Origin: Mycobacteriales bacterium
Lineage (GTDB): Bacteria > Actinomycetota > Actinomycetes > Mycobacteriales > SCTD01
DNA length: 64,000 bases
Reading direction: 5' to 3'
Assembly: GCA_038256525.1 (NCBI GenBank)
Contig: JBBSKF010000003.1
Coordinates: 2,516-66,515 of the forward strand
Shown here: positions 1 to 64,000 of the stretch, one piece after another
How the letters are laid out: each line of letters opens with the position of its first letter
How positions within the stretch are numbered: the first letter of the stretch is position 1
Notes under the pieces: model-generated
The model's input: only the letters and a program-made list of their open reading frames with translations
Databases searched by the model: none
Told to the model about the DNA's origin: nothing
Made by a program: the position numbers and the translations under genes

Positions 1-619
1 CACCCGGGGCGTGCGGCCCCGCCGAGGAGTGGCTCGCGAAGGAGGCGACCGGGGCGCGCGTCAGGTCGCTGGGCAGCGCCGTCTCGAGCAGCGCGCCGTA
101 CGGCATGACGAGGTCGTGGAACAGCCCGACCGGACCTCCTGCGCGCTTCACGCCCTGCAGCAGTGGGAAAAGCTTGCTGCCAGCGGCTTTGAACACCCCG
201 CCTGGGGTGGAGCCGCTCTCGAGCCCGGTGACGGCGGTCTTGACCAGCGGGACGGCCCGGTGCATGAACGCCCGGTAGGCCTCCGCCTCGGCCGGGCTGT
301 GCTCGGCGATCGAGGCGACGGCCCGCTCGATGTCGCGGTGAAAGCGCACCACCCGACCGTCCCGGAACACCCCCGTGGCGAACGGGTCCATCGGGATGTA
401 TTCCAAACCTGCCCCGGCCAGGTCCAGCTCGGCCGGGATCCGGGTCATGTTGATGATGTTGTGCGCGGCCGCGTGGGTGTTGAACCGGTAACCCGGGATC
501 GTCTCGTCGGTCCGCGACCCGCCCCCTGGCTTGTCGGACGCCTCGAGGACCACGACCCGCTTTCCCGCCTTCGCGAGATAGCAGGCCGCGACCAGGCCGT
601 TGTGGCCGCCGCCGACCAC
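1..619 (-). CDS. NAD(P)/FAD-binding oxidoreductase, phytoene-desaturase-like (C-terminal part runs off the window)
   Basis: My own minus-strand translation reads ..VVVVGGGHNGLVAACYLAKAGKRVVVLEASDKPGG.. (GxGxxG Rossmann motif) and stays open to position 1. It is absent from the ORF track because it leaves the window. The start is uncertain: the only in-frame start after the upstream stop is GTG at 619. Confidence 0.6.
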   Translation of the reverse strand, partial: MVGGGHNGLVAACYLAKAGKRVVVLEASDKPGGGSRTDETIPGYRFNTHAAAHNIINMTRIPAELDLAGAGLEYIPMDPFATGVFRDGRVVRFHRDIERAVASIAEHSPAEAEAYRAFMHRAVPLVKTAVTGLESGSTPGGVFKAAGSKLFPLLQGVKRAGGPVGLFHDLVMPYGALLETALPSDLTRAPVASFASHSSAGPHAPG

Positions 620-652
620 GACGACAGGTGCTGCACTGATAGGGCGGCTCCG

Positions 653-3171
<2,519 letters not shown>

Positions 3172-3285
3172 CGGGAGCACTGCACGGTCCTGGGAGCCAG
3201 CGGGCCCGTCAGTCCGGCTCAGGTCAGGAGGGCGACCCGGAATGCTGATGTGGTCACCGGGCTCGGCCCGAAAATCAACCGGCCG

Positions 3286-4632
3286 TCATCGCCCGGTGAT
3301 CTCGAGGCCGGCCTTGGCAGCGTTGTCGTACTCGTCGTCGATGTGCACGACATCGTGCTCGGCGCGGTCGAGCAGGCTGGCACCGATGCTGGCCCGGAAG
3401 CCACTCGCGCAGTGAACCCACACCCGGCCGGCCGGCACCTCCTCGAGCCGGTCGGTGAGCTCGGACAGCGGGATATGCACCGAACCGGCGATGAACGCGT
3501 CGGCGCGTTCGTCGTCGCGCCGCACGTCGAGGATCTGCGCGTCCGGCTCGGCGGCGACAGCCTGGAAGTCAGCGACCGGGTAGGAGCGCAACGCCACCCC
3601 GGCGGCCAACACCTCGAGCGCACCGTCGGCGGCACCGGTGAGCTCGATCCCGATCCGGACGAGCTGACGTTGCGCATCGGCGACCTGCTCCTGGCTCTCG
3701 CCGAGCAACGTCAGCGGCGCGCTCCAGGGAACGATCCAGCCGACGTAGGTCGAGAACTGATTGCCCATCGCCACCGACACGGTCCCGGCCAGGTGACGGC
3801 CCGCGTAGGCGGTGCGGTCACGCAGGTCGATGACCCACTCCCCCGCGGTGATCCGGCTGGCGAGCTCGACCGGGTCGACGGCCGTCGGTGGTGACAGGTC
3901 GGGAGCCTCAGGCCCGGCTGCGTTCAAGGCGCCCATGTGCGCGTAGTAGCTCGGGTATCCGGTCAGGTTCGCAACGAGCTTGTCGACGAACGCCTGCTCA
4001 TCGTCCTCGGTCAACGCGTCGTTGCGCTGCCTCTCCTGACCGATCGTGCTGTCACTGCCGCCGCTGGCACCACCGGAGGAGCAGAAGCTACCGAAGCCGT
4101 GCGTCGGGTACACCTCCGTCTCGTCGGACAGCTCATGCACGAGCCGACGGGCCGAGTGCCACTGCTTGCGGGTCAGCTCGTCCGTGCGGTCGGTTCCGAG
4201 CAGGTCGGTGCGCCCGACGCTGCCGTACAGCAGCGAGCCACCGGTGAACACCGCCGGTGTCCCAGCGCCATCGGAGATGACATAGGACAGGTGCGTGTCG
4301 GTGTGCCCTGGCGTCTCGCGTACCTGGACGGTCATGCTGCCGGCTGTCAGCTCATCGCCTTCGCCGACCGCGCGACGGGAGAACGCAACCTCGTCCCGGC
4401 CGGCCACCACGTACGTCGCGCCGGTCGTGCGGGCGAGCGCCAGGCCGCCGGTGACGTAGTCGTTGTGCAGGTGCGTCTCGAGCACCAGGCTGACCGGCAC
4501 ACCGAGCTCGGCGAGAACGGCTTCCACGCGGTCGGTGTCGCGCTGCGGATCGACCACGACAGCGCAGGTTCCATCACTCACGACATAGCTGCGGTCCCCG
4601 AGCTCAGGGGTCTCGATCACATCGACGCGCAT
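3286..4632 (-). CDS. MBL-fold persulfide-dioxygenase-like domain fused to two rhodanese domains (CstB-like)
   Basis: MRVDVIETPELGDRSY..HLHNDYVTGG (HxHxDH metallo-beta-lactamase motif). The C-terminus ends in a rhodanese domain with the active-site loop VHCASGFRAS. GGGAGGA lies upstream of the ATG at 4632. The first 140 codons of the track ORF were rejected. Confidence 0.8.
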   Translation of the reverse strand: MRVDVIETPELGDRSYVVSDGTCAVVVDPQRDTDRVEAVLAELGVPVSLVLETHLHNDYVTGGLALARTTGATYVVAGRDEVAFSRRAVGEGDELTAGSMTVQVRETPGHTDTHLSYVISDGAGTPAVFTGGSLLYGSVGRTDLLGTDRTDELTRKQWHSARRLVHELSDETEVYPTHGFGSFCSSGGASGGSDSTIGQERQRNDALTEDDEQAFVDKLVANLTGYPSYYAHMGALNAAGPEAPDLSPPTAVDPVELASRITAGEWVIDLRDRTAYAGRHLAGTVSVAMGNQFSTYVGWIVPWSAPLTLLGESQEQVADAQRQLVRIGIELTGAADGALEVLAAGVALRSYPVADFQAVAAEPDAQILDVRRDDERADAFIAGSVHIPLSELTDRLEEVPAGRVWVHCASGFRASIGASLLDRAEHDVVHIDDEYDNAAKAGLEITGR

Positions 4633-4684
4633 GGTTCCTCCCAGGGAGCTTGCCGGTTCACATAATTGTCCGTACATTAGCGGA

Positions 4685-5494
4685 GTGACCTCCGTTCCGC
4701 AAAAGCAGCCCGCCCTGCGGCTGGACCGCGCCAATGCGATCCCGCTGTGGCAGCAGCTGCTCACCGACCTGCGCGCCCGGCTGGCGGCGGAGGAGTTCAG
4801 CGCCGACTTCCCCGGCGAGCTGGCGCTTGTCGAGCAGTACGCCGTCAGCCGGCACACCGTCCGAGAGGCGCTGCGCCACCTGCGCACCGAAGGCGTCGTC
4901 ACGGCGGCCCGCGGCCGGCGGCCCCAGCTCGCACCGGCCGAGGTCGAGCAGCAGCTGGGCGCGCTGACGAGCCTGTTCGCATTGGTGGAGTCCCGCGGTC
5001 TGGAGCAGCGCAGCGTCGTACGCGCCCTGGATGTCCGGGCCGATGGGGTCATCGCCGTCCGCCTCGGCCTGGAGGAGTCGACACCACTTGTCTACCTCGA
5101 ACGGCTGCGCCTGGCCGGCCCCGAACCCCTTGCGCTGGACCGGGTGTGGCTGCCGGCCGAGGTTGCCCACCCGCTGCTGGACGCTGACTTCACCCACACC
5201 GCCCTGTACGACGAGCTGTCGGCGCATTGCGGTGTACGGCTGACCGGCGGGCGCGAGCAGGTCCGGGCGGTAGTGGCGACCCGAAGCGAACGCGAGCTGC
5301 TCCGCCTGCCCACGACCGCCGCGCTGATGCTGGTGGAACGGACCAGCTGCCTGCACGGCCGGCCGATCGAGTTCCGGCACACCCTGGTCCGGGGTGACCG
5401 CTACGCCCTCACCGCAGACTTCGATACCCGCAGCTACCACCTCACCGCACGTTCGGCACCCACCGGCGTCCCGCAACGAAGGAGCACCCCGTGA
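4685..5494 (+). CDS. GntR/HutC-family transcriptional regulator (wHTH + UTRA)
   Basis: ..IPLWQQLLTDLRARLAAEEF..LALVEQYAVSRHTVREALRHLRTEGVV.. followed by a UTRA-like C-terminal half. The start is either ATG 4631 or GTG 4685. TACATT lies 6 nt upstream of GTG 4685, which suggests a leaderless start. Confidence 0.75.
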   Translation: MTSVPQKQPALRLDRANAIPLWQQLLTDLRARLAAEEFSADFPGELALVEQYAVSRHTVREALRHLRTEGVVTAARGRRPQLAPAEVEQQLGALTSLFALVESRGLEQRSVVRALDVRADGVIAVRLGLEESTPLVYLERLRLAGPEPLALDRVWLPAEVAHPLLDADFTHTALYDELSAHCGVRLTGGREQVRAVVATRSERELLRLPTTAALMLVERTSCLHGRPIEFRHTLVRGDRYALTADFDTRSYHLTARSAPTGVPQRRSTP

Positions 5495-5835
5495 ACCAGC
5501 CCGCCCGGATCCGCGAGATCGACGCCAACGAGGCCGCGCACCTTGCCGACGCCTGCGAGGTGCTGCTCCTGGACGTCCGGGAGGACGACGAATGGAGCAG
5601 CGGCCACGCCCCGCAAGCCACCCACCTCACCCTCGGCACGCTCGACCCCGCGGCTGTCCCGCGAGACCGCCCCGTGATCGCCGTGTGCCGCAGCGGGAAC
5701 CGCTCCGGCAAGGCCGCGCAGGCACTGGCTGCCGCCGGCCACGACGTCCGCAACCTCACCGGCGGGATGAACGCCTGGGCCCAAGCCGGCCTGCCCGTTG
5801 TCGGTTCGGACGGGAAGCCGGGGCAGGTCACCTGA
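5491..5835 (+). CDS. single-domain rhodanese sulfurtransferase
   Basis: LLLDVREDDEWSSGHAP...VIAVCRSGNRSGKAAQAL (CRxGxR active-site loop). Its start overlaps the GntR stop. Confidence 0.85.
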   Translation: MNQPARIREIDANEAAHLADACEVLLLDVREDDEWSSGHAPQATHLTLGTLDPAAVPRDRPVIAVCRSGNRSGKAAQALAAAGHDVRNLTGGMNAWAQAGLPVVGSDGKPGQVT

Positions 5836-6686
5836 TGGTGCTGGCCGCCCTCGGCCTGGGCCTGATCGTCGGGCTGATCATCGGCGCGCTGGGTGGCGGC
5901 GGGTCGATCCTGACAGTTCCGCTACTGGTGTTCGCACTCGGCCTGAGCGCGCAGGAGGCAACCGGTGCGAGCCTGATCATCGTCGGCATCACCGCCGTCG
6001 TCGCCAGCATCAGCCACGCCCGCAGCGGGCACACCCGATGGCGGACCGGCCTGCTGATCGCCGCCGCCGGCATACCGGCCTCGATCCTCGGGACTCGGTT
6101 GACCCGCCTCGTCGAGGAGAACGTCCTGCTGCTCGTGTTCGCAGCCGTCATGCTCGTCGCGGCCACCGGCATGCTGCTGCGTGCCGGGCATGAGCACGAC
6201 GAGCACCCACCTGCTGGCAACGCTTCCAACGAGGCGGCCCATCCCGCAGGCAGCGCCGCTCACACGGCGACGGCTACCCGTCCTGTGCAGCAAGCGACAT
6301 CCGCGACCGGCTGGCGGGTCGCACTACAACTGATCGCCGCCGGGTCGCTGATCGGCTTCCTTACCGGTTTCCTCGGTGTAGGAGGTGGATTCGTCATCGT
6401 TCCCGTCCTGGTGATCGCGCTCAGCTGGCCGATGCCAGTGGCGGTCGGCACGTCACTGCTGGTCATCGCACTGAACTCCGCCGTCGCACTGGCCGCCCGC
6501 ACCGGTCAGGACGACTTCGCCTGGGACGTCATCGTGCCGTTCACCCTCACGGCCATCGTCGGATCACTGCTCGGCAAGAAGGTCGCCGACCGAGTCAACG
6601 CCACCACCTTGACCCGCGCCTTCGCCGCCCTGCTCGTCCTCGTCGCGGTCTACGTCGCGATACGCGCCGGCCTCGCCCTGAGCTGA
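5835..6686 (+). CDS. TauE/SafE-family sulfite/organosulfonate exporter
   Basis: MVLAALGLGLIVGLIIGALGGGGSILTVPLLVF.. with a repeated GxGGG-containing TM architecture. The ATG shares one nucleotide with the rhodanese TGA. The upstream 147 codons of the track ORF were rejected (Arg/Pro-rich). Confidence 0.8.
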   Translation: MVLAALGLGLIVGLIIGALGGGGSILTVPLLVFALGLSAQEATGASLIIVGITAVVASISHARSGHTRWRTGLLIAAAGIPASILGTRLTRLVEENVLLLVFAAVMLVAATGMLLRAGHEHDEHPPAGNASNEAAHPAGSAAHTATATRPVQQATSATGWRVALQLIAAGSLIGFLTGFLGVGGGFVIVPVLVIALSWPMPVAVGTSLLVIALNSAVALAARTGQDDFAWDVIVPFTLTAIVGSLLGKKVADRVNATTLTRAFAALLVLVAVYVAIRAGLALS

Positions 6687-6838
6687 CCCTCCCCGATCAG
6701 TGTTCCGACCGATCGGCGCACGACCGCCCGATGATCACCTCACGCAGCACGTGTGAGCGGTCCTCACGTTCCAAAGGAATCTGGCCAGAGCGGTGCATGC
6801 TTCGCCTGATGGGGTATGCACCCAGTGATCACCACTGG

Positions 6839-6852
6839 TACCCAGGGAGGTA
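6839..6852. promoter_or_regulatory. possible third CsoR-family operator (TACCCAGGGAGGTA) overlapping the RBS of the DUF302 gene
   Basis: TACC-N6-GGTA pseudo-palindrome lies 4 nt upstream of ATG 6856. The neighbouring palindrome CCAGTGATCACCACTGG is at 6822-6838. Confidence 0.3.
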
Positions 6853-6855
6853 TGC

Positions 6856-7248
6856 ATGGACTACGGCATCACCGTCAGCACCGATCTGGACTTCGACGAG
6901 GCGGTCGCCCGAACACGTGAGGCGCTCGCTGAGCAGGGCTTCGGCGTTCTCACCGAGATCGACGTGCAGAAGACCCTGAAAGCCAAACTCGACCGGGACA
7001 TGGAGCCGTACCTCATCCTCGGCGCATGCAACCCACGGTTGGCCGAGCAGGCCCTCGACGTCGAGCGGGACATCGGCCTGCTGCTGCCCTGCAACGTCGT
7101 CGTCCGGCGGGTGGACGAGAGAACGCTCATCCAGGCCCTCGATCCGCAGGTCATGGTCAGCTTGCCCGACCGTCCCGAACTGCAGCCCGTCGCCGACGAT
7201 GCGAGCGCGCGCCTTCAGGCTGCACTTGAATCCGTGGGCAGCTCATGA
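6856..7248 (+). CDS. DUF302 domain protein
   Basis: MDYGITVSTDLDFDEAVARTREALAEQGFGVLTEIDVQKTLKAKL..YLILGACNP matches the DUF302 signature as I recall it. Confidence 0.75.
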   Translation: MDYGITVSTDLDFDEAVARTREALAEQGFGVLTEIDVQKTLKAKLDRDMEPYLILGACNPRLAEQALDVERDIGLLLPCNVVVRRVDERTLIQALDPQVMVSLPDRPELQPVADDASARLQAALESVGSS

Positions 7249-7604
7249 GCGACAGATCTCTCGACCCGCAGGCCCTGGCTCGCGAGCTCGACCGGTTCCA
7301 GGTCGTTGACGTGCGCGATCCCCACGAGTGGGAAGCGGGGCGCATCGGCGGCGCAGTGCACCTGGCTCTGGACGATCTAGGAGACCGGGCGAAGGAATTG
7401 GACCGGACCCGGCCGATCGTGACGGTGTGCCGAAGCGGCAGTCGCAGCGCTCAAGCGGTCAAGGAATTGGCCGGAGAGGGCTTCGACGTACAGAACCTCG
7501 AAGGGGGACTGGCGGCCTGGGTCGCGCAGGGTCAGCCACTTGTCACAGGAGACGGCGGGCCGGGCGCCCTCGCCGAACCCCCAAGGAAGCCGACGAGCTG
7601 CTGA
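7245..7604 (+). CDS. single-domain rhodanese sulfurtransferase
   Basis: FQVVDVRDPHEWEAGRIGGAVH..IVTVCRSGSRSAQAVKEL. It has a 4-nt overlap with the DUF302 gene. Confidence 0.85.
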   Translation: MSDRSLDPQALARELDRFQVVDVRDPHEWEAGRIGGAVHLALDDLGDRAKELDRTRPIVTVCRSGSRSAQAVKELAGEGFDVQNLEGGLAAWVAQGQPLVTGDGGPGALAEPPRKPTSC

Positions 7605-7665
7605 CGCCGACAAGGCGAGCCGCGGTCCCCGTGGCCTGCCGTCGAGCATCGAGAGGAAGAAGAAG

Positions 7666-7893
7666 ATGACATTTCTGGCGTTCATCGGCAGCCAGCCTGG
7701 GCGCATCGTGCGCGTCGCGGTCGGTCTCGCCCTCATCATCGGTGGCGTCCTGTTGGGCGGTGGTTGGCTGGCCCTGGTGGCGGTGGGGCTGCTTCCCTTG
7801 GCTGCGGGCGTGTTTGACCTCTGTATTCTCGGACCGCTGTTTCGCCTCCCCCTCGTGGGACCGAAGTTTCGCGACGCGATGGCCAGCCGCTGA
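7666..7893 (+). CDS. DUF2892 (YgaP-like) small membrane protein
   Basis: MTFLAFIGSQPGRIVRVAVGLALIIGG..LPLAAGVFDLCILGPLF. The protein has two TM helices and is commonly linked to rhodaneses. Confidence 0.7.
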   Translation: MTFLAFIGSQPGRIVRVAVGLALIIGGVLLGGGWLALVAVGLLPLAAGVFDLCILGPLFRLPLVGPKFRDAMASR

Positions 7894-8524
7894 GGGCCAG
7901 CCGCTGAGGCCCGCAGGACAAGGTGAACCGCCGGGCCGCGCGCTGGCGGTGGTTGCCGTTCCCGCTCTCGAATCGGGCCACGTGATCATTGCTGCGTCGT
8001 CGGTGGAGGCGACACCGATGGGAGCCGCGCACACTGACACCGACCACCGGTGAGATGATGTCCGCACTTACCTGGCGGCAGCCGGAAATCACGCCCTCGC
8101 AGAACCGCTTGCATGACGCAACAAGTGAGCGGACAACGGGCCGGGCTAGAAGGGAACCCCCGCCTTGTGCGTGCGCACAAGCACGCACACCGCGCGGCGC
8201 CACCAGCCGCGGACGCCGCCGGCAGCGGGAATGGTGCCGTCGGCGACGGCCTGGCAGTACGAAGAAAGATTCGACATGGATCGTCTTTCGGATGGGAGGA
8301 CAGTCGGCCGGCGGTGCCGTCGGGCGGACCGTCAGGTCCGGCGCGTCACGGCTTCGGGCGGCAACAGTGCGCGTCGTTGACGGCGAGCGGTGTCATGGCC
8401 AGCAGGCAGCGGCACCAGGCGCCGTTGCTCCCGCTCACTGCCGCTGCGCTCTCCACGAGACCGAGCATAGCGCCGGGCGGCAGCCCATGAACGCCTCCCC
8501 CGATGTCGGCCGGCTCCCGAGGGG

Positions 8525-11272
8525 GTGAACACTGACATTCCCGTGACCACACCGACCGCAGCACAAGCTCCCGTGGCGGCGGACGACGCGCTCCGCGCGG
8601 ACATCCGCCTGCTGACGACGCTGCTGGGCCAGACGCTCGTCCGCAGCGAGGGACGCGAGCTGCTGGAGCTCGTCGAGCTGGTGCGCAGCGAGGCCAGGGG
8701 CGGCGGGCTCACCGACCTGCCGTCCGACATCGACACGCGGCTGCGGGAGATGGACCTCCGCACGACTATTCGCGTGGTGCGAGCGTTCACGTCCTACTTC
8801 CACTTGGCCAACGTCACCGAGCAGGTTCATCGCGGACGAGCGCTGCTGAGCCAGCGGGCGAGCGGCGTCGGGTGGCTGGAGCGCGCAGCGGAGCGGATCG
8901 GCGCCTCGGGAATTCCGGCCGATGTCGTCGCGGAGGCAGTCGGGCGGCTGGCCGTGCGCCCGGTGCTGACTGCGCACCCGACCGAGGCCGCCCGCCGGTC
9001 GATCCTCGACAAGATGCGACGGGTGGCTGAGTTGCTCGACCACCCCGACAGCCCCATCCGCCGCCGCCGACTCGCTGAAGCAGTCGAACTGCTGTGGCAC
9101 ACCGACGAGCTGCGGTTCGAGCGGCCGGACCCACTCGATGAGGCCCGCAACGGCGTCTACTACCTGGAGGGCCTGGGTAGCGCCGCGGTCGGCGACGTCC
9201 TCGAGGAGCTGCGCGAGCAGCTGGCGACGATCGGCGTGCGGCTCACTCCCGAGGCGCGTCCGCTGACCTTCGGGACCTGGATCGGCGGGGACCGCGACGG
9301 GAACCCGAACGTCACTCCCACCACCACACTCGAGGTGCTGGGATTGCAGGCGGTGCACGGCATCCGGCTCCTGCAGTCGATGGTCAACGAGTTGCGGCGC
9401 GAGCTGTCGGTCTCCCAGCGCATCTCCGGCGCGTCCGCGGCGCTCACCACCCGGCTGGAGCTGTCGCTGGCCGAGCTGCCCGAGGTCGAGCCCCGCTACC
9501 GCCGGCTCAACGCCGAGGAGTCCTACCGGCTGTTTCTCACGTGTGTGGGCACCCGGCTGCAGCTGACCCTGGCCCGTGTGCAGGGACGACACCGGCATGC
9601 GCCTGGCCGCGACTACCGCGACGCGGCGGAGCTCCAGCAGGATCTGCTGCTGCTGCACGACTCGGTTCGCCAGCACCAAGGTGAGCTGCTCGCCAGCGGC
9701 GCGGTCGACCGGCTCGTACGCACCGCCGCGAGCACCGGACTGCTGCTGGCCACGATGGATGTCCGCGAGCACGCCGACAAGCACCACCACGCCGTCGGAC
9801 AGCTGATGGACCGCACCTGGGAGCTGTCTTTCCCCTACGCCGACCTCCCGCGTCGGCACCGCCTTGCTGCCTTGTCCAAGGAGCTGTCCGGACGGCGGCC
9901 GCTGGCCGGCCACCCACTGCCGCTCGACGCCGAAGGGGCCCGGACGGCAGAGCTGTTCACCACGATCGCGCAGGCGCTCGACGCATTCGGCCCGCAGGCG
10001 GTCGAGAGCTACATCATCTCGATGACCACGGGAGCCGACGACGTGCTGGCGGCTGTCGTGTTGGCCCGGGAAGCCGGACTGGTCGATCTCGCGAATGGCG
10101 TCGTCCGCATCGACTTCGTGCCGCTGCTCGAGATGACGCAGGAGCTGGAGAACGCCGACCTCATCCTCGACGCGCTGCTCAGCGACCCGTCGTACCGGCA
10201 GCTGGTGTCGTTGCGCGGGGACGTGCAGGAGGTGATGCTCGGCTACTCCGACTCGAACAAGGCCGCGGGGATCACCACCTCCCGCTGGCAGATCCACCGG
10301 GCCCAACGGCGTGCGAGAGACGTTGCGGCCAAGCATCACGTCCGACTGCGCTTCTTCCACGGCCGGGGCGGTTCGGTCGGCCGGGGCGGCGGACCGACGT
10401 ACGAGGCGGTGATGGCCCTGCCGAACGGCGCCGTCGACGGCGAGCTCAAGGTGACCGAGCAGGGGGAGGTCATCAGCGACAAGTACGCCCTGCCGGTGCT
10501 CGCGCGCAACAACCTCGAGCTGCTGCTCGCGGCCGGTCTCGAGGCGACCGTTCTGCACCAGGAGCCGCGGCACACCGACGAGCAGGTGCAGCGCTGGGAC
10601 GAGGTCATGGACCAGGTGTCCGACGCCGCGCACGTCCGCTACCGCGCGTTCGTCGAGGACCCCGACCTGCCGGCATACTTCCTCGCCTCGACACCGGTCG
10701 AGCTGCTCGCCGACCTGCACATCGGCTCCCGACCCTCCCGACGCCCGGACAGCGGCGGCGGCGTCGAGGGTTTGCGGGCCATCCCCTGGGTCTTCGGCTG
10801 GACCCAGTCACGCCAGATCCTGCCTGGCTGGTTCGGTGTGGGCACCGGTCTCGCCGCGGTGTGGGGAGAGCACCGCGCGGCGCTGAGTGACATGTACCGC
10901 GAATGGCACTTCTTCCAGGCGTTCCTGAGCAACGTGTCCATGACCCTGGTCAAGACCGACCTGTCGATCGCCGAACGCTACGTCGACCGGCTCGCCGACC
11001 CGTCCCTGCGGCGCCTGTTCGAGTCGATCCGTGAGGAGCACGCACTCACGGTCGCGGAGGTCCTCGCTGTGACGGGCGAGGACGAGCTGCTGAGCGACGA
11101 CCCTGTCCTGCGCCAGACCCTGCGCACCCGCGACACCTACCTCGAGCCGCTGCACCACCTCCAGATCGAGCTGCTCACCCGCAAGCACGCCGGCGAGCAG
11201 GACCCGATGCTGGCGCGCGCCCTACTGCTCACCGTCAACGGCATCGCCGCAGGGCTGCGCAACACCGGCTGA
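8525..11272 (+). CDS. ppc: phosphoenolpyruvate carboxylase
   Basis: Motifs VLTAHPTEAARRS, GYSDSNKAAGI, FHGRGGSVGRGGGP and the C-terminal NGIAAGLRNTG are all present in this 915-aa product. Confidence 0.95.
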   Translation: MNTDIPVTTPTAAQAPVAADDALRADIRLLTTLLGQTLVRSEGRELLELVELVRSEARGGGLTDLPSDIDTRLREMDLRTTIRVVRAFTSYFHLANVTEQVHRGRALLSQRASGVGWLERAAERIGASGIPADVVAEAVGRLAVRPVLTAHPTEAARRSILDKMRRVAELLDHPDSPIRRRRLAEAVELLWHTDELRFERPDPLDEARNGVYYLEGLGSAAVGDVLEELREQLATIGVRLTPEARPLTFGTWIGGDRDGNPNVTPTTTLEVLGLQAVHGIRLLQSMVNELRRELSVSQRISGASAALTTRLELSLAELPEVEPRYRRLNAEESYRLFLTCVGTRLQLTLARVQGRHRHAPGRDYRDAAELQQDLLLLHDSVRQHQGELLASGAVDRLVRTAASTGLLLATMDVREHADKHHHAVGQLMDRTWELSFPYADLPRRHRLAALSKELSGRRPLAGHPLPLDAEGARTAELFTTIAQALDAFGPQAVESYIISMTTGADDVLAAVVLAREAGLVDLANGVVRIDFVPLLEMTQELENADLILDALLSDPSYRQLVSLRGDVQEVMLGYSDSNKAAGITTSRWQIHRAQRRARDVAAKHHVRLRFFHGRGGSVGRGGGPTYEAVMALPNGAVDGELKVTEQGEVISDKYALPVLARNNLELLLAAGLEATVLHQEPRHTDEQVQRWDEVMDQVSDAAHVRYRAFVEDPDLPAYFLASTPVELLADLHIGSRPSRRPDSGGGVEGLRAIPWVFGWTQSRQILPGWFGVGTGLAAVWGEHRAALSDMYREWHFFQAFLSNVSMTLVKTDLSIAERYVDRLADPSLRRLFESIREEHALTVAEVLAVTGEDELLSDDPVLRQTLRTRDTYLEPLHHLQIELLTRKHAGEQDPMLARALLLTVNGIAAGLRNTG

Positions 11273-11376
11273 CCGCGCATCCGGCTGCGGCCGACGTACC
11301 GCCCTGGGGCAGACGAGCGATTGCGCCGTCGGCGGCCGGCCCTCCGACCTCAGTGCAAGAAGCCGAGACCGTGGGC

Positions 11377-11631
11377 TCAGGCCGGCGAGGAGCGGCAGAG
11401 GCACAGCCGGGCGAGTCCGGGAGCAGAGCGTGTCGCGACGAGGACCCGCTGCAGTGCGCGCTCGTCCAGGACGGCGATACGGGCTACCGCGTCGAACGGT
11501 CCGGTCGTCGAGGACGCGTCGACGACGCCGGGGACCTGCTCGAGGTAGGCCCGCAGCGCCCCGGTGGTGCCCGGGTGGGCCTGGATCAGCAGGTGTGCGC
11601 GCACCTCGCCCTCCCGCGTCGGCGTGATCAT
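11377..11631 (-). CDS. Lrp/AsnC ligand-binding-domain-only protein
   Basis: MITPTREGEVRAHLLIQAHPGTTGALRAYLEQVPGVVDASSTTGPFDAVARIAV.. GGAGG lies upstream of the ATG at 11631. There is no HTH part. Confidence 0.6.
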   Translation of the reverse strand: MITPTREGEVRAHLLIQAHPGTTGALRAYLEQVPGVVDASSTTGPFDAVARIAVLDERALQRVLVATRSAPGLARLCLCRSSPA

Positions 11632-11785
11632 TGAAGCCTCCGGACTCGTGCGGCAACTGGCCATCGCCCACTGTGCCTGCGAGCTGTTGCCGACGCGTGA
11701 CATCGGCGTTGAGCCGGCGTGTCGTCACCGCCGCCGACAACCCGGTCTCGCAGGAACATCAGGACGTGGACCAGGGTTGCGTTAG

Positions 11786-11807
11786 ATACCGTAGGGGGGT
11801 ACGGTGT
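11786..11807. promoter_or_regulatory. CsoR operator ATACCGTAGGGGGGTACGGTGT
   Basis: Perfect inverted repeat ACCGTA/TACGGT flanks a G6 tract, 31 nt upstream of the csoR ATG. It is very similar to the recalled B. subtilis copZA operator. Confidence 0.6.
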
Positions 11808-11837
11808 CGTAACTCGACCGAGACAGGGAGCGCGGAC

Positions 11838-12119
11838 ATGCCCGGCTACGCCAACAGCAAGGACGATCAGCTCAAGCGGCTGCGCCGCGTCGAGGGGCAG
11901 GTCCGCGGGATCGCCAAGATGGTCGAGGACGACAAGTACTGCATCGATGTCCTCACCCAGGTCTCGGCGGCCACCAAGGCCCTGCAGTCGTTCGCGCTGG
12001 GTCTGCTCGACGAGCACATGGCCCATTGCGTGGTCAACGCCGCTCGGGCCGGCGGGGCCGAGCAGGAGGCCAAGCTCCGCGAGGCCTCCGATGCCATCGC
12101 CCGTCTTGTCCGCAGCTGA
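11838..12119 (+). CDS. csoR: copper-sensing repressor CsoR
   Basis: DDQLKRLRRVEGQVRGIAKMVEDDKYCIDVLTQV..LLDEHMAHCV. The full Cys(0)/His(+25)/Cys(+29) Cu(I) ligand set is present. It is the first gene of the cop operon. Confidence 0.85.
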   Translation: MPGYANSKDDQLKRLRRVEGQVRGIAKMVEDDKYCIDVLTQVSAATKALQSFALGLLDEHMAHCVVNAARAGGAEQEAKLREASDAIARLVRS

Positions 12120-12153
12120 GATTCCCCATCCCACCCACCGAAGGAGCACTCCC

Positions 12154-12369
12154 ATGAGCACCGCCACCTACACCGTGACCGGAATGACCTGCGGGCACTG
12201 CGTGTCCTCCGTGACCGAAGAGGTCTCCGCGCTGCCGGGCGTCACCGACGTCCAGGTCGAGCTCGAGTCCGGCCGGCTGACCGTCACCGGTGACGCCGCG
12301 CAGGACACGGCGGCCGTGCAGGGAGCCGTCGAAGAGGCCGGCTACGCGCTGAGTCCCACCACCAGCTAG
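12154..12369 (+). CDS. copZ: heavy-metal-associated copper chaperone
   Basis: MSTATYTVTGMTCGHCVSSVTEEV (MxCxxC HMA domain). AAGGAG RBS is present. Confidence 0.9.
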   Translation: MSTATYTVTGMTCGHCVSSVTEEVSALPGVTDVQVELESGRLTVTGDAAQDTAAVQGAVEEAGYALSPTTS

Positions 12370-12396
12370 CCCACACGCATCCCCCCAGGAGCAGTC

Positions 12397-13334
12397 ATGA
12401 ACACACCCACCCGCCTGGCCGCCTTCGCCGCCGGACTGGCCGTGGTCTTCGTCGGCGCCATCGGTGTCGGCAACGCGGTCGGTCCGGTCGGGACCGCCGC
12501 AGCCGATCCGCCCGGCGACGCCCACAGCTCCATGACCGAGGCCGGACCCGACGCGGGTCACGGCGGCGGACACGATGCCGACGGAACTCAGGCCGACCCG
12601 GAACCGCAGAAGCCCGTCAAGGGGCTGTCCGTGTCGACTGACGGCTACACCCTCCGGCTCGAGTCCTCGGTCGTTCCGGTGGGCACGCCGGCGCCCTTCG
12701 CCTTCACCATCACCGGCCCGGACGGACGAGCGGTCACTGACTTCACGCCCACCCACGACAAGGAGCTGCACCTGATCGTGGTGCGTCGGGACACGACCGG
12801 CTTCCAACACGTCCACCCCGCCCGTGACCCGGCCGGTCGGTGGACGGTGCCGCTGACCCTGGGCAGCGCTGGCGCGTACAAGATCTTCGCCGACTTCGCT
12901 CCCGAGGACCGGACCGACGCCCTGACTCTCGCGGCCGACATCGCCGCGGCCGGGACCTACGAGCCGCAGCCGCTGCCCACCGTGTCCCGGACGGCCACCG
13001 TCGAGGACTACACCGTCACCCTCGACGGTGACCTCGTGGCCGGCGAGGAGAGCAAGCTCACCCTGTCGGTGAGCAAGGGCGGCTCCCCGGTCACCGACCT
13101 GCAGCCCTACCTGGCGGCGTACGGGCACCTGGTCGCCCTGCGCGCCGGGGACCTCGCCTACCTACACGTGCACCCCGACGGCGAGCCAGGCGACGGACGC
13201 ACCGCAGCCGGCCCGGGAATCACCTTCTTCACCGACGTGCCCACCGCCGGCGACTACCGGCTCTACCTGGACTTCCAGCACGACGACGTCGTGCGCACAG
13301 CCGCATTCACCGCGACAGCGAGCGAGGAGAGGTC

Positions 13335-13338
<4 letters not shown>
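12397..13338 (+). CDS. secreted/membrane-anchored protein with two repeated His-motif beta-domains, putative extracytoplasmic copper-binding protein
   Basis: An N-terminal hydrophobic anchor is followed by a His/Asp-rich linker (HGGGHDADG). Two ~100-aa repeats then each carry an HVHP motif ([18 protein letters not shown]). The gene lies between copZ and copA. Confidence 0.55.
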
Positions 13339-15650
<2,312 letters not shown>

Positions 15651-15651
15651 G

Positions 15652-16911
15652 TCACGCGGCCGAGTTCTGCGACAGGCGGGCGTCGGCGAGCAGCACGACC
15701 AGGTGCTCCGCGTCAGCACCGACGCCGGAGAAGCGGGCCGAGCCCCACGTCCACTGCCACGGCAAGCCGAGAAAGCTCAGCCCGCGCTCGGACGTCACCC
15801 CGCGGGAGTGGACCGGCAGACCCCGCTCGTCGAAGACCGGCAGCTCGATCCAGCCGTAGTCGGCGCGAAAGCCGATGGCCCACAGCACACTCGTGATCCC
15901 GGATCCAGCGAGAACGAGGCGGGTCGGCTCCTGCTCCGGTTCCCAGACCGGCACGTATCGCGCCTCCTCCGGGGCGACCACGCCGTTCTCGGCGATGTAC
16001 TTGTCGATGCTGTCCTTGATTCCCTCCGAGACCTGGTCGGCGTAGTCGAGCCCCGCGCGCAGGTCCGCGCGGAACCGCAGCTCCCCCTCGACGTAGTCCT
16101 CGAGCAGCCCGTACAGCTGCATCCCGTCCCGGGCGAAGGCGCGCAGGTCGATGTCACGACCACCGTCCCGACCGGTGACGTAGTGATTGGCCCGGGCGGC
16201 CTCGCCGTCGTCGGTGCTCCGCTGGTCCGCGGTCGTGCGGTAGTAGCCGATGTCCTCGAGCCAGGCGACCACGTCACGCCCCCGGTAGCGCCGAGCCACC
16301 CGCGGGGCATCGCCCAGGCACAGGTGCACCCGACGCCCAGCCAGATGCAGGTCCTCCGCGATCTGCGCACCCGACTGGCCGCTACCGACGACGAGCACGT
16401 CACCCGGCGGCAGCTGCTCAGGGTTGCGGTAGTTCTGCGAATGCACCTGCGCCACCGACTCCGGCAGCCGTCCGGCGAACGGCGGCACGATGGGCACTTG
16501 GTAGCCACCGGTGGCCACGATGACGTGGTCGGCGCTGACGCGACCCAGGGACGTACGCAGCAGCAGCCGACCGCTGCCCTCGCGGGTCACCCGCTCGACG
16601 GTCACACCCTCGTGCAGCGGCGGGCCGAACGAGGCGGCGTACCCCTCCAGGTAGGCCACGATCTCGTCCTTCACCATGAACCCGTCCGGGTCGTCACCCG
16701 TGTACTGCCAGCCGGGCAGCCGGCACTGCCAGTTCGGCGTGACCAGGCAGAAGCTGTCCCAGCGCGCCGATCGCCACTGCGAGGCGACTCGGTCGCGCTC
16801 CAGCAGGAGGTGCTCGACCCCCCGTTGGGCCAGGTGCCAGCTGGCCGACAGCCCGGCCTGGCCCGCGCCGATGACGACCACGGGGACCTGCCGACCGTCG
16901 AGCGCGATCAC
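15652..16911 (-). CDS. flavin-dependent oxidoreductase (MSMEG_0569-type, Nit1C cluster)
   Basis: [29 protein letters not shown] plus a second dinucleotide motif [21 protein letters not shown] overlap with the nitrilase gene. Confidence 0.75.
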
Positions 16912-17756
16912 CGGACCGCCTCAGCGACAGCCGGCTTCGGTGTGTAAGCATCCGGGCGGCGGTCGCGTAGATGGTGCATGCCGCGCCGCATCCGATGCAC
17001 CTGCGCGAGGTCGACATCGGCGACGGCGAGCCCCTCGGCGCAACCGGTGGTGGCCAGCACCTCCCCACCCGGGGAGACGACCTTCGCCCGGCCGAGCAGG
17101 GTCATCGAGCCGAAGCTGCCCCACTGGTTGGCCGAGGCGACGAACACCTGGTTCTCCGCGGCCCGCGCCTGGTCGTAGAGGTCGAACAGCCGCACCTGCC
17201 GGTCGTCCTCCATCACCGGCGCCCGGTTCGTCGCCGACAGCGGCCAGCAGGACAGCACCGCCACGAGCTCGGCGCCGTCCATCGCAAGTGCCCGGGCCGA
17301 CTCGGGAAAGGCCTTGTCGTAACAGATGAGCATGCCCAGCCGGCCGACCGGGGTGTCGAAGGCGGCGAAGCAGTCGCCCGCGGAGTATCCGGCATCCTCG
17401 CGCAGCGGCTGGTGCACTTTGCGGTGCTCGCCGTGCACCCCGTCACCGGACAGGCAGATCGCCGTGTTGTAGGTCCGGCCGTCGGCGCCGGCCTCGGCGA
17501 GGCCAAGGCAGACGACCAGCGGCCCCGCGACGGTGCAGAGCCGGTGCACCGCCGGCCCGTCCAGGTCGAAGGCCGGCGGCAACCCACCGTCGAGGGCGGA
17601 GTCGTCGAGGCTGCCGAGATATCCCCCGAGCGCCGCCTCGGGCAGCACGAGCAGGTCCGCGCCCGCCGCGCGCGCCGCACGGCACAGCCGGTCGATCGTC
17701 GTGAAGCACGTCTCGAGGTCTCGCCCGAACGCCGCCGAGGCGGCCGCGACCCTCAT
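16908..17756 (-). CDS. carbon-nitrogen hydrolase / nitrilase (Nit1C-type)
   Basis: [19 protein letters not shown] (Glu), HRKVH (Lys), [10 protein letters not shown] (Cys) form the catalytic triad. ATGA overlap with the upstream gene. Confidence 0.85.
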
Positions 17757-19102
17757 GCCCGCCCCAGCCCCGTGACGGCTCCGGCGATCGCCTCGGTGAG
17801 CTCGCCGTCCGGCCAACGCAGGCGTACGCCCTTACCCTCGACCAGCCGGCCGCACACGGCGGAGCTGGCCGGACCTGCCGGCGGCAGTTCACGTCCCGGC
17901 CGGTCACTGGTCAGCATCGCGAACCCGGGGAAGCAGGTGAGCCAGTCGCCGACGGAGGCGGCGGCCGGCCGCGGGACCGCGGCCACCTCGAGCTCGGCGG
18001 CGCAGCCGCTCGCCTCGGCCAGCATGCCCAGGGTGCCGACGATCCCGGCCATGGACACGTCCTTTGCGCCGTACGGCCGGGCCCGCCCGACGAGGCTGGT
18101 CAGCTGCGCGATCTCCACCCGAGTGCGTCGCGAGCTGGAGTCCCACTGACCGCGGTGGCCGGCCCGCCAGTCGCCACCGAGGTCGGCAGTGAGGGTGACG
18201 TCCTGACCGGGACGGCCGCAGCCCGGAACGGGTGTCGTGGTCGCGCCGAGCGCGGTCACCGACAACGACGACGCCACGCCGAGCGAGGTGTGGCCGCCAA
18301 GGAGCGGCAGAGCGAACGCCGCTGAGCCAGCCCGCAGGCCGGCGAGCACACGGGCGGCGTGCGCTGCGTTGGGTGCGCCGAGCGCGTCGAGTGCACCCAC
18401 CGGCGCCGCCCCCATCGCCGCCAGGTCGTTGGCCCCGACCAGCACGCCGCACCAGCCGGCCCATTCGGGGTCGCGCTCCACCATCGACGGCAGGATGGCG
18501 TCGACGCTTGCGAGCACCGACGAGCCCGGGACCGGCGCTGCGTCGTCCCCGACGAAACCCGGGCCGCCCGGCGAGAGTCCGGCCAACAGGCTGCCGAGTC
18601 CGGCCTTGGTCGCGCCGACCAGGGCCGCCAGCCGGCCGACCGGCCAGCGCATCAGGACGTGTCGGACGCCGGCGACCTCGACGTTGCGCAGGGGGTCCCA
18701 GCCCCATCGGGCGAAAAGCGCTGCGTTGGCTGGCAGCACGGTTGCCTCGAAGCGCAGTGCCCCTCGGCGCTCGGCCTCCGCGCAGGCGGCATCGGCGAGC
18801 GCCCGGCCGGCACCGGTGGCGCCCCGCACGTCCGGCGCGACAACGAGCCGGCCGCCGTGCCACCAGCCGGGTCCGACCTCGTACAGCCGGACTCCCCCGA
18901 CGACGCGATCATGGAGCCGGGCCACCAGCTCTACGGCGTGGTCGTCGTGCTCGTCGCGGTCGGAGCCGGAGAACAGGCCCAACTCGTCGACGAACGCCTG
19001 CCGACGGAGCCGGGAATAGGCGAGCTGCTCCCGCCGGTCCGGTAGCCCGACCAGAAGGCCGTGCCGGGTCGGGGCGAGCGTCTCGCACAGCTGCACACTC
19101 AT
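17753..19102 (-). CDS. GNAT N-acetyltransferase fused to an AIR-synthase-related (PurM-like) domain
   Basis: The N-terminal ~170 aa is GNAT-like (RLRRQAFVDELGLF..VGGVRLY..VAPDVRGATGAGRALA). The C-terminal ~280 aa is PurM/AIRS-like (ANDLAAMGAAPVGALDAL..GGHTS..AKDVSMAGIVGTLGML). ATGA overlap with the radical SAM gene. Confidence 0.7.
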   Translation of the reverse strand: MSVQLCETLAPTRHGLLVGLPDRREQLAYSRLRRQAFVDELGLFSGSDRDEHDDHAVELVARLHDRVVGGVRLYEVGPGWWHGGRLVVAPDVRGATGAGRALADAACAEAERRGALRFEATVLPANAALFARWGWDPLRNVEVAGVRHVLMRWPVGRLAALVGATKAGLGSLLAGLSPGGPGFVGDDAAPVPGSSVLASVDAILPSMVERDPEWAGWCGVLVGANDLAAMGAAPVGALDALGAPNAAHAARVLAGLRAGSAAFALPLLGGHTSLGVASSLSVTALGATTTPVPGCGRPGQDVTLTADLGGDWRAGHRGQWDSSSRRTRVEIAQLTSLVGRARPYGAKDVSMAGIVGTLGMLAEASGCAAELEVAAVPRPAAASVGDWLTCFPGFAMLTSDRPGRELPPAGPASSAVCGRLVEGKGVRLRWPDGELTEAIAGAVTGLGRA

Positions 19103-20163
19103 GCGCCGGCCGCCTGCAGCAGACCGCACGCCCCGCAGGCCGCACAACCGGCCCCCTGGTCGACGCCGCGCATCTCAGCCTTCACGAGCAGCTCGGCGAC
19201 CCGGCGGGTGATACCGGTGACATAGGCGGCGTCCGGTGCCGGGACGTCCGCCGCAAGCGTGCCGTCCATCGGGCGGAAGGGGACGACGAAGGGGTAGACA
19301 CCCATCGCCACGAGCCGGCCGCAGGCTGCCACGGTCTCGTCCGGGTCCTCCCCGAGACCGAGCAGGACGTACGTCGAGACGCGGTTGCGCCCGAAGACCC
19401 GCACCGCCTCGTACCAGGCCTGCTCGTAGCGCTCGATCGACACCTCGGCCTTGCCCGGGGTCCAGCGCCGGCGTACCGCCTCATCGAGGGACTCGATGTG
19501 GATGCCGATTGCCGTGGCCCCCGCGTCATGAAGCCGGCGCAACCAGGCGAGGTCTGCCGGCGGCTCGACCTGCACCTGCACCGGCAGAGCCGGCAGGGCG
19601 TCGTGCAGCGCCGTCACGACGCGGACCAGATGCGCGGCGCCGCGATCGGAGCCGGGCGTCGTACCGGTGGTGAGCACGACCTGCTCGACCCCGTCCAGAG
19701 CCACGGCAGCGCGCGCCACCTCGACCAGCTGTTCCGGCGACTTGACCGCCGGCGTACGGCCCCCGTCGAGCGACTGCTCGATCGCGCAGAACCGGCAACG
19801 GGTCTGCTCGAGCGTGTAGCGGGTGCACGTCTGGATGACCGTGCTGGCGAGCACGGACGTGCCGTGCAGCCGGGCCACCGCCGGGTAGGGCGTCCCGTCC
19901 TCGAAGCACATGTCGTAGAACGTCGGCCGCTCGACCGGCTCCACCTCGAGGTCGAGCAGGAGTCCACCGGGACCGGTGAGCCGACCCTCGACCAGGGCGA
20001 ACGGCGAGTGCGGCGACATGGGCAGCGCGGTGGCGAGACCGCCGAGCCGCAGGTGGCCGTCATCAGACGGTCCAGCCCCACCCGCGCGCCGAACCGGCAT
20101 CTCGACAGACACCGTCCGGACACCGCGGGTGGCAAGCTGGGCCCTCAACTCGAGGGCGTCCAT
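19099..20163 (-). CDS. radical SAM protein (MSMEG_0568-type)
   Basis: TIM-barrel-like radical SAM core with cluster motif CTRYTLEQTRCRFC (Cx9Cx2C), VVLTTGTTPG, and a C-terminal CAACGAC. Confidence 0.75.
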   Translation of the reverse strand: MDALELRAQLATRGVRTVSVEMPVRRAGGAGPSDDGHLRLGGLATALPMSPHSPFALVEGRLTGPGGLLLDLEVEPVERPTFYDMCFEDGTPYPAVARLHGTSVLASTVIQTCTRYTLEQTRCRFCAIEQSLDGGRTPAVKSPEQLVEVARAAVALDGVEQVVLTTGTTPGSDRGAAHLVRVVTALHDALPALPVQVQVEPPADLAWLRRLHDAGATAIGIHIESLDEAVRRRWTPGKAEVSIERYEQAWYEAVRVFGRNRVSTYVLLGLGEDPDETVAACGRLVAMGVYPFVVPFRPMDGTLAADVPAPDAAYVTGITRRVAELLVKAEMRGVDQGAGCAACGACGLLQAAGA

Positions 20164-20691
20164 TCAGAACATGTACGTGCTGTTGACGATGGCGCCCTTG
20201 CGGGCGTAGTGGATGAGCGCGTCCTGGACGTCCAGCGGGTGGGTCGGGATGACGCCCTCGATGAGGTCTTCCTCGCGGGCTCCGTGCAGCGACAAGCCGA
20301 ACCGGCAGCAGTAGACCTTGCCGCCTTCCTTGATGAACGTCGCGAGCGAGTCGTTGATGTTCAGCTCGCCGGGGAAGGCGGCGCTCCCGGTCGTCGGGAA
20401 ACCCCGCGTTGCAAGGCAGTTCAGCGACCCGGGCCCATAGAAGTAGATGGCGGACTCGAAGCCCTTGCGCATCGCGCGGGTCGCCTGCAGGATCGCCACG
20501 AAGCTCACCGAGCTCTCGTGCGCGATGCCGTGCACGAGCGTGAAGTAGCTCTCCCCCTTCTCCGCCTGGTAGTCCGGAAACACCTTCGTCTCGCCGTACA
20601 ACGTCGAGCCGGCGGGCAGCGACGGGTGGGCGATCTCGTTCAGCGAAGTGCTCTCGGTCTCGGTCAGGACGCGCTCGGGGGCCATGGTCAT
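20164..20691 (-). CDS. conserved Nit1C-cluster protein (Sll0783/MSMEG_0572-like, DsrE-like fold suspected)
   Basis: 175 aa, MTMAPERVLTETEST..YFYGPGSLNCLATRGFP..KVYCCRFGLSLHG. AAGGAG lies 9 nt upstream of the ATG at 20691. It directly abuts the radical SAM start codon. Confidence 0.6.
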   Translation of the reverse strand: MTMAPERVLTETESTSLNEIAHPSLPAGSTLYGETKVFPDYQAEKGESYFTLVHGIAHESSVSFVAILQATRAMRKGFESAIYFYGPGSLNCLATRGFPTTGSAAFPGELNINDSLATFIKEGGKVYCCRFGLSLHGAREEDLIEGVIPTHPLDVQDALIHYARKGAIVNSTYMF

Positions 20692-20704
20692 GGGCTGGTT
20701 CTCC

Positions 20705-21547
20705 TTAGATGGGTGCGGGCGTGGTGGGGGTGTCGTAAAGGTCGCAAAAGGTGCGTCGGAAGGCGCGGTCGCCGAGCTCTCCATCGCCGAATGCCGCTGC
20801 GAGCCGGGCAGTCTCGCCGGGAGTGTCGCCCCACGGCTCGTCACTGGCGAACAGCACGCGGTCGTGCCCGATGCCGCGCTGCTCGATCTGGGCAGCGAGC
20901 CACCGCGGCGCGAAGCCGATGGCCCAGGACAGGTCGGTGTAGACGCGCTTGCCGGCCTCGACCCAGTCGAGGAAGCGCCCGCCGCCCAGCTTGATGTGGC
21001 CGCTGGCTCCGCCGCCGAAGTGCACCAGGTGGATCGCGACGTCGTCGCCGTAGTCCTGCACGAGGGTGCCGATGCGGTCGATGTCGCTGGGTCCGCCGGG
21101 CGAGGTGTGCACGTGGACGACCAGGGCGTGCTCGCGGGCGGTGGCAAAGATGCGCTCCAGCCCGGGTCGGCAGTCCGGGTCATCCGGGGCGCCGCCGAGC
21201 AGGAAGGAGAGCTTGAGGGCCCGCACGCCGGTCTCCCCTGCCAGCGCCAGTGCCTGCTCGGTGAGCAACGAGTCGCTCGGCAACGGCGAGGTCCACAGGG
21301 CGCCCAGCACCCGGTCGTCCTTCTGGCAGGCTTCGAGCACCAGCTCGTTGAAGCCGAACGACAGAGCCGGATCCGGCACCCCGTAGTTGGGTAGGACCAA
21401 CGCGCGCTCCACGTCGTCGCGGTCCAGCTGGTCCAGCAGCTCGGCCACCGTGCCGGGTGCCCCCGGGGCTGGGTCGACCGGCGGTCCCCCGTAGAACGGG
21501 AACGCAGGCAGCCGCCCGAGGTGGCGGTGCGCGTCGAAGACCGGCAT
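20705..21547 (-). CDS. amidohydrolase-2 family (TIM-barrel metal-dependent hydrolase)
   Basis: MPVFDAHRHLG..VHVHTSPGG..HLVHFGGG..FASDEPWG (HxH...H...D metal ligand pattern). Confidence 0.7.
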   Translation of the reverse strand: MPVFDAHRHLGRLPAFPFYGGPPVDPAPGAPGTVAELLDQLDRDDVERALVLPNYGVPDPALSFGFNELVLEACQKDDRVLGALWTSPLPSDSLLTEQALALAGETGVRALKLSFLLGGAPDDPDCRPGLERIFATAREHALVVHVHTSPGGPSDIDRIGTLVQDYGDDVAIHLVHFGGGASGHIKLGGGRFLDWVEAGKRVYTDLSWAIGFAPRWLAAQIEQRGIGHDRVLFASDEPWGDTPGETARLAAAFGDGELGDRAFRRTFCDLYDTPTTPAPI

Positions 21548-21581
21548 GAGTTGACCTTGCCCGCTGTGGATTCCGTTCTCG

Positions 21582-22673
21582 TTACCTGTGCGTGACCCTT
21601 TCGTTGCCACGTGTTGCCACGATGTTTCGGTAGACCGCGAGGTGCGCCACGGCAGCCCGCTCCCACGTGAGGGAGCGAGCCAACACCCGCCCCGGCTCGG
21701 GGTTGAGCGGCGGCGCGGACAGTGCAGCGGCGAGCGACGGCGGGTCCACCCCGTAGCGGACGGTGTCGCCGAAGACCTCACGGAACACCGGCAGGTCCCG
21801 CAGCACGACGGGAACGCCGGCCGCCAGCGCCTCCAGCGCCGCGAGGCCGAAGCCCTCCTTCACACTCGGCAGGGCGAAGACGTCGGCGCAGGCCACCAGC
21901 GGCGGCACCTCGTCCTGGCCCAGTGGCCCGAGGATCCGCACGTCGACCCCCAGCTCGGCCACGCGGGCGTCTACCTCGGCGCGGTAGGTGCGGTGGTCGA
22001 ACAACGACTCGCCGCCGCCGACAGCCAGCCGGGCGCCGGGCCTGAGCAGCGCGAGCGCCTCGATCAGGTCGCGGCTGCCCTTGCGCGGCTCGATCCCCCC
22101 GACGGTCACGACGAGCGGGTCGCCGCCCAACCGCTCCCGCCAGCGCCGTCTCAGCTGGGGGTCGACCGTGGCGAAGCGTTCGGCGTCTACGCCGTTGGCG
22201 ACCACCGTCGCGGTGCGCCCCCGGGTGGTGCGCACCTCCTCGGCCACCTGCCTCGAGACGCAGATGAGCACCGGTGGTTCGAGCACGGCCCGCTCGTGGC
22301 AACGCACGAGCGCCGGGGTCGTGAAGCTGTCGAGATGATGCACGGTGCGCAGACAACGCGCCTCGACAGCATTGGCCGCGATGCAGTCCTGGGCATGCAC
22401 GATGTCGTACGCGCGAATGTCGACAGCCGCACCCAGCACGGAGATGGAGCGCCGCACCTTGGCGTCGAGCGACTCCTGCGCCCGGTCCGGCAGTGGGGTG
22501 ACAACAGCGCTCACCCGGGGGTCGAGCGGCCGGAAGAAGGTGCTGTCGCCTGAACGGCCGAGGGCGTGCACGGTGACGTGCTGCCCCAGGTCCGCGAGGG
22601 CCTCGGCCAGTGAGAGCGTGTGCACGACGCTGCCCCGGGGCCGGGTGGAGTAGGTGAGCAGGGCGATGCGCAC
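21582..22673 (-). CDS. GT4-family glycosyltransferase (MSMEG_0565-type)
   Basis: VRIALLTYSTRPRGSVVHTLSLAEAL..PSVKEGFGLAALEALAAG (E-x7-E region). It is the first gene of the minus-strand operon. An alternative GTG start is at 22688. Confidence 0.8.
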   Translation of the reverse strand: MRIALLTYSTRPRGSVVHTLSLAEALADLGQHVTVHALGRSGDSTFFRPLDPRVSAVVTPLPDRAQESLDAKVRRSISVLGAAVDIRAYDIVHAQDCIAANAVEARCLRTVHHLDSFTTPALVRCHERAVLEPPVLICVSRQVAEEVRTTRGRTATVVANGVDAERFATVDPQLRRRWRERLGGDPLVVTVGGIEPRKGSRDLIEALALLRPGARLAVGGGESLFDHRTYRAEVDARVAELGVDVRILGPLGQDEVPPLVACADVFALPSVKEGFGLAALEALAAGVPVVLRDLPVFREVFGDTVRYGVDPPSLAAALSAPPLNPEPGRVLARSLTWERAAVAHLAVYRNIVATRGNERVTHR

Positions 22674-22723
22674 CCCGCACCGTTGCACCGCGATGTTTCG
22701 CCGCGGTAACTAGCCTGCATGGC

Positions 22724-22993
22724 GTGACCACCCCCGAGAGCCGGGCCGCCACCGCTGCGGCGATCGGGGCGTTGACCGACTTCCTGACCGAGACCGAGGC
22801 CGGCTCGCCGCGACCGGTGGGCGCCTACCTGCAGCAGCTGGTCGACGAGGACGGGGTCGGTGCGCTGGCGCAGGGCTACTACGGGCTGCTCAACCTGTCC
22901 GCACTGCTGCTGCCCATGGCGGCGGAGCAGGAGGAGCTCGCGCCTCGCGAGCTGCTGCGGCAGATCGCGCTGATCGTCGCTCGCGACTCCTGA
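22724..22993 (+). CDS. hypothetical protein (89 aa)
   Basis: High GC3 codon usage and no recognisable motif. It is divergent from the Nit1C-like operon. Confidence 0.4.
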   Translation: MTTPESRAATAAAIGALTDFLTETEAGSPRPVGAYLQQLVDEDGVGALAQGYYGLLNLSALLLPMAAEQEELAPRELLRQIALIVARDS

Positions 22994-23003
22994 GCGGGCT
23001 CGG

Positions 23004-24491
23004 TCAGCCCAGGATCGTCTCGGCAGAGGCGCTCGTGACGACGGCTCCGTCGGCCTGAACCCGCACGACCGACTGGGCCTTCGTCACGCCGGTCAGGGCA
23101 AATCGCGACGACACGCTCATGGTGGGGGTGACCGCCGCCGGCAACAGCCCGCCCGACCAGGTGCAGCGGGCCTGGGTGTCCAGGACACAGGTCCACGCGC
23201 TCGACTCCGGCGTGCTGACCGAGACGACGGTCTGTGCCGGACCACCGTCGAAGGCGATGGCCAACGGACGACGCTCGGCCGTCGCGGATCGGTTCGTGAC
23301 CGAGACGGTGTGCTTGCCCGTGGCGCCGAGGGCCGCGCGCGAGGGGCTCAGCAGGGTCACCGCAAGTGGTGGCAGGGCGGTCGGGCTGGGGCTGGGGCTG
23401 GGGCTGGGGCTGGAGGTTGTGCGGCGGAAGCGGTCGCGCAGGGCGGCGCCCATCACGGTGGGCGTGCCCGCGTAGTCGGTGATCATGGCGACCTGGCCTT
23501 GCGCGCAGTCGAAGACTGTCCAGGTCCAGCCGATCACCGACACCCCACGGGTGTCGGCCCAGTCGAGGTAGCCGTTGACGAAGCCGGCTCCGCAGCCGAC
23601 CTCCCCGACCTCACCGGTCACCACCGGCACCTGCGCGGCGACCGGGGCGATCTCCCGCTCCCAGCAGGCCGCCGTGGCGCACTGGCTGTGGTTGTAGACA
23701 TGCACCCCGGCGACCAGCTGACCGGCTGGGTCGACCGGCCGGTAGGCCAGCCACTGGGACAGGTCGTTACCCCAGCCCAGACCGTTGAGGATGATCGGTT
23801 GGCGGGCGCCGGTGCCGCGCACCGCATCGACCAGGCTCTGCATCCCTGCGGCACGCCAGCCCTGCGAGGTCGTGCAGCCATCACGCCAGCACGCCCAGCT
23901 GATGTCATGCGGCTCGTTGTAGACGTCGAACATCACCGCGGGGTCGTCACGGAACGTACTCGCCACTGAGGACCAGAACGCCGGGGAACGCTCCGCGTCC
24001 GCCATCAACGCCTGATCAGTGGCCCGGGCTGCGCCCGCCGCGTTCCAGTGCAGGTCGAGCACCGCGAGCAAGCCCGCGGCATGCAACCGCTGCACATAGC
24101 CCACGATCGCCGAGCGGTACGCCGCCCCGCCGTAGGTCGTCGACACGCCGTTCACACCCAGCCAGCAGTCCTGGTTGAGCGGGACCCGCACCGCGGTGAT
24201 CCCCCAACCGGTCATCACCGCGATCGCCGCGTCATCCACCGGCCCCGAGAAGATCCCCCACCCCTGCACACAGGCATATTCAGTCCCCGAACGGTTCGCC
24301 CCCTGCAACCGCACCGGGCTGCCCGCAGCATCCACCAGCCGGTTGCCCGACACCGTCACCGACAACGGGGCACCAGCCGCACCCGCAACCGACGGCGTCA
24401 CCCCCGCCAGCAACCCAGCCAGCACCGCGACCAGCACACCCACCAGCACGCCACGACGAGACACACCGACCCATCGACCGGCAGCCCACAC
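23004..24491 (-). CDS. secreted GH5 endoglucanase (cellulase family) with Pro/Ser linker and C-terminal beta-domain
   Basis: Signal peptide, then MFDVYNEPH (acid/base Glu) and VVTGEVGE (nucleophile), then the linker SSPSPSPSPSPT. Confidence 0.8.
   Translation of the reverse strand: MWAAGRWVGVSRRGVLVGVLVAVLAGLLAGVTPSVAGAAGAPLSVTVSGNRLVDAAGSPVRLQGANRSGTEYACVQGWGIFSGPVDDAAIAVMTGWGITAVRVPLNQDCWLGVNGVSTTYGGAAYRSAIVGYVQRLHAAGLLAVLDLHWNAAGAARATDQALMADAERSPAFWSSVASTFRDDPAVMFDVYNEPHDISWACWRDGCTTSQGWRAAGMQSLVDAVRGTGARQPIILNGLGWGNDLSQWLAYRPVDPAGQLVAGVHVYNHSQCATAACWEREIAPVAAQVPVVTGEVGEVGCGAGFVNGYLDWADTRGVSVIGWTWTVFDCAQGQVAMITDYAGTPTVMGAALRDRFRRTTSSPSPSPSPSPTALPPLAVTLLSPSRAALGATGKHTVSVTNRSATAERRPLAIAFDGGPAQTVVSVSTPESSAWTCVLDTQARCTWSGGLLPAAVTPTMSVSSRFALTGVTKAQSVVRVQADGAVVTSASAETILG
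23383..23412. repeat. 5 x GGGCTG hexanucleotide tandem repeat (encodes the (SP)n linker of the GH5 protein)
   Basis: Read directly from the sequence. Confidence 0.9.
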
Positions 24492-24608
24492 CCCTTGAGG
24501 AGCACAGCGACCGAAAGGAAACCGGACACCGGGGCACAGACGTCCGCCTGTCCTAAAGAATCATGAGAACACTGGTGCAAACCGGATTACGTAGGGTAAC
24601 CAGCCGCT

Positions 24609-25949
24609 ATGCACACGAGGGGGGACATCTCCACGCCGTCAGGCGCACCGGACGGGGCTGCCGCCGTGCCCGGAGAGCAGCAGCGGCGCCGGGGCACCGG
24701 GCCCTGGCTGCTGGTTCAGGACGTCCAGAGGGCAAAGCACCGCGACCACCTGGCGCCCGGGTGGCTGCTGGTCGCGCTGCTCTCGGTGATCGGTCTGTCG
24801 GCGCTGCTCCACCACCGACGCAGTCGCGTCCCGGCGCTCGAGGTGCCGAGGCAGCGCACCCCGGACCTTCCGCAGACCGGGCTACCGGCGGGTCCCGTCC
24901 GCCGCGAGGTGGCGGTGCTCATCGCCACCCGCAACGGAGCCGACACCCTCGCCTCGACCATCGCCTCGGCCGCCGGGCAGGCAGACGTCTATGTCGTCTC
25001 CGACGGCTCCACCGACGACACCGCGCGCATCGCCGAGCAGAGCGGCGCCAAGGTTCTCGCGCTGTCGGTGAACATCGGCAAGCCGGCCGCGCTCTACCGC
25101 GCCAACCGGCACTTCGGGCTCACCACCGACTACCGCGCGGTCGCCGTGCTCGACGACGACACCGTCATCGGGCCGGAGTTCATCAAGCACTGCTTGGCCG
25201 GGCTGACCGACCGAGTCGCCATCGTGGTCGGCCGGACGATCACGAACTGGACGCGCGAGCACCGTTGGAACCCCTGGCTGGCCGTGCGCGCCTACTCCTA
25301 CTGGAAGTACCAGCTGCTCGTCCGCCGCGGTCAGAGCGCCTTGAACGTCATGAACTGCGTGTCGGGTAGCAACTCGCTCTACCGCTCCTCGGTGCTCGAG
25401 CAGGTGCTGGTCGAGGACACGCCGTACATCGTCGACGACACCTACTGGACGCTCGAGACCCACCGTCGCGGTCTCGGCCGCATCGTCTACGCGCCGAAGG
25501 CCACGGCGCTCATCTGCGACCCGCTGAACGGCCGCGACTGGTACAAGCAGAACCTGCGCTGGCTGTGGGGGACGATGCAGGGGATCCGCGGCCACCGCAT
25601 CGGCACCAAGCGGACGATGTTCGACTTCATGTACATCCTCATGATGCTGGACTGGTTCCTGTACGTCGTGGTCTGGCCGTTCTGGATCGCCGCCGTCTTC
25701 TGGGTCGGCCGGGACCACTGGCCTGTGCTGCTGGCCGTCTACCTGACCGGCTACCTCGTCTGGACCTCGATCGCGGCGATTGCGCTGCGCCGCTGGCGCC
25801 TGGTCCTGCTCACCCCGTTCGTCCTCGTCTTCGACTGGCTCTACCGCGTGAACTTCGCGCACGCGCTGGTCAAAGCCCTCCGGCAGCCGAGGGTCACCTC
25901 ATGCCGGTGGGAGTCCCCTTCCCGCTATGCACAAGGAGCAGCAGCATGA
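24609..25949 (+). CDS. membrane-bound processive GT2 glycosyltransferase (synthase-like)
   Basis: VAVLIATRNGADTL..VVSDGSTDDT, VLDDD (DxD), QNLRWLWG (QxxRW), and N- and C-terminal TM helices. Confidence 0.8.
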   Translation: MHTRGDISTPSGAPDGAAAVPGEQQRRRGTGPWLLVQDVQRAKHRDHLAPGWLLVALLSVIGLSALLHHRRSRVPALEVPRQRTPDLPQTGLPAGPVRREVAVLIATRNGADTLASTIASAAGQADVYVVSDGSTDDTARIAEQSGAKVLALSVNIGKPAALYRANRHFGLTTDYRAVAVLDDDTVIGPEFIKHCLAGLTDRVAIVVGRTITNWTREHRWNPWLAVRAYSYWKYQLLVRRGQSALNVMNCVSGSNSLYRSSVLEQVLVEDTPYIVDDTYWTLETHRRGLGRIVYAPKATALICDPLNGRDWYKQNLRWLWGTMQGIRGHRIGTKRTMFDFMYILMMLDWFLYVVVWPFWIAAVFWVGRDHWPVLLAVYLTGYLVWTSIAAIALRRWRLVLLTPFVLVFDWLYRVNFAHALVKALRQPRVTSCRWESPSRYAQGAAA

Positions 25950-26173
25950 CCGGTCCCACGAACTCAGCCAACGAAGTTGCCGCTCTCGGTACCTCCTTCG
26001 ACATGGGCGGCGGCATGGGAGGCGGTGAGTCGATGGGCTTCGGCGGCGCCGACGTCCTGCCCTTCACCGGTATCAGCACCGTCCCACTGGCCCTCGCCGG
26101 CCTGGTGGCTGCTGTCGTCGGCTCGGTGATGACCCGCCTCGGCCGGGACAAGACGCCGGTCGCCATCGACTGA
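25946..26173 (+). CDS. 75-aa Gly/Met-rich mini-protein ending in LPFTG + TM helix + basic tail
   Basis: MTGPTNSANEVAALGTSFDMGGGMGGGESMGFGGADVLPFTGISTVPLALAGLVAAVVGSVMTRLGRDKTPVAID. AAGGAG lies 7 nt upstream. ATGA overlap with the GT2 stop. It is a paralogue of 42197-42418. Confidence 0.6.
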   Translation: MTGPTNSANEVAALGTSFDMGGGMGGGESMGFGGADVLPFTGISTVPLALAGLVAAVVGSVMTRLGRDKTPVAID

Positions 26174-26198
26174 CCAGTCGACGCGTCCGCCGCCTTGC

Positions 26199-26894
26199 TC
26201 ACGCTCCCGGCGCGCGCAGCTCGTTCACGAGGTCCAGCAGATCGAAGATGATTCCCCGGAGCAGCCGGTAGCGCGCCAGCCCCACAAGCTTCACCACCAA
26301 CGGCACGGTCCGGTCGACCAGCGCGTAGGTCCTTGCCGATTCCGGGGACGCGTCGTGCACCCAATAGAGCACGATTCCCATCTGATAGAGCCACAGCAGC
26401 TCGGGCAGGCTTGCCCGGAGCTCCGGCGGCATCTTCACGCTCGTGGCGCCGTGGACGGCCTCTGCATAGAGCGCGATCGCCAGCGCGCGTGCGGGGGCAG
26501 ACTCGGCGCTGAAGGGGCTCAGTGGACTCTGCGGATCCGCGGCGAAGCGGAAGAACCCGACCGCGAAGTGCTTGTCGGCCTGAATGGTGTCGAGCCGTGC
26601 GCGCAGCACCCCGTGCAGCCGGGCCTCGAGGTCTGTCTCACGGTCGAGGACCGGGCGGGCGGCGGCGACGTGCAGCTCCTGTGACTGGTCGTAGTACTCC
26701 TGCACCAGGTGCTGCTTGCTGGGGTAGTAGTAGTAGGCGTTGCCGACCGACAGGCCGGCCTCCCCGGCGATGATCCGCATCGTGGTGGCTTCGTAGCCGC
26801 GCTCGCGAAACAGCCGCAACGCCGTGTCGACGATGCGCTGACGGGTCTGCTCGCCCTTGGCGGAGGACGCCGGTTCACGCCGGGGTGCAGTCAC
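26199..26894 (-). CDS. TetR-family transcriptional regulator
   Basis: TRQRIVDTALRLFRERGYEATTMRIIAGEAGLSVGNAYYYYPSKQHLV (TetR HTH). Confidence 0.9.
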   Translation of the reverse strand: MTAPRREPASSAKGEQTRQRIVDTALRLFRERGYEATTMRIIAGEAGLSVGNAYYYYPSKQHLVQEYYDQSQELHVAAARPVLDRETDLEARLHGVLRARLDTIQADKHFAVGFFRFAADPQSPLSPFSAESAPARALAIALYAEAVHGATSVKMPPELRASLPELLWLYQMGIVLYWVHDASPESARTYALVDRTVPLVVKLVGLARYRLLRGIIFDLLDLVNELRAPGA

Positions 26895-26934
26895 AGGACT
26901 TCCTTCGGTTGTCGGCTGCCGAGCCGAGAGGTGC

Positions 26935-27351
26935 TCAGCCGGGCATGGCGGGTGCGGACCAGACCGACTCAGGCGGCAGCGGCGGACGTACGGGAGTCAT
27001 GCGGCTCTGCTGGGCACGTCGTCGCAGCGTGTTGAGCACGAACAGGTTAGCCAGGTGCAGGACGCCCAGCACGAGCACGACGGTGCCCACCTTGACCGAC
27101 AGCGCCTCGAGCGCTGACTGGCTGTCGATGACCCGCTCCTCGGTCTTGAGGGCGATCGACACGAAGCCCAGGTTGACGAGGTAGAAGCCGACCACCAGCA
27201 GGTGGTTGACCGCCTGCGCGAGCTCCTCGTCGCCGTCGAAGACATCCAACAGGAACACGCGGCCGTTGCGACGCAGCGTGCTGCCGACCCACAGCGTGAT
27301 GGGGACCGCCAGAGCCAGATAGGCGATGTAGGTGAAGACGATGGGGTTCAT
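26935..27351 (-). CDS. small integral membrane protein (hypothetical)
   Basis: MNPIVFTYIAYLALAVPITLWVG.. with 4 predicted TM segments. GAGGAG RBS is present. It lies upstream of and is co-oriented with the TetR gene. Confidence 0.6.
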   Translation of the reverse strand: MNPIVFTYIAYLALAVPITLWVGSTLRRNGRVFLLDVFDGDEELAQAVNHLLVVGFYLVNLGFVSIALKTEERVIDSQSALEALSVKVGTVVLVLGVLHLANLFVLNTLRRRAQQSRMTPVRPPLPPESVWSAPAMPG

Positions 27352-27367
27352 GGAGCTCTCCTCAGAG

Positions 27368-27380
27368 TTGAACGTGTTCA
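27368..27380. promoter_or_regulatory. palindrome TTGAACGTGTTCA, candidate TetR operator 1
   Basis: TGAAC-GT-GTTCA lies in the divergent intergenic region. It shares the GAACGnGTTC core with 27429-27438. Confidence 0.4.
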
Positions 27381-27428
27381 GACACGAGCAACGTACGGGG
27401 TGGCCTCGTTCTGCGCAAGCATTTTTCC

Positions 27429-27438
27429 GAACGCGTTC
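27429..27438. promoter_or_regulatory. perfect palindrome GAACGCGTTC, candidate TetR operator 2
   Basis: Read directly from the sequence, in an AT-richer stretch 45 nt upstream of the CoA-transferase start. Confidence 0.4.
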
Positions 27439-27482
27439 AAATCTTCTCGACGTACAGTGCCGCAGACCGACTGAGGGGTGAC

Positions 27483-28622
27483 GTGACCAGGCAGGGACCG
27501 CTGACCGGCGTCCGCATTCTCGAGCTGGCCGGGCTCGGACCCGTGCCGCACGCGTGCATGATCCTTGCCGACCTCGGTGCCGATGTGCTGCGTGTCGACC
27601 GGCCCGGCAAGAGCGTCGAGCTGCTCTCCCCCGACCTGTTGACCAGGTCACGACGCTCGGTCGCTGTCGACCTGAAGCACGCTGCCGGGCCCGCGACGGT
27701 GCTTCGCCTCGTGGACCGGGCCGACGTACTCGTCGAGGGACTGCGGCCGGGGGTGACCGAGCGCCTGGGCGTCGGTCCCGAGGTGTGCCTGGCCCGCAAC
27801 CCTCGACTGGTCTACGGCCGGATGACCGGCTGGGGCCAGACCGGACCGCTTGCCCTGCGAGCCGGGCACGATCTGAACTATCTCGCCGTCAGCGGCGCGC
27901 TGAGTGCCATCGGCGAGCCCGGCCGCAAGCCGGTTCCACCACTCAACCTCGTCGGGGACTTCGGCGGCGGCTCCATGCTTCTGGTCGTCGGGGTGCTCGC
28001 CGCACTCGTCGAGCGCGGGACGAGCGGTCACGGCCAGGTCGTCGACGCCGCGATGGTGGACGGGGCCAGCACGCTGATGGCCATGACGTGGGCGCTTCGG
28101 GGAGCAGGCAGCTGGTCGGACCAGCGCGGCAGCAACCTGTTGGACGGCGGCGCGCCGTTCTATGACACCTATCGGTGCGCGGACGGGGGCTACCTTGCCG
28201 TCGGTGCCATCGAGCCGCAGTTCTGGGCGGTCGTGGTCGACGTGCTCGGCCTGGACGACGTCCCTGACCAGCTGGACGCCGATCGTTGGCCCGAGCTGCG
28301 CGACCGGGTGGCAGCGGTGATCGCCACCCGCGACCGGGACGAGTGGGCGGCGCTGTTCGCACCTCTGGACGCGTGCGTCTCCCCCGTCCTGACGATGGGT
28401 GAGGCGATGCTCCACCCGCAGCTGGCTGCCCGTAACACCATCCTCGAGGTGGACGGCGTGCCGCAACCGGCTCCCGCCCCGCGCCTGTCACGCACTCCTG
28501 GGGCGGTCAGCGGACCGCCGTCCCTGCCCGGACAGCACACCCGTCAAGCCCTGCTCGACTGGCGGTTCACGCCTGACGAGGTGGCGGCACTCGAGCGGGA
28601 CGGGGCGGTCCTCCAGTTCTGA
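27483..28622 (+). CDS. family III CoA-transferase (CaiB/BaiF; alpha-methylacyl-CoA racemase-like)
   Basis: GPLTGVRILELAGLGPVPHACMILADLGADVLRVDRPG, matching the whole-length family pattern. Confidence 0.85.
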   Translation: MTRQGPLTGVRILELAGLGPVPHACMILADLGADVLRVDRPGKSVELLSPDLLTRSRRSVAVDLKHAAGPATVLRLVDRADVLVEGLRPGVTERLGVGPEVCLARNPRLVYGRMTGWGQTGPLALRAGHDLNYLAVSGALSAIGEPGRKPVPPLNLVGDFGGGSMLLVVGVLAALVERGTSGHGQVVDAAMVDGASTLMAMTWALRGAGSWSDQRGSNLLDGGAPFYDTYRCADGGYLAVGAIEPQFWAVVVDVLGLDDVPDQLDADRWPELRDRVAAVIATRDRDEWAALFAPLDACVSPVLTMGEAMLHPQLAARNTILEVDGVPQPAPAPRLSRTPGAVSGPPSLPGQHTRQALLDWRFTPDEVAALERDGAVLQF

Positions 28623-28626
28623 CCGG

Positions 28627-29118
28627 TCACCAGCCCCAGGTGCCCGGGGCTCCCTTGAAAGGCCCGACGACATCGTCGGTCACCCACCCCCCGTAGAAGC
28701 CGCCGTCCTGGGCGCGCACCGCCTCCCCGTCGACCGTGCACAGATCCATGCGCCCCGGATAGACGGCGACAGTGTCACGCAGCAGGGCGAACGCAGGCAC
28801 CGGGGCGGGGTAGGTCCAGGCGGCCCGAGTCGCACGCAACCCACCGCCGACCACGTCCAGATAGCTCGCCAGCCCCTTCCACTCGCAGTACGACGTGCCG
28901 CCGCCTGGCTCCAGCGAACCCGGAAGCCAGTCCGGACCCGGCAGATACCAGACCGGCGGGTGACTCGTCTCGAGCACCCGAAACGCCCGCGAGGAGCGGC
29001 CCACCACAACGCCGCCGAGCACGACTGCCACCTCCTTGGACGACACCTCGAAGCGCGGCGGTCTCGGATAGTCCCAGACCGACTCCTGGCCGGGACCGGG
29101 CTGCGCGCGACGTCTCAA
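28627..29118 (-). CDS. DUF427 domain protein
   Basis: ESVWDYPRPPRFE..CEWKGLASYLDV motifs. TTG start. Confidence 0.7.
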   Translation of the reverse strand: MRRRAQPGPGQESVWDYPRPPRFEVSSKEVAVVLGGVVVGRSSRAFRVLETSHPPVWYLPGPDWLPGSLEPGGGTSYCEWKGLASYLDVVGGGLRATRAAWTYPAPVPAFALLRDTVAVYPGRMDLCTVDGEAVRAQDGGFYGGWVTDDVVGPFKGAPGTWGW

Positions 29119-29762
29119 CGGCGACGGCGCCGGAGCAGCAGCAGCAGGACAGCCACCGCTGCGGCAGCACCCGCCAGCATCGGCACGCGGGACGGACCCG
29201 TTCCCGGCGGCGGCACCGGGCGGTAGGGCGCGAACTCCGACGTCGGCAGCGTGGCCGGCTCGGCGGCGCCCGACACCCGTGCGGCAGGGATGGCAGCCCC
29301 TGGGTCAGGCCCCGCCGTGACCTTGTCCTTCACACCTGCGGCGACATCCTTGACAGCCTCCTTCGCCGCCGACGCGGTGTGCTTGACGCTGTCCGCGGCC
29401 TCCGAGGCGCCTTCCATGGCCGACAGCTTGACTGTCTCCGCGGCTCCTACCGCACCCTCTTTCGCCGCCAAGGCTGTCTGCTTGACGCTCTCCGCAGCGT
29501 CTGCGACGCCTTCCTTGGCCGCGTCGCCGACCCGCTTGGTCGTCCGCTTCGCCACCCGTTTGGGGCTGACCTTGTCCACGATCGCGTCCAGCGTCTCCGC
29601 GAGATCCTCCCGCGTCTGCTCGATCTCGGCCACCAGCGCATCGGGGTCGGTGGGGTCGGGTCCGCCACTGGCTTGTGCAGCCGGCGAGCGCATCTCGGCC
29701 GCCGTCCTCAGCCGGCGCTCGGCGTCCCCGTTCTGCCCGGCGGTCCTGTCGTCACTCGCCAC
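29115..29762 (-). CDS. DUF3618-like protein with C-terminal membrane anchor
   Basis: DPDALVAEIEQTREDLAETLDAIVDKVSPKRV.., Ala/Lys-rich repeats, and C-terminal LAGAAAAVAVLLLLLRRRRR. The GTG start at 29762 is uncertain. Confidence 0.55.
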   Translation of the reverse strand: MASDDRTAGQNGDAERRLRTAAEMRSPAAQASGGPDPTDPDALVAEIEQTREDLAETLDAIVDKVSPKRVAKRTTKRVGDAAKEGVADAAESVKQTALAAKEGAVGAAETVKLSAMEGASEAADSVKHTASAAKEAVKDVAAGVKDKVTAGPDPGAAIPAARVSGAAEPATLPTSEFAPYRPVPPPGTGPSRVPMLAGAAAAVAVLLLLLRRRRR

Positions 29763-29929
29763 GCTGCTGCTCCCTGGTCGTCGTGCTCGATGACGTGTTG
29801 ATCGTCCTGCCAGTCCCCGTGCCCCCGCGCACCCCGAAGGAATCGTACGACCGCGCATCCGGCTTGTGGCGACACGGCCGCTATTGCACATGACTGGCAA
29901 CTAGACGTTCTCTCCCGTAGAATTGCCGC

Positions 29930-30940
29930 GTGGACCTGACCTCGCCGCGAACCGCGCTGCCGGCTGCCATGCTCACCCTCGCCTTGACGGCCTGCACGTC
30001 GCCGGCTGCCCCCGCCGGCGCCGGGGACGACGCCGATCTGACGATCGTGTCGACCGTCGCTCCGATCACGTCGATCGTCGCGAACGTGGCCGGCCAGAAC
30101 GCCCGGATCACGGGCGTCGTGCCGGAGGGGACCAACAGCCACACCTTCGAGCCGCCGCCGCAGGTGTCCAAGGTGATGTCCGGCGCCGATGTCGTCTTCG
30201 TCAACGGCTTGCAGCTCGAGGAACCCACCTTCGAGCTGGCAGCGGAGAACGCCCCGGAGACCGCGCTGATCGTGAAGTTGGGCGACGAGGTGCTACCGCC
30301 GCAGGACTACATCTTCGACTTCTCGTTCCCGAAGCAGGACGGCAAGCCCAACCCACACCTGTGGACCGACCCGACCTACGCGATCCGCTACGCCGGCGTG
30401 ATCCGGGACACACTCGTCGACCGCGACCCGGACAACGCCGCGAGCTACCGCGCGAACCACGACGCCTTCGTGACCAAGGCCACCGCGCTGTCGGAGGCCC
30501 TGCGAACCGACCAGGCGACCATTCCGGCCGGCAGGAAGCAGCTGCTCACCTACCACGACGCCTACGCCTACTTCGCCAAGACCTATGGCTGGGAGGTCAT
30601 CGGGGCCGTCCAGCCGGCCAACTTCGAGGATCCGCAGCCGAAGGAGATCGCCCGCATCATCGACCAGGTGCGGGAGCGGAACCTACCGGTCATCTTCGGG
30701 TCCGAGGTCTTCCCGTCGAAGGTCCTGGAGCAGATCGCCGCCGAAACGGGCGCTCGCTACGAAGACACACTGCGCGACGACGACCTGCCCGGCAAGCCCG
30801 GCGACGACGACCACTCCTGGCTGGGGCTGATGCGTTACGACTACGTCACGATGATCCGCGGGCTCGGCGGGACGACCGCCTCGCTCGACGCGCTCGACGT
30901 CACAGACGTGGCGCCCGACCGGGCGGACTACCCCCAGTGA
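29930..30940 (+). CDS. metal (Zn/Mn) ABC transporter substrate-binding lipoprotein, TroA/ZnuA family
   Basis: Lipobox LALTAC. NSHTFEPPP, PHLWTDP and LLTYHDAYAYFAKTYG motifs. Confidence 0.85.
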   Translation: MDLTSPRTALPAAMLTLALTACTSPAAPAGAGDDADLTIVSTVAPITSIVANVAGQNARITGVVPEGTNSHTFEPPPQVSKVMSGADVVFVNGLQLEEPTFELAAENAPETALIVKLGDEVLPPQDYIFDFSFPKQDGKPNPHLWTDPTYAIRYAGVIRDTLVDRDPDNAASYRANHDAFVTKATALSEALRTDQATIPAGRKQLLTYHDAYAYFAKTYGWEVIGAVQPANFEDPQPKEIARIIDQVRERNLPVIFGSEVFPSKVLEQIAAETGARYEDTLRDDDLPGKPGDDDHSWLGLMRYDYVTMIRGLGGTTASLDALDVTDVAPDRADYPQ

Positions 30941-31725
30941 CCCGGCCGCCCCCACCTGGCGATCCGCTCGTGGCTGTCACCGGAGTGAGCTTCGGCTACG
31001 ACCGGACACCTGTGCTGCTCGACATCGACTACGTCGTCCAGCCAGGCGGTTTCACCGGCATCGTCGGTCCGTCCGGCAGCGGCAAGACCTCCCTGCTCAA
31101 GCTGCTGCTCGGGACGGTGCGCCCGCAGCGCGGCCAGGTCCGCCGACAGCCCGGCCTTGCCGTGTCGTACGTCCCTCAGCTCGAGACGGTCAACTGGAAC
31201 TTCCCGGTGACGGTCGCCGAATGCGTGCTCATGTCGCGGTCCACCAGACGGCTGATGCCGTGGGCCACAGCTGCGGAGAAGGCCGAGGTCGCGGCGGTGC
31301 TGGAGCGGCTGGGCATCGCCGAGCTCGCCGACCGGCACATCCGCGAGCTGTCCGGCGGTCAGCAGCAGCGCATGTTCATCGCCCGGGCCCTGCTGCGGCG
31401 GCCGCGGCTCCTGCTCATGGACGAGCCGACCTCGGGCGTCGACATCGGCACCCGCCACGAGGTGCTGCACCTGCTCGACGACCTCAACCGGGACGGGCTG
31501 GCGATCGTCCTGACCACCCACGACCTCAACGGGATGGCGGCTCACCTGCCCCACCTGGTCGCCCTCCAGCGGCGCATCATCGCGGCCGGCGCGCCCCGTG
31601 ACGTCATCGTGCCGGACGTGCTCGAGCGGACCTTCGGCGCGCGCATGGAGGTCCTGCAGCACCTGGGCATGCCGGTTGTCGTCGACAGCGGCGAACCGGC
31701 GCAGCTGCGGCCGGTGGCGGGATGA
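30937..31725 (+). CDS. metal ABC transporter ATP-binding protein
   Basis: GPSGSGKTS (Walker A), LSGGQQQR, LLLMDEP. GTGA overlap with the SBP gene. Confidence 0.9.
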   Translation: MTRPPPPGDPLVAVTGVSFGYDRTPVLLDIDYVVQPGGFTGIVGPSGSGKTSLLKLLLGTVRPQRGQVRRQPGLAVSYVPQLETVNWNFPVTVAECVLMSRSTRRLMPWATAAEKAEVAAVLERLGIAELADRHIRELSGGQQQRMFIARALLRRPRLLLMDEPTSGVDIGTRHEVLHLLDDLNRDGLAIVLTTHDLNGMAAHLPHLVALQRRIIAAGAPRDVIVPDVLERTFGARMEVLQHLGMPVVVDSGEPAQLRPVAG

Positions 31726-32615
31726 CGCTCTGGCAGAGCCTGCTCGACCCCTTCGCCTACGACTTCTTCGTCAAGGGCCTGGTTGCGGCAGTGCTCGCGG
31801 GCGCCCTGTGCGGACTGATCGGCGTCTACATCACCTTGCGCGGCATGAGCTACATCGGGCACGGGCTCTCGCACGCCATCTTCGGCGGCTACGCGGCGGC
31901 GCCGCTGCTCGGGATCCCGATCGTGCTCGGCGCCGGCGCCTGGGGATTGGCCTCGGCACTCGCGATCAACGCCATCACCCGCGCCCGCCGCATCGGTGCC
32001 GACGCCGCAATCGGCGTCGTGACGACGGCGTCCTTCGCCCTCGGCGTCGCGCTGCTCACCCGCTTCGGCACCAAGGGACCGGCATTCGACGCTCTGCTGT
32101 TCGGCAGCATCAACGGGGTGTCCGGCGGCGACCTGCTCCTGCTCGGCGGCGCACTCGCGTTCGCCGCGACGGTGTTCACCGTGCTCTACCGGGCGTTCCT
32201 GTTCTCGACGTTCGACCCTGAGGTGGCCGACGTGTCGGGCGTTCCGGTCCGGCGCATGGACGCGCTGCTCATGCTCGTGCTGTCGGTCTCCGTGCTCGCG
32301 ACGCTGAAGATCATCGGCGTCACCCTGGTCGCCGCCACCCTGGTCATCCCCGCTGTCGTGGCCCGCATGCTGTCCGACTCCTTCAGCCGCATGCTGTGGA
32401 TCTCGACCGGTCTCGGCGCGGTGGCGGGGGCGGTCGGGATGTACCTGTCGTTCCAGCTCGAGATCCCGTCCGGTACGACGATCGTGCTCGTCAACGCCGT
32501 CGCCTTCCTGGTCGTGCTCGCCGTCACCGGAGGCCGGTCGCTGCGGCGGGCGGCGGGGCTGAACGACCACGCCGGCCTGCCGGTCCCGACCACCCTGGTC
32601 GGGGCAGGACGCTGA
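31722..32615 (+). CDS. metal ABC transporter permease (ZnuB/MntB-like)
   Basis: Polytopic, with the family pattern GLIGVYITLRGMSYIGHGLSHAIFGG. Confidence 0.85.
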   Translation: MTLWQSLLDPFAYDFFVKGLVAAVLAGALCGLIGVYITLRGMSYIGHGLSHAIFGGYAAAPLLGIPIVLGAGAWGLASALAINAITRARRIGADAAIGVVTTASFALGVALLTRFGTKGPAFDALLFGSINGVSGGDLLLLGGALAFAATVFTVLYRAFLFSTFDPEVADVSGVPVRRMDALLMLVLSVSVLATLKIIGVTLVAATLVIPAVVARMLSDSFSRMLWISTGLGAVAGAVGMYLSFQLEIPSGTTIVLVNAVAFLVVLAVTGGRSLRRAAGLNDHAGLPVPTTLVGAGR

Positions 32616-32620
32616 GGCCG

Positions 32621-33103
32621 GTGGCCCCGACCCCCCGTCTGTCCCCCGGCGAATCTGCGCCTGACTTCACCCTTCCGGACGCCGATGGAGCGCTGGTCTC
32701 GCTCGCCGACCTGCGCAGCAGGAGGGTCATCCTCTACGTCTATCCGGCGGCGTCCACTCCTGGCTGCACCACGCAGGCCTGTGACTTTCGCGACAGCCTG
32801 AACAGCCTGCAGGCCGCCGGTTACGAGGTGATCGGCCTGTCCCCTGACCCGCCGGACAAGCTGGCCGCGTTCCGTGACGCGCAGGGGTTGACCTTTGCCT
32901 TGCTGTCCGACCCGTCGAGGCAGGTGCTGACGGCCTACGGCGCCTACGGCGAGAAGAGCCTGTACGGCAAGACCGTTGTCGGGGTGATCCGCTCGACGTT
33001 CGTTCTCGACGAGCACGGGACAGTCATCACGGCCTCCTACGGCGTCAAGGCCACCGGCCACGTCGCCAAGCTGCGCCGCGACCTCGGGCTGGCGGCCAGG
33101 TGA
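32621..33103 (+). CDS. bcp: thioredoxin-dependent thiol peroxidase (peroxiredoxin Bcp)
   Basis: APDFTLPDADG..VILYVYPAASTPGCTTQACDFRD. GTG start at 32621. Confidence 0.85.
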   Translation: MAPTPRLSPGESAPDFTLPDADGALVSLADLRSRRVILYVYPAASTPGCTTQACDFRDSLNSLQAAGYEVIGLSPDPPDKLAAFRDAQGLTFALLSDPSRQVLTAYGAYGEKSLYGKTVVGVIRSTFVLDEHGTVITASYGVKATGHVAKLRRDLGLAAR

Positions 33104-33132
33104 CTCGGTCTGCAGACCCCTAACATCTGGCA

Positions 33133-33206
33133 GGGGCCGTAGCCCAACGGCAGGAGGCGCGCCGCTTAGGTCGGCGACAGTGCGAGTTCGAATCTCGTCG
33201 GCCCCA
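33133..33206 (+). tRNA. 74-nt class-I tRNA with anticodon UAG (Leu by anticodon), atypical for bacterial tRNA-Leu
   Basis: Hand fold. The acceptor stem is GGGGCCG/CGGCCCC with A73. The anticodon stem is CGCCG/CGGCG with loop CUUAGGU (U33, anticodon 33167-33169 TAG, G37). The variable loop is 5 nt. The T arm is GCGAG-TTCGAAT-CTCGT. The D arm is weak (3 bp plus a C.A mismatch). No CCA is encoded. Confidence 0.7.
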
Positions 33207-33329
33207 CACACCTGCCACGCTGAGCTCGAGTTCCTGGCCGGCCGGGCCGGTCGCGGCCGCGGCACCATTCGAGCGGGCGTCGAAGCGCTCGAAGGCCGGC
33301 TCGGGGCGCCCGCCCGCCTCAGTCCGGTC

Positions 33330-33429
33330 CCGCCGCCCCAATCCCCGCTGATCATGGAGTTGTTGCCCGCCTGCTGAGCCTGAGGGGTGTGCAGTAACTC
33401 CATGATCGGCGCGGGGGTCGGGGCGGCGG
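33330..33429. repeat. ~100-nt imperfect palindrome (32/34-nt arms, 34-nt loop)
   Basis: CCGCCGCCCCAATCCCCGCTGATCATGGAGTT ... AACTCCATGATCGGCGCGGGGGTCGGGGCGGCGG. The inner 12 nt are perfect and the outer 10 nt are perfect. Confidence 0.7.
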
Positions 33430-33469
33430 GGCGAGGGGGTGCTTGGCTCGAGGACTACGCTCGGCGAGC

Positions 33470-34402
33470 ATGACGCGAACGGTCGTGACGGGGGGTGCGG
33501 GCTTCCTCGGCTCGCACCTGTGCGAGCAGTTGCTGGCCGACGGGCACGAGGTCATCGCGCTGGACAACTTCCTCACCGGCAGTCCTGGCAACGTCGAACA
33601 CCTGCTGGAGCACGAAGGCTTCCGCCTGATCCGCTGCGACGTCACCGAATACGTCCATGTGCCCGGACCGGTCGACCAGATCCTGCACTTCGCGAGCCCG
33701 GCCAGCCCGATCGACTACCTGCTGCTGCCGATCGAGACGATGAAAGTCGGCTCTATCGGCACGCTTCACGCCTTGGGCTTGGCGAAGGAGAAGGGCGCCC
33801 GCGTCCTGCTCGCGTCGACCTCCGAGACCTACGGTGACCCCCAGGTCCACCCACAGCCGGAGACCTACTGGGGGCATGTCAACCCGGTCGGGCCGCGCGG
33901 GGTCTACGACGAGGCCAAGCGGTTCGCCGAGGCCTTGACGATGGCCTACCGGCGCACGCACGGGGTGGACACCGCCATCGTGCGGATCTTCAACAGCTTC
34001 GGAACCCGGATGAGACCTGACGATGGGCGGGCGATCCCGACGTTCATCCGCCAGGCGCTGACGGGGAAGCCGATCACCGTCGCCGGCGACGGCAGCCAGA
34101 CCCGGTCCGTCTGCTATGTCGACGATCTCGTGCGCGGTCTGCTGCTGCTGCTGCGCAGCGACCTGTCCGGTCCGGTGAACATCGGCAACCCGCACGAGCT
34201 GTCCATGCTGGCGCTCGCCGAGCGCATCAAGGCGCTGAGTGGCAGCAGCAGTGAAATCACCTTCATTCCCCGACCGACTGATGACCCGACGGTCCGCCAA
34301 CCGGACATCACCCTGGCCAAACGCGAGCTCGGCTGGGAGCCGCAGGTCGAGCTCGACGAGGGGCTGCGGCGGACGATCGAGTGGTTCCGCACGCAGGTCT
34401 AG
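33470..34402 (+). CDS. UDP-glucuronate decarboxylase (UDP-xylose synthase), SDR family
   Basis: [35 protein letters not shown].. Confidence 0.85.
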
Positions 34403-34992
34403 GACAACTCGAGCGCCGCCAGCAGCGCCGGCACGAGAAGTCGAAAAGCTCTGCCTCGGTGACTGATCGCGTCCTTTTGCTCCGGCGGGAGCTCCGCGGT
34501 GGTCACCGTCAGACCGATCGGCACCAGCACCGGGTCGTAACCGAAGCCGCCCGTCCCCCGTGGCTCACGCAGCACGGTGCCACGCAGCTCGCCGACAAAC
34601 ACCTCGCTGCGACCGTCCGGCAGGGCGTAGGCCGCCGCGCACACGAAAGCAGCGCCCCGCCGCCCGGCCGGCACATCGGCCACCTGCGCCAGCAACAGCT
34701 CCAGATTGGCGCGATCGTCCCCATGCTGACCCGCCCAACGCGCTGAGAGCACACCCGGCATGCCGGACAGCGCATCCACCGCGAGACCGCTGTCGTCCGC
34801 GACCGAAGGCAGCCCGGTGTGGTGCACGGCCTCCTGCGCCTTGGCGAGCGCGTTGTCGGCGAAGGTGGCGCCGGTCTCGGGTCCGGGCTCGTACGCCCCG
34901 TCGATCCCGATCAGCTCGACCGCGCCGGCAAGGATCCGTCGCAACTCGACGATCTTGCCCGGGTTGGCGGTCGCGAGGACGACCTTTCTCAC
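34399..34992 (-). CDS. rdgB: non-canonical purine NTP pyrophosphatase (RdgB/HAM1)
   Basis: [24 protein letters not shown].. Confidence 0.9.
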
Positions 34993-35732
34993 AGCTTGAG
35001 CGGGTCGCCGCCGCCCGACACCCGCAACGGCTCGGCCAGCGCGCCGGCCTGCAACGCCGTGAGCGTCGCGATCCCGCCGAGCGCCAGGTCCAGCAGCGCG
35101 TCGAGCTCGGCCCGCGCGAACGGCGCGCCCTCGGCGGTGCCCTGCACTTCGATGAGCTCGCCGTCGCCGGTCGCGACGACGTTCATGTCGGTCCCGGCCG
35201 CGACGTCCTCGGGGTAGTCCAGGTCGAGCACGGGCGTCCCGTCGACGATGCCGACGCTGATGGCCGCGACGCTGCGGACCATGGCCTGCGGCCGGTCGAG
35301 GCCGGCGCAGGCGTCGGACAGCGCGAGGAAGGCTCCGGTGATGGCGGCGGTGCGCGTGCCGCCGTCTGCCTGCAGGACGTCGCAGTCGACGGCGATGGTG
35401 TTCTCACCGAGTAGGGACAGGTCGATCGCCGCCCGCAGACTGCGGCCGATCAGCCGGCTGATCTCGTGCGTGCGCCCGCCGAGCCGGCCCTTGACCGACT
35501 CGCGGTCGCTACGGGTGTGGGTGGCACGGGGCAGCATGGCGTATTCCGAGGTCACCCAGCCGAGCCCGGAACCCTTGCGCCACCGGGGGACGCCCTGCGT
35601 GACGCTGGCCGCGACCAGCACGCGGGTACGTCCGAACTCGATCAGGCAGGACCCCTCGGCATGGTCCAGCCAGCCGCGGGTCAGCATCACGGGGCGGAGC
35701 TGGTCGACTGCGCGGCCGTCGTGTCGATTCAC
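34989..35732 (-). CDS. rph: ribonuclease PH
   Basis: [52 protein letters not shown] start at 35732. The upstream 78 codons of the track ORF were rejected. Confidence 0.9.
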
Positions 35733-35749
35733 GGGGTGGACCCTAGTCC

Positions 35750-36496
35750 TCAGAGATCGTAGGACTGCCCGCAGCGGGCCAGCTCCACCGGGCCGTCGTA
35801 GGCGCTGCGCGCCTCGGCCAGGATCACCTCGGGGTCGGACCAGACGACCAGATGCGTCAGCAGCAACCGGCGGGCGCGGGCCTTCGCCGCATGCTCCCCG
35901 GCCTCCCGGCCGGACAGGTGCAGGTCCGGCGGCCGGTCCGGCCGGTCGGTCCAGCTGGCCTCGCACAGCAACAGGTCGCAGTCCGTCGCCAACTCGACGA
36001 GGGACTCGGTCCGGCCGGTGTCACCGGAGTAGACGAGCGACCGGCCGGCGCACTCCACGCGTACGCCATGGCACTCGACCGGATGGTTCATCAACGCGGT
36101 CGTCACCGTGAAAGGGCCGAGCCCGCGGGAGCCCGTCGGCACCTCGCGGAAGTCGTAGACATCCCGCAGCGCGTTCTCCGGCGGGCTGTCGAAAGCCGCG
36201 CAGATCCGGGCGGCGGTGCCGGCGGGGCCGTAGACCGGCAGCGGCGGCGGGTTCCCGTCCGGGTGGTAGCGGCGGGCGTAGGAGTAGGTGACGAGCTCGA
36301 GGCAGTGGTCGGCGTGCAGATGGCTCAGATAGACGGCGTCGACCTCGAGCAGGCCGAGGTGGCGCTGCAGCGGGCCGAGCGAGCCGGTGCCGAAGTCGAG
36401 CAGCAGCCGAAACCCGTCGTGCTCGAGCAGGTAGGCCGAGCAGGGCGAGTCCGGCCCGGGGAAGGTGCCTGCGCTGCCGAACACGGTGAGCTTCAC
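35750..36496 (-). CDS. MBL-fold metallo-hydrolase (Rv1339-like, possible cyclic-nucleotide phosphodiesterase)
   Basis: [11 protein letters not shown] motif. It shows conserved synteny between murI and rph. Confidence 0.75.
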
Positions 36497-37350
36497 GACA
36501 CCGCCCGCATCGTCGTGACCTGCCCGATCTCGGGGCCGAGGAACCGGCGGCCCAGCCGGGCGAACGGCTCGGCGTCGCCGGTGGCCACGAACCGGTGGTC
36601 GGGGGCCGGCCGCTCGGGGTCACGGCCCAGGCCGTTGCGGGCCAGCACCCGGTAGACGTCCTTGGCCGTCTCCTCCGCGCTGCTCACCAGGCTCACCTGT
36701 TCACCGACCACGAGGCTGATCATGCCGGTCAGCAGCGGGTAGTGGGTGCAGCCCAGCACCAGCGTGTCCACCTCTGCCTGCAGCACCGGGTCAAGGTAGT
36801 GGGTGGCGAGCTGCAGCAGCTGCCGCCCGGTCGTGACGCCCCGCTCGACGAAGTCGACGAACCGCGGGCAGGCTGCGCTGGTCAGGCTGACGTGGGGCGC
36901 GGCCGCGAAGGCGTCGTCGTAGGCCTGACTGTCCACGGTGATCTGCGTGCCGATCAGCCCGACGCGGCCGTTGCGGGTGGCGGCGACGGCCCGCCGCACC
37001 GCCGGCTGGATGACCTCCACCACCGGCAGGTCGTAGCGCTCCCGGGCGTCCCGCAGGCATGCGCTGCTGGCGCTGTTGCAGGCGATCACCAGCAGCTTGA
37101 CGCCCTGCTGCACGAGCGAGTCCATCGCGGACAGGGCATGCCGGCGGACGTCGGCGAGGGGCAGCGGGCCGTACGGGCCGTGCGCGGTGTCCCCCACGTA
37201 GAGCAGCGGCTCGCCGGGCAGCTGGTCGAGCAGGGCGCGGGCCACGGTCAGCCCACCGACGCCGGAATCGAACACCCCGATCGCCGCGTCACTTGCGGGG
37301 GGGGTGGGCACGCCGATCCACGTCCTTTCCTGCAGCGGTCTGTCAACCAC
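36493..37350 (-). CDS. murI: glutamate racemase
   Basis: [30 protein letters not shown]. Confidence 0.9.
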
Positions 37351-37362
37351 GTCGAGCCCTGG

Positions 37363-38454
37363 CTACTTGATCCCGGAAGACGTTGGTCCGAAGCGGAACT
37401 CCACCACGTCGCCGTCCTGCATCACGTAGTCCTTCCCCTCCATCCGGGCCTTGCCGGCCGAGCGCGCCGCCTGCGTCGAGCCGGCCGCCACCAGGTCGTC
37501 GAAACCGATGACCTCGGCCTTGATGAAGCCGCGCTGGAAATCGGTGTGGATGACGCCGGCCGCCTCGGGTGCCGTGGCTCCCTTGCGGATGGTCCACGCC
37601 CGCGACTCCTTCGGCCCCGCGGTGAGATAGGTCTGCAGCCCCAGGGTCTGGAACCCCACGCGCGCGAGCTGGTGCAGGCCGCTCTCGTTCTGCCCCATCG
37701 ACTGCAGCAGCTCGAGCGCCTCGTCCTCGGCCATCTCGATGAGCTCCATCTCTACCTTCGCATCGAGGAACACCGCCTCGGCCGGGGCCACCAGGGCCGC
37801 CAGCTCGGCGCGCAGCGCCTCGTCCCCCAGTTCGTCCTCGTCGAGGTTGAAGACATACAGAAAGGGCTTCGCGGTCAGCAGGTGCAGCTCACGCAACGGC
37901 TCGCGGTCGAGTCCGGCGCCGAACACGGTCCGGCCGGAGTCGAGCACCTGCTGCGCCTGCTGTACGGCCTCGAGCGTCGGCTGCATCTCCTTCCGCATCC
38001 GCGCCTCCTTCTCGAGCCGAGGCAGCGCCCGCTCGATCGTCTGCAGGTCGGCGAGGATGAGCTCGGTGTTGATCGTGTCCATGTCGGACTGCGGCGAGAC
38101 CCGGCCGTCGACGTGCACGACGTTGTCATCCTCGAACACCCGGATCACCTGGCAGATCGCATCCGAGTCGCGGATGTTCGCCAGGAACTTGTTGCCCAGC
38201 CCTTCACCCTCGCTCGCGCCCTTGACGATGCCGGCGATGTCCACGAAGTCGACGGTCGCGGGGATGATCTTCTGCGAGCTGAAGATCTCGGCCAGCCTCG
38301 GCAGCCGCCCGTCCGGCACGCCGACCACACCGATGTTGGGCTCGATGGTGGCGAACGGGTAGTTGGCCGCCAGCACGCCGTTCTTGGTCAGGGCGTTGAA
38401 CAGGGTGCTCTTGCCGACGTTGGGCAGACCGACGATGCCGAGGGAAAGGCTCAC
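37363..38454 (-). CDS. ychF: redox-regulated ATPase YchF
   Basis: LSLGIVGLPNVGKSTLFNALT..C-terminal TGS-like domain. GTG start at 38454. The remaining 239 upstream codons of the track ORF were rejected. Confidence 0.9.
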   Translation of the reverse strand: MSLSLGIVGLPNVGKSTLFNALTKNGVLAANYPFATIEPNIGVVGVPDGRLPRLAEIFSSQKIIPATVDFVDIAGIVKGASEGEGLGNKFLANIRDSDAICQVIRVFEDDNVVHVDGRVSPQSDMDTINTELILADLQTIERALPRLEKEARMRKEMQPTLEAVQQAQQVLDSGRTVFGAGLDREPLRELHLLTAKPFLYVFNLDEDELGDEALRAELAALVAPAEAVFLDAKVEMELIEMAEDEALELLQSMGQNESGLHQLARVGFQTLGLQTYLTAGPKESRAWTIRKGATAPEAAGVIHTDFQRGFIKAEVIGFDDLVAAGSTQAARSAGKARMEGKDYVMQDGDVVEFRFGPTSSGIK

Positions 38455-38529
38455 GGCGTACGACGCTACCGGCGCGGCACGCACCCTCTTGGAGCGCGTT
38501 CTGTCGGACCGCGGTGCCAACGTGTCCGC

Positions 38530-39714
38530 ATGGTCGTCGCTCTCGCCCTCACTGCGGGTCTCGTTGCGGGTCTCCTGCTCGGCCTGGTCGCCGGTCGGCT
38601 GCTGGGTCGCCGCGACGAGCATCTGCTGTTGTCCTCTTTCGAGGGCCTGGCCGCACGGGCCCTCGCCGGCACGCGAGACGAGGCCGGCCGCGAGCTGGAC
38701 GGCCAGCGCCACGCCATGGACCAGCTCGTGACACCGCTGCGTCACCAGCTCGCGCAGGTGGAGATGCAGCTTCGCGGGTTGGAGGTCGAGCGGGCCAGAG
38801 CCCATGCCCAGCTGCAGGAGCAGGTGAGCGGGGTGCGCCGCAGCTCGGAGCTCCTCGGTCGCGAAACCGCCTCGTTGGTCGATGCGCTGCGCCGTCCGCA
38901 GGCGCGAGGCCGCTGGGGTGAGGTGCAGCTGCGGCGGTGCGTGGAGTTCGCCGGAATGGTCGACCGCTGTGACTTCACCGAGCAGGCGTCCATGGTTGCT
39001 GTCGATGGCGCCGTCCTGCGGCCCGATCTCGTGATTCGCCTCGCCGGCGGGCGCAGCGTCGTCGTCGACGCGAAGGTGACCCTTGCCGCCTACCTCGAGG
39101 CGATCGAGTGCGAGGACGACAAGCGGGCCCACGACCGCATGGCGGCGCACGCGCGTCATCTGCGCCGGCACGTCGACCGCTTGGCCGAGAAGTCCTACTG
39201 GGCAGCCCTACCCGACAGTCCAGAGTTCGTCGTGCTCTTCCTACCCGGCGAGGCGTTTCTGGCTCCGGCGCTCGAGCACGACCCGGCGCTGCTCGAGCAC
39301 GCGTATGCGCAGCGGGTCCACCTGGCGACGCCGACGACGCTGATCTCGCTGCTCCGCACCGTCGCGCACACCTGGCAGCAGGACTCGCTGACCGAGAATG
39401 CCCGAGCGGTCGTCGCGGCCGGCAAGGAGCTGTATTCCAGGCTCGAGATCCTGGGTGCTCACGTCGACAAGCTCGGCCGATCCCTGGGCACGGCGGTGAC
39501 CGACTTCAACAAGACGATCGGATCTCTGGAGCGGACGCTGCTTCCAGCGGTCCGGACACTGGCCGACTTGAGCCTGTCCGAGTCTGCCGGGCCAGCACAG
39601 CCGATCTCGACGCTGCCACGGCCGCTGTCCGCGCCTGAGCTCGTGGCTCCGCTGCCCTCTGTGCACGAAGCGGCCGGACAGGAGCTGAGCCGGAAGGCCC
39701 GCGTCGCTCAGTAG
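38530..39714 (+). CDS. rmuC: DNA recombination protein RmuC
   Basis: N-terminal TM, then coiled coil, then RGRWGEVQLRRCVEFAGM..VVVDAKV..FVVLFLPGEAF. Only the last 394 codons of the 1039-codon track ORF are used. Confidence 0.85.
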   Translation: MVVALALTAGLVAGLLLGLVAGRLLGRRDEHLLLSSFEGLAARALAGTRDEAGRELDGQRHAMDQLVTPLRHQLAQVEMQLRGLEVERARAHAQLQEQVSGVRRSSELLGRETASLVDALRRPQARGRWGEVQLRRCVEFAGMVDRCDFTEQASMVAVDGAVLRPDLVIRLAGGRSVVVDAKVTLAAYLEAIECEDDKRAHDRMAAHARHLRRHVDRLAEKSYWAALPDSPEFVVLFLPGEAFLAPALEHDPALLEHAYAQRVHLATPTTLISLLRTVAHTWQQDSLTENARAVVAAGKELYSRLEILGAHVDKLGRSLGTAVTDFNKTIGSLERTLLPAVRTLADLSLSESAGPAQPISTLPRPLSAPELVAPLPSVHEAAGQELSRKARVAQ

Positions 39715-40775
39715 CGTCGCCAGCGTGGCACCGGGCGGCGGGCAGACAGGGCCGGGCTCGCCGGCGGCTCGGACACGTCAGGCGCCTGATCGGTGAGCGG
39801 CTCTGCGGGGTCTGGGTTCCACGCGACAGGACTGTGCGCCTGCTCGACGAGGTCGAGGTTCTCCCGTCCCGGTTCGGGCGCCGCCTCGGGCTCGGGATCG
39901 AACGCGGCCTCCTCGGGCTCGACCTCGGGCTCGACCTCGGGCTCGGGCTCGACCTCGGGCTCGGGCTCGGGCTCGACGTCGGGCTCGTCCTCGTCCTCGT
40001 CCCAGTAGGAAGGCTGCTGTTCGACCGAGCTCGGCGACGGCGACTCGTCCTGCTCGTCGGCCCATGACGGGGTCGGCAGGCCGGCCACGCCGGCAGCCTG
40101 CAGCTGCAGCAGCGCCGTTGTCTCATCCAGCCGCCGATGCGCGGCGGCCATGCCGGCCGCCGCCGTTTCGAGGGCCGCGACAGCGCCCTCCACCCGCTCC
40201 TGCAACTCGGCACCGGCATCCTCGGCCACCCGGCCCGCCCGCGCAGCCGCCTCGTCGACGCGCGCATTCCAGTCGCCTTGCAGCGCCGAAACGGTGCGGC
40301 GTACCTGCTCGCAGGTGGTGGTCAGGGTCGCGAGCCGCTCCTGCGTGCTGCGGGTTGCCGCAGAGCCGGCCACCGACTGGGCCATCACCTCGGCAAGTCG
40401 GGCGCGGACAAGGCTGTGCTGCTCCTCGAGCCGGTCGAGCAGACTCTCCCGGAGTCGATCGGTGGCCCTCTCCACGCCGGTGGTGGTGTCGGTGAGGGCG
40501 GCGCGGGTGGTGTCGCCAGTGTCACTGACCGTCGCGACGACGCGATCGCGCACCGCTTCGAGCGCGTCGGCGAGGTCGACCCGCAGCGCCAGCAGGCTCG
40601 GGTCGGCTGCCTCGAAACCCGCCGCCACCTGCTGCCACATGGCTCGCTGGGCGGCGGCGGACTCGGCCAGGTCACGGCGCAGAGCGCGCAGCTCCGCCAC
40701 CACCGAGGCGCGTAGGAACTCCTGCGGATCAGCCTCCGGCGGACCGGCGTAACCGAGCGGCTGTTGCGGCTCCAC
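39708..40775 (-). CDS. hypothetical Ala/Arg/Glu-rich helical protein with acidic (PEPE/VEPE) repeat tail
   Basis: AAGGA RBS and GTG at 40775. The long helical low-complexity region is followed by DEDEDEPDVEPEPEPEVEPEPEVEPEVEPEE. Confidence 0.5.
   Translation of the reverse strand: MEPQQPLGYAGPPEADPQEFLRASVVAELRALRRDLAESAAAQRAMWQQVAAGFEAADPSLLALRVDLADALEAVRDRVVATVSDTGDTTRAALTDTTTGVERATDRLRESLLDRLEEQHSLVRARLAEVMAQSVAGSAATRSTQERLATLTTTCEQVRRTVSALQGDWNARVDEAAARAGRVAEDAGAELQERVEGAVAALETAAAGMAAAHRRLDETTALLQLQAAGVAGLPTPSWADEQDESPSPSSVEQQPSYWDEDEDEPDVEPEPEPEVEPEPEVEPEVEPEEAAFDPEPEAAPEPGRENLDLVEQAHSPVAWNPDPAEPLTDQAPDVSEPPASPALSARRPVPRWRRY
39884..40003. repeat. GGCTCG / GACCTC hexamer-based tandem repeats (code for the acidic PE/VE repeat)
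   Basis: Read directly: ..gggctcgacctcgggctcgacctcgggctcgggctcgacctcgggctcgggctcgggctcgacgtc.. Confidence 0.85.
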
Positions 40776-40847
40776 GTCGTTTCCTTCCCGTCCCGCCGAG
40801 GGTAGCGGGCGCAAGCCCCCCGGCGTCGTGCTTCGGCAACGACAGGT

Positions 40848-42086
40848 GTGGGAGCGTTTCGGCGACGTGCCGGCTCCTACCAGACGGACAACGGCCCGAC
40901 GCGCGAGGAGGTCCAGCTGACCGCGACGGGTGGCGACCCGGCTGCCGTCGGCATCGCCGTCGTGCTCGGCACCCGGCCGGATGCCCTCAAGCTCGCTCCG
41001 GTCGTCCAGGCGCTCCGGGCCTCCCCACTGTTCGACCCGGTGGTGATCGCCACCGGACAGCACCGCGAGATGCTCGATCAGGTCTTCGACGTCTTCGACC
41101 TGCGGCCGCAGGTCGACCTGCATGTGCTGCAGGACCGGCAGACCCTGACCAGCCTCACCGCTCGGGTGCTGACCGGTCTGGAGACGCTGCTCGCCGACCT
41201 GGCTCCGGCCGCCGTTGTGGTGCAGGGCGATACGACGACGACGTTCGCCGGTGCCCTCGCAGCCTTCTACGCCCGCATCCCGCTGGTCCACGTCGAGGCC
41301 GGCCTCCGTACGCACGATCGGTGGTCGCCCTACCCGGAGGAGATGAACCGTCGCCTGACCACGCAGCTGGCCGGGCTTCATCTGGCGCCGACCGAGCAGG
41401 CCCGGGACAACCTGCTCGTCGAGGGGATCGCCGCGGAGGCGGTGGTCGTCACCGGCAACACGAGCATCGACGCGCTGCTGTGGGCGGTGAACCGCCCAGC
41501 ACCGGACGACGCGCTGCTCGCCTCGCTCGGCGACGACCCGCGCCGGGTCCTGCTGGTCACCCTGCACCGGCGCGAGTCCTGGGGGGCACCGCTTCGAGCG
41601 GTCGCCGGCGCGCTCGCCGAACTGGCCCGCCTCGAGCCGGACCTGCTCCTGGTCCTGCCCCTGCACCGCAACCCCGTCGTCCGGGAGGCGCTGGTGCCGC
41701 TGCTCGGCGAGGTGGACAACGTACGACTGGTCGAACCGCAGGACTACGGGGTGTTCGTGCACCTCATGGCGCGGGCCGCCATCATCCTGACCGACTCTGG
41801 CGGCATCCAGGAGGAGGGGCCCAGCCTGGGCAAGCCGGTCCTGGTCGCGCGCGAGTCGACCGAACGACCGGAGGGCCTCGCGGCAGGCACGTCGTTGCTG
41901 GTGGGGACCGACGCCGAGCGCATCGTGACCGAAGTCCGGCGACTGCTGCACGATCCGGCGGCGTACCGCGCCATGGCTCGAGCAAGCAATCCGTACGGTG
42001 ATGGCCGGGCCGCCGAGCGGACGGTACTCGCGCTCGGACGCTTCCTCGGCGTGAGCGAACAGGGCATACCGGACTTCCGGCAATAA
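40848..42086 (+). CDS. wecB: UDP-N-acetylglucosamine 2-epimerase (non-hydrolysing)
   Basis: IAVVLGTRPDALKLAPV..TGQHREMLDQV..VQGDTTTTFAGALAAFY..VHVEAGLRT. The start is uncertain. Confidence 0.85.
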   Translation: MGAFRRRAGSYQTDNGPTREEVQLTATGGDPAAVGIAVVLGTRPDALKLAPVVQALRASPLFDPVVIATGQHREMLDQVFDVFDLRPQVDLHVLQDRQTLTSLTARVLTGLETLLADLAPAAVVVQGDTTTTFAGALAAFYARIPLVHVEAGLRTHDRWSPYPEEMNRRLTTQLAGLHLAPTEQARDNLLVEGIAAEAVVVTGNTSIDALLWAVNRPAPDDALLASLGDDPRRVLLVTLHRRESWGAPLRAVAGALAELARLEPDLLLVLPLHRNPVVREALVPLLGEVDNVRLVEPQDYGVFVHLMARAAIILTDSGGIQEEGPSLGKPVLVARESTERPEGLAAGTSLLVGTDAERIVTEVRRLLHDPAAYRAMARASNPYGDGRAAERTVLALGRFLGVSEQGIPDFRQ

Positions 42087-42196
42087 CCGTGCGTAACGTC
42101 CCAGTCCGGCAAACGGGCGCAGCCAGAACGGGACAAAGGGTGTTAGCCTCGCGTCTGCTCGCTGGAAGTTCGTCCCGCTGCTGCCCGGAGGTCCCT

Positions 42197-42418
42197 GTGT
42201 ACCGTGGTGTTCTCGGTGGTGGCGGTACGGCCGTGCTGGGCGTCGGTTTCACCGCCGACAGGCTGCCTCTCACCGGTGTGCCGCTGCTTCTGCTGCTGCT
42301 CATCGCGCTGACGATGATCGTGGTCGGCGTCGTGATGACCCGGGTGGCCTTCGGATCCGCACCCGCCGGTGGCCCGACGCCTGCGTCCCGGACGGGACGC
42401 GGCACCAAGGGGTCATGA
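42197..42418 (+). CDS. 73-aa Gly-rich mini-protein ending in LPLTG + TM helix + basic residues (candidate sorting substrate)
   Basis: MYRGVLGGGGTAVLGVGFTADRLPLTGVPLLLLLLIALTMIVVGVVMTRVAFGS.. GGAGG lies 5 nt upstream of GTG 42197. ATGA overlap with the next gene. The upstream part of the track ORF has low GC3. Confidence 0.6.
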   Translation: MYRGVLGGGGTAVLGVGFTADRLPLTGVPLLLLLLIALTMIVVGVVMTRVAFGSAPAGGPTPASRTGRGTKGS

Positions 42419-43002
42419 CCGTCGCGGAGCCGATCGCCGCTGCGGAGCCGGCGGGGCGCCCGTCGCGCACCACTTTCGTGCAAGCGACGTCGGCCCTGCT
42501 GGTCGTCAGCGCCCTGCTGCTGGTCACCTTCGTTCACTACGGCCAGGTGCTCGAGGCGAGTATCAGTGCGGGATTGATCAACGCTCTGCAGATCTCGACG
42601 GCCTACGTCGTCGACACGTCGGTGATCTTCCTGCCCGGTCAGCGCTATGCCGGCTTCACGGTCAGTGCCGGATGCACAGCGACGCTTCTGGTGGTGCCGT
42701 TCTTCTTGATCACCGCCGGCCTGCTGTCGTTCAGCCGTTTCTCGCTCCGGCGGAGCCTGACTGCGCTGGGCGTGGTCACCCTGCTGATCTACGTGGCCAA
42801 TCAGGCCCGGCTGCTGCTCATCGCCGGTGTCATGCGGCTGTTCGGAGGTGAGCGCGGCTACGAGCTCAGCCACGTCTTCCTGGGCACCATCGTGAGCACC
42901 CTCGGCGTGCTGTTCGCGATCGTCGCGTTCGTGGCCATCCTCGTGGGCTGGCGGCCGGCCCGCGCAGGTCGCCGCGAGACCGAACTGAGCCCCGTTGGCT
43001 GA
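42415..43002 (+). CDS. exosortase/archaeosortase-family-like polytopic membrane protein
   Basis: Ordered motifs FTVSAGCTATLL (Cys), YVANQARLLLIAG (NxxR, 42 aa after the Cys) and ELSHVFLGT (His, 21 aa after the Arg), all within TM segments. Confidence 0.6.
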   Translation: MTVAEPIAAAEPAGRPSRTTFVQATSALLVVSALLLVTFVHYGQVLEASISAGLINALQISTAYVVDTSVIFLPGQRYAGFTVSAGCTATLLVVPFFLITAGLLSFSRFSLRRSLTALGVVTLLIYVANQARLLLIAGVMRLFGGERGYELSHVFLGTIVSTLGVLFAIVAFVAILVGWRPARAGRRETELSPVG

Positions 43003-44707
43003 CCTCGGCTTCGCCGCGGCGAACGGCCTGGCCTTCCTGCTGTGCGTTCTGTTCCTCGGCTACGTCTCGCTCATCTTCGTGCCCTACTTCCGGCACCGGC
43101 CGACCGCGGCCGGGAACCAGCACCTGTTCCAGTGGCACTTCCTCGTGCCGTGCATGGACGAGCAGGCGGTGGTCGAGAAGACCGTGCGCGGCTTGCTCGC
43201 GTCGTTCCCGGCAGCACACGTCTGGGCGGTGGACGACGCCTCCGAGGACACCACCCTCGCCATCCTGCGCCGGCTCGAGCGACAGGACTCCCGCGTGCAC
43301 ATCGTCGCGCGGACCGCACCCGAGGCCAGGCAGGGAAAGGGCGCCGCGCTCAATGCCGGCTGGCGCGCCATTGACGAGGCACTGCCCGCCGGTCAGCCAC
43401 GCGAGCGAGTCTTGATCAGTGTCGTCGATGCCGACGCAGTGCTCGACACCGATGCCCTGGCCATGGTCGCCGGTCCGACGTTCTTCGGCGACCACGAGGT
43501 CGGCGCGGTCCAGATCCAGGTCCGGGTCCGACCTGATCCCTTCCGCCCGATGAACGACCAGCCGTCGATCCCCCGGCGGCAACGGCTGCTGATCGCGCTG
43601 CAGGACCTCGAGTTCACCGGCCCGATCGCCGCCATGCAGATGCTCCGGAGCAAGACCGGCAGCGTGGCGATGGGTGGCAACGGCCAGTTCACCCGGCTGT
43701 CGGTGCTCAACGACGTCGCCGACCGGCACGGCACGCCCTGGCACGGCGCCCTGCTCGAGGACTTCGAGCTCGGCCTGCACGTCCTGCTGGCCGGTTCGCG
43801 TACGGCGTACTGCCACGACACCTCGGTGATCCAGGAAGGCGTTCCCCGCGTCGTGCCGCTGGTGCGCCAGCGCAGCCGATGGGCACAGGGCAGCATGCAG
43901 TGCCTCAGCTACCTGCGCGAGATCCTGCGCACGCGCCACCTGACCGCGGGTGGGACGCTCGAGATCGCCTACTTCCTGTTCTCGCCGTGGGTCCAGCTCG
44001 TCGGCGGTGTCGTCTACGCCACGCTCTTCTCCTCGGCCGCCTACTACGCCTTCACCGACCCCCTCGGGGTCGGGCACTGGTGGGGGGGTGGCGCCTGGGG
44101 CCTGGTGCCGCTGTTCCTGCTGTTCGGGGTCTCGCCCTTCCTCATCTGGGCCTTCATGTACCGCTCCCGGGTCCGTCCGGAGCTCAGCCTCTGGCGCGCG
44201 CTCGGGCTGGGGCTGGTCAACGCGCTCTACGTCTACTTCCACCAGGCGGCCACCTGGTGGGCGTTCTACCGCGTGATGACGGCACGCACCGACTGGAAGA
44301 AGACCGTCCGCTACTCCCAGCACGCCGTCGACGCCGCGCTCGACCTGCTGTTCCGGCCGCCCGCCCGCCCGCCCGGCGAGGCCCTGGCCCGCCTGCGCGG
44401 GAGTCGGGGCCCGGCGCCGTCTCGACCGCGCTCGGCGACGAGCGCCGCCGTCGCCTCTCAGTCCTCGCTCGCCCGGCTGCGCCGGGCGACCGTCACGCCA
44501 CTGCAATCACCTGTTACACAGCGTGACGAAAAGGCTCTTCGAGGTCTGCGCGGAGCGTCCCCTTCGCCCATGTCTGTCGTATTTGCGGGGGTTCACAAAC
44601 CCCAGGTGGATGCGCTACGGTACGACCCACTTTCGCCCCCCGCTCCACCCGTCCCATGGGTCCCGGACGCCGTCCGCGGTTCCGAACCTGTCACTGCGAG
44701 TCACTGA
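42995..44707 (+). CDS. membrane-bound processive GT2 glycosyltransferase (synthase-like)
   Basis: AVDDASEDTT, VVDADAVLD (DxD), QRSRWAQG (QxxRW), multiple C-terminal TM helices and a long Pro/Arg-rich tail. TTG start overlaps the previous gene by 8 nt. Confidence 0.8.
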   Translation: MADLGFAAANGLAFLLCVLFLGYVSLIFVPYFRHRPTAAGNQHLFQWHFLVPCMDEQAVVEKTVRGLLASFPAAHVWAVDDASEDTTLAILRRLERQDSRVHIVARTAPEARQGKGAALNAGWRAIDEALPAGQPRERVLISVVDADAVLDTDALAMVAGPTFFGDHEVGAVQIQVRVRPDPFRPMNDQPSIPRRQRLLIALQDLEFTGPIAAMQMLRSKTGSVAMGGNGQFTRLSVLNDVADRHGTPWHGALLEDFELGLHVLLAGSRTAYCHDTSVIQEGVPRVVPLVRQRSRWAQGSMQCLSYLREILRTRHLTAGGTLEIAYFLFSPWVQLVGGVVYATLFSSAAYYAFTDPLGVGHWWGGGAWGLVPLFLLFGVSPFLIWAFMYRSRVRPELSLWRALGLGLVNALYVYFHQAATWWAFYRVMTARTDWKKTVRYSQHAVDAALDLLFRPPARPPGEALARLRGSRGPAPSRPRSATSAAVASQSSLARLRRATVTPLQSPVTQRDEKALRGLRGASPSPMSVVFAGVHKPQVDALRYDPLSPPAPPVPWVPDAVRGSEPVTASH

Positions 44708-44717
44708 GGGAGCCTTC

Positions 44718-45497
44718 ATGGCCACGACCCGGAGCGCGCGAGTCCTCGCCGCCGGCTTCACTGCAAGTCTCATCCTGGTCTCCGCCTCGCCTGCCGCGGC
44801 ACAGGAGACCGGCACCGTCAACGGCAGTGCGTTCGGTGCCTCGATCAAGCTGGGCGGCGAGAACCTCCTGACGCCGACGCCACTCGTGAACCTGCCAGAG
44901 GACGGCACGTTCACAGAGGACGACACCGCCAACGTCGCCCTGCCTGGACTGCTCGACGCCCGCGTCCTTCGCGCCGAGACCGAAGGCGACCCGGAGACCG
45001 GAACGTCGACGGCGACTGGGGAGGTTGCCGACGTCGAGGTGCTGCCTGGACCGCTCGGAGCGACGCCGAGCTTGCTCAGCGCCGATGCCATCAGCGCCAC
45101 CTGCACGGTCGGACCCGATGGCGACGACTTTGTTGGCTCGGCGACCTTGGCCAACGTCGTGCTCAGCAACGGCACCGTGCTCGACGTCAGTCCTGGTGCA
45201 AATACTGACGCGGACCTTCTGGTGGCCGAGATCTTCCTGAACGAGCAGACGGACAACGGTGACGGCAGCTTCACCGTCAACGCCATTCGCATCGTCCTGC
45301 TCCCAGGCCTCGTGCCCAGCGATCGAGACGGCCTGGAGATCATCCTCGGCTCGGCGACCTGCGGCCCGAACAGCGCCGCGCCGCCGATCAACGCCATCCC
45401 GACCGCCGGTCTGCCGATCGCGGCCGGGATCGTCGCCGCCTTCGTTCTCGGCGTCGTCGTGATGCGCCGCCGCGAGATGGGTCCGTTCGCCGCCTGA
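44718..45497 (+). CDS. secreted protein (signal peptide, beta-rich 'LNEQ' domain) with C-terminal IPTAG + TM + RRR anchor signal
   Basis: MATTRSARVLAAGFTASLILVSASPAAAQE.. ..AEIFLNEQTDNG.. ..INAIPTAGLPIAAGIVAAFVLGVVVMRRREMGPFAA. Confidence 0.7.
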   Translation: MATTRSARVLAAGFTASLILVSASPAAAQETGTVNGSAFGASIKLGGENLLTPTPLVNLPEDGTFTEDDTANVALPGLLDARVLRAETEGDPETGTSTATGEVADVEVLPGPLGATPSLLSADAISATCTVGPDGDDFVGSATLANVVLSNGTVLDVSPGANTDADLLVAEIFLNEQTDNGDGSFTVNAIRIVLLPGLVPSDRDGLEIILGSATCGPNSAAPPINAIPTAGLPIAAGIVAAFVLGVVVMRRREMGPFAA

Positions 45498-45516
45498 CCT
45501 TGCAATGACGTTCTCG

Positions 45517-45555
45517 ACACCGCGGGCGAAGGGTTGGTGACTTCGCCCGCGGTGT
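45517..45555 (+). terminator. perfect 15-bp stem / 9-nt loop hairpin (intrinsic-terminator-like)
   Basis: ACACCGCGGGCGAAG-ggttggtga-CTTCGCCCGCGGTGT followed by TGTGT, 20 nt after the stop at 45497. Confidence 0.6.
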
Positions 45556-45583
45556 TGTGTCCAGGTGTGGCACGCTTGCGGTG

Positions 45584-47257
45584 ATGTCAGGAGGGCCTGC
45601 TGTGGAGCCGAGCGGGTCAGCGGGAGTGCCTGAGGTCGCTGGAGTGCCTGCCAACGCCGAGATCACCGCACTGCGGGCCGAGCTGGAGGCTCTGCGCGGC
45701 CAGGTGGGTGCCGCCCTCCAGACCGGACTCGAGCGGGTTGCGGCCCGCACCGAAGCACGCCTGGACGACGTGATGGACACCCTGGGCGGCCGGCTGAGCG
45801 CCCGACTGGACGCGGCGGCGGCCGATCTCCGGCGCACCCTGAATGCCGCGCTCGAGGTCCAGGTCGACACCGCGGCCGTCACCCAGGCTGCAACGGCAGA
45901 CACCCGGTCAGCCCTCGAGTCACGGGCGGTGGTCATCGAGACGGCTGTGACCGCGCTGGCCGAGCGGGTCGAGAGCCTCAACCGCGAAGGGGCCGAGGGC
46001 GCCCGCCAGCAGGTACGTGCGCTGGCCGCCGACCTCGCGACCTTGCGGCAGTGGGTCGACCCGGTCGAGAACCGGCGGTTGCGCGCTGAGGCGCAGGGTC
46101 GGGTGGAGAATGCACTGGTCAGCCGGGACCAGCGGCTGCTCGGCACGGTGTCCGACCTGCTGACCGCCGTGACCTCCGAGCGGGTGGCCACGCAGGCGCG
46201 GCTGCTGCAGCTCGAGGACGCGACGTCCCGGGTGCTGGACGCGCTGCTGACCCTTGATGAGAGGGGCGCCTCGCGCGCCGCTACCAGTGCTGCGCAGGTG
46301 GACGCCCTGCTCGCCGGCACGCAGGACCGCGTCGATGCGGTCCGCGCGGACGTGCGCAGCCAGCTCGCTCAGATCCGCGAGGAGCTGAGCTCCGAGCTGG
46401 GCACCCTGCGCTCGGAGCTGCACCAGGTGTCCGCCAACAGCGCGGCCGCAGGCCTTGCCGTCGAGACCCTGCCCATCCGCCTGGAGCAGGCCCTCAGCCG
46501 GGCCCAGGGCGCGATCATGATCGATTCCGCGCCAGCCGGCCAGAGCGGCCGTACGGCCCTGCTGCAGCTGCTCGCCGAGCACCGCGACGAGGTCACCACG
46601 CGCATGGACGAGTTCGCCGCGCTGGTCACCGAGACCGGAGCCTCCACGGGAGAGGCGCTCCAGGCTGTCGCGGAGCAGGTCCGCCGTGTCTCGAGTGGCC
46701 AATCCGCCGTTCCCGCCGAGCCGGGCACCCCTGTGCCGGTCGCCGAGACACCGCTCCAGCAACCTGTCACGCCGCGCAAGAAGAAGGCCGCTGCAAAGAC
46801 GGGCGCAGCCCGCGCGGCTCCCGCCAAGCCCCGCCGGGCGGCCGCGACGGGCAGCGACGCGGACTCTGCTGTCACCCCACGACGCCCCCGCGCCTCGACC
46901 TCGACCCCGGCCTCGACCTCGGCCCCGACCAGGTCGACCTCGGTCAGGCAGGACGGCGTGACCGCCCCACGCCGCACAACGCCGACCAAGCGCGCCACGG
47001 CGGCGGGAACAGCCAAGCCTGGTGCGCCGAGCACCGCGAAGGCGCGGCCGCTGTCCGAACAGACGAGTGAACCGGCTCAGCCGGTCCGCCCGGTGGCACC
47101 ACGCCGGGCCACACCGGTTGCGGCGGCACGCCGGCAGGTCAAGGCTGTCGCGGCCTATGCGCCGGAGCCCTCTTCGACCGACACCGCAGCCCAGGCCCGC
47201 GCCGAGGCCGAGCAGATCGAACCGGTGCGCCGGCTGTTCGCCCGCCGGCGCCTCTGA
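45584..47257 (+). CDS. hypothetical long helical Ala/Arg/Glu-rich protein with basic Pro/Ala/Thr-rich C-terminal tail
   Basis: High GC3. The start is ATG 45584, or GTG 45602 preceded by AGGAGG. The track start at 45557 lies inside the terminator hairpin. Confidence 0.5.
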   Translation: MSGGPAVEPSGSAGVPEVAGVPANAEITALRAELEALRGQVGAALQTGLERVAARTEARLDDVMDTLGGRLSARLDAAAADLRRTLNAALEVQVDTAAVTQAATADTRSALESRAVVIETAVTALAERVESLNREGAEGARQQVRALAADLATLRQWVDPVENRRLRAEAQGRVENALVSRDQRLLGTVSDLLTAVTSERVATQARLLQLEDATSRVLDALLTLDERGASRAATSAAQVDALLAGTQDRVDAVRADVRSQLAQIREELSSELGTLRSELHQVSANSAAAGLAVETLPIRLEQALSRAQGAIMIDSAPAGQSGRTALLQLLAEHRDEVTTRMDEFAALVTETGASTGEALQAVAEQVRRVSSGQSAVPAEPGTPVPVAETPLQQPVTPRKKKAAAKTGAARAAPAKPRRAAATGSDADSAVTPRRPRASTSTPASTSAPTRSTSVRQDGVTAPRRTTPTKRATAAGTAKPGAPSTAKARPLSEQTSEPAQPVRPVAPRRATPVAAARRQVKAVAAYAPEPSSTDTAAQARAEAEQIEPVRRLFARRRL

Positions 47258-47268
47258 ACAGGAGCCAG

Positions 47269-48312
47269 GTGCCGAACGACGCCGTAGGGAGCAGCGCGGA
47301 CGAGCAGGCACTCGCCCGGCTGCGCGGTGTCGGAGCCGAGCCACCTTCACCCGCCGCCCCAGCGGCCGACCCGCCTCGGCCGGAACCACCCCCGGCCGTC
47401 CTCGAGCCCACCAGTGCCGCTACCGGCCCCGCCACCGGTGCCGCGCCCCGGCCGGCGTCCGCCGCACGCCTGCGCCGCGCGCTGGGCAACGTCGCCGGCA
47501 TGGTCGCGCTCATCGTTGCCGTTGCCGCTGGAACGCTCACCGCCTTCGCCGAGCAGGCGCCTGCCGGTGTGCCGGTCTCCGACCAGCCGATCGGCAGCTG
47601 CTTTCGTGCGCTGGATCCCTATGAGCTCGTCGCGATCCCCAGCGACTCGAGCCTGCCCGTTCCGTGCACACAACCGCACGAGACCGAGTCGATGTGGACG
47701 ATCGAGCTGACCGGACCGATCGCGGCAGCCAGGGTTCGCCCCAACGGTCAGCTGCTGAACCAGCAGTCGGGCGGCAGGTGCTTCGACTACGCACGCACCA
47801 GGGCCTATGTCGGCGCCGGGCCGTCGGACAACGTCGGGGGGGTCAACGCGGTGTCGCGCTTCCCGACAGCTGCCCAGTGGGCCGCCGGGGTGCGGGACGT
47901 GGTCTGCCAGGGATCGGCGGGTCTTCGGCCGCCGACCGGTCCCACCACCGACTTCCCCCTGGCCGGCGTCATGAGCCGGGCGGAGTCGGTGCGCTTTCGG
48001 CTCTGCCGCGCCAATCGCACCGAGCTGACCTGCGACCGGCCCCACACGTCCGAGGCGACCAGCCCGGACGTGATCCTGCCGGCGGGACCGTTTCCCGGCG
48101 CTGTCGCCGGGACCTCGTTGGCCGTGACGGCCTGCCGCCCGGTGGTCGAGGCCTACCTGGAGGCTCCGCTCGCCTCCCGACCGGACCTGGCCATCCTGGT
48201 CGATGGCCCCCGGGAGCGGGCGTGGGCTGAGGGAAACCGATCGGTCAACTGCTCCATCGCCTACGTCGACGGGCGCACGACGACGACCACGCTTCGGGGT
48301 GGTCTCCCATGA
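47269..48312 (+). CDS. septum-formation-family membrane protein
   Basis: Pro-rich N-terminus, one TM, then repeated C..(x)..C.QPHE.E patterns (GSCFRAL..PCTQPHETE; RLCRAN..LTCDRPHTSE). Confidence 0.55.
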   Translation: MPNDAVGSSADEQALARLRGVGAEPPSPAAPAADPPRPEPPPAVLEPTSAATGPATGAAPRPASAARLRRALGNVAGMVALIVAVAAGTLTAFAEQAPAGVPVSDQPIGSCFRALDPYELVAIPSDSSLPVPCTQPHETESMWTIELTGPIAAARVRPNGQLLNQQSGGRCFDYARTRAYVGAGPSDNVGGVNAVSRFPTAAQWAAGVRDVVCQGSAGLRPPTGPTTDFPLAGVMSRAESVRFRLCRANRTELTCDRPHTSEATSPDVILPAGPFPGAVAGTSLAVTACRPVVEAYLEAPLASRPDLAILVDGPRERAWAEGNRSVNCSIAYVDGRTTTTTLRGGLP

Positions 48313-49811
48313 CGATGACCGAGGCTCCCGCGGCCCGGCCGGTCCCGCCGGAGACAGCGCCGCCCGTCGGGCCGGGCCACGGCCGGAAGCTGGTCGTTGC
48401 CGCGATCGTGACAGGCGTGGTCTGGACCGGCATCGTGCTGGCCCGGCTGTTCGTCGGCGGCGCGATCGGCATGGGGGACCAGGGCGACGGCCGCCGGTTG
48501 ATGTGTCAGCTCGGCGTCCGCAGCAACGCACCGTTCGACGCGAACCCGTCGGCGTTCCTCTACCCGACCTATGTCCCGCACACCTGGTACGGCGAGGCGT
48601 GCGCCGACTCGGCGGGGGGCATCTACCGTACGTCGGAGATCGCCCTGCTGTCGCTGGCCAAGATTCTGACGCCGGTGCTGGGCCTGCCTGGGGCGCTGGA
48701 CCTGCGTGCCCTCGGAGTGATCTTCGCGGTGTTCACCGGTCTGTGCGTGGGTGCACTGGTGTTGGCCCTGCCTGGCGTGCTCCTCCTGCGGGTCGGCGTT
48801 GCGTCGCTGGTCGGACTGCTCGCCGCAGACAGCGCCGTCGCCCAGTACTTCATCTCCCCGTACAGCGAAGCCGCCGGGCTGATCGCGCTGATCGCCCTCT
48901 GTCCGGCGCTGCTGCTGCTGTGGCGACGGGGTCACACCACCTGGCCGACACTGGCGGCCGTCGGCTTCCTGTCGGCGGTGGCGCTCGGGGCGAAGACGCA
49001 GACCGCGGGGCTGCTGCCGGCGCTGCTGGTGGCGATTCTCTGGCTGCCGCACCGCCGCGGTGGGCCCTGGGCCGTGACGCGGATCCCCGGCCTCACGCTC
49101 AGCGCCCTGCTGGTCTGCCTCGTAGCGTATTTCGCGGCAACCAGTCCGGTCGGCCTCGCACAGCAGAACGTCTACGGTCAGGTCTTCGGGACCATCCTGC
49201 CCAACAGCCCGGACCCGGCGGCCGACCTTCGCAGCCTGGGTGCCGACCCGTCGCTCGCCGACGCGTCGGGGACCAGCCCGGAGAGTCCTGGTGCGGCCTC
49301 GCAGCGCCTGGAATACCTGACGTTCCGCGAGGAGGTCACCACCTCCAGCTATGTCCGCTTCTACCTGACGCACCCGGACCGGCTGGTGTCCCTCGGCGGG
49401 ATCGGCCTGCAGGGGGTGGCGCGCTGGCGGCAGGACTACCTGGGCAGCTACCTGCCCGACTCGGGTCAGAAGCCGCTGGCCATCGAGAGCCGCGTCGACG
49501 TCTACGGCTCCATGTTCCGGGACGCCTTCTCGCTGGTGATCGTCCTGTTCTGGCTGGGCCTGCTCTACGTCGGTGTCCGCACTGCCCGTGACCGTCGGCT
49601 CTCGACGCCGGAGCAGAACCTCGGCCGGTTGTCGGTCTTCCTCGCCGCCGGGTCGCTGTCCCAGTTCTGGACGGTGCTGATCTTCAACGGCTTCCCCGAC
49701 CTGTTCAAGCAATTGATCTTCACGAACCTCTTGCTGGCCCTTGGCGTGCCGGTGATGGTGGCCTGCGTCGCTGTACGCAGCAGGGCTTTCCGGCAGCGGT
49801 CTAGGGCGTGA
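48309..49811 (+). CDS. polytopic integral membrane protein (hypothetical, possibly GT-C-like)
   Basis: 500 aa with more than 9 hydrophobic segments. 4-nt overlap with the upstream gene. No diagnostic motif was recognised. Confidence 0.5.
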   Translation: MTMTEAPAARPVPPETAPPVGPGHGRKLVVAAIVTGVVWTGIVLARLFVGGAIGMGDQGDGRRLMCQLGVRSNAPFDANPSAFLYPTYVPHTWYGEACADSAGGIYRTSEIALLSLAKILTPVLGLPGALDLRALGVIFAVFTGLCVGALVLALPGVLLLRVGVASLVGLLAADSAVAQYFISPYSEAAGLIALIALCPALLLLWRRGHTTWPTLAAVGFLSAVALGAKTQTAGLLPALLVAILWLPHRRGGPWAVTRIPGLTLSALLVCLVAYFAATSPVGLAQQNVYGQVFGTILPNSPDPAADLRSLGADPSLADASGTSPESPGAASQRLEYLTFREEVTTSSYVRFYLTHPDRLVSLGGIGLQGVARWRQDYLGSYLPDSGQKPLAIESRVDVYGSMFRDAFSLVIVLFWLGLLYVGVRTARDRRLSTPEQNLGRLSVFLAAGSLSQFWTVLIFNGFPDLFKQLIFTNLLLALGVPVMVACVAVRSRAFRQRSRA

Positions 49812-50073
49812 GCTTGTGCTGGCGGCAGAAGTCGACAGCCGCCCTCGCCACGACCGAAGCCGGGGTGGCACCGGCGTCGCGGTGATCTGCCAGCAGCCGC
49901 CGGGCGACCTCCGGCGCGTCCAGGCTGCCGATCTCGCGCAGGTGCTCCCAGGCATACAACGCGAGTTCGCGGGCGGTCTCCTCCGGCAGGCCCGGGTCGC
50001 TCGCCCGGGCCTGGGCCGCAACCGTCTCCGCGTCATAGCCCCCGCTGCCGGCCTGCCCGGAACCACCGATCAT
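49801..50073 (-). CDS. hypothetical protein (90 aa)
   Basis: MIGGSGQAGSGGYDAETVAAQARASDPGLPEETARELALYAWEHLREIGS.. High GC3. The upstream part of the track ORF was rejected. Confidence 0.45.
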   Translation of the reverse strand: MIGGSGQAGSGGYDAETVAAQARASDPGLPEETARELALYAWEHLREIGSLDAPEVARRLLADHRDAGATPASVVARAAVDFCRQHKLTP

Positions 50074-50137
50074 GCTCACGGGTATGACGCTAGGCGGTGG
50101 ACGGCCCAGCCTCGACGCAGGGGTAGCGTCTGGAGCT

Positions 50138-50575
50138 GTGAGCCAGGTCCCGCCGGACGGTGAGAAGCTGCCCCTGCACGCGGCAGCGGTGGCAGATCGC
50201 CGCGGACTGACAGCGACGGGCGCTGTCGCGACGGCTCTGCTGCTCGGCCTGGCCGGCGGCACGTTCGACGTCGTGACCGGCCCGGGTCTGCGCGCAGTCT
50301 TCGCGGTCGCCTTCGTCGTGGGCTGCGCGCTCGCTGCACTGCTGGTGCACCGGGAAGACTTGGTCGCTGCGGTCGTGATGCCGCCGCTGGTCTACGTGGT
50401 CCTGGCCTTCTTCGGGGCCGCCGTGGAGCGCCGAGCGGGCGCCGGCTCGTTCCTCACCCAGCAGGCGATCGAGATGGCCGGCTCACTCCTGCTCGGGGCT
50501 CCCGTCCTGCTGACCGCAACCGGCGTGGCCCTGGTCATCGCCCTCGTCCGGGCGGTGTCAGGCCGGCGGAGCTGA
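50138..50575 (+). CDS. integral membrane protein (hypothetical)
   Basis: Four hydrophobic segments. GTG 50138 was preferred over ATG 50072, which would overlap the divergent start. Confidence 0.5.
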   Translation: MSQVPPDGEKLPLHAAAVADRRGLTATGAVATALLLGLAGGTFDVVTGPGLRAVFAVAFVVGCALAALLVHREDLVAAVVMPPLVYVVLAFFGAAVERRAGAGSFLTQQAIEMAGSLLLGAPVLLTATGVALVIALVRAVSGRRS

Positions 50576-50584
50576 GCAAGCAGG

Positions 50585-51577
50585 TCAGGACACCGAGATC
50601 CCGCGCACACGCAGATCGCGGCGCAACTCCGGCGGTAGTGCGAACTGCAGGCTCTCGCGCGCCGACTCGACCTCGACGACGTCGTCGAAGCCACGCGCGG
50701 CGAGCCACTCCATCACCGAATCGACAAGTGACTCGGGCACCGAGGCGCCGCTGGTCAGGCCCACCGTCGACACGCCGTCGAGCCACGCCTCCTCGATCTC
50801 GGAGGCATCGTCGACGAGGTGGGACGCGCCGGCTCCAGCCTCCAACGCGACCTCGACCAGGCGCACGGAGTTGGAGGAGTTGCGGGACCCGACGACGAGC
50901 ACCAGATCCGCACCTACTGCGATCTCCTTGACGGCGATCTGGCGGTTCGACGTGGCGTAGCAGATGTCGGCCGAGGGCGGCCCCTGCAGCAACGGGAAGC
51001 GCTGGCGAAGCGCATCGACCGTGAGGTTGGTCTCGTCCACCGACAAGGTCGTCTGCGACAGGTAGGCGACCTTCGCCGGGTCGCGGACCTGCACCTGAGC
51101 GGCCTCCTCGACGCCGTCGACGAGGTGCATGTGCTCCGGCGCCTGACCGGTGGTGCCGACCACCTCCTCATGCCCCTCGTGACCGATCAGCACGATGTCG
51201 AGGTCGTCGGCCGCGAAACGCTTGGCCTCCAGGTGCACCTTCGTGACGAGCGGGCAGGTGGCGTCGATCGTCTTGAGGGTGCGCGCCTTCGCCTCGGCAT
51301 GCACCGTCGGAGCGACGCCGTGGGCCGAGAAGACCACCGTGGCACCCTCCGGCACCTGCTCGGTCTCCTCGACGAACACGGCGCCCTGCGCCTCCAGTGT
51401 GCGCACCACGTGAGCGTTGTGCACGATCTGCTTCCGCACGTAGACCGGCGGACCGTACGCCTCGAGCGCCTTCTCGACGGTGAGCACCGCACGGTCCACG
51501 CCCGCGCAGTAGCCGCGCGGTTTGGCCACCAGCACCCGCCGTCGGCTCCCGCCGGACGGGGCTTGCGCGGGCGTCAT
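50585..51577 (-). CDS. ispH: 4-hydroxy-3-methylbut-2-enyl diphosphate reductase
   Basis: [35 protein letters not shown].. Confidence 0.9.
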
Positions 51578-51688
51578 CACGGGAACCAGCCTACGTCCTG
51601 CCACGGCGTGTGGAGCCGAACGGGTTCGGGCACGCTGAGGGTCGGGTGACGATGTCACCTGCAACCCTGCCGTTGGAGGCCTTGCGAC

Positions 51689-52420
51689 ATGCCCACATCC
51701 CTACCGACACCTGTCGTCGCTGCCCTGGGCGTCGTCCCGACACTCCTGGATGGCGTACGCCGCCTGCCGGGCAAGGCGGTCCAGCTGCCCATCCTCGCCG
51801 TCAGCTCGGCGCTGACCGGGCTCGATTCGGCCCGACGGGAATACGTCGTGCTGGCCGAGCGCGGTGAGCGGCTGCTGTCCCGGATGCGTGGGACGTCGCA
51901 GAACGGCCTCGCCCATGATCCGGTCGCGCCGACAGCGGTGACGCCCGTCGACGAGCGGCCCAAAGGGGTTCCGACGCCGAAGGCCCCGTCAACGGCGACG
52001 CGGGTCGACAGCACCCGGATCGACAGCGCCGCTGCGCCCGACGTCGTGCAGACCGTCGAGCAGGTGTCAGCGGTGGTCGGTGGACCGGTCCTCGCCCACG
52101 AGGATCTGCCACTACCGGACTACGACCACCTGACGCTTGGCTCCTTGCGGGGGCGCATGCGCAGCCTGGACCTGCCGCAGCTGGTCGCTGTGCGGGCCTA
52201 CGAGAAGGCCCACGCCGACCGCCTGCCGATCGTCACGATGCTCGACAACCGCATCGCCAAGCTGGCGAGCGACCCGACCGCTGCGCTCAGTCCCGGCGGT
52301 GCCGACCCGACCATCCCCGGGCCCGCGGACAGCGGGTCCAAGGTCAGCCCGGTCACCGCGGCACCGACGCAGCCGACCGCCTCACGCGGCGGCCTCGGCG
52401 ACCAGAACCGGCTGCGCTGA
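51689..52420 (+). CDS. conserved actinobacterial hypothetical protein
   Basis: High GC3. It sits between ispH and xseA, as in mycobacterial synteny. No motif was recognised. Confidence 0.5.
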
Positions 52421-52426
52421 GCGGCA

Positions 52427-53626
52427 ATGGGCCTCGCCAACAGCGCGGAGCAGCCGCTGCCCGTACGCACCGTCGCGCGCTCGATCTCGGAGTGGGTCGG
52501 CAGGCTCGGCCGGGTCTGGGTCGAAGGGCAGATCACCCAGGTGTCGCGTCGCCCTGGCACGGTCTACCTGACGCTGCGCGACCCGGTGGCCGACATGAGC
52601 TTGTCCGTGACCTGCTCACGGCAGGTGTGCGACGCCGTGGTCCCACCGCTTGACGAGGGCGCCCGGGTCGTCATCCACGCCAAGCCCGACTTCTATGCCG
52701 GGCGGGGCACGCTGAGCCTTGCCGCCCTCGAGATCCGGCCCGTCGGCGTCGGGGAGCTGCTCGCCCGCCTGGAGCGTCTCAAGGTGCTGCTCGGCGCCGA
52801 GGGGCTGTTCGCCTCGGACCGCAAGCAGCCGCTGCCCTTCCTCCCCCGGCGGGTGGGGTTGATCACCGGCCGGGCCGGCGCGGCCGAGCGGGACGTTCTC
52901 GAGAACGCCCGCCGTCGTTGGCCCGCCGTCGATTTCGCTGTACGCGAGGTGGCTGTGCAAGGTCACCTCGCCGCGGCACAGGTCACCGCTGCACTGCGGG
53001 AGCTCGATCGCGAGCCGAGCGTGGACGTCATCGTCATCGCCCGCGGCGGCGGCAGTGTGGAGGACCTGCTGCCGTTCAGCGACGAGGGACTGTGCCGCGC
53101 CGTCGCCGCCTGCCGCACACCGGTGGTCAGTGCCATCGGGCACGAGCCGGACAGCCCCCTGCTCGACTTCGTCGCCGATGTGCGGTGCTCCACGCCCACC
53201 GATGCGGGCAAGCGGGTCGTGCCCGATGTGCGGGAGGAGGGTGTGCGGGTTCGTCAGCTGCGCGACCGGGGCCGCCGGGTCGCCGTGGGCAGTCTCGAGC
53301 GCGAGCGGTCCAGGCTCGAAGCGGTCCGCAGCCGGCCGGCGCTGGCGGACCCGTCGACCCTGGTCTCGACCCGGCGCGACGAGGTGGGCACCGATCACGA
53401 GCGGGCCCGGCGCTGCATCGCCGGGCGCCTGTCGGCCGCCCAGCACGACCTCGACCATGTGCTGGCCAGAGTCCTTGCGCTCAGTCCGCAGGCCACGCTC
53501 GATCGCGGCTACGCCGTGGTGCAGGACGAGGACGGCGCGGTGGTACGGAAGGCCGATGCTGTGCCGCCTGGCGCGGACCTCTCGGTGCGGCTCGCTGTCG
53601 GCACCCTGCTGGTCACGGCCGACTGA
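52427..53626 (+). CDS. xseA: exodeoxyribonuclease VII large subunit
   Basis: OB-fold N-terminus ([23 protein letters not shown]), [28 protein letters not shown]. Confidence 0.9.
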
Positions 53627-53643
53627 GGCCGTAGGTTGCCTCC

Positions 53644-53880
53644 GTGACCGAGTCCTCCAGCCTCACCTACGAGCAGGCCCGTGACGAGCTGACCGACGTG
53701 GTGCGGCGGCTCGAACAGGGCGGGGCGACCCTGGAGCAGTCGCTCGTGCTGTGGGAGCGCGGCGAGGAACTGGCCCGGATCTGTCAGGCCTTCCTGGACG
53801 GCGCGAAAGCGCGGCTCGACGCGGCCCTTTCAGCCGGCGTCCTGTCCACCGGCGCGGAGCGACCGGACGAGCACGCGTAG
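53644..53880 (+). CDS. xseB: exodeoxyribonuclease VII small subunit
   Basis: LTYEQARDELTDVVRRLEQGGATLEQSLVLWERGEELARICQ. Confidence 0.85.
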   Translation: MTESSSLTYEQARDELTDVVRRLEQGGATLEQSLVLWERGEELARICQAFLDGAKARLDAALSAGVLSTGAERPDEHA

Positions 53881-54420
53881 CTCCTCCAGTGAGGCCGTGC
53901 CTCGGGTGGTGCCCAGCACGACGGTCACCGCGCCGAACGCCCTCGTCAACGACAGCGAGCCGTCGGCGTCGCGGTACTGCTCCCAGACGTCCCCGTCCAC
54001 GTCCACCGGCTCGAGCTGTCGGCCGTCACCGGTGATCGTCGGCAGGAAGACCGCGGCCGGCTCGGTGGAGGCGGCGTACTCGGCGTACTGCTCGGCGGTC
54101 GTGACGTAGCCGATGCGCAAGGCGCGCGGGTCAGCGGTGCGGCTCGACGAGGTGGCCCGCCACTGCTTCGGCACGACCGACGGCACCGGTGCGCCAGGTT
54201 CGTCTGTCGTGAAGGCCGTGATGTCCGCGGCCGGGTCGACCGGGCGCAGCACCTGCTCGTCGCTGCTCGGCGGTTGCGCGAAATACCACACGGCGACGAC
54301 GACGAGCAGCACCAGGCTGAGCGAGCGCACCATGTCACCGGCGCCCTCGCGCCCGCGCTTCTTCGGCCCTGCCCGCTCCGTCTGCTCCGTCACCCTGACA
54401 TTCGCCCCCGGAACCTTCGA
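53830..54420 (-). CDS. DUF4245-like membrane-anchored protein
   Basis: MVRSLSLVLLVVVAVWYF anchor and conserved synteny next to xseB/glpX. The start is uncertain (54420-54471). It overlaps xseB convergently at the 3' end. Confidence 0.5.
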   Translation of the reverse strand, partial: SKVPGANVRVTEQTERAGPKKRGREGAGDMVRSLSLVLLVVVAVWYFAQPPSSDEQVLRPVDPAADITAFTTDEPGAPVPSVVPKQWRATSSSRTADPRALRIGYVTTAEQYAEYAASTEPAAVFLPTITGDGRQLEPVDVDGDVWEQYRDADGSLSLTRAFGAVTVVLGTTRGTASLEELRVLVRSLRAGGQDAG

Positions 54421-54448
54421 CACTGGGCCATTGTCGCCCAGGATGCCG

Positions 54449-55603
54449 CTAACGACCCGCCAGGACCTCACTCATGGCGTCGAGGACGCCGAGCGCCTCG
54501 TCCAGGGTGTTGTAGAAGTGCGGTGCGACCCGGATGCCGACACCCGGGCGATGGTCGACGACCGTCCCCCGTACGACGAGGGCGTCGTGCACCCGCTCCG
54601 CATCTCCGGGGTCGATCGTCACGTGACCGCCCCGATGGTGCGGGTCGTGCGGGGAGCGGACCGTGAACCCGCGTTCAAGCGCGGCTTCCAGCAGCGGCTG
54701 CGTCAGGGACAGTGACCGCTCGCGAACACGCTGCATCCCGATGTCCGCGAGCGCGGCGTAGGCCGGTTCGGCGGCGTAGGCGGCGCAGACCCCGGGTGTT
54801 CCCCCTGCGAAGCGACGGACGCCTGGTGCATAGGCATTCTCGGGATCGAAGGCGAACGGAGCGAGCTGCCCGAACCAGCCGGCGGTGACCGGCTCGAGCA
54901 GCTCGCTGACGTGCGGTGCGGCGTACATCCAACCGTTGCCCGGGCCACCGGACAGGTACTTCACCGATCCACCCAGATAGAGGTCGACGTCGAGGGCGAC
55001 CACGTCGACGGCCAGGGTGCCCGCCGCCTGGTAGCCGTCGACGGCAACCAGAGCCCCGACGGCATGGGCTTTCTCGACGATCGGCGCGAGGTCGACGACG
55101 GTCGCGGTGCGGAACAGCACATGACTGCACTCGACCAGCAGCGTGCGCTCGTCGATGGCGTCCACCAGCTGCTGGATGTCGAAGCCGAGCCCGTCGGCCT
55201 GCGCCGCGATCACCACCGCCTCGCCACCGAGCCGTCCGATCTGCGACCAGGTGTGCAGGCTGCCCGGCCATTCGAGGGCACTGGTGACCACGCGGTTCCG
55301 CGTGCCGCGCCAGGAAAGACTCGCGACCAGGTCACCGAGCAGGTCCGCGACGTTCTGCCGCAGGACCGTCGTGCCGGGCGGGGCACCGACGAGTGAGCCG
55401 ACGAGGTCGGCCACCCGCTCCACCTCCGGTACCCACCGCTCCCACGCCACCACGCCGTGCTCGGCCCACGACGTGGTGAACTCGGCGAGCCGCTCGGGTG
55501 TCCGCCGATGCATGGCGCCAAGGGTGTGACTGGCCAGGTAGGTCTTTCGCGACAGGATCGGGTAGTCGTCGCGGCGCCCCAGCAGATCCTCATGGGCGCT
55601 CAC
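54449..55603 (-). CDS. class V aminotransferase-fold PLP enzyme (kynureninase/cysteine-desulfurase-like)
   Basis: YLASHTLGAM.., DVDLYLGGSVKYLSGGPGNGWMY (PLP-Lys region). Confidence 0.7.
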   Translation of the reverse strand: MSAHEDLLGRRDDYPILSRKTYLASHTLGAMHRRTPERLAEFTTSWAEHGVVAWERWVPEVERVADLVGSLVGAPPGTTVLRQNVADLLGDLVASLSWRGTRNRVVTSALEWPGSLHTWSQIGRLGGEAVVIAAQADGLGFDIQQLVDAIDERTLLVECSHVLFRTATVVDLAPIVEKAHAVGALVAVDGYQAAGTLAVDVVALDVDLYLGGSVKYLSGGPGNGWMYAAPHVSELLEPVTAGWFGQLAPFAFDPENAYAPGVRRFAGGTPGVCAAYAAEPAYAALADIGMQRVRERSLSLTQPLLEAALERGFTVRSPHDPHHRGGHVTIDPGDAERVHDALVVRGTVVDHRPGVGIRVAPHFYNTLDEALGVLDAMSEVLAGR

Positions 55604-56202
55604 GGGCCACCGGCGATCCGGCCGATGAGATCGAGCACGTCGCCAGCCAGCTTGGTCGCCGCCGGCTCGCTCTCGCAGACCGCGACCTCATGACCCGCCT
55701 CGCTGATCACCGTCGTGAGGACCAGCACCAAGGCGTCGCCCCAGGGCTCGCCCGCATCGTCGGGGCCGTGCCGCAGAAGCGTGGCGTTGCGCCTGGTCCA
55801 CTCCCGGTAACGGCGGCGAGCCACCAGCTCGAAGCCAGGTGGCCCACCGCCGGCCAGGAACAGCCGGGCGAGGTCGCGCTCGGCCCAGCAGCCGTCCAGA
55901 TAGGCCCGGCCACCCGCCACGAACAGGGCGACCGGCTCGCTCTCGCCCTCGGCGCGCGAGTGCCGGACCGCTGCGGCTGCGCGCGACTCCTGCCGTTGCT
56001 GGTAGTCCTCGAACAGGGCCAGGTAGAGCTCGGCCTTGCCGCCGAAGTGGTGATAGAGGCTGCCGACGCTGGCCCCGGCGCCCCCGACGACCTCGGCGAT
56101 CGAGGCCTCGGCGAAGCCGGAGGCGGTGAACACCGAACGCGCCGAGCTCAGCAGGGCCGCCCGGGTCGTGGCAGCCCTGGACCCGATGCGGGGTTCGGTC
56201 AC
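55600..56202 (-). CDS. TetR-family transcriptional regulator
   Basis: TRAALLSSARSVFTASGFAEASIAEVVGGAGASVGSLYHHFGGKAELY. Confidence 0.85.
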   Translation of the reverse strand: MTEPRIGSRAATTRAALLSSARSVFTASGFAEASIAEVVGGAGASVGSLYHHFGGKAELYLALFEDYQQRQESRAAAAVRHSRAEGESEPVALFVAGGRAYLDGCWAERDLARLFLAGGGPPGFELVARRRYREWTRRNATLLRHGPDDAGEPWGDALVLVLTTVISEAGHEVAVCESEPAATKLAGDVLDLIGRIAGGP

Positions 56203-56804
56203 GGCCCGTCAGTGGCGAACGGGACCCGGCGTCGCTCACTGATCTGACCGATGGTGCTCCACTGGTTGCCGCCGAGCCGGGCGAGCGGCCGGAGCAGGTC
56301 GATGGCCGGCGAATCCCTGCGCAGCACGCGCAGATCGACGGCCACCCAGACCACCTGCCCGAACACCACCGTGGAGCCTCCCCCGAAGTCGACGGTGTCG
56401 AGCAGCCGACACTCGACCGCGGCAGGTGACTCGGCCACCCGGCAGGGCCCCACTCGCGAGCTCGGCTCGCGGGTGAGCCCGACGGCGTCGTACTCACTGA
56501 TGTCCGGTGGGTAGTCGGTGGCCGTTCGGTTGACCTTCTCGACGAGCTCCTCGGGACACAGGTTCACGACGAACTCCCCGGTCGCGACCGCGTTCCGCAG
56601 CGAGTCCTTCGACCCCACGGAGGTGAACTGCACCACCGGCGGCGTGACGGAGGAGATGGTGAAGTAGGAATGCGGGGCAAGGTTGTCGACGCCGTCCGCC
56701 GAACGGGTCGACACCCAGGCGATCGGCCGGGGCACCACGATGGCGTTCAGCAGCTGGTACATGTCCGCACCGAGAGCAGCAGGGTCGAAGTCGCGGCGTG
56801 GCAC
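56199..56804 (-). CDS. flavin reductase-like FMN-binding protein
   Basis: [32 protein letters not shown].. Confidence 0.8.
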
Positions 56805-56876
56805 CGGACCACCTTAGGCAGCCGCAGCGACCACGCGCCGAGTCGATCGGCATCGGCACCCACTAGGGTGCGCACC

Positions 56877-57902
56877 ATGAGCGAAATGCTGCCCGAAGAA
56901 CTGGTCGTGTCCGCCGAGACCCCTGACCGAAACCTCGCCATGGAGCTGGTTCGGGTGACCGAGGCCGCCGCGATGGCCGGGGGCCGCTGGGTGGGTCGCG
57001 GCGACAAGAACGGTGGCGACGGGGCGGCCGTCGACGCGATGCGCAGCCTGATCGGCACGGTGTCCATGCGGGGCGTCGTCGTGATCGGCGAGGGCGAGAA
57101 GGACGAGGCCCCCATGCTGTTCAACGGCGAGGAGGTCGGCTGCGGTGACGGTCCCGAGTGCGACGTAGCGGTCGATCCGATCGACGGCACGACGCTGATG
57201 GCCAACGGAATGCCCAATGCCATCGCCGTCATGGCCGTGTCCGAGCGCGGCACGATGTACGACCCGAGCTCGGTCTTCTACATGGACAAGCTCGTCACCG
57301 GCGCCGAAGCTGCCGGGGTCGTCGACATCACCGCGCCGCCGGCGTTCAACATCCAGGCGGTGGCCAAGGCCAAGGGGGGAGCGGTCGAGGACGTCACCGT
57401 CTGCATCCTGGCCCGCCCCCGCCACGACGAGCTGGTGCGCCAGGTGCGCGAAGCCGGCGCCCGCATCAAGTTCATCACCGACGGCGACGTCGCGGGGGCC
57501 GTGATGGCCTGCTCGGAGGGCACCGGCATCGATCTCATGATGGGCATCGGCGGCACCCCCGAGGGGATCATCACGGCCTGCGCCGTCAAGTGCCTCGGCG
57601 GCACGCTCCAGGGCAAGCTCTGGCCGAAGACCGACAGCGAGTTCAAGAATGCGGCGGCGGCCGGGCTCGATCTTGACAAGATCCTCGACACCGACGACCT
57701 GGTCCGCAGCGACAACGTCTTCTTCGTTGCGACCGGCATCACCGACGGGGAGCTCTTGCACGGTGTGCGCTACCGCGGCGGTGGCGCGACCACCGAGTCG
57801 CTCGTGATGCGCAGCAAGTCCGGCACCATCCGTCGGGTCACCAGCCAGCACCGGCTGACCAAGCTGCGCGCCTATGCCGCCGTGGATTACGAGCACCACT
57901 GA
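56877..57902 (+). CDS. glpX: class II fructose-1,6-bisphosphatase
   Basis: [43 protein letters not shown].. Confidence 0.9.
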
Positions 57903-57908
57903 CCCCAC

Positions 57909-58661
57909 GTGCGCCTCGCCACCTGGAACGTCAACAGCATCGGGGCCAGGCTGCCGCGGCTGCTGCCGTGGCTCGAGCAGGTTGGCCCGGACGTCGTCGC
58001 GCTGCAGGAGACCAAGTGCGCAGACGCCGCCTTTCCGTATGCCGACCTGCGTGCGCTCGGCTACGAGGCAGCCCACGCCGGTGACGGCCGGTGGAACGGC
58101 GTCGCCCTGCTCTCCCGCCTCGGCGTGGCGGAGGTCTCAGGATCCCTCGCCGGCCATCCCGAACCGCGGCTGGTGTCGGCACAGTGCGGTCCGCTGCATG
58201 CCACGTCGGTGTACGTGCCGAACGGCCGCGCGCTCGGCGACCCGCACTACGCGTACAAGCTGGCCTGGCTCGCGGCGTTGCTCGAGAGACTCGAGTCGGC
58301 GGACCCGGCGCAGCCCCTGGTCGTCATGGGGGACATGAATGTCGCCCTGCGCGACGCCGACGTGTGGGACATTCGCGCCTTCTCGGACAGCACGCACGTC
58401 ACTGCGGCCGAGCGGGCAGCTCTGCAGTCCCTGCTCGACTGGGGGCTGGTGGACGTGGTGGCGCGACCGGGCAAGGGCGAGTTCCCCTTCACCTACTGGG
58501 ACTACCGGGCCGGGATGATGCACAAGAACCTCGGCATGCGCATCGACTACGTCCTGGCGACCCGGGCTGTGACGGTGCGCGACGCCTGGGTGGATCGCGA
58601 GGCCCGCAAGGGGAAAGGCGCCTCGGACCACGCTCCGGTCGTGGTCGACATCGACGTCTGA
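57909..58661 (+). CDS. xthA: exodeoxyribonuclease III
   Basis: MRLATWNVNSI..LQETK..GDMNVA..SDHAPVVVD. Confidence 0.9.
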   Translation: MRLATWNVNSIGARLPRLLPWLEQVGPDVVALQETKCADAAFPYADLRALGYEAAHAGDGRWNGVALLSRLGVAEVSGSLAGHPEPRLVSAQCGPLHATSVYVPNGRALGDPHYAYKLAWLAALLERLESADPAQPLVVMGDMNVALRDADVWDIRAFSDSTHVTAAERAALQSLLDWGLVDVVARPGKGEFPFTYWDYRAGMMHKNLGMRIDYVLATRAVTVRDAWVDREARKGKGASDHAPVVVDIDV

Positions 58662-58747
58662 GACCTTCAGGTCCCCGAGCAACCTGTCGATAGGTCTCCC
58701 AACGCCTTGCGCCATCTGGGTGCGGGCGCGAAGGAGGCCTGTCCTCG

Positions 58748-60742
58748 ATGCGTGCCCGGTCCCGTGCGCTGACCGCTCTGCTCGCCGCTGTCGCGGTGAT
58801 CCTCACCACGGGCCTGGCCATCGCCTCCCCGGCAGGCGCGTCACCGGCCACCACCGGATCTGGAGCTGTCGCCGGCCGGGTGCTCGTGCAGTACCGCGCG
58901 GACACCCCGGTCGAGACCCGAGCCTCGCTGGAGCGGGCGCACGGCCTGAGCAAGGTCAGGAAGCTGGACCGCATCGGCGTCGAGGTCCTGCAGACCCGGC
59001 CCGGGGACGAGGCCGCAACGATCGCGGCCCTGCAGCGATCCGGCCGGGTGGTCTTCGCCGAGCGCGACGGTCGCACGACAGCAGCAGCGGTCACGCCGAA
59101 CGACTACTGGTGGCCGCAGCAGTGGGGACCGGTGAAGGTCAACGCACCGCGAGCCTGGTCGGCCACCACGGGGGCGTCCTCCGTCGTGGTCGCCGTTCTC
59201 GACTCGGGTGTGTCGGCCCACCCGGACCTTTCCGGAAAGCTCACCGCTGGGTACGACTTCATCAATCTCGACTCCTCGCCGATCGACGACAACGGCCACG
59301 GCACGCTCGCCGCCGGCGTCGTCGGGGCGCTGTCGAACAACGGCATCGGGGTGGCGAGCCTGTGCTGGCAGTGCAAGATCATGCCGGTCAAGGTGCTGGC
59401 GGCCGACGGAAGCGGCAGCTACTCCGCTCTCGCGGACGGCATCGTCTGGGCAGCCGACCGGGGCGCCAAGGTCATCACCATGAGCCTGTCGGGCGACGAC
59501 GACTCCGCGGCGCTGCGGAGCGCCGTGCAGTACGCCCGGAACAAGGGTGCGGTCCTCACCGCCGCGGCCGGCAACGCCGGCTGTGACTGCAGGAGCTTTC
59601 CCGCTGCTTTCCCGGAGGTGATCAGCGTCGGCGCCAGCGACACCACGGACGCCCGAGCGAGCTACTCCAACTACGGCTCATGGGTCGACGTCGCCGCACC
59701 GGGGACGAACTACACGACCACGATGTCCGGGGCCTACGGCTCGTTCTCCGGAACGTCCTCCGCCACGCCGGTCGTCGCCGGTGTGCTGGCGCTGCTGCGA
59801 TCGGCCGCACCGCTCGCCTCGGTCGGTGCGATCGAGACAGCGCTGCTGTCGACAGCCGCGCCCGTCGGATACGTCGCCACCGGACGGATCGACGCGGCGG
59901 CCGCCCTCGCCGCCGTGACCGGCGTGCCCATCACCACGGGTTTCCCGCTGACCGGGGCCATCGGGGCGATGTACCCCAGTGTGGCTTCCGTGCTGGGAGC
60001 CCCGACGAGCGCGGAGTTCTCCGTGCCCGGTGGTCGGGCTCAGAGCTTCCAGGGTGGCGACATGCTGTGGTCGGTCGCCACCGGGGCGCGCGAGGTGCAT
60101 GGCGGCATCCTCGGCAGATACCGCACACTTGCCGGGCCGTCATCGCCGCTCGGCCTGCCGACGACGCACGAGACCGCGACGCCCGGGGGCTACGGCCGTT
60201 ACAACCACTTCCAGGGGGGCTCGATCTACTGGAGCCCCGCGACCGCGGCCTTCGAGGTCCGCGGCGCGATCCGTGGTGCCTGGGCGCGGCTGGGGTGGGA
60301 GCGCAGCGCGCTGGGCTACCCGGTCACCGGCGAGCTCGGCACACCGGACGGTGTCGGGCGCTTCAACCACTTCCAGACCGGCTCGGTCTACTGGACCCCA
60401 TCGACCGGTGCGGTCGAGGTGCGAGGGGCCATCCGGGCCACCTGGGCGCGGCTGGGCTGGGAGCGCAGTGCGCTGGGCTACCCCGTGACCGACGAGCTCG
60501 GCACACCGGACGGTGTCGGGCGCTTCAACCACTTCCAGACCGGCTCGGTCTACTGGACCCCGTTGACCGGTGCGCGGGAGGTCCGCGGGGCGATCCGCGG
60601 CCACTGGGCCGCACTGGGCTGGGAGCGGGGCCTGGGCTATCCCGTGAGCGACGAGTACGACGTGCCGGGCGGTCGCCGCAACGACTTCCAGCGCGGCTCC
60701 ATCGTCTGGGACGCCGGGACCGGGGCGACACGCGTCGTCTGA
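58748..60742 (+). CDS. secreted S8 (subtilisin-like) serine peptidase with five C-terminal LGFP repeats
   Basis: Signal peptide. Catalytic VAVLDSGV (Asp), HGTLAAGVV (His), [11 protein letters not shown] (Ser). Five ~54-aa repeats follow, carrying LG(Y/L)P..E motifs. Confidence 0.85.
60263..60586. repeat. two tandem 162-bp near-identical copies (LGFP repeats 3 and 4)
   Basis: Period 162 nt. A 68-nt stretch (gagctcggcacaccggacgg...tactggacccc) is identical at 60332 and 60494. Confidence 0.85.
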
Positions 60743-60752
60743 CGGCGGCAAG

Positions 60753-62165
60753 ATGGCCGGTATGACAGATCCGACGGGCGCGTGGCGGACCGAGCACGAC
60801 AGCATGGGCGAGATCTCCGTCCCGGCCACGGCGAGGTACGGCGCGCAGACGCAGCGGGCGGTCGAGAACTTCCCGATCAGCGGGCAGCGGATCGAGCGAG
60901 CCCACATCGAGGCGCTCGCCCGCATCAAGGCCTCCGCCGCGAAGGTCAACGCCTCGCTCGGCGTGATCGACCCGGGAATGGCACAGGCGATCGAAGCGGC
61001 GGCGGCCGAGGTCGCCGCCGGCCAGTGGGACGACCACTTTCCGGTCGACGTGTTCCAGACCGGCTCGGGAACCAGCAGCAACATGAACATCAACGAGGTC
61101 CTCGCCTCACTCGCGAGCGAGAAGCATGGCGCGCCAGTGCATCCCAATGACCACGTCAATGCGAGCCAGTCCAGCAACGACGTCTTCCCCAGCAGCATCC
61201 ACATCGCCGCAACCTCGGCGATCGTGTCGGACCTGGTCCCGGCCCTCACCTCGCTGGCCGAGTCGCTCGAACGCAAGGCTGGGCAGTGGGCCGATGTCGT
61301 CAAGGCCGGCCGCACGCACCTGATGGACGCCACCCCCGTCACGCTCGGACAGGAGTTCGGCGGCTACGCCGCACAGGTGCGGTACGGCATCGAGCGGCTG
61401 CGCAGCTCGCTCCCCCGGCTGGCCGAGCTCCCCCTCGGTGGCACCGCCGTCGGCACCGGCATCAACACCCCGGCCGGCTTCAGCGCAGCAGTCATCGCCG
61501 AGGTGGCTGCCGCGACCGGCCTGCCGCTCACCGAGGCGCGGGACCACTTCGAGGCCCAGGGCGCTCGCGACGGGCTGGTCGAGGCCAGCGGACAGCTTCG
61601 TACGATCGCCGTCGGCCTGTACAAGATCAGCAACGACCTGCGCTGGATGGGCTCCGGCCCGCGAGCCGGGCTCGGCGAGCTCGCCCTGCCCGATCTGCAG
61701 CCCGGCAGCAGCATCATGCCGGGCAAGGTCAACCCGGTGATCCCGGAGGCGACCTGCATGGTCGTCGCCCAGGTCGTCGGCAACGACGCGGCCATCGCCT
61801 TCGCCGGCGCCTCCGGGGCTTTCGAGCTCAACGTCATGCTGCCGGTGATGGCCCGCAACCTGCTCGAGTCGATCCGCCTGCTGGCGAACGTCAGCCGGCT
61901 GCTCGCCGACCGCTGCGTCGACGGCATCGTGGCCGACGAGGCCCGCTGCCGCGAGCTGGCCGAGTCCTCCCCGTCGATCGTGACCCCGCTGAACCGCTAC
62001 CTCGGGTACGAGAACGCCGCGGCCATCGCGAAGACGTCGCTGCGTGAGCGCAAGACCATCCGTCAGGTCGTCCTCGAGAGCGGCTACGTGGAGCGGGGGG
62101 AGCTCACCGAGGAGCAACTCGATGCGGCACTGGATGTGCTGTCGATGACCCGTCCGCCGGCGTGA
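60753..62165 (+). CDS. fumC: class II fumarate hydratase
   Basis: [11 protein letters not shown] signature and full-length family pattern. Confidence 0.95.
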
Positions 62166-62188
62166 CGCTGCCCTCCCCCCGACCACCC

Positions 62189-62249
62189 CGACTTCCCCTG
62201 CCGTACGACACAGCTCGCCCCCCAGAACGTGCCGTTTCGAAGGGGAAGT
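62189..62249. terminator. 10-nt perfect inverted repeat (GACTTCCCCT..41 nt..AGGGGAAGTC) between convergent genes
   Basis: Read directly. The long loop makes the terminator role tentative. Confidence 0.3.
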
Positions 62250-62281
62250 CACGACCAGTTGCCGCAGACGCCCCTACCTGC

Positions 62282-64000
62282 TCAGGGAAGGAACTTCGCG
62301 TCCGAGTGCGCCTCTGCCACGATGACCTCGGCGCCGGGCAACCCTCCCGCCGCCGGGTCCAGGAGAACCACGTGGATCGCCCTGACGGTGAGGCCGGTGT
62401 GCCCGGGGACCGTGCCGTCGGAGCAGCCGCTCGCCAGCGTGCCGCCGTTCTCGCAGGTCTGCTCGTTGAGGACGACGAACCCGATCCCGGGCAGCCCGAT
62501 GACGGTGTTCGGGGGCACCGGGGCACTGATCGCCACGCCCAGCACCCTCAAGCCGAGGAACTCGGTGCCTGCGGCGTTGGAGCTACGGCTCCCCGCCGTT
62601 GCCGTGCTGTTGGCCTGCGACGTCACGGCCCGGGCGCTGACCGAACAGCCGGTCACGGTCTCCACGACGCAGACGAAGGCGGCCTCGGCGACGCTCGTGG
62701 CCGTGCTGCTCGTCGCCCCCAAGGTGCCCGTGCTGCTGGAGGTGGCCGTCTTCGTGGTGGCAAGGGTCCCGACGACCGCGGTGTTGAGCGTCTGGCTGGC
62801 TGATCCACCGCTCGGCGGGATCTTGACGTAGCCGAGCGTGGTCGGCAGGAGCGACGGGTCGGTCTGCACATCCAGGATGAAGGCGCTTCCGCTGACCGCC
62901 TGCTTCGCCTGTGCGCCGCAGACGGTGGTCTGTGGGAAGTCCGCATGCGCAACCGCTTGCGACACGATGACGTCGCTGGCTGCGACGCCGAGGACCAAGC
63001 CGGTGATCTTCACACGGATCATGTTGACCGTGACGTTCGCCGCGTACGTCCCACCTGAGCTGCCCGTGGGTGTCGATGTCGACGAGGCGTCCTCATAGAT
63101 GGCGACGTAGCTGCCAGAACCGAACACCAGCGCTGGCAGATCAATGCGGAGGTTGGGCGAGACTGCCTGCGCGACAGGCGGCAGCGGGCCGCTGCCGTCG
63201 AGGTCGATCTTCAGCCCCTCGATCACCGAGCCGGTCGAGCTCACGGTGGTCGAGCTGCCGGTGGCGGTGGCACTGGCCACCCCCCGTACCAGGGAAGCCT
63301 GAACCACCCCGAGCACGTTCACGTCGGTCGCTGTCGCCACCGAGATGGCGTTGGCCTGCGCCGGCGACGAGGTGATGGTGCTGGTGCTCTCGGTCTTGAG
63401 GACACCGGCCTGCAGCACCCCCGGCAGGCTGACGCCGATCAGCTGCGTGAACTCGCTGTCGGCGCCGACGCCCGACTGGCTGCTGTCGACACTTGTGTGG
63501 TCGTGCCCGGTGTCGTTGCCCGCCGGCAAAGTTGCGTCGAGCAGGGTCAGCCCCAGCAGCGACTGGTGTGCCAGGGCGCCCGTGGCACTGCCGTTCGCGT
63601 TGGCACCGGACGGGTTGTCCGAAGGCACGACGCTGACACAGACCCGGTTGGAGCTGACCGGAGCACCAAGGTTCTGATCGGGGCTCTTGATCGTGGCCTG
63701 GTTGCAGACCTCACAGGCCACCAGGCTGGTCACCTTCACCGTGAGGGTGACGGAGCCACTGCCTCCCGCCGCGACCGTGCCGATGGGCCAGGTCACCGTG
63801 CCGGCGCTGTGGGTGCAGCCCCCGGTGCAGCTCTGGAACGCGGTGTTGCTCGGCACGGTGTCGCTGATCACCACACCGGTCGCCGGGGCGTTGCCGGTGT
63901 TGGTGTAAGTCAGGGTGTAGGTGATCAGGCCGGCCGAGTCGACCGAGGTCCTGTCAGCTGCCTTGGCCAGCGCGAGCGCGGGCTTGGCGGTGACGGTGAC
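62282..64000 (-). CDS. large secreted protein: DUF11-type repeat(s) followed by two tandem 'LNEQ/AHADF' beta-domains (N-terminus outside the window)
   Basis: The frame stays open upstream of the track Met at 63874 to position 64000 (..AKAADRTSVDSAGLITYTLTYTNTGNAPATGVVISDTVP.., a DUF11 conserved-repeat signature). The C-terminal domains are related to the 44718-45497 product. Confidence 0.7.
   Translation of the reverse strand, partial: VTVTAKPALALAKAADRTSVDSAGLITYTLTYTNTGNAPATGVVISDTVPSNTAFQSCTGGCTHSAGTVTWPIGTVAAGGSGSVTLTVKVTSLVACEVCNQATIKSPDQNLGAPVSSNRVCVSVVPSDNPSGANANGSATGALAHQSLLGLTLLDATLPAGNDTGHDHTSVDSSQSGVGADSEFTQLIGVSLPGVLQAGVLKTESTSTITSSPAQANAISVATATDVNVLGVVQASLVRGVASATATGSSTTVSSTGSVIEGLKIDLDGSGPLPPVAQAVSPNLRIDLPALVFGSGSYVAIYEDASSTSTPTGSSGGTYAANVTVNMIRVKITGLVLGVAASDVIVSQAVAHADFPQTTVCGAQAKQAVSGSAFILDVQTDPSLLPTTLGYVKIPPSGGSASQTLNTAVVGTLATTKTATSSSTGTLGATSSTATSVAEAAFVCVVETVTGCSVSARAVTSQANSTATAGSRSSNAAGTEFLGLRVLGVAISAPVPPNTVIGLPGIGFVVLNEQTCENGGTLASGCSDGTVPGHTGLTVRAIHVVLLDPAAGGLPGAEVIVAEAHSDAKFLP

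What the first reader, a model, noticed from the sequence alone, without database searches (positions are those of the whole stretch)
15652..22688. Complete Nit1C / MSMEG_0565-0572 / sll0783-0787-type operon (function still unresolved) with tight translational coupling
Seen in the sequence: seven minus-strand genes in the order GT4 glycosyltransferase, amidohydrolase-2, DsrE-like 175-aa protein, radical SAM, GNAT-AIRS fusion, nitrilase, flavin oxidoreductase. Their junctions are ATGA/GTGA overlaps or gaps of 0-34 nt.

Established knowledge (recalled): this gene set is the conserved 'Nit1C' cluster defined by Podar and colleagues. It is linked to the nitrogen-starvation response and PHB accumulation in Synechocystis (sll0783) and to cyanide utilisation in Pseudomonas fluorescens NCIMB 11764. 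To my knowledge its substrate and product are unknown.

Inference: it is likely a small-molecule pathway (nitrile or N-rich metabolite) rather than simple detoxification. The extra amidohydrolase, and the absence of an obvious MSMEG_0570-type small protein within the operon, are local variations.
Basis: partly seen in the sequence, partly recalled or inferred. Interest (0 to 1): 0.6.

Follow-up and report, generated by a model that had tools for sequence, protein, structure and literature searches.

The report
Rearranged actinobacterial nitrogen-starvation (gpr/Nit1C-like) operon
The seven genes are real and belong to a known, widely conserved nitrogen-starvation gene cluster of unknown chemistry, but this is the actinobacterial "MSMEG_0565-0572/gpr" relative in a rare shuffled form, not a true Nit1C cluster, so it is a modest variant rather than a discovery.

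Summary
Observation confirmed. Seven minus-strand genes lie at 15652-22673/22688 in the stated order, with junctions of 34, 13, 0, -4, -4 and -4 nt.

Interpretation only partly right. Five proteins pass the cluster-specific NCBIfam models: TIGR04047, 04044, 04043, 04045+04050 and 04046. The "nitrilase" scores 40 bits against a 503-bit cutoff for the Nit6803 model that defines Nit1C. The AIRS-like domain fails the sll0787 model. No MSMEG_0570/NitG homologue exists in the 64 kb.

The locus is the actinobacterial MSMEG_0565-0572 ("gpr") class. In M. smegmatis that cluster is GlnR-induced and linked to peroxide resistance and the NADPH/NADP ratio.

Across 83 related actinobacterial loci, the amidohydrolase (72/83) and the lack of MSMEG_0570 (72/83) are the norm, not local quirks. 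The true local differences are:
- the gene order, with GT first and the flavoprotein last; the full order recurs in one metagenome contig and its first five genes in a truncated MAG contig;
- a single canonical E-K-C C-N hydrolase, where 66 relatives carry an E-K-C plus D-K-D pair;
- the window's strongest GlnR-type site, which sits between GT and the amidohydrolase.

The chemistry remains unresolved. The best guess is a small-molecule pathway built on a DsrE-fold Cys protein and a two-cluster radical SAM enzyme.

The parts
21582..22673 (-). MSMEG_0565-family GT4 glycosyltransferase (ORF can extend to GTG 22688)
   Evidence: TIGR04047 387 bits against cutoff 260; Pfam Glycos_transf_1/Glyco_transf_4. 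Weak similarity to BshA/MshA (54 bits). 37.5% identity to the GT inserted in a Paraburkholderia Nit1C cluster.
20705..21547 (-). Amidohydro_2 (PF04909) metal-dependent hydrolase/decarboxylase-family protein; N-terminal DAHRH motif
   Evidence: Pfam 58 bits against cutoff 26.4; no NCBIfam model. Orthologue present in 72/83 related actinobacterial loci at 65-73% identity.
20164..20691 (-). MSMEG_0572/Sll0783 (NitB) family protein, 175 aa, DsrE/YchN fold with invariant Cys129
   Evidence: TIGR04044 252 bits against cutoff 110. AF2 pLDDT 76; Foldseek top 13 PDB hits are all DsrE/YchN/TusBCD. 83-92% identical in the 80 genome loci, where the neighbouring enzymes are 50-73%. Cys129 (CRFG/AL) is the only Cys invariant from Actinobacteria to Proteobacteria.
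19099..20163 (-). MSMEG_0568-family radical SAM enzyme with variant CX9CX2C motif and C-terminal CX2CX2C motif
   Evidence: TIGR04043 443 bits against cutoff 304. The only PDB sequence relative is lipoyl synthase 2, E = 7e-4. All six Cys are invariant across phyla.
17753..19102 (-). GNAT N-acetyltransferase fused to a PurM/AIRS-like ATP-utilising domain (MSMEG_0567 type)
   Evidence: TIGR04045 102 bits (cutoff 68) and TIGR04050 423 bits (cutoff 312). Fails TIGR04049 at 159 against 321. Nearest solved relatives are ThiL. 58% identity to Rhodococcus MSMEG_0567-type, 36% to Klebsiella NitF.
16908..17756 (-). Carbon-nitrogen hydrolase with intact E40-K113-C145 triad; not a branch-1 nitrilase
   Evidence: Pfam CN_hydrolase 142 bits. 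TIGR04048 only 40 bits against cutoff 503. PDB neighbours are PH0642, carbamoylases and Nit2. Triad and mosaic A/B paralogue signature.
15652..16911 (-). MSMEG_0569 (NitH) family flavin-dependent oxidoreductase, two Rossmann motifs
   Evidence: TIGR04046 630 bits against cutoff 498. Nearest structures are type II FMOs 4usr/4a9w. 58% identity to Klebsiella NitH.
21570..21629 (-). Candidate GlnR operator: six phased pentamers GAAAC/GCAAC/GCAAC/GTCAC/GTAAC/GGAAT (spacing 11, 10, 11, 11, 11). It overlaps the non-conserved 3' tail of GT and ends 22 nt before the amidohydrolase ATG.
   Evidence: CGAAACATCGTGGCAACA (21612-21629) is the top hit of the whole window with a PWM built from the 52 listed M. 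smegmatis ChIP-seq GlnR sites. It scores 20.8 bits (training maximum 21.2), and 0 of 100 shuffles reach it. The top PWM hit of L081 and of L088 falls at the same GT|AH2 position.
22694..22711 (-). Second candidate GlnR box AGTTAC-n6-GAAACA, 20 nt upstream of GT start 22673
   Evidence: Second-best PWM hit in the window, 13.7 bits. Sole match to GTNAC-N6-GAAAC in 64 kb, with 0.21 expected. Weaker counterparts in L088 (10.9) and L081 (9.2).
22724..22993 (+). Divergent 89-aa ORF of unknown function (association uncertain)
   Evidence: Gene-like GC1/GC2/GC3 pattern of 0.77/0.54/0.86. 92% amino-acid identity at the same position in L081. No Pfam hit. Absent from the other 80 loci.

Best explanation
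**Identity (shown)**
This is a seven-gene operon of the actinobacterial MSMEG_0565-0572 ('gpr') class, the sister of Nit1C. It is in a rare permuted form: GT, Amidohydro_2, DsrE-fold protein, radical SAM, GNAT-AIRS, C-N hydrolase, flavoprotein. It lacks MSMEG_0570 and lacks the D-K-D hydrolase paralogue that most relatives carry.

**Regulation (inferred from sequence plus M. smegmatis experiments)**
The operon is probably switched on by GlnR under nitrogen limitation. The main candidate operator lies just upstream of the amidohydrolase gene. A weaker one lies upstream of GT. The tightly coupled unit is therefore AH2 to FMO, with GT attached in front.

**Mechanism (inferred, low certainty)**
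The cluster most likely tailors an endogenous small molecule rather than importing and degrading one.
- The radical SAM enzyme carries two Fe-S cluster motifs and is distantly lipoyl-/biotin-synthase-like. It would work with the highly expressed DsrE-fold protein, whose single invariant Cys sits where DsrE/TusD carry a persulfide, in a radical and possibly sulfur-inserting step.
- The always-adjacent GNAT and PurM-like ATP-dependent domain would acetylate and activate an amide or carboxyl group.
- The C-N hydrolase would then cleave the resulting amide or carbamoyl-type bond. In true Nit1C the partner is a nitrilase and the AIRS protein belongs to a different subfamily.
- The NAD(P)H flavoprotein would oxidise a heteroatom, and the GT4 enzyme would add a sugar.
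For: **Identity**
- Cluster-specific HMMs pass for GT, D572, rSAM, GNAT+C-terminal domain and FMO.
- Comparison covered 83 actinobacterial loci, a Rhodococcus plasmid, and Klebsiella, Agrobacterium, Acinetobacter and Paraburkholderia Nit1C clusters.
- The same full order occurs in L081. L088 shows GT-AH2-D572-rSAM and a partial GNAT-AIRS before its contig ends.

**Regulation**
- In M. smegmatis there is a GlnR ChIP peak at MSMEG_0572, with 263-fold (0572) and 26- to 110-fold (0567-0571) GlnR-dependent induction (PMC3662644).
- The gpr deletion is peroxide-sensitive and the cluster raises NADPH/NADP (PMC6039565).
- The two best PWM hits in the window are the two upstream sites, and the position is conserved in L081 and L088.
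- A conserved 41-nt GlnR-like operator lies upstream of about 70 of the 72 canonical clusters examined.

**Mechanism**
- DsrE fold; universal Cys129 and six universal rSAM Cys; LipS2/LipA as the only PDB and NCBIfam neighbours.
- rSAM-GNAT-AIRS is contiguous in every architecture seen. The AIRS subfamily and the hydrolase type switch together between Nit1C and actinobacterial clusters.
- No transporter is conserved next to the cluster in the neighbourhoods whose gene tables were inspected.
Against: - No experiment or metabolite supports any chemical step.
- The LipA/LipS2 similarity is weak (22-35 bits).
- The alignment of Cys129 with the DsrE/TusD active Cys rests on secondary-structure position and recalled knowledge, not on a printed structural alignment.
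- The AIRS/hydrolase co-variation amounts to only two phylogenetic events.
- GlnR binding is predicted only. The upstream-of-GT box is poorly conserved in L081, and no -10/-35 or transcription start could be assigned.
- Membership of the nitrogen-starvation regulon and the presence of two hydrolases fit an ammonia-releasing catabolic role about as well.
- TauE and persulfide-dioxygenase genes near the window cluster are not enriched near other clusters.
Confidence: 0.55

Rival explanations
1. Nitrogen-scavenging catabolic pathway. Under GlnR control, the cluster breaks down an endogenous or environmental N-containing compound. The C-N hydrolase and the Amidohydro_2 enzyme release ammonium, and the other enzymes prepare the substrate.
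For: - All known regulators of this cluster family are nitrogen-starvation regulators: GlnR, NtcA (PMC5714215 listed) and a sigma-54 NitA.
- Pseudomonas Nit1C is required for growth on cyanide or nitriles as N source.
- The M. smegmatis gpr mutant needs more nitrogen to form biofilms.
- The window has two hydrolases with intact catalytic motifs.
Against: - A glycosyltransferase, a GNAT, an ATP-dependent PurM-like domain and a two-cluster radical SAM enzyme are atypical for catabolism.
- No uptake transporter is conserved beside the cluster in the neighbourhoods inspected.
- NCBI curators tag the family models as biosynthetic.
- The NADPH/NADP and peroxide phenotypes are not obviously explained.
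Confidence: 0.3
2. One reading: a complete Nit1C cluster whose nitrilase hydrolyses a nitrile, giving cyanide or nitrile assimilation as in Pseudomonas.
For: NitB, NitD, NitE and NitH homologues pass their family models. The hydrolase belongs to the nitrilase superfamily.
Against: - The hydrolase fails TIGR04048 by more than 460 bits. It is 24% identical to NitC and groups with amidases and carbamoylases.
- The NitF-type model is failed.
- NitG is absent.
- The original definition restricts Nit1C to subfamily-1 nitrilases.
Confidence: 0.08
3. The DsrE-fold protein is itself the substrate or scaffold. This could be a protein-derived cofactor or a carrier-tethered pathway, analogous to mycofactocin or LysW systems, processed by the radical SAM enzyme, hydrolases, flavoprotein and GT.
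For: - D572 is far more conserved than the enzymes: 83-92% against 50-73%.
- Its N-terminal 46 residues are low-confidence in AF2 yet rich in invariant residues.
- It is the most strongly induced gene in M. smegmatis.
- The enzyme set (rSAM, flavoenzyme, amidohydrolase, GT) resembles mycofactocin maturation (recalled knowledge).
Against: - The N-terminal segment is shortened and only weakly conserved in proteobacterial NitB.
- The whole folded domain is conserved too.
- There is no recognisable leader/core organisation or peptidase.
- The low pLDDT may simply reflect a shallow alignment.
Confidence: 0.05
4. Selenocysteine read-through fuses the hydrolase to the flavoprotein, as proposed for MSMEG_0571-0569 in M. 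smegmatis.
For: The hydrolase stop codon is TGA. The model was suggested in PMC6039565.
Against: In the window, the TGA overlaps the flavoprotein GTG in a different frame (GTGA), so read-through would not join the two ORFs. No MSMEG_0570 lies between them.
Confidence: 0.02

Closest known systems
M. smegmatis gpr cluster MSMEG_0565-0572 (Yang et al. 2018, PMC6039565; GlnR regulon, Jenkins et al. 2013, PMC3662644)
   Same: - Same protein families for GT, the fused GNAT-AIRS (MSMEG_0567 type), radical SAM, flavoprotein and DsrE-fold protein.
- A non-nitrilase C-N hydrolase.
- An actinobacterial host.
- GlnR-type sites upstream.
   Different: - Order differs. M. smegmatis has 0572, CNH, 0570, FMO, rSAM, GNAT-AIRS, CNH, GT.
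- The window has no MSMEG_0570 and only one hydrolase.
- The window has an added Amidohydro_2 gene and places GT first.
Canonical 8-gene actinobacterial arrangement FMO-AH2-D572-rSAM-GNAT_AIRS-CNH(E-K-C)-CNH(D-K-D)-GT (60 of 83 loci here; no published name known to me)
   Same: - The same core AH2-D572-rSAM-GNAT_AIRS-CNH in the same order.
- Amidohydro_2 present and MSMEG_0570 usually absent.
- A GlnR-like operator about 22 nt before the first coupled gene.
   Different: - FMO and GT have swapped ends.
- The D-K-D paralogue is missing.
- The single hydrolase carries a mosaic of A-type and B-type signature residues.
- The operator lacks the conserved TGTTCCGGATGAAAC core.
Nit1C (nitBCDEFGH; Podar et al. 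2005, PMC1199592; Pseudomonas, Klebsiella plasmids, Synechocystis sll0783-0787)
   Same: - Homologous NitB (44% identity), NitD (46%), NitE domain and NitH (58%).
- Nitrogen-limitation control.
- Unknown product.
   Different: - Nit1C has a Nit6803-family branch-1 nitrilase, a separate sll0787-type AIRS protein and NitG. Typically it has no amidohydrolase, and a GT only in some Betaproteobacteria.
- The window fails all three defining models.
Mycothiol/bacillithiol biosynthesis (MshA/BshA GT4, deacetylase, ATP-dependent ligase, MshD GNAT): an analogy only
   Same: - A GT4 enzyme with weak BshA/MshA similarity, a metal hydrolase, an ATP-using enzyme and a GNAT occur in one pathway.
- The gpr phenotype relates to peroxide and redox balance.
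   Different: - There is no homology beyond superfamily level.
- There is no Cys ligase.
- Radical SAM, DsrE-fold, flavoprotein and C-N hydrolase components have no counterpart.

Membership tests
Nit1C (Podar 2005) | Subfamily-1 / Nit6803-family nitrilase (TIGR04048) | tested here: not met
   40.4 bits against cutoff 502.6. 24% identity to Klebsiella NitC. 3wuy scores only 35 bits, while carbamoylase and PH0642 hits reach 70-84 bits.
Nit1C (Podar 2005) | ORF1/NitB YchN-like protein (TIGR04044) | tested here: met
   251.8 bits against cutoff 109.85; DsrE/YchN fold.
Nit1C (Podar 2005) | NitD radical SAM (TIGR04043) | tested here: met
   443.5 bits against cutoff 303.7.
Nit1C (Podar 2005) | NitE GNAT (TIGR04045) | tested here: met
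   101.8 bits against cutoff 68.45, as the N-terminal domain of a fusion.
Nit1C (Podar 2005) | NitF sll0787-family AIR-synthase-like protein (TIGR04049) | tested here: not met
   159.2 bits against cutoff 321.3. The domain instead passes TIGR04050 at 423.5 against 312.2.
Nit1C (Podar 2005) | NitG / MSMEG_0570-family small protein (TIGR04042) | tested here: not met
   tblastn of Rhodococcus and Klebsiella members against the whole window gives a best E of 2.8. The same queries find 11 of the other loci at E = 1e-17 to 1e-27.
Nit1C (Podar 2005) | NitH flavoprotein (TIGR04046) | tested here: met
   630.5 bits against cutoff 498.35.
MSMEG_0565-0572 / gpr cluster | MSMEG_0565-family glycosyltransferase (TIGR04047) | tested here: met
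   387 bits against cutoff 259.85.
MSMEG_0565-0572 / gpr cluster | Fused GNAT + MSMEG_0567 C-terminal domain (TIGR04045 + TIGR04050) | tested here: met
   Both pass. 58% identity to the Rhodococcus orthologue.
MSMEG_0565-0572 / gpr cluster | Eight ORFs including MSMEG_0570 and two C-N hydrolases (0571, 0566) | tested here: not met
   Seven ORFs, no MSMEG_0570, and one hydrolase with no paralogue elsewhere in the 64 kb.
MSMEG_0565-0572 / gpr cluster | GlnR binding upstream and induction on nitrogen limitation | tested here: inconclusive
   In silico only. The best and second-best hits of a ChIP-derived GlnR PWM lie upstream of AH2 and GT, and the position is conserved in L081 and L088. Binding and expression are not testable with these tools.
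MSMEG_0565-0572 / gpr cluster | Confers peroxide resistance / raises NADPH:NADP | not testable with these tools
   Phenotype known only for M. smegmatis (PMC6039565).
DsrE/DsrF/YchN fold family (for the 175-aa protein) | DsrE-like alpha/beta fold | tested here: met
   Foldseek PDB ranks 1-13 are all DsrE/YchN/TusBCD/DsrEFH, with E = 8e-6 to 5e-3 and target TM up to 0.82. Pfam PF02635 is sub-threshold at 17.6 against 22.7.
DsrE/DsrF/YchN fold family (for the 175-aa protein) | Active-site cysteine used as persulfide carrier | tested here: inconclusive
   Cys129 is invariant across phyla and sits at the strand 125-129 / helix 130-135 junction. Equivalence to DsrE/TusD Cys78 is recalled, not aligned structurally here.

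The most novel reading that the evidence does not exclude
The DsrE-fold Cys protein and the two-cluster radical SAM enzyme form a sulfur-insertion module. Together with the GT4, metal hydrolase, ATP-dependent AIRS-like domain, GNAT and flavoprotein, they would make a previously unknown nitrogen-starvation-induced, glycosylated sulfur metabolite: a new low-molecular-weight thiol or redox cofactor. This would explain the shared NADPH/NADP and peroxide phenotypes of the M. smegmatis gpr and Synechocystis sll0783 mutants.
Probability: 0.12. Interest if true: 0.8.

Novelty: new variant of a known kind. Interest (0 to 1): 0.35.

Why it matters
The Nit1C/gpr family is one of the most widely conserved bacterial gene clusters whose chemistry is still unknown. 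It is tied to nitrogen starvation, cyanide use, redox balance and peroxide tolerance. It also sits on hundreds of Klebsiella plasmids.

This locus does not solve that problem. It is a minimal natural variant: one canonical hydrolase, no MSMEG_0570 and no D-K-D paralogue. That shows which parts are dispensable.

The comparison gives concrete handles for experiments:
- the invariant Cys129;
- the six invariant radical-SAM cysteines;
- the joint switch of AIRS subfamily and hydrolase type;
- the E-K-C/D-K-D hydrolase pair;
- the predicted GlnR operators.

Tried and rejected
- **Strict Nit1C membership.** Rejected by the HMM cutoffs.
- **MSMEG_0570 elsewhere in the window.** Rhodococcus and Klebsiella queries found nothing.
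- **A second C-N hydrolase or other paralogues elsewhere in the 64 kb.** None found.
- **The conserved 41-nt operator of canonical clusters as a PWM.** It does not match the window: the best score near the operon is -32.6, rank 981. That operator form is therefore absent here. The ChIP-derived GlnR PWM was the informative test.
- **Sulfur-gene neighbourhood support.** TauE and the persulfide dioxygenase-rhodanese fusion lie at 3.3-6.7 kb in the window. They are not enriched near other clusters, with hits in 3 of about 90 loci (L091 and L064 for TauE, L019 for the PDO-rhodanese fusion).
- **Assigning the single hydrolase to paralogue A or B.** The result is ambiguous. It is nearest to A by distance, basal to B in the NJ tree, and mosaic at signature columns.
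- **Selenocysteine read-through fusion.** Rejected on reading frame.
- **Riboswitch or other RNA upstream.** No Rfam hit.
- **Sigma-70 promoter and terminator scan.** Uninformative.
- **Sequence search of the PDB for D572.** Nothing found. Only the fold search worked.
- **Literature search for a resolved product.** Terms were Nit1C, sll078x, MSMEG_056x-057x and the TIGR numbers. None found.

Full report
**1. Observation**

The window is about 70% G+C. ORF listing and direct reading of the junctions give seven co-oriented minus-strand genes.

| Gene | Coordinates | Note |
|---|---|---|
| GT4 glycosyltransferase | 21582-22688 | true start probably GTG 22673 |
| Amidohydro_2 (AH2) | 20705-21547 | |
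| 175-aa protein (D572) | 20164-20691 | |
| Radical SAM (rSAM) | 19099-20163 | |
| GNAT-AIRS fusion | 17753-19102 | |
| C-N hydrolase (CNH) | 16908-17756 | |
| Flavin oxidoreductase (FMO) | 15652-16911 | |

The junctions are:
- GT|AH2: 34 nt.
- AH2|D572: 13 nt, with an AAGGAG ribosome-binding site.
- D572|rSAM: 0 nt (TGAATG).
- rSAM|GNAT-AIRS: ATGA overlap.
- GNAT-AIRS|CNH: ATGA overlap.
- CNH|FMO: GTGA overlap.

The flavoprotein stop codon and the stop codon of a convergent copper P-type ATPase (13335-15650) are 1 nt apart.

**2. Family tests**

Results against NCBIfam:

| Model | Protein | Bits | Cutoff | Result |
|---|---|---|---|---|
| TIGR04047 | GT | 387 | 260 | pass |
| TIGR04044 | D572 | 252 | 110 | pass |
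| TIGR04043 | rSAM | 443 | 304 | pass |
| TIGR04045 | GNAT domain | 102 | 68 | pass |
| TIGR04050 | AIRS-like domain | 423 | 312 | pass |
| TIGR04046 | FMO | 630 | 498 | pass |
| TIGR04048 (Nit6803 nitrilase) | CNH | 40 | 503 | fail |
| TIGR04049 (sll0787) | AIRS-like domain | 159 | 321 | fail |

The amidohydrolase has only a generic Pfam hit, PF04909.

The hydrolase keeps an E40-K113-C145 triad. Its nearest solved relatives are PH0642, N-carbamoyl amidohydrolases and Nit2. Nit6803 itself scores only 35 bits.

Nit1C was defined as restricted to subfamily-1 nitrilases plus six fixed partner genes (PMC1199592). Annotated Nit1C clusters on Klebsiella, Agrobacterium and Acinetobacter plasmids show NitB, Nit6803 nitrilase, rSAM, GNAT, sll0787-type AIRS, MSMEG_0570 and FMO. 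A Paraburkholderia cluster adds a GT between NitF and NitG.

The window therefore fails three defining features of Nit1C and is not a member. It does belong to the same broader neighbourhood family.

**3. What it is**

A genome scan with the 175-aa protein returned 80 loci, all from Actinomycetota. With metagenome contigs added, 60 of 83 loci share one arrangement: FMO, AH2, D572, rSAM, GNAT-AIRS, CNH, CNH, GT.

- Amidohydro_2 occurs in 72 of 83 loci.
- MSMEG_0570 occurs in only 11 of 83.

Other arrangements exist:
- A Rhodococcus plasmid has D572, rSAM, GNAT-AIRS, CNH, 0570, FMO, CNH, GT.
- M. smegmatis has 0572, CNH, 0570, FMO, rSAM, GNAT-AIRS, CNH, GT.

The window's order (GT first, FMO last, one hydrolase) recurs in full only in L081. 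L081 is a metagenome contig about 88% identical in nucleotides and syntenic with the window. L088, a contig from a 'Mycobacteriales bacterium' MAG, shows GT, AH2, D572, rSAM and a partial GNAT-AIRS before it ends.

The 80 genome loci are the best of 545 confirmed matches, so rarity is relative to that sample.

The two tandem hydrolases of the canonical clusters are not equivalent. Paralogue A has E-K-C in 66 of 66 cases. Paralogue B has D-K-D in 66 of 66 cases.

The window keeps only a canonical E-K-C enzyme. At 29 paralogue-discriminating columns it is A-like at residues 18-149 (apart from position 37), B-like at 166-221 (apart from position 209), and A-like again at 238-265. This may reflect an ancestral-like or homodimeric form. 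That reading is an inference.

**4. Regulation**

In M. smegmatis, GlnR binds upstream of MSMEG_0572. Under nitrogen limitation, MSMEG_0567-0572 are induced 26- to 263-fold in a GlnR-dependent manner (PMC3662644). Deleting the cluster causes peroxide sensitivity, and expressing it raises NADPH/NADP (PMC6039565).

I built a position weight matrix (PWM) from the 52 listed ChIP-seq sites and scanned the window.

- The best of about 128,000 positions is CGAAACATCGTGGCAACA at 21612-21629 on the minus strand.
  - It scores 20.8 bits, against a training maximum of 21.2.
  - None of 100 shuffles reaches that score.
  - It lies in the non-conserved 3' tail of GT.
  - It heads six pentamers phased at about 11 nt, which end 22 nt before the amidohydrolase ATG.
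- The second-best hit is AGTTACCGCGGCGAAACA at 22694-22711, 20 nt before the GT start.
  - It is the only GTNAC-N6-GAAAC match in the window, where 0.21 matches are expected.

In L081 and in L088 the top PWM hit of the whole locus also lies between GT and AH2.

Canonical clusters carry a conserved 41-nt operator, GTAAC-N6-tGTTCCGGAtGAAAC-N6-GGAAAT, upstream of their first gene. It is found in about 70 of the 72 clusters examined. The window lacks that form.

The tightly coupled unit is therefore most likely AH2 to FMO behind a GlnR-type operator. GT sits in front of it behind a weaker site. Co-transcription of GT with the rest cannot be decided here.

**5. Mechanistic clues**

- **D572.** It is the most conserved protein, at 83-92% identity where its neighbours are 50-73%. 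Pseudomonas workers noted the same for NitB. The AF2 model has pLDDT 76, and the 13 best PDB matches are all DsrE/YchN/TusBCD. One cysteine, Cys129 in the motif CRFG/AL, is invariant from Actinobacteria to Proteobacteria.
- **Radical SAM enzyme.** It has an unusual CX9CX2C motif and a C-terminal CX2CX2C motif. All six cysteines are invariant. Its only sequence neighbours are lipoyl synthases, and those matches are weak.
- **Gene adjacency.** rSAM, GNAT and AIRS are contiguous in every architecture seen.
- **Co-variation.** The AIRS subfamily and the hydrolase type change together between Nit1C and the actinobacterial clusters. This suggests consecutive steps, but it rests on only two lineages.
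- **Flavoprotein.** It resembles type II FMOs.
- **GT.** It is weakly BshA/MshA-like.
- **Transport.** No transporter is conserved beside the cluster in the neighbourhoods whose gene tables were inspected.

From these clues I infer a pathway acting on an endogenous small molecule, possibly with a sulfur-inserting radical step. A nitrogen-scavenging catabolic role is nearly as plausible.

**6. Literature status**

No paper in the searched library assigns a substrate or product to this cluster family. Statements from 2021 and 2024 say the role remains obscure.

**7. Verdict**

This is a real, correctly described cluster of a known but biochemically unsolved family. 'Complete Nit1C' is a misfiling. 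It is a rearranged, reduced variant of the actinobacterial gpr-type cluster. Interest is moderate to low. The useful products are the comparative handles listed above, not a new system.

Noticed in passing
L001:13798-14613, L082:13793-14623 and equivalents in 66 loci: The second of two tandem C-N hydrolase genes in canonical actinobacterial clusters has Asp in place of both the catalytic Glu and the catalytic Cys (D-K-D, 66 of 66). The first keeps E-K-C (66 of 66). This is a conserved non-canonical or pseudo-enzyme partner, and the window lacks it.
   Followed up: partly
About 60-380 nt upstream of the flavoprotein gene in L001-L083: A strongly conserved 41-nt operator, GTAAC-N6-tGTTCCGGAtGAAAC-N6-GGAAAT, precedes about 70 of the 72 canonical clusters examined. 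When MSMEG_0570 is present, the operator lies upstream of that gene.
   Followed up: partly
window 11685-11825: A second group of GlnR-PWM hits: 13.5 bits at 11685-11702 (-), 12.6 bits at 11808-11825 (+) and 10.4 bits at 11797-11814 (+). They lie between PEP carboxylase (8525-11272) and an HMA-domain protein ORF. The target gene was not identified.
   Followed up: no
window 22724-22993 (+): An 89-aa ORF divergent from the operon has gene-like codon GC and 92% amino-acid identity at the same position in L081. It has no Pfam hit and no homologue in the other 80 loci.
   Followed up: partly
window 15650-15654: The flavoprotein stop codon and the stop codon of the convergent copper P-type ATPase are separated by a single base. 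This leaves no intergenic room for a terminator.
   Followed up: no
plasmid collection; e.g. L085 = NZ_CP087641.1 99594-120079: The NitB family, and with it a complete Nit1C cluster, occurs on 516 plasmid records. These include 374 Klebsiella and 30 E. coli plasmids, mostly 130-300 kb IncFIB/IncHI1B types. The cluster is flanked by a MocR-like PLP regulator and an AMP-binding protein.
   Followed up: partly
L020, L044, L050, L068, L079 (Pseudonocardia): Reduced clusters hold only FMO, D572 and one or two C-N hydrolases, with no radical SAM or GNAT-AIRS genes. They still carry the GlnR-like operator. Pseudonocardia acidicola has two D572 loci (L023, L029).
   Followed up: no
L081:8130-8917: The amidohydrolase orthologue in the closest relative aligns in two frames (residues 1-41 and 58-279) and was called as 211 aa. 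This is a frameshift, a pseudogene or an assembly error.
   Followed up: no
window 23004-25949 compared with L081: Relative to the syntenic contig L081, the window has extra DNA next to the operon. It includes a secreted GH5 cellulase-like gene (23004-24491, -) and a GT2 gene (24609-25949, +). The matching blocks of L081 map to 25184-33092 in rearranged order.
   Followed up: no
window 3286-6686: A metallo-beta-lactamase-rhodanese fusion (persulfide-dioxygenase-like, 3286-5052, -) and a TauE/SafE sulfite-exporter-family gene (5394-6686, +) lie 9-12 kb from the operon. Such genes are not enriched near the cluster in other genomes.
   Followed up: yes

Follow-up and report, generated by a model that had tools for sequence, protein, structure and literature searches.

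Genes of the locus

The features of the locus are itemized in Table 1, numbered from the first nucleotide of the window, the whole 64,000-nt stretch of DNA that was analysed. An earlier note on this DNA had described the GT2 synthase with its DGSTDD, DDD and QNLRW motifs, the coupled 75-aa reading frame and the divergent secreted GH5 hydrolase, and each of these is borne out here.

Table 1. Coordinates of the genes, motifs and coupling signals in the window
Feature	Position	Strand	Description
GH5 glycoside hydrolase, secreted	23004-24491	-	PF00150, 94 bits; signal-peptide-like N-terminus
GT2-A	24609-25949	+	446 aa; membrane-integrated family-2 glycosyltransferase, processive synthase class
Translational coupling signals	25933-25949	+	AAGGAG 25933-25938; ATGA stop/start overlap 25946-25949; read from sequence
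Mini-protein A	25946-26173	+	75 aa; acidic Gly/Met-rich head, then sorting-signal-like tail
LPFTG motif of mini-protein A	26057-26071	+	Residues 38-42
TM helix of mini-protein A	26072-26131	+	ISTVPLALAGLVAAVVGSVM; 20-residue hydrophobic span
Basic tail of mini-protein A	26132-26170	+	TRLGRDKTPVAID; follows the TM helix
TetR-family regulator	26199-26894	-	PF00440, PF17931; convergent with the mini-ORF, 25-nt gap
Mini-protein B	42197-42418	+	73 aa; GTG start, GGAGG 6 nt upstream; Gly-rich head, LPLTGVP, TM helix, MTR
Xrt-like exosortase/archaeosortase-family protein	42415-43002	+	TIGR04178 signature, 32.1 bits (cutoff 23)
GT2-B, XrtP-associated-type glycosyltransferase	42995-44707	+	NF053846, 513.9 bits (cutoff 520)

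GT2-A is matched by the Pfam GT2 models PF13641, PF00535 and PF13632, and Pfam finds no PilZ domain on it. The DGSTDD (residues 132-137), DDD (182-184) and QNLRW (314-318) motifs coincide for the most part with invariant positions when 16 family sequences are aligned; D132, S134, D136, D182-D184, Q314, N315, R317 and W318 are invariant in alignment A2. The predicted layout is an N-terminal TM helix (51-71), a catalytic domain (~99-330) and three C-terminal TM helices (337-425). Many family members have only the three C-terminal helices, or four including the N-terminal helix as in GT2-A, and forms of ~345 aa have only three.

The closest PDB fold match to the AF2 model of GT2-A (pLDDT 77.8, pTM 0.74) is the hyaluronan synthase (HAS) of a Chlorella virus (7sp8, E 3e-15, TM 0.60), followed by Xenopus HAS1, chitin synthases and BcsA. 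The class I HAS structures (7sp7, 7sp8 and 7sp9) and chitin synthases give TM 0.60-0.63 and share the D, DxD and QxxRW motifs, and HAS also ranks first in a profile search of PDB sequences. GT2-A is nevertheless only 15-17% identical to these enzymes and has fewer TM helices, and HAS needs no small partner protein. By sequence and predicted fold it is thus classed as a putative hyaluronan/chitin-synthase-like membrane GT2, with UDP-GlcNAc-using synthases as its nearest relatives. Its best NCBIfam match is PgaC_IcaA, at 56 bits far below the 422-bit cutoff; sources label members of the family 'PgaC'.

The TGA stop codon of GT2-A (25947-25949) overlaps the ATG of mini-protein A (25946-25948), and the AAGGAG stands 7 nt 5′ of that start. 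The same -3 overlap occurs in ten other loci (L015, L031, L038, L047, L048, L076, L079, L086, L089 and L090). The product of mini-protein A is MTGPTNSANEVAALGTSFDMGGGMGGGESMGFGGADVLPFTGISTVPLALAGLVAAVVGSVMTRLGRDKTPVAID. Its 37-residue head contains neither K/R nor the hydrophobic core of a signal peptide, and TRLGRDK follows the hydrophobic span. Its homologs are 57-97% identical, and 11 homologous protein clusters were found. The exact 75-aa and 73-aa products of mini-proteins A and B are already annotated as genes in a public NCBI record.

Conservation of the GT2 and mini-protein pair

When the GT2-A family alignment was used as the query, 80 loci were retrieved, from Micromonosporaceae, Agrococcus, Acidimicrobiia, Thermoleophilia/Gaiellales, Nitriliruptoraceae, Nocardioidaceae and Saccharibacteria. 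These were searched for small reading frames with a strict pattern, comprising L/I/V/M-[PA]-x-[TS]-G, a 17-residue uncharged hydrophobic window and K/R before the stop. Such a frame adjoins the GT2 in 71 loci (73 matches in total), and 65 matches lie directly downstream on the same strand. The background in the same loci is 10 matches in 658 kb (0.015 per kb), so that about two would be expected in the ~150 kb of flanks, and the enrichment beside the GT2 is ~30-fold. Most of the nine loci failing the strict pattern are accounted for. Three are cut by contig ends (L009, L012 and L077) and in two the GT2 lies at the contig start (L039 and L052); in L008 a long tail accompanies LAFTG, LPNTS and LPSTS variants lie upstream in L019 and L058, and L050 is frameshifted. 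A Shine-Dalgarno match precedes every mini-ORF scored (71 loci). The GT2 and mini-protein are a conserved two-gene cassette found in many Actinomycetota, in Saccharibacteria and on some phage contigs. No published description of this pairing was found in the literature.

The family mini-protein consists almost entirely of a sortase sorting signal, in which an acidic head precedes L[PA]xTG and a TM helix leads into a K/R tail. Median lengths are 46 aa for the protein and 6 aa for the head. In a 37-sequence alignment (A3) no residue is invariant except the initiator Met and, within the motif, L and T; the motif G and one mid-helix Gly each reach a conservation of 90% or more. The x position is unconstrained and is preceded by either P or A, giving LPVTG (28), LPLTG (12), LAFTG (9), LPFTG (7) and LPATG, LAMTG, LPNTG, LAATG and others; LPXTG/LAXTG sortase motifs have the same degeneracy. 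Basic residues are scarce in the heads (3 K/R against 84 D/E in 991 residues), whereas the first 15 residues of a tail include a median of 4 K/R; an N-out/C-in topology is predicted from this distribution. The curated LPXTG anchor model TIGR01167 matches 18 of 37 members, several of them above its cutoff (16.2-24.3 bits against 15.9), and PF00746 matches 13 of 37. Neither matches mini-protein A at E ≤ 1, whereas the family HMM scores it at 37.7 bits and its own shuffles at no more than 5.9.

Unlike known sortase substrates, the mini-proteins have no signal peptide or passenger, often only 4-6 residues before the motif, and are always paired with a GT2 synthase. With essentially no passenger, there is only an octapeptide to anchor, which is a counterpoint to anchoring.

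Spurious reading frames are common in GC-rich genomes, and a 7.5-kb stretch here is overlapped by 62 ORFs of 40 aa or more. That the 75-aa frame arose by chance is nonetheless extremely improbable, given its protein-level conservation from close relatives to other phyla, its Shine-Dalgarno site and start-stop coupling, and the motif enrichment; the comparative data refute it. The coding sequence of mini-protein A is genuine, conserved and coupled to that of the GT2.

Hydrolase, exosortase-like locus and sortases

The earlier note likened the GT2 and GH5 pair to BcsA/BcsZ and Streptomyces CslA/CslZ, in which case the hydrolase would trim a beta-glucan made by GT2-A. A GT2 synthase does adjoin a secreted glycoside hydrolase here, the two diverging across 117 bp, and the GH5 has a cellulase-family domain behind its signal-peptide-like N-terminus. 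Solved cellulases match it weakly (best E 7e-10), and its C-terminal 138 aa contain no Pfam domain. The arrangement is kept in L089, to which little weight can be given because this relative is nearly identical (GH5 94%, GT2 89%). The 80 loci have no GH5 homolog within 6 kb, and three phage contigs have none either; the upstream side of L090 is lost at a contig end. Moreover GT2-A has no PilZ domain, is nearest to GlcNAc-using synthases rather than cellulose synthase, and gives no match to the CelA model TIGR03030 at E ≤ 0.01, whereas GT2-B does; the hydrolase is a GH5, and the neighbours here are this GH5 and a TetR regulator. The comparison of loci indicates that the GH5 is not a conserved part of the cassette, and a synthase-hydrolase partnership is improbable. 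The TetR regulator is a synteny partner in close relatives only. It is found in L089, and at 59% identity ~2 kb upstream of the GT2 in L060, and is absent from the other loci.

A second three-gene locus lies within the window (locus B), in which mini-protein B, containing DRLPLTGVPLLLLLLIALTMIVVGVVMTRVAFG, overlaps the Xrt-like gene through ATGA, and GT2-B follows. The earlier note took the two loci to be paralogous, with mini-protein A processed in trans by the Xrt-like protein. The resemblance of the mini-proteins that it pointed to is real. A and B share a Gly-rich head, LPxTG, a TM helix and VMTR, and an MY(G) start is frequent in both kinds. An HMM built from 74 GT2-linked mini-proteins (type A) scores five exosortase-linked ones at 16-23 bits, against at most 8.9 for the best of 200 shuffles of each; they thus stand above shuffled sequences, where the earlier note had allowed that the likeness might be no better than for shuffled Gly-rich sequences. 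Two sequences labelled SpA and M6, which we take to be classical LPXTG signals, score 9-10 bits. As judged from sequence, the exosortase-linked mini-proteins (L[PA]xTG[VF]P) do share the architecture of the cassette mini-proteins, and XrtP-type systems (NF012139, NF053846) combine mini-protein, sorting enzyme and GT2 by the same three-part logic. The window, moreover, contains no sortase gene within its 64 kb.

The synthases, by contrast, are unrelated beyond the superfamily. GT2-A and GT2-B align by BLASTP at E = 0.62, and the 'XrtP-associated glycosyltransferase' model NF053846 does not match GT2-A. The sorting enzyme of locus B is a polytopic exosortase-family protein rather than a sortase, scoring below cutoff for XrtP (67.3 against 200), XrtS (58.2 against 145) and XrtR (43.9 against 150), and the gene order is mini-Xrt-GT2. 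A conserved mini-ORF lies upstream of every Xrt-like homolog examined, with LPTTGVP, LAATGFP, LARTGFP or LPRTGVP. The Pro two residues past the Gly recurs in the C-terminal IPTAGLP of a choice-of-anchor P protein, while mini-protein A has TGIS in place of the G[VF]P signature. An Xrt homolog is found within 6 kb of none of the 80 GT2-A-type loci, nor in the 12-13 kb surrounding the cassette that were inspected on the phage contigs bearing it. With 11 protein clusters, compared with 490 or more for GT2-A, the Xrt-like family is rare, so most cassette carriers cannot depend on it. The exosortase-like locus is not part of the cassette, and processing in trans by its enzyme is quite unlikely.

A Pfam-confirmed sortase gene (PF04203), in contrast, stands beside the cassette in 11 of the 80 loci, which span two phyla; in most it is within ~250 nt of the GT2 or mini-ORF. 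The other 69 loci have no adjacent sortase. The order may be mini-GT2-sortase (L059 and L080), GT2-mini-sortase (L038), GT2-sortase with the mini-ORF divergent upstream (L019, L058 and L032) or mini-sortase divergent from the GT2 (L042). A second sortase in L058 and L032 is accompanied by its own xAPxG surface proteins, so the GT2-adjacent sortase appears dedicated to the cassette in these loci. The genomic evidence ties the putative LPxTG tag to sortases, and not to the exosortase-like gene or the glucanase.

The closest outside relatives of GT2-A (74% and 69% identity) and their mini-ORFs are located on phage-like contigs carrying large terminase, Lsr2-like, Cas4-like and MazG-like genes. 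The cassette appears to be horizontally mobile, and some copies are apparently virus-encoded, as is the Chlorella virus HAS.

Possible role of the mini-protein

The reading that we prefer, and to which we give about an even chance, is that 24609-26173 is a mobile cassette for a beta-glycan synthase and a sortase-substrate adaptor, the LPFTG being cut by a sortase so as to couple the product to the wall. GT2-A would use a UDP-sugar at the cytoplasmic face to build a beta-linked glycan, which it would probably pass outward. The acidic, K/R-free head of mini-protein A is predicted to face outward without a signal peptide, placing L[PA]xTG at the outer face of the membrane, while the TM helix and basic tail would keep the protein in the membrane, probably next to the synthase. 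A sortase would cut LPFTG after the Thr, and the small N-terminal peptide would then be moved onto the cell wall. Class E sortases of Actinobacteria prefer LAXTG, and the GADVLPFTGIST peptide is a candidate class E substrate. The enzyme could be a housekeeping sortase encoded outside the window or, in loci where the cassette includes a sortase, that dedicated enzyme. We infer the cleavage, the partner to which the peptide is joined and the identity of the glycan. The peptide would presumably serve as a primer, handle or tether by which the synthase product becomes coupled to the wall. A cytoplasmic active site cannot directly glycosylate an extracellular head, so the tether step needs an extra assumption.

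The mini-protein might instead be a plain accessory subunit that completes or stabilises the membrane channel, its L[PA]xTG serving as a contact or gating element that is never cut. In poly-beta-1,6-GlcNAc synthases (PgaC-PgaD and IcaA-IcaD) a processive GT2 is likewise followed by a small co-translated membrane protein, and PgaC_IcaA is the best, if distant, NCBIfam match of GT2-A. The tight translational coupling, the presence of the mini-ORF beside nearly every GT2, with or without a sortase in the vicinity, the small number of TM helices in the GT2s, the conserved mid-helix Gly and lineage-specific helix motifs such as TLPLxxxGL are all consistent with such a subunit. Yet the invariant residues are those of the sortase motif rather than helix-packing positions, and sortase genes lie in or beside the operon in two phyla. 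PgaD and IcaD have two TM helices and no L[PA]xTG, and a PgaB/IcaB-type deacetylase is not consistently adjacent to the cassette. Natural fusions of GT2 and mini-protein are absent among 10 longer homologs. A subunit that is never cut is therefore somewhat unlikely.

If mini-protein A is a sortase substrate, as we favour, the TM remnant left by cleavage might alternatively signal sortase activity back to the synthase. In Streptococcus gordonii the TM remnant left after LPXTG cleavage, the sortase 'C-peptide', acts in the membrane on a partner protein (PMC11502775). In that system large adhesins give rise to the remnant, whose target is a histidine kinase (PMC11502775), and the parallel with the cassette is offered as a proposal. 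By analogy, this precedent suggests a role that the mini-protein helix may play beside the GT2.

The GT2 synthase and its coupled mini-protein

The features discussed here are itemized in the table. The motifs DGSTDD (residues 132–137), DDD (182–184) and QNLRW (314–318) that the earlier note read in GT2-A fall for the most part on invariant columns of a 16-member alignment of the GT2 family. The D, DxD, (T)ED-like and QxxRW motifs are all present, with D132/D136, D182–184, D276–D277 and Q314–W318 invariant in the same alignment. The AF2 model (pLDDT 77.8, pTM 0.74) has one N-terminal TM helix (51–71) and three C-terminal TM helices (337–425), and together with Foldseek it supports a synthase fold in which a GT-A catalytic domain is joined to interface helices and TM helices. 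The best Foldseek match is CvHAS (TM 0.60–0.63; 7sp8 with E = 3e-15, TM 0.60), followed by Xenopus HAS1, chitin synthases and BcsA. When PDB sequences were compared with GT2-A by phmmer no solved structure was matched; in a search with the family profile the first PDB match was the Chlorella virus hyaluronan synthase (E 3.6e-9). These fold and profile matches place GT2-A, as modelled, among the membrane-integrated synthases of the processive class (HAS / chitin synthase / BcsA). Only 1 + 3 TM helices are predicted for it, and its product may conceivably be a NodC-like oligosaccharide instead of a polymer. The best NCBIfam match is PgaC_IcaA (TIGR03937), at 56.2 bits well below the equivalog cutoff of 422.3, and the 'PgaC' labels carried by the family are unjustified.

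Location of the features discussed (window coordinates unless a contig is named)
Feature	Location	Strand	Remarks
MSMEG_0565-family GT4	21582–22688	−	TIGR04047, 387 bits
Small ORF	22724–22993
GH5	23004–24491	−	Divergent from GT2-A; PF00150, 94 bits; signal-peptide-like start
GH5 C-terminal region	23004–23420	−	~135 aa after PSPSPSPSP linker; no Pfam match
GT2-A	24609–25949	+	446 aa; three Pfam GT2 domains
GT2-A stop	25947–25949	+	TGA, overlapping the ATG at 25946; AAGGAG 7 nt upstream
Mini-protein A	25946–26173	+	75 aa
TetR	26199–26894	−	Convergent
Locus B with choice-of-anchor P protein	42197–45497
Mini-protein B	42197–42418	+	ATGA overlap with exosortase-family gene
Xrt-like protein	42415–43002	+
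GT2-B	42995–44707	+
Choice-of-anchor P, mechanical ORF	44523–45497		Overlaps GT2-B end by 185 nt; 44523–44717 lies before the likely start
Cassette, phage-like contigs	L086:6001–7205; L087:6001–7184; L088:5112–6295
Divergent mini-ORFs, Saccharibacteria	L019:~3253; L058:~2932; L024:5569–5688; L032:5658–5831; L042:5533–5712	−
Frameshifted mini-ORF, Micromonospora sp. KC723	L050:7047–7325		Frameshift directly after ...SSQELPL
Second sortase beside surface proteins, Saccharibacteria	L058:382–2624 and 975–1967; L032:3176–4985; L039:2164–2958

The ATGA coupling to a 75-aa ORF and its AAGGAG ribosome-binding site were correctly read, and the sequence agrees with the description of that ORF as lacking a signal peptide. 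Mini-protein A comprises a 37-residue Gly/Met-rich head, LPFTG at 38–42, a hydrophobic span of 20 residues and a basic tail (TRLGRDKTPVAID, with TRLGRDK after the span). The head contains neither K/R nor a hydrophobic core, and neither a signal peptide nor a passenger domain was found, so that export would need signal-independent N-tail insertion. Mini-protein A scores 37.7 bits on the HMM of the mini-protein family (its shuffles ≤5.9) and is a long-headed variant of that family. It has 11 homologous clusters, one of which (P0131) shares its longest contig with a GT2 homolog. Both mini-ORFs of the window, A and B, are already gene calls in a public NCBI record. A promoter and terminator scan of 22600–27200 gave nothing informative.

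Homologs of GT2-A fall into at least 490 protein clusters, most matches showing the typical 55–64% identity over a core of ~340 aa. Many homologs of ~345 aa lack the N-terminal TM helix, and this leaves room for the mini-protein helix in the membrane assembly. No natural fusion of GT2 and mini-protein occurs among 10 longer homologs, whose added length is N-terminal. The main rival to processing of the mini-protein is that it is a plain PgaD/IcaD-like subunit of the synthase whose motif is never cut. A helix fitting into the assembly and the PgaC_IcaA match of GT2-A are what such a subunit would call for; mini-protein A has one hydrophobic span, and PgaD/IcaD partners are of the two-TM kind. 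We consider this reading rather unlikely. About one-fifth of the GT2-A homologs among the matches listed (P0056, P0036, P0051 and others of 612–658 aa) have an N-terminal extension of ~270 aa, which is conserved among them in the 16-member alignment and contains no Pfam domain.

A conserved two-gene cassette and its distribution

The GT2-A family alignment was scanned against one genome per species, giving 80 related loci. They include members of Micromonosporaceae type (Micromonospora, Verrucosispora, Pilimelia, Longispora, Polymorphospora and Solwaraspora), together with Agrococcus, Nocardioidaceae, Acidimicrobiia, Thermoleophilia/Gaiellales, Nitriliruptoraceae and Candidatus Saccharibacteria. 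Complete genomes with the cassette include CP192240, CP139447 and OZ244195. In most of the 80 loci the GT2 stop is followed by a short reading frame whose product combines L[PA]xTG with a TM helix and a basic C-terminus. In the search for homologous pairs that the earlier note proposed, a strict frame-based pattern places a mini-ORF beside the GT2 gene in 71 of the 80 loci (73 matches); 65 of the matches lie immediately 3′ of the GT2 in the same orientation. Elsewhere in the 658 kb of these loci the pattern gives a background of 10 matches, a rate at which ~2 would be expected in the flanks by our arithmetic. The genes at 24609–26173 are a copy of this conserved cassette of GT2 synthase and mini-protein.

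Most of the nine loci missed by the strict pattern are accounted for. Contig ends cut L009, L012 and L077, and in L039 and L052 the GT2 gene lies at the contig start with its upstream side absent. L008 has LAFTG with a long tail, L019 and L058 have LPNTS and LPSTS variants located divergently upstream, and L050 is frameshifted. Two clusters of 58-aa mini-proteins (P0129 and P0130) lack LPFTG and the first part of the helix through an internal deletion (...GGGEV--LELAGVVAAVVG...). These and the L050 mini-ORF could reflect gene decay or errors of assembly.

A Shine–Dalgarno match precedes every mini-ORF scored (71 loci); for annotation, the tiny ORFs of the cassette are real genes. The median mini-protein has 46 aa and a 6-residue head (e.g. 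MSANQDLPLTG, MSESLPVTG, MYGGELPFTG). In a 37-member alignment no columns are invariant except those of the start Met and of the motif's L and T; the motif G and one mid-helix Gly are ≥90% conserved. The x residue varies freely (V, L, F, A, M, N, S, H, D), and the residue before it is either P or A. Across the family the heads contain 3 K/R and 84 D/E in 991 residues, and the first 15 residues of the tails contain a median of 4 K/R. From this charge distribution an N-out/C-in topology is predicted, which would put the motif on the outer side of the membrane. Ser or Thr is present in 74 of 77 heads, and in 34 of the 77 an acidic residue stands just before the motif.

All-against-all clustering of the ORFs of the 80 loci revealed no conserved partner besides the mini-ORF; apparent neighbourhood clusters were rejected as low-complexity artefacts or as synteny within Micromonosporaceae. 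The mini-ORF of Saccharibacteria frequently lies upstream of GT2 and divergent from it, with a start MYG..., a longer head and LP[NSD]T[GS] followed by (S/G)NKL.

The secreted GH5 enzyme is divergently adjacent to GT2-A, as the earlier note described. The order GH5, GT2, mini-protein and TetR, with GH5 divergent and TetR convergent, recurs in the close relative L089, where GT2 is 89% and GH5 94% identical. Beyond that near-identical locus no GH5 homolog was found near the relatives of GT2-A, either in the 80 loci (tblastn) or on the phage-like contigs, so the proposed synthase–hydrolase logic of bcsA/bcsZ or cslA/cslZ type reduces to genus-level synteny. GT2-A has no match to TIGR03030 (cellulose synthase) and no PilZ domain, Pfam finding GT2 domains only. 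A partnership of GH5 with GT2-A is regarded as highly doubtful. A second relative, L090, whose GT2 is 72% identical, also has the mini-ORF (MTGVINGGGFGG...MLPFTGFSTIPLALAGL...), here followed by YceI; upstream the locus is truncated by the contig end. The C-terminal region of GH5 may be an unrecognised binding module. The GT4 gene located two genes upstream of GH5, past a small ORF, belongs to another conserved actinobacterial cluster that is unrelated to the cassette.

The nearest relatives outside the lineage of the window are P0004 (74% identity) and P0005 (69%), located on metagenome contigs of 38–104 kb with many small co-directional genes. PHROG matches on the cassette-bearing contigs comprise a large terminase subunit and Lsr2-like, Cas4-like exonuclease and MazG-like pyrophosphatase proteins. 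The contigs carry the same GT2 and mini-ORF (e.g. MSASMENAGGLPFTGFSTIPLAIAGLVAVAFGAISQWLGKSAKH and P0131), and they look like actinophage genomes. This phage context comes from the metagenome contigs L086–L088 only; matches of the cassette GT2 to GenBank phages were all <30% identical, and IMG/VR gave no matches. The hyaluronan synthase that is the best fold match of GT2-A is itself virus-encoded. Around the cassette of the window GC dips mildly (0.66–0.69 versus 0.70–0.75), too little to call a foreign-DNA island. Named taxa among the 80 loci are Actinomycetota and Candidatus Saccharibacteria only. Saccharibacteria in culture live as epibionts on Actinomycetota. Such a distribution is in line with exchange between hosts and their epibionts, or with a need for a sortase-bearing monoderm envelope.

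Sortases and the exosortase-like protein

The curated anchor model TIGR01167 matches 18 of the 37 aligned mini-proteins at E ≤ 1, at least five of them above its cutoff of 15.9, and PF00746 matches 13 of the 37; mini-protein A itself is matched by neither at E ≤ 1 (PF00746 cutoff 20). A sortase gene detected by tblastn adjoins the cassette in 11 of the 80 loci (L019, L024, L032, L038, L039, L042, L052, L055, L058, L059 and L080), and all the products pass PF04203. The gene orders are operon-like: mini-GT2-sortase in L059 and L080, GT2-mini-sortase in L038, GT2-sortase with the mini-ORF divergent upstream in L019, L058 and L032 (with a GT2-sortase gap of 8 nt in L019 and L058), and mini-sortase divergent from GT2 in L042. 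The G-to-S motif variants LPNTS and LPSTS of Saccharibacteria occur where a sortase directly follows GT2.

Some Saccharibacteria loci contain a second sortase beside surface proteins ending in xAPxG(A/G)V.AG.GG, a TM helix and R/K, which looks like a separate pair with a non-LPXTG motif. Since this second enzyme has surface proteins of its own, the GT2-adjacent sortase of L058 and L032 looks dedicated to the cassette. The genomic association and the anatomy of the motif together point to a sortase-type signal in the mini-protein family, with GADVLPFTGIST and MSANQDLPLTGAS as candidate substrate peptides. The earlier note's statement that the cassette has no sorting enzyme of its own holds for the window, with no Xrt beside GT2-A and no sortase gene in the 64 kb; the enzyme acting here would be encoded elsewhere in the genome.

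Locus B contains a mini-protein, an Xrt-like protein and a second synthase, GT2-B. The two loci had been taken as paralogous. GT2-A and GT2-B align by BLASTP only at E = 0.62 and differ in their NCBIfam matches: GT2-B scores 513.9 bits on NF053846, 'XrtP-associated glycosyltransferase' (cutoff 520), which does not match GT2-A at E ≤ 0.01. The resemblance of the mini-proteins is nonetheless real. BLASTP aligns A and B at the VVGxVMTR stretch only, and the family HMM is needed to reveal the relationship; on the type-A HMM the Xrt-linked mini-proteins score 16–23 bits, their shuffles ≤8.9, and two classical LPXTG signals, which we take to be those of SpA and M6, 9–10 bits. The scores above shuffles indicate an architecture common to both types, possibly by common descent, and an MY(G) start is frequent in both. 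The mirror between the loci points to a parallel system and not to paralogous copies.

The Xrt-like protein passes the generic exosortase/archaeosortase signature only and falls far below the XrtP, XrtS and XrtR cutoffs; it is therefore likely to be an unmodelled exosortase subfamily. That family has 11 homologous clusters only. Four independent contigs all show a mini-ORF first, then Xrt, then a GT2 of ~510–565 aa, with a protein of ~250–275 aa next where the contig continues. The four mini-ORFs read ...GGGASLPTTGVPIMLLLL..., ...GGGVLAATGFPVIGF..., ...LGVGLARTGFPALGL... and ...GAGSLPRTGVPLLLL..., and mini-protein B reads ...LPLTGVPLLLLLLIALTMIVVGVVMTRV...; all five have G[VF]P in the motif L[PA]xTG[VF]P, where mini-protein A has LPFTGIS. 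A sortase-like motif thus stands beside an exosortase, the Xrt-like family being always preceded by a mini-ORF of L[PA]xTG[VF]P, TM helix and R.

It had been suggested that the Xrt-like protein processes mini-protein A in trans. The architecture that both mini-proteins share would allow this; it is disfavoured by TGIS without Pro, by the small number of Xrt homologs, and by the finding of no Xrt homolog (tblastn) beside GT2-A or in any of the 80 loci, the only Xrt-like gene of the window lying 16 kb away in locus B. Processing in trans is accordingly judged very improbable.

Downstream in locus B a choice-of-anchor P protein ends in IPTAGLP, a TM helix and RRRE, and this end may be the same signal as that of the Xrt-linked mini-proteins, which likewise have a Pro at the second position past the Gly. 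Its true start is likely to be ATG 44718 (MATTRSARVLAAGF..., signal-peptide-like), 11 nt past the GT2-B stop.

A possible link between polysaccharide synthesis and sorting

The cassette, the motif, the charge asymmetry, the synthase fold and the sortase linkage are observed, and from them a four-step model can be drawn. The mini-protein would insert beside the synthase with its N-terminus outward, and a sortase would cleave after the Thr of the motif. The short head peptide would then be moved onto the cell wall, and the synthase product would thereby be coupled to the envelope. Cleavage and linkage to peptidoglycan are predictions from sequence, and the coupling is the weakest step; for the model as a whole we see about even chances. 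The head is too short for a functional domain. Its Ser/Thr content and the acidic residue before the motif make a putative role as primer or handle attractive. In an alternative last step, the TM remnant of the mini-protein would act on the synthase. This resembles the C-peptide signalling of streptococcal adhesins, in which the TM remnant left after sortase cleavage signals (PMC11502775).

A broader form of the sortase-coupling model can be considered. In it, transpeptidases known for sorting proteins may act on a polysaccharide instead. A sortase would covalently tether the nascent glycan to the wall via the mini-protein as primer or handle, a task that in locus B would fall to an exosortase-like enzyme; alternatively, the enzyme would gate the synthase. 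The design would have arisen in, or been exchanged across, two unrelated GT2 and two unrelated sorting-enzyme families, and as a cassette for surface remodelling it would move between Actinomycetota, the Saccharibacteria that live on them and actinophages. Taken whole, this is an unlikely proposition.

The components of the cassette are each of a known kind. Literature searches on XrtP, actinobacterial exosortase/LPXTG, sortase with GT2 and small protein, and Saccharibacteria sortase with glycosyltransferase found no description of the pairing, and NCBIfam contains no model for the GT2-A family or the mini-protein family as such; the pairing is thus without description in the searchable literature. 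In monoderm bacteria, the attachment of wall polysaccharides is generally the task of LCP enzymes, and sortases are regarded as protein anchors. A HAS/chitin-synthase-like enzyme encoded with a protein that is little else than a sortase signal, and sometimes with its own sortase, points to an undescribed link between polysaccharides and sortases. The cassette is small, with two genes and a peptide of 40–75 aa, and since Micromonospora and Agrococcus that can be cultured carry it, the idea is open to direct testing. Carriage by phage-like contigs and Saccharibacteria suggests surface remodelling, for example an adsorption block or attachment. The exosortase-linked locus B, in the same genome, provides a natural comparison and could help to explain why exosortases and glycosyltransferases are so frequently adjacent.

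Follow-up and report, generated by a model that had tools for sequence, protein, structure and literature searches.

The 64,000-nucleotide stretch of Mycobacteriales DNA analysed here (the window, 64 kb) very probably carries a genuine actinobacterial exosortase cassette, in which an exosortase/archaeosortase superfamily protein is encoded together with a predicted processive glycosyltransferase (GT2), a secreted protein and a 73-aa mini-protein. The mini-protein is a real gene under purifying selection that travels with the cassette. The features of the cassette and its surroundings are as follows.

40848-42086, plus strand: wecB, non-hydrolysing UDP-GlcNAc 2-epimerase (TIGR00236, PF02350)
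42197 (GTG) to 42418 (TGA), plus strand: mini-protein ORF, 73 aa; GGAGG at 42188-42192
42415-43002, plus strand: Xrt-like exosortase-family gene, 195 aa
42995 (TTG) to 44705-44707 (stop), plus strand: predicted processive membrane GT2 synthase, 570 aa
44718 (ATG) to 45497 (end of stop), plus strand: choice-of-anchor P (CoaP-like) secreted protein, 259 aa
45515-45557, plus strand: GC-rich hairpin with a perfect 17-bp stem (fold energy compared with shuffles)
47269-48312, plus strand: Septum_form-domain protein (PF13845)
48309-49811, plus strand: WsfD-like polytopic glycan hexose transferase (NF051875)

Re-reading of the sequence confirmed the tight packing described by an earlier, sequence-only reading: four plus-strand genes overlap or abut in one run that closes at the 17-bp hairpin. 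The mini-ORF and the Xrt-like gene share ATGA at 42415-42418, the Xrt-like gene and the GT2 gene overlap by 8 nt at the TTG start 42995, and the 10-nt gap between the GT2 and the secreted protein contains GGGAG. The hairpin folds at about -35 to -40 kcal/mol (-40.3; z = -3.95), and none of 200 shuffles was equally stable. A simple U-tract-dependent terminator scan did not call it, as the U-tract is absent; the hairpin is terminator-like and closes the four-gene run.

The 195-aa product is a member of the exosortase/archaeosortase superfamily, as had been proposed from its motifs. When 42415-43002 was searched against exosortase profiles, as the sequence-only reading had suggested, the product passed the TIGR04178 signature (32.1 bits, cut-off 23), while the XrtG model gave no match. 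Among the named models it scored 67.3 bits for XrtP (cut-off 200), 58.2 for XrtS (145) and 43.9 for XrtR (150), and none of 40 relatives reached any named cut-off. Since 67 bits lie far below the XrtP cut-off of 200, the protein falls outside XrtP proper, in an unnamed actinobacterial clade close to XrtP, XrtS and XrtR. The proposed catalytic residues, i.e., C87 in FTVSAGCTATLL, N129 and R132 in VANQARLLL and H153 in ELSHVFLGT, are unchanged in all 40 diverse relatives and also in a set of 12. The AF2 model (pLDDT 74.7) has four long helices and a beta-hairpin immediately before C87; Cys87, Arg132 and His153 form a putative active site near the outer membrane face.

The GT2 had been described as a processive synthase with DxD and QRSRW, and both its motifs and its predicted fold agree with this. 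D80, D145xD147, E255D256 and Q292RSRW296 are present with flanking membrane segments, and residues 469-570 form a disordered Pro/Arg/Ala-rich tail. The best PDB fold matches of the AF2 model (pLDDT 79.8) are the hyaluronan synthases of Chlorella virus (CvHAS) and Xenopus (XlHAS1), BcsA and Chs1 (E 1e-14 to 1e-9). These features indicate a processive, membrane-embedded synthase with a hyaluronan/cellulose-synthase-like fold. It has in common with hyaluronan synthase, BcsA, PgaC/IcaA, chitin synthase and NodC the D, DxD, ED and QxxRW motifs and the membrane-helix bundle; however, identity to the solved processive synthases is just 13–20%, its scores are far under the equivalog cut-offs of PgaC, NodC and CelA, and it has no PilZ domain. 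Its alignment to the "XrtP-associated glycosyltransferase" model NF053846 runs over the full length (513.9 bits, cut-off 520).

The protein encoded at 44718-45497 has an N-terminal signal peptide and scores 95.1 bits with the choice-of-anchor P model NF040603 (cut-off 27), but just 15.2 bits with CoaP_CTERM, NF053845 (cut-off 35). Its C-terminal signal consists of AIPTAGLPIAAG, a membrane segment and RRRE. In loci with a readable CoaP C-terminus, the homologous tails read [IFV]-P-x-x-G-[LVA]-P-[IVL]-A, followed by a membrane segment and RRR(R). By these profile and tail matches it classifies as a choice-of-anchor P protein, a catalogued kind of target. The sequence-only reading, which called it an anchored secreted protein, had treated it as a bystander.

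Cassettes that combine an exosortase with a polysaccharide synthase and a secreted cargo are already catalogued as the XrtP/CoaP type, and three of the catalogued models are matched by the GT2 and the downstream protein of the window. The statement that no described example was known does not stand, since NCBIfam holds XrtP (NF012139), the XrtP-associated glycosyltransferase (NF053846), choice-of-anchor P (NF040603) and CoaP_CTERM (NF053845); our literature search found no paper on this XrtP/GT/CoaP system, which is known from the annotation database alone. The window's cassette has in common with it a short exosortase of about 160–200 aa, a CoaP with a motif, membrane segment and Arg cluster, and a single operon; the GT2 comes within 6 bits of the GT cut-off and the choice-of-anchor P cut-off is well exceeded. 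It differs in that the exosortase, the CoaP C-terminal signal and the GT are all under the model cut-offs, and in having the extra conserved mini-protein.

The mini-protein features reported previously, i.e., a 73-aa ORF with LPLTG and without a signal peptide, preceded by a GGAGG ribosome-binding site and beginning with GTG, were all recovered. A longer ORF starting at GTG 42089 is not supported, because the orthologues all start with Met-Tyr and upstream GC3 is low. The order of elements is Met-Tyr, a Gly-rich head, LPLTG, a 21-residue uncharged segment, Arg and a loosely conserved tail, with no passenger domain. The proposed tripartite sorting signal holds for LPLTG, the hydrophobic stretch and the Arg; it does not end at TR, as had been stated, since about 25 weakly constrained residues follow in the window's clade. 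Conservation and co-occurrence with the exosortase gene, which the sequence-only reading had singled out for checking, were found in 22 of the 25 related loci, which reach from Acidimicrobiales to Micromonospora, and gene callers also predicted the gene independently. Family members have 50–80 residues, and the alignment of the 22 loci contains in-frame indels and third-position changes. M1, Y2, L23, T26, G27, P29, L35, A37, L38, G44 and R49 are invariant. In the motif L-[P/A]-x-T-G, Thr-Gly is invariant, position 2 is Pro or Ala only and x is free, and the first charged residue follows Thr-Gly after 21 residues in 25 of 27 sequences.

It has to be considered whether the mini-ORF is a mere translated leader that couples or regulates exosortase expression and makes a functionless peptide. 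The ATGA overlap with the exosortase start and the weakly constrained C-terminal 25 residues (pN/pS 0.74) fit such a role. In contrast, the motif and membrane segment have a pN/pS of 0.17 and are conserved at the amino-acid level from Acidimicrobiales to Micromonospora, and the gene, which in 19 loci overlaps the exosortase start or ends directly at it, persists away from it elsewhere: in L003, as a mini-CoaP tandem on the opposite strand within the cassette, and in L022 of Aquihabitans, with the order Xrt-CoaP-mini-GT. We regard the leader explanation as very improbable. It is quite likely that the product is a functional membrane peptide with its N-terminus outside. This topology, with the C-terminus inside, is a prediction that the charge bias fits, there being 3–5 Lys/Arg after the membrane segment and 1–2 before it; the peptide looks like a passenger-less sorting signal with N-out insertion.

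As a full explanation, to which we give slightly less than even weight, the locus would be a dedicated exosortase cassette of monoderm Actinomycetota, the counterpart of the catalogued XrtP/GT/CoaP system, embedded in a surface-glycan cluster. WecB would provide UDP-ManNAc, the GT2 would polymerise and extrude a HexNAc-containing glycan, and the WsfD-like transferase would probably decorate this glycan outside the membrane. The exosortase would act as a transpeptidase on proteins in which a motif is followed by a membrane segment and a basic tail. One target would be the choice-of-anchor P protein, exported by the Sec route and carrying IPTAGLPIAAG, a membrane segment and RRRE as its signal, and the other the mini-protein, inserted N-out without a signal peptide. 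Because its N-terminus would lie outside, L-[P/A]-x-T-G would be placed exactly at the outer membrane face, and cleavage would release or transfer the Gly-rich head of about 25 residues. The acceptor and any protein-glycan link are inferred.

The sequence-only reading had proposed a dedicated processing system with the mini-protein as its substrate. The mini-protein as the substrate is uncertain in view of its sortase-type motif, its lack of a statistical match to the CoaP signal, an LPFTG copy without an exosortase and a Modestobacter locus in which Xrt, GT and CoaP are present but 15 kb contain no mini-protein. Scored against a profile of CoaP tails, the mini-proteins reach 5 bits at most, so the two signals are not demonstrably one class. 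We know of no exosortase for which cleavage of an LPXTG-like motif has been shown.

Another possibility, which we consider somewhat less likely, is that a housekeeping sortase (class E/F) encoded elsewhere cuts the Thr-Gly bond of the mini-protein and attaches the short Gly-rich head to peptidoglycan, with the exosortase handling CoaP only; the peptide would then work with the GT2 product, e.g., as a glycan anchor or attachment point, or as a surface-modifying peptide. Actinobacterial sortases read LPXTG and, for class E, LAXTG (PMC5148588). L-[P/A]-x-T-G, about 21 uncharged, hydrophobic residues and a basic tail together make up a classic cell-wall sorting signal, and the LA/LP alternation fits these specificities (PMC5148588), whereas the CoaP signals have A, K or Q in place of the Thr. 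The Aquihabitans orthologue passes the TIGR01167 LPXTG_anchor model (20.8 bits, cut-off 15.9), and many LAxTG orthologues match NF058583, "LAXTG motif-containing small protein", weakly: those of clade B, Micromonospora and Aquihabitans align over most of its 54 positions at 17–28 bits, none reaching the cut-off of 65. The copy in the window matches neither model. The absence of a signal peptide is unusual for sortase substrates, a passenger domain is also lacking, and the gene is translationally coupled to an exosortase gene rather than a sortase gene, a coupling that persists over order-level divergence. No sortase gene was found in the Pfam-annotated cassette neighbourhoods, nor by a TLxTC motif scan of the window, which is a weak test. 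The signal is more than a chance match: when 237 kb were scanned in six frames with a cell-wall-sorting-signal regular expression, the mini-proteins and one paralogue-like ORF matched, with one further dubious minus-strand match near window position 1070. Processing by the exosortase rather than a sortase has, in our judgement, not quite an even chance.

A second mini-protein, with LPFTG, lies in the window directly 3' of another processive-type GT2 (24609-26173; QxxRW motif, 56 bits with the PgaC_IcaA model). The 64 kb encode no second exosortase, either near this copy or elsewhere. The exosortase-free surroundings favour the sortase explanation, and the position next to a GT2 favours the view that the mini-protein remains uncleaved, either as a GT2 subunit or regulator resembling IcaD or PgaD, or as a pseudo-substrate that occupies or regulates the exosortase. 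Known PNAG synthases require small membrane partners (IcaAD, PgaCD), every mini-protein cassette has a processive GT2, and within the mini-protein constraint is strongest in the membrane segment. Nevertheless, it is hard to see why an uncleaved partner would keep L-[P/A]-x-T-G invariant exactly where the membrane begins, or its N-terminal Met-Tyr unchanged, and hyaluronan synthases, which the GT2 resembles most closely in structure, act as single polypeptides; we consider this explanation rather improbable.

Returning to the exosortase cassette, the earlier view that the Gram-positive XrtG system has no recognised substrate is outdated, as a Firmicu-CTERM target is annotated beside XrtG and glycosyltransferases (PMC12854382). 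In Firmicutes this system comprises the Firmicu-CTERM protein, XrtG and one or two glycosyltransferases. The L. plantarum genes carry consecutive locus tags in the order CTERM-XrtG-GT-GT (PMC12854382). The mini-Xrt-GT order of the window parallels this. Both are Gram-positive exosortases tied to GT2 genes with a sorting-signal protein encoded adjacently, although the window's mini-protein does not match a Firmicu-CTERM model. TIGR03111 did not match the XrtP-type GT2 either; only the second GT2 of the window and the Aquihabitans GT match it weakly. According to Haft, a dedicated sorting system can be recognised when adjoining genes encode the enzyme and a target with a tripartite signal (bioRxiv 10.1101/2023.06.07.544157). 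L001 and L002 hold mini, Xrt and GT genes with no CoaP gene within about 4 kb downstream.

The gene immediately upstream of the mini-ORF is wecB, as reported earlier (TIGR00236, 467.9 bits; PF02350, 383 bits). An epimerase gene lies inside the cassette in L003, L004, L011, L014, L017, L018 and L022-L024, and L007 has a cut upstream gene whose end resembles wecB. Downstream, the Septum_form product (PF13845, 58 bits) has counterparts downstream in L011 and fused to wecB in L022. The WsfD-like product (NF051875, 298.7 bits, cut-off 80) has about 8–10 hydrophobic segments, with YfdI_N products at the corresponding position in L011 and L022. Both genes probably belong to an extended envelope cluster.

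The locus represents an unnamed actinobacterial clade of exosortase, glycosyltransferase family 2 (GT2) synthase and choice-of-anchor P (CoaP) protein, to which a tightly coupled L(P/A)xTG mini-protein is added. Five co-directional genes with a hairpin at their end occupy 40848-45557 of the plus strand of the window (G+C 70.5%), and the features of the four-gene run and hairpin that had been described by the sequence-only reading were all correct on re-check. The genes are arranged as follows:

40848-42086, plus strand: wecB (TIGR00236, 468 bits)
GTG 42197 to 42418, plus strand: mini-ORF, 73 aa, with GGAGG five bases upstream
42415-43002, plus strand: exosortase-like gene (Xrt), 195 aa, with an ATGA overlap with the mini-ORF
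TTG 42995 to 44707, plus strand: GT2 gene, 570 aa, with an 8-nt overlap
ATG 44718 to 45497, plus strand: CoaP-like secreted protein gene, 259 aa, preceded by a 10-nt gap containing GGGAG
45515-45557: hairpin with a perfect 17-bp stem (z = -3.95), without a U-tract

A longer mini-ORF of 109 aa, starting at 42089, was ruled out by the conserved Met-Tyr start and the low GC3 upstream. When the 64-kb window was searched with Rfam for a regulatory RNA upstream of the cassette, the single match was a tRNA (33133-33206, plus strand).

The 195-aa protein was recognised by TIGR04178, the exosortase/archaeosortase signature, at 32.1 bits (cut-off 23), as were 28 of 40 Xrt relatives, while its match to Pfam EpsH was weak (14.9 vs 25.7). 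No substitution at C87, N129, R132 or H153 was seen among 12 close relatives or among 40 relatives with identities of 28-94%, which upholds the earlier assignment of this product to the exosortase/archaeosortase family. The putative catalytic residues lie at the ends of predicted helices 2, 3 and 4. The AF2 model (pLDDT 74.7) has four long helices and a beta-hairpin immediately before Cys87, and together with the distribution of charged residues it suggests that the Cys, Arg and His are situated near the outer leaflet. The closest named models are those of the short exosortases XrtP (NF012139; 67.3 bits, cut-off 200), XrtS (58 bits, cut-off 145) and XrtR (44 bits, cut-off 150), all far under their cut-offs. 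The XrtP model gave a best E of 2.5e-24 among the 40 relatives and scored the Micromonospora, Modestobacter and Aquihabitans homologues at 48-55 bits; none of the 40 reached the cut-off of a named type. The XrtG model, to which the sequence-only reading had pointed, did not match Xrt at E <= 1. Taken together, the signature match, the invariant residues and the sub-cut-off scores argue, at the level of sequence, that Xrt truly belongs to the exosortase family, in an as yet unnamed clade of actinobacteria, and is neither XrtP proper nor XrtG.

Only 11 Xrt relatives were found by a word-sharing search of 5.8 billion proteins, and an exhaustive profile-free search returned 342 related cluster representatives at E <= 1e-3. 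Among GTDB species-representative genomes there was no close copy, the best being 46% identical in Acidimicrobiales MAGs, and thus the source lineage is poorly sampled. One called protein, P0179 (128 aa, from an NCBI contig of 510 bp), consists of an N-terminal half of the Xrt clade that ends just before the catalytic Cys and is joined to a mini-protein C-terminus, VGLARTGVPVLG...RAGMVRHGS. The probable explanation, on what is a very short contig, is an assembly chimera, a genuine rearrangement being a possible alternative.

The GT2 protein carries D80, D145xD147, E255D256 and Q292RSRW (292-296) with flanking membrane segments. Its AF2 model (pLDDT 79.8) best resembles Chlorella virus and Xenopus hyaluronan synthases, BcsA and chitin synthase (E 1e-14 to 1e-9), with CvHAS (1.2e-14), BcsA (5.8e-13) and Chs1 (1.5e-9) as top Foldseek matches. 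These motifs and the predicted fold support the earlier description of the protein as a processive membrane synthase. Against NF053846, the XrtP-associated glycosyltransferase, it scored 513.9 bits over model positions 5-437 of 440, 6 bits short of the cut-off of 520; the homologous glycosyltransferases of Micromonospora and Aquihabitans scored 515.3 and 498.

The downstream product has a signal peptide, a choice-of-anchor P domain (NF040603, 95.1 bits over residues 32-213, cut-off 27) and a C-terminal tripartite signal, AIPTAGLPIAAG followed by a membrane segment and RRRE. It had been correctly described as an anchored secreted protein, and its role as the likely catalogued target, CoaP, had been overlooked. 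The motif [IFV]PxxG[LVA]P[IVL]A is conserved in 10 CoaP homologues, and the window protein has the tripartite architecture; CoaP_CTERM (NF053845) scored it at 15.2 bits (E = 0.013), under the cut-off of 35. NCBIfam already catalogues exosortase, GT2 and CoaP together, so the statement of the sequence-only reading that no described example was known does not hold for the core of the system. The window resembles the catalogued XrtP/CoaP system in the end-to-end alignment of its GT2 and in its choice-of-anchor P domain, and differs from XrtP proper in the low scores of Xrt and of the CoaP C-terminus. Our literature search found no paper on XrtP, on choice-of-anchor P in the CoaP sense, or on the pairing of a small LAXTG protein with a glycosyltransferase.

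To follow the mini-protein we collected 24 related loci, from six Acidimicrobiales MAGs, four metagenome contigs, eleven contigs with close homologues and three complete genomes reached through glycosyltransferase homologues (Aquihabitans sp. G128, Micromonospora sp. NBC_01699 and Modestobacter roseus); the locus scans with the 12-sequence alignment yielded only 4 metagenome loci and 6 genome loci. With the window included, 22 of 25 loci have a mini-ORF, of 48-79 aa, and its 4-nt overlap with the exosortase start is usual. Gene callers, working independently, annotate it in all contigs reached via an exosortase homologue, as well as in Aquihabitans and Micromonospora, and the exact 73-aa protein of the window is a called gene in the source record, a single 66,642-bp NCBI/Logan contig that carries the window's exact proteins. 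The Micromonospora copy, 48 aa long with LAATG, lies near 2.040 Mb of CP109199.1. The mini-ORF is retained despite rearrangement in Aquihabitans, where the order is Xrt-CoaP-mini-GT, and it is still in the cassette in a locus with a mini-CoaP tandem on the opposite strand (L003). Two of the three loci without it are cut off; the third, that of Modestobacter roseus (L024, 5384-9309), with none within 15 kb, is the one complete locus lacking the mini-protein. There the CoaP signal is divergent, AVPLHAATSGG instead of PxxG[LVA]P, and the usual mini-protein site is taken by a 350-aa protein that overlaps the exosortase start and has a sub-threshold GAF match (18.7 bits, gathering cut-off 22.4).

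Across nine close loci the mini-ORF indels are in frame, and pN/pS is 0.17 for the motif and membrane segment, 0.45 for the head and 0.74 for the tail. The residues M1, Y2, L23, T26, G27, P29, L35, A37, L38, G44 and R49 are invariant. An alignment of orthologues gives the register L-[P/A]-x-T-G-[V/F]-P with an invariant Thr-Gly, and rules out an FPLLG register in Acidimicrobiales in which the Thr of LPLTG would not be conserved. The mini-proteins of the window's clade and of Aquihabitans have LPxTG (x = R, T, V, L, F or N), those of other Acidimicrobiales and of Micromonospora LA[R/A/V]TG. Based on these results the mini-ORF, which the sequence-only reading had taken for a mini-protein gene coupled to the exosortase, is a genuine, conserved partner of the cassette. 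The protein has no signal peptide; it begins with Met-Tyr and continues with a Gly-rich head. In 25 of 27 sequences, exactly 21 uncharged residues come after TG. There are 3-5 Lys/Arg beyond this stretch compared to 1-2 before it, a distribution from which an N-out/C-in topology is predicted, placing the motif at the outer face of the membrane.

That the exosortase processes this peptide, as had been proposed, is the reading we tentatively favor, at somewhat less than an even chance; the mini-protein stands as part of an exosortase system, and as the substrate of Xrt it is the subject of one of two nearly equal readings. The coupling of the mini-ORF and the Xrt gene persists across order-level divergence, and in two of the related loci (L001 and L002) no signal-bearing protein other than the mini-protein is encoded near Xrt. 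An enzyme and a tripartite-signal target in consecutive genes is the criterion of Haft for dedicated sorting systems (bioRxiv 10.1101/2023.06.07.544157), and the window pair fits it. In L. plantarum, a Firmicu-CTERM target is annotated adjoining XrtG and two glycosyltransferases (PMC12854382), which makes the view of a Gram-positive XrtG without recognised substrate out of date. This order of CTERM protein, XrtG and two glycosyltransferases parallels the mini-protein, Xrt and GT2 of the window, in favor of processing by the exosortase; unlike that system, the window has no XrtG match for Xrt and no match of its GT2 to TIGR03111, the glycosyltransferase model of the XrtG system.

Processing by a conventional sortase, which is possible if rather unlikely in our estimate, draws on the signal itself. 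The sortase-type pattern (LPXTG/LAXTG, hydrophobic segment, basic tail) was found in every mini-protein orthologue, and the invariant Thr-Gly with Pro or Ala at position 2 corresponds to the LPXTG motif of sortases and the LAXTG motif of class E (PMC5148588). The Aquihabitans mini-protein passes the LPXTG-anchor model TIGR01167 at 20.8 bits (cut-off 15.9); the homologous protein P0168 scored 12.3, and the window mini-protein gave no match at E <= 1. NF058583, the LAXTG motif-containing small protein (cut-off 65), also had no match to the window mini-protein, and it matched 8 of 13 orthologues below its cut-off (best E 3.8e-4), aligning along most of the length with the LAxTG copies and the LPVTG copy of Aquihabitans (Micromonospora 27.8 bits, Aquihabitans 25.1 and the single protein P0182 25.1). 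The CoaP signals, in contrast, carry A, K or Q where the mini-protein has Thr, and against a profile built from ten CoaP tails the mini-proteins stay at or below 5 bits. This profile and the converse search, in which the mini-protein profile matched no CoaP ORF, gave no statistical support for a stand-alone CoaP C-terminal signal as the identity of the mini-protein; the two share a loose hydrophobic-P-x-x-G-hydrophobic-P pattern. A scan of the 64-kb window for TLxTC, a weak test for sortases, found none, and no other sortase substrates by which to ask whether LA or LP tracks the host were found in 237 kb of loci.

The window contains a second pair of GT2 and mini-protein, downstream of a divergently transcribed gene:

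23004-24491, minus strand: GH5 cellulase-family gene
24609-25949, plus strand: second membrane GT2, 446 aa, with the QxxRW-type motif KQNLRW (PgaC_IcaA model 56 bits, XrtG-associated glycosyltransferase model 31 bits)
25946-26173, plus strand: second mini-ORF, 75 aa (MTGPTNSANEVAALGTSFDMGGGMGGGESMGFGGADVLPFTGISTVPLALAGLVAAVVGSVMTRLGRDKTPVAID), with a 4-nt overlap with the GT2 and an AAGGAG ribosome-binding site

The second mini-ORF is a called gene in the source record and is matched by the mini-protein profile at E = 4e-5. Its product has a Gly-rich head, LPFTG, 21 uncharged residues and the basic tail TRLGRDK, and no signal peptide. An LPFTG peptide beside a different GT2 of processive type, with no second exosortase in the 64-kb window, argues for a sortase as the processing enzyme. 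A third explanation, that the mini-protein stays uncleaved as a subunit of the GT2 synthase, we consider unlikely, and the small remainder is left to other explanations.

The mini-protein might also join the two systems as an adaptor, an idea to which we give very little probability. N-out insertion without a signal peptide would leave the invariant Met-Tyr unprocessed and would thereby keep this N-terminus and the Gly-rich head at the outer face. The head could then be the acceptor of the exosortase for CoaP, the site on which the GT2 glycan is built or to which it is attached, or both, and a housekeeping sortase would fix the conjugate to peptidoglycan through L-[P/A]-x-T-G. If true, the adaptor would be the first exosortase-to-sortase relay and would reveal the acceptor of exosortase cargo in monoderm bacteria.

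To our knowledge, the acceptor and the biological role of exosortases are undefined outside a few archaeal and Gram-negative cases, and there have been no Gram-positive tests. It is a minimal cassette, in which a single enzyme and a single synthase go with one or two targets, and it is present in cultured organisms for which complete genomes exist (Micromonospora sp. NBC_01699, Aquihabitans sp. G128 and Modestobacter roseus); therefore cleavage and the attachment target of a Gram-positive exosortase are directly testable, and the cassette offers a culturable test bed for the function of these enzymes. Because the intact and T|G-cleaved forms of the passenger-less L(P/A)xTG peptide differ in mass, it offers a simple assay, and it also discriminates between exosortase and sortase action. 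Should the peptide be a primer, anchor or adaptor for the glycan or CoaP, Actinobacteria would have a new means of attaching their surface polymers; should it be a sortase substrate of the ordinary kind, the locus would be no more than a relative, as yet unnamed, of the XrtP/CoaP system.

The genes flanking the cassette in the window are the following:

39708-40700, minus strand: Ala/Glu/Arg-rich ORF on the upstream flank, with an (E/V)PEPE repeat
45557-47257, plus strand: Ala/Glu/Arg-rich ORF, 566 aa, downstream of the hairpin, with a counterpart in L011
47269-49811, plus strand: Septum_form-domain protein and WsfD-like polytopic hexose transferase (NF051875, 298.7 bits)

Both Ala/Glu/Arg-rich proteins are probably coiled-coil; the upstream counterpart in the related locus L017 matches Apolipoprotein weakly. 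For the downstream ORF, GTG 45557 falls within the hairpin, so its true start is uncertain. The Septum_form and WsfD-like neighbors recur in the related locus L011 (10858-12579) and in Aquihabitans (L022, 8353-14090), and this recurrence points to the cassette being part of a larger envelope-glycan cluster. In Aquihabitans the wecB epimerase is fused to a Septum_form domain, which suggests a functional link between the two proteins. Proteins of c-di-GMP turnover flank the cassette in the loci with precomputed Pfam calls:

L022 (Aquihabitans), 1731-2426 and 14100-15356: EAL protein and GGDEF-EAL protein
L024 (Modestobacter roseus), 1-1748: GAF-PAS-GGDEF-EAL protein

These neighbors are a hint that the cassette is regulated as other synthase-dependent polysaccharides are. 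In the long ORFs of the window itself, a search for a GGDEF motif came up empty. The large upstream ORFs in three of the related loci (L001, L002 and L006) are, by eye only, similar to c-di-GMP turnover proteins.
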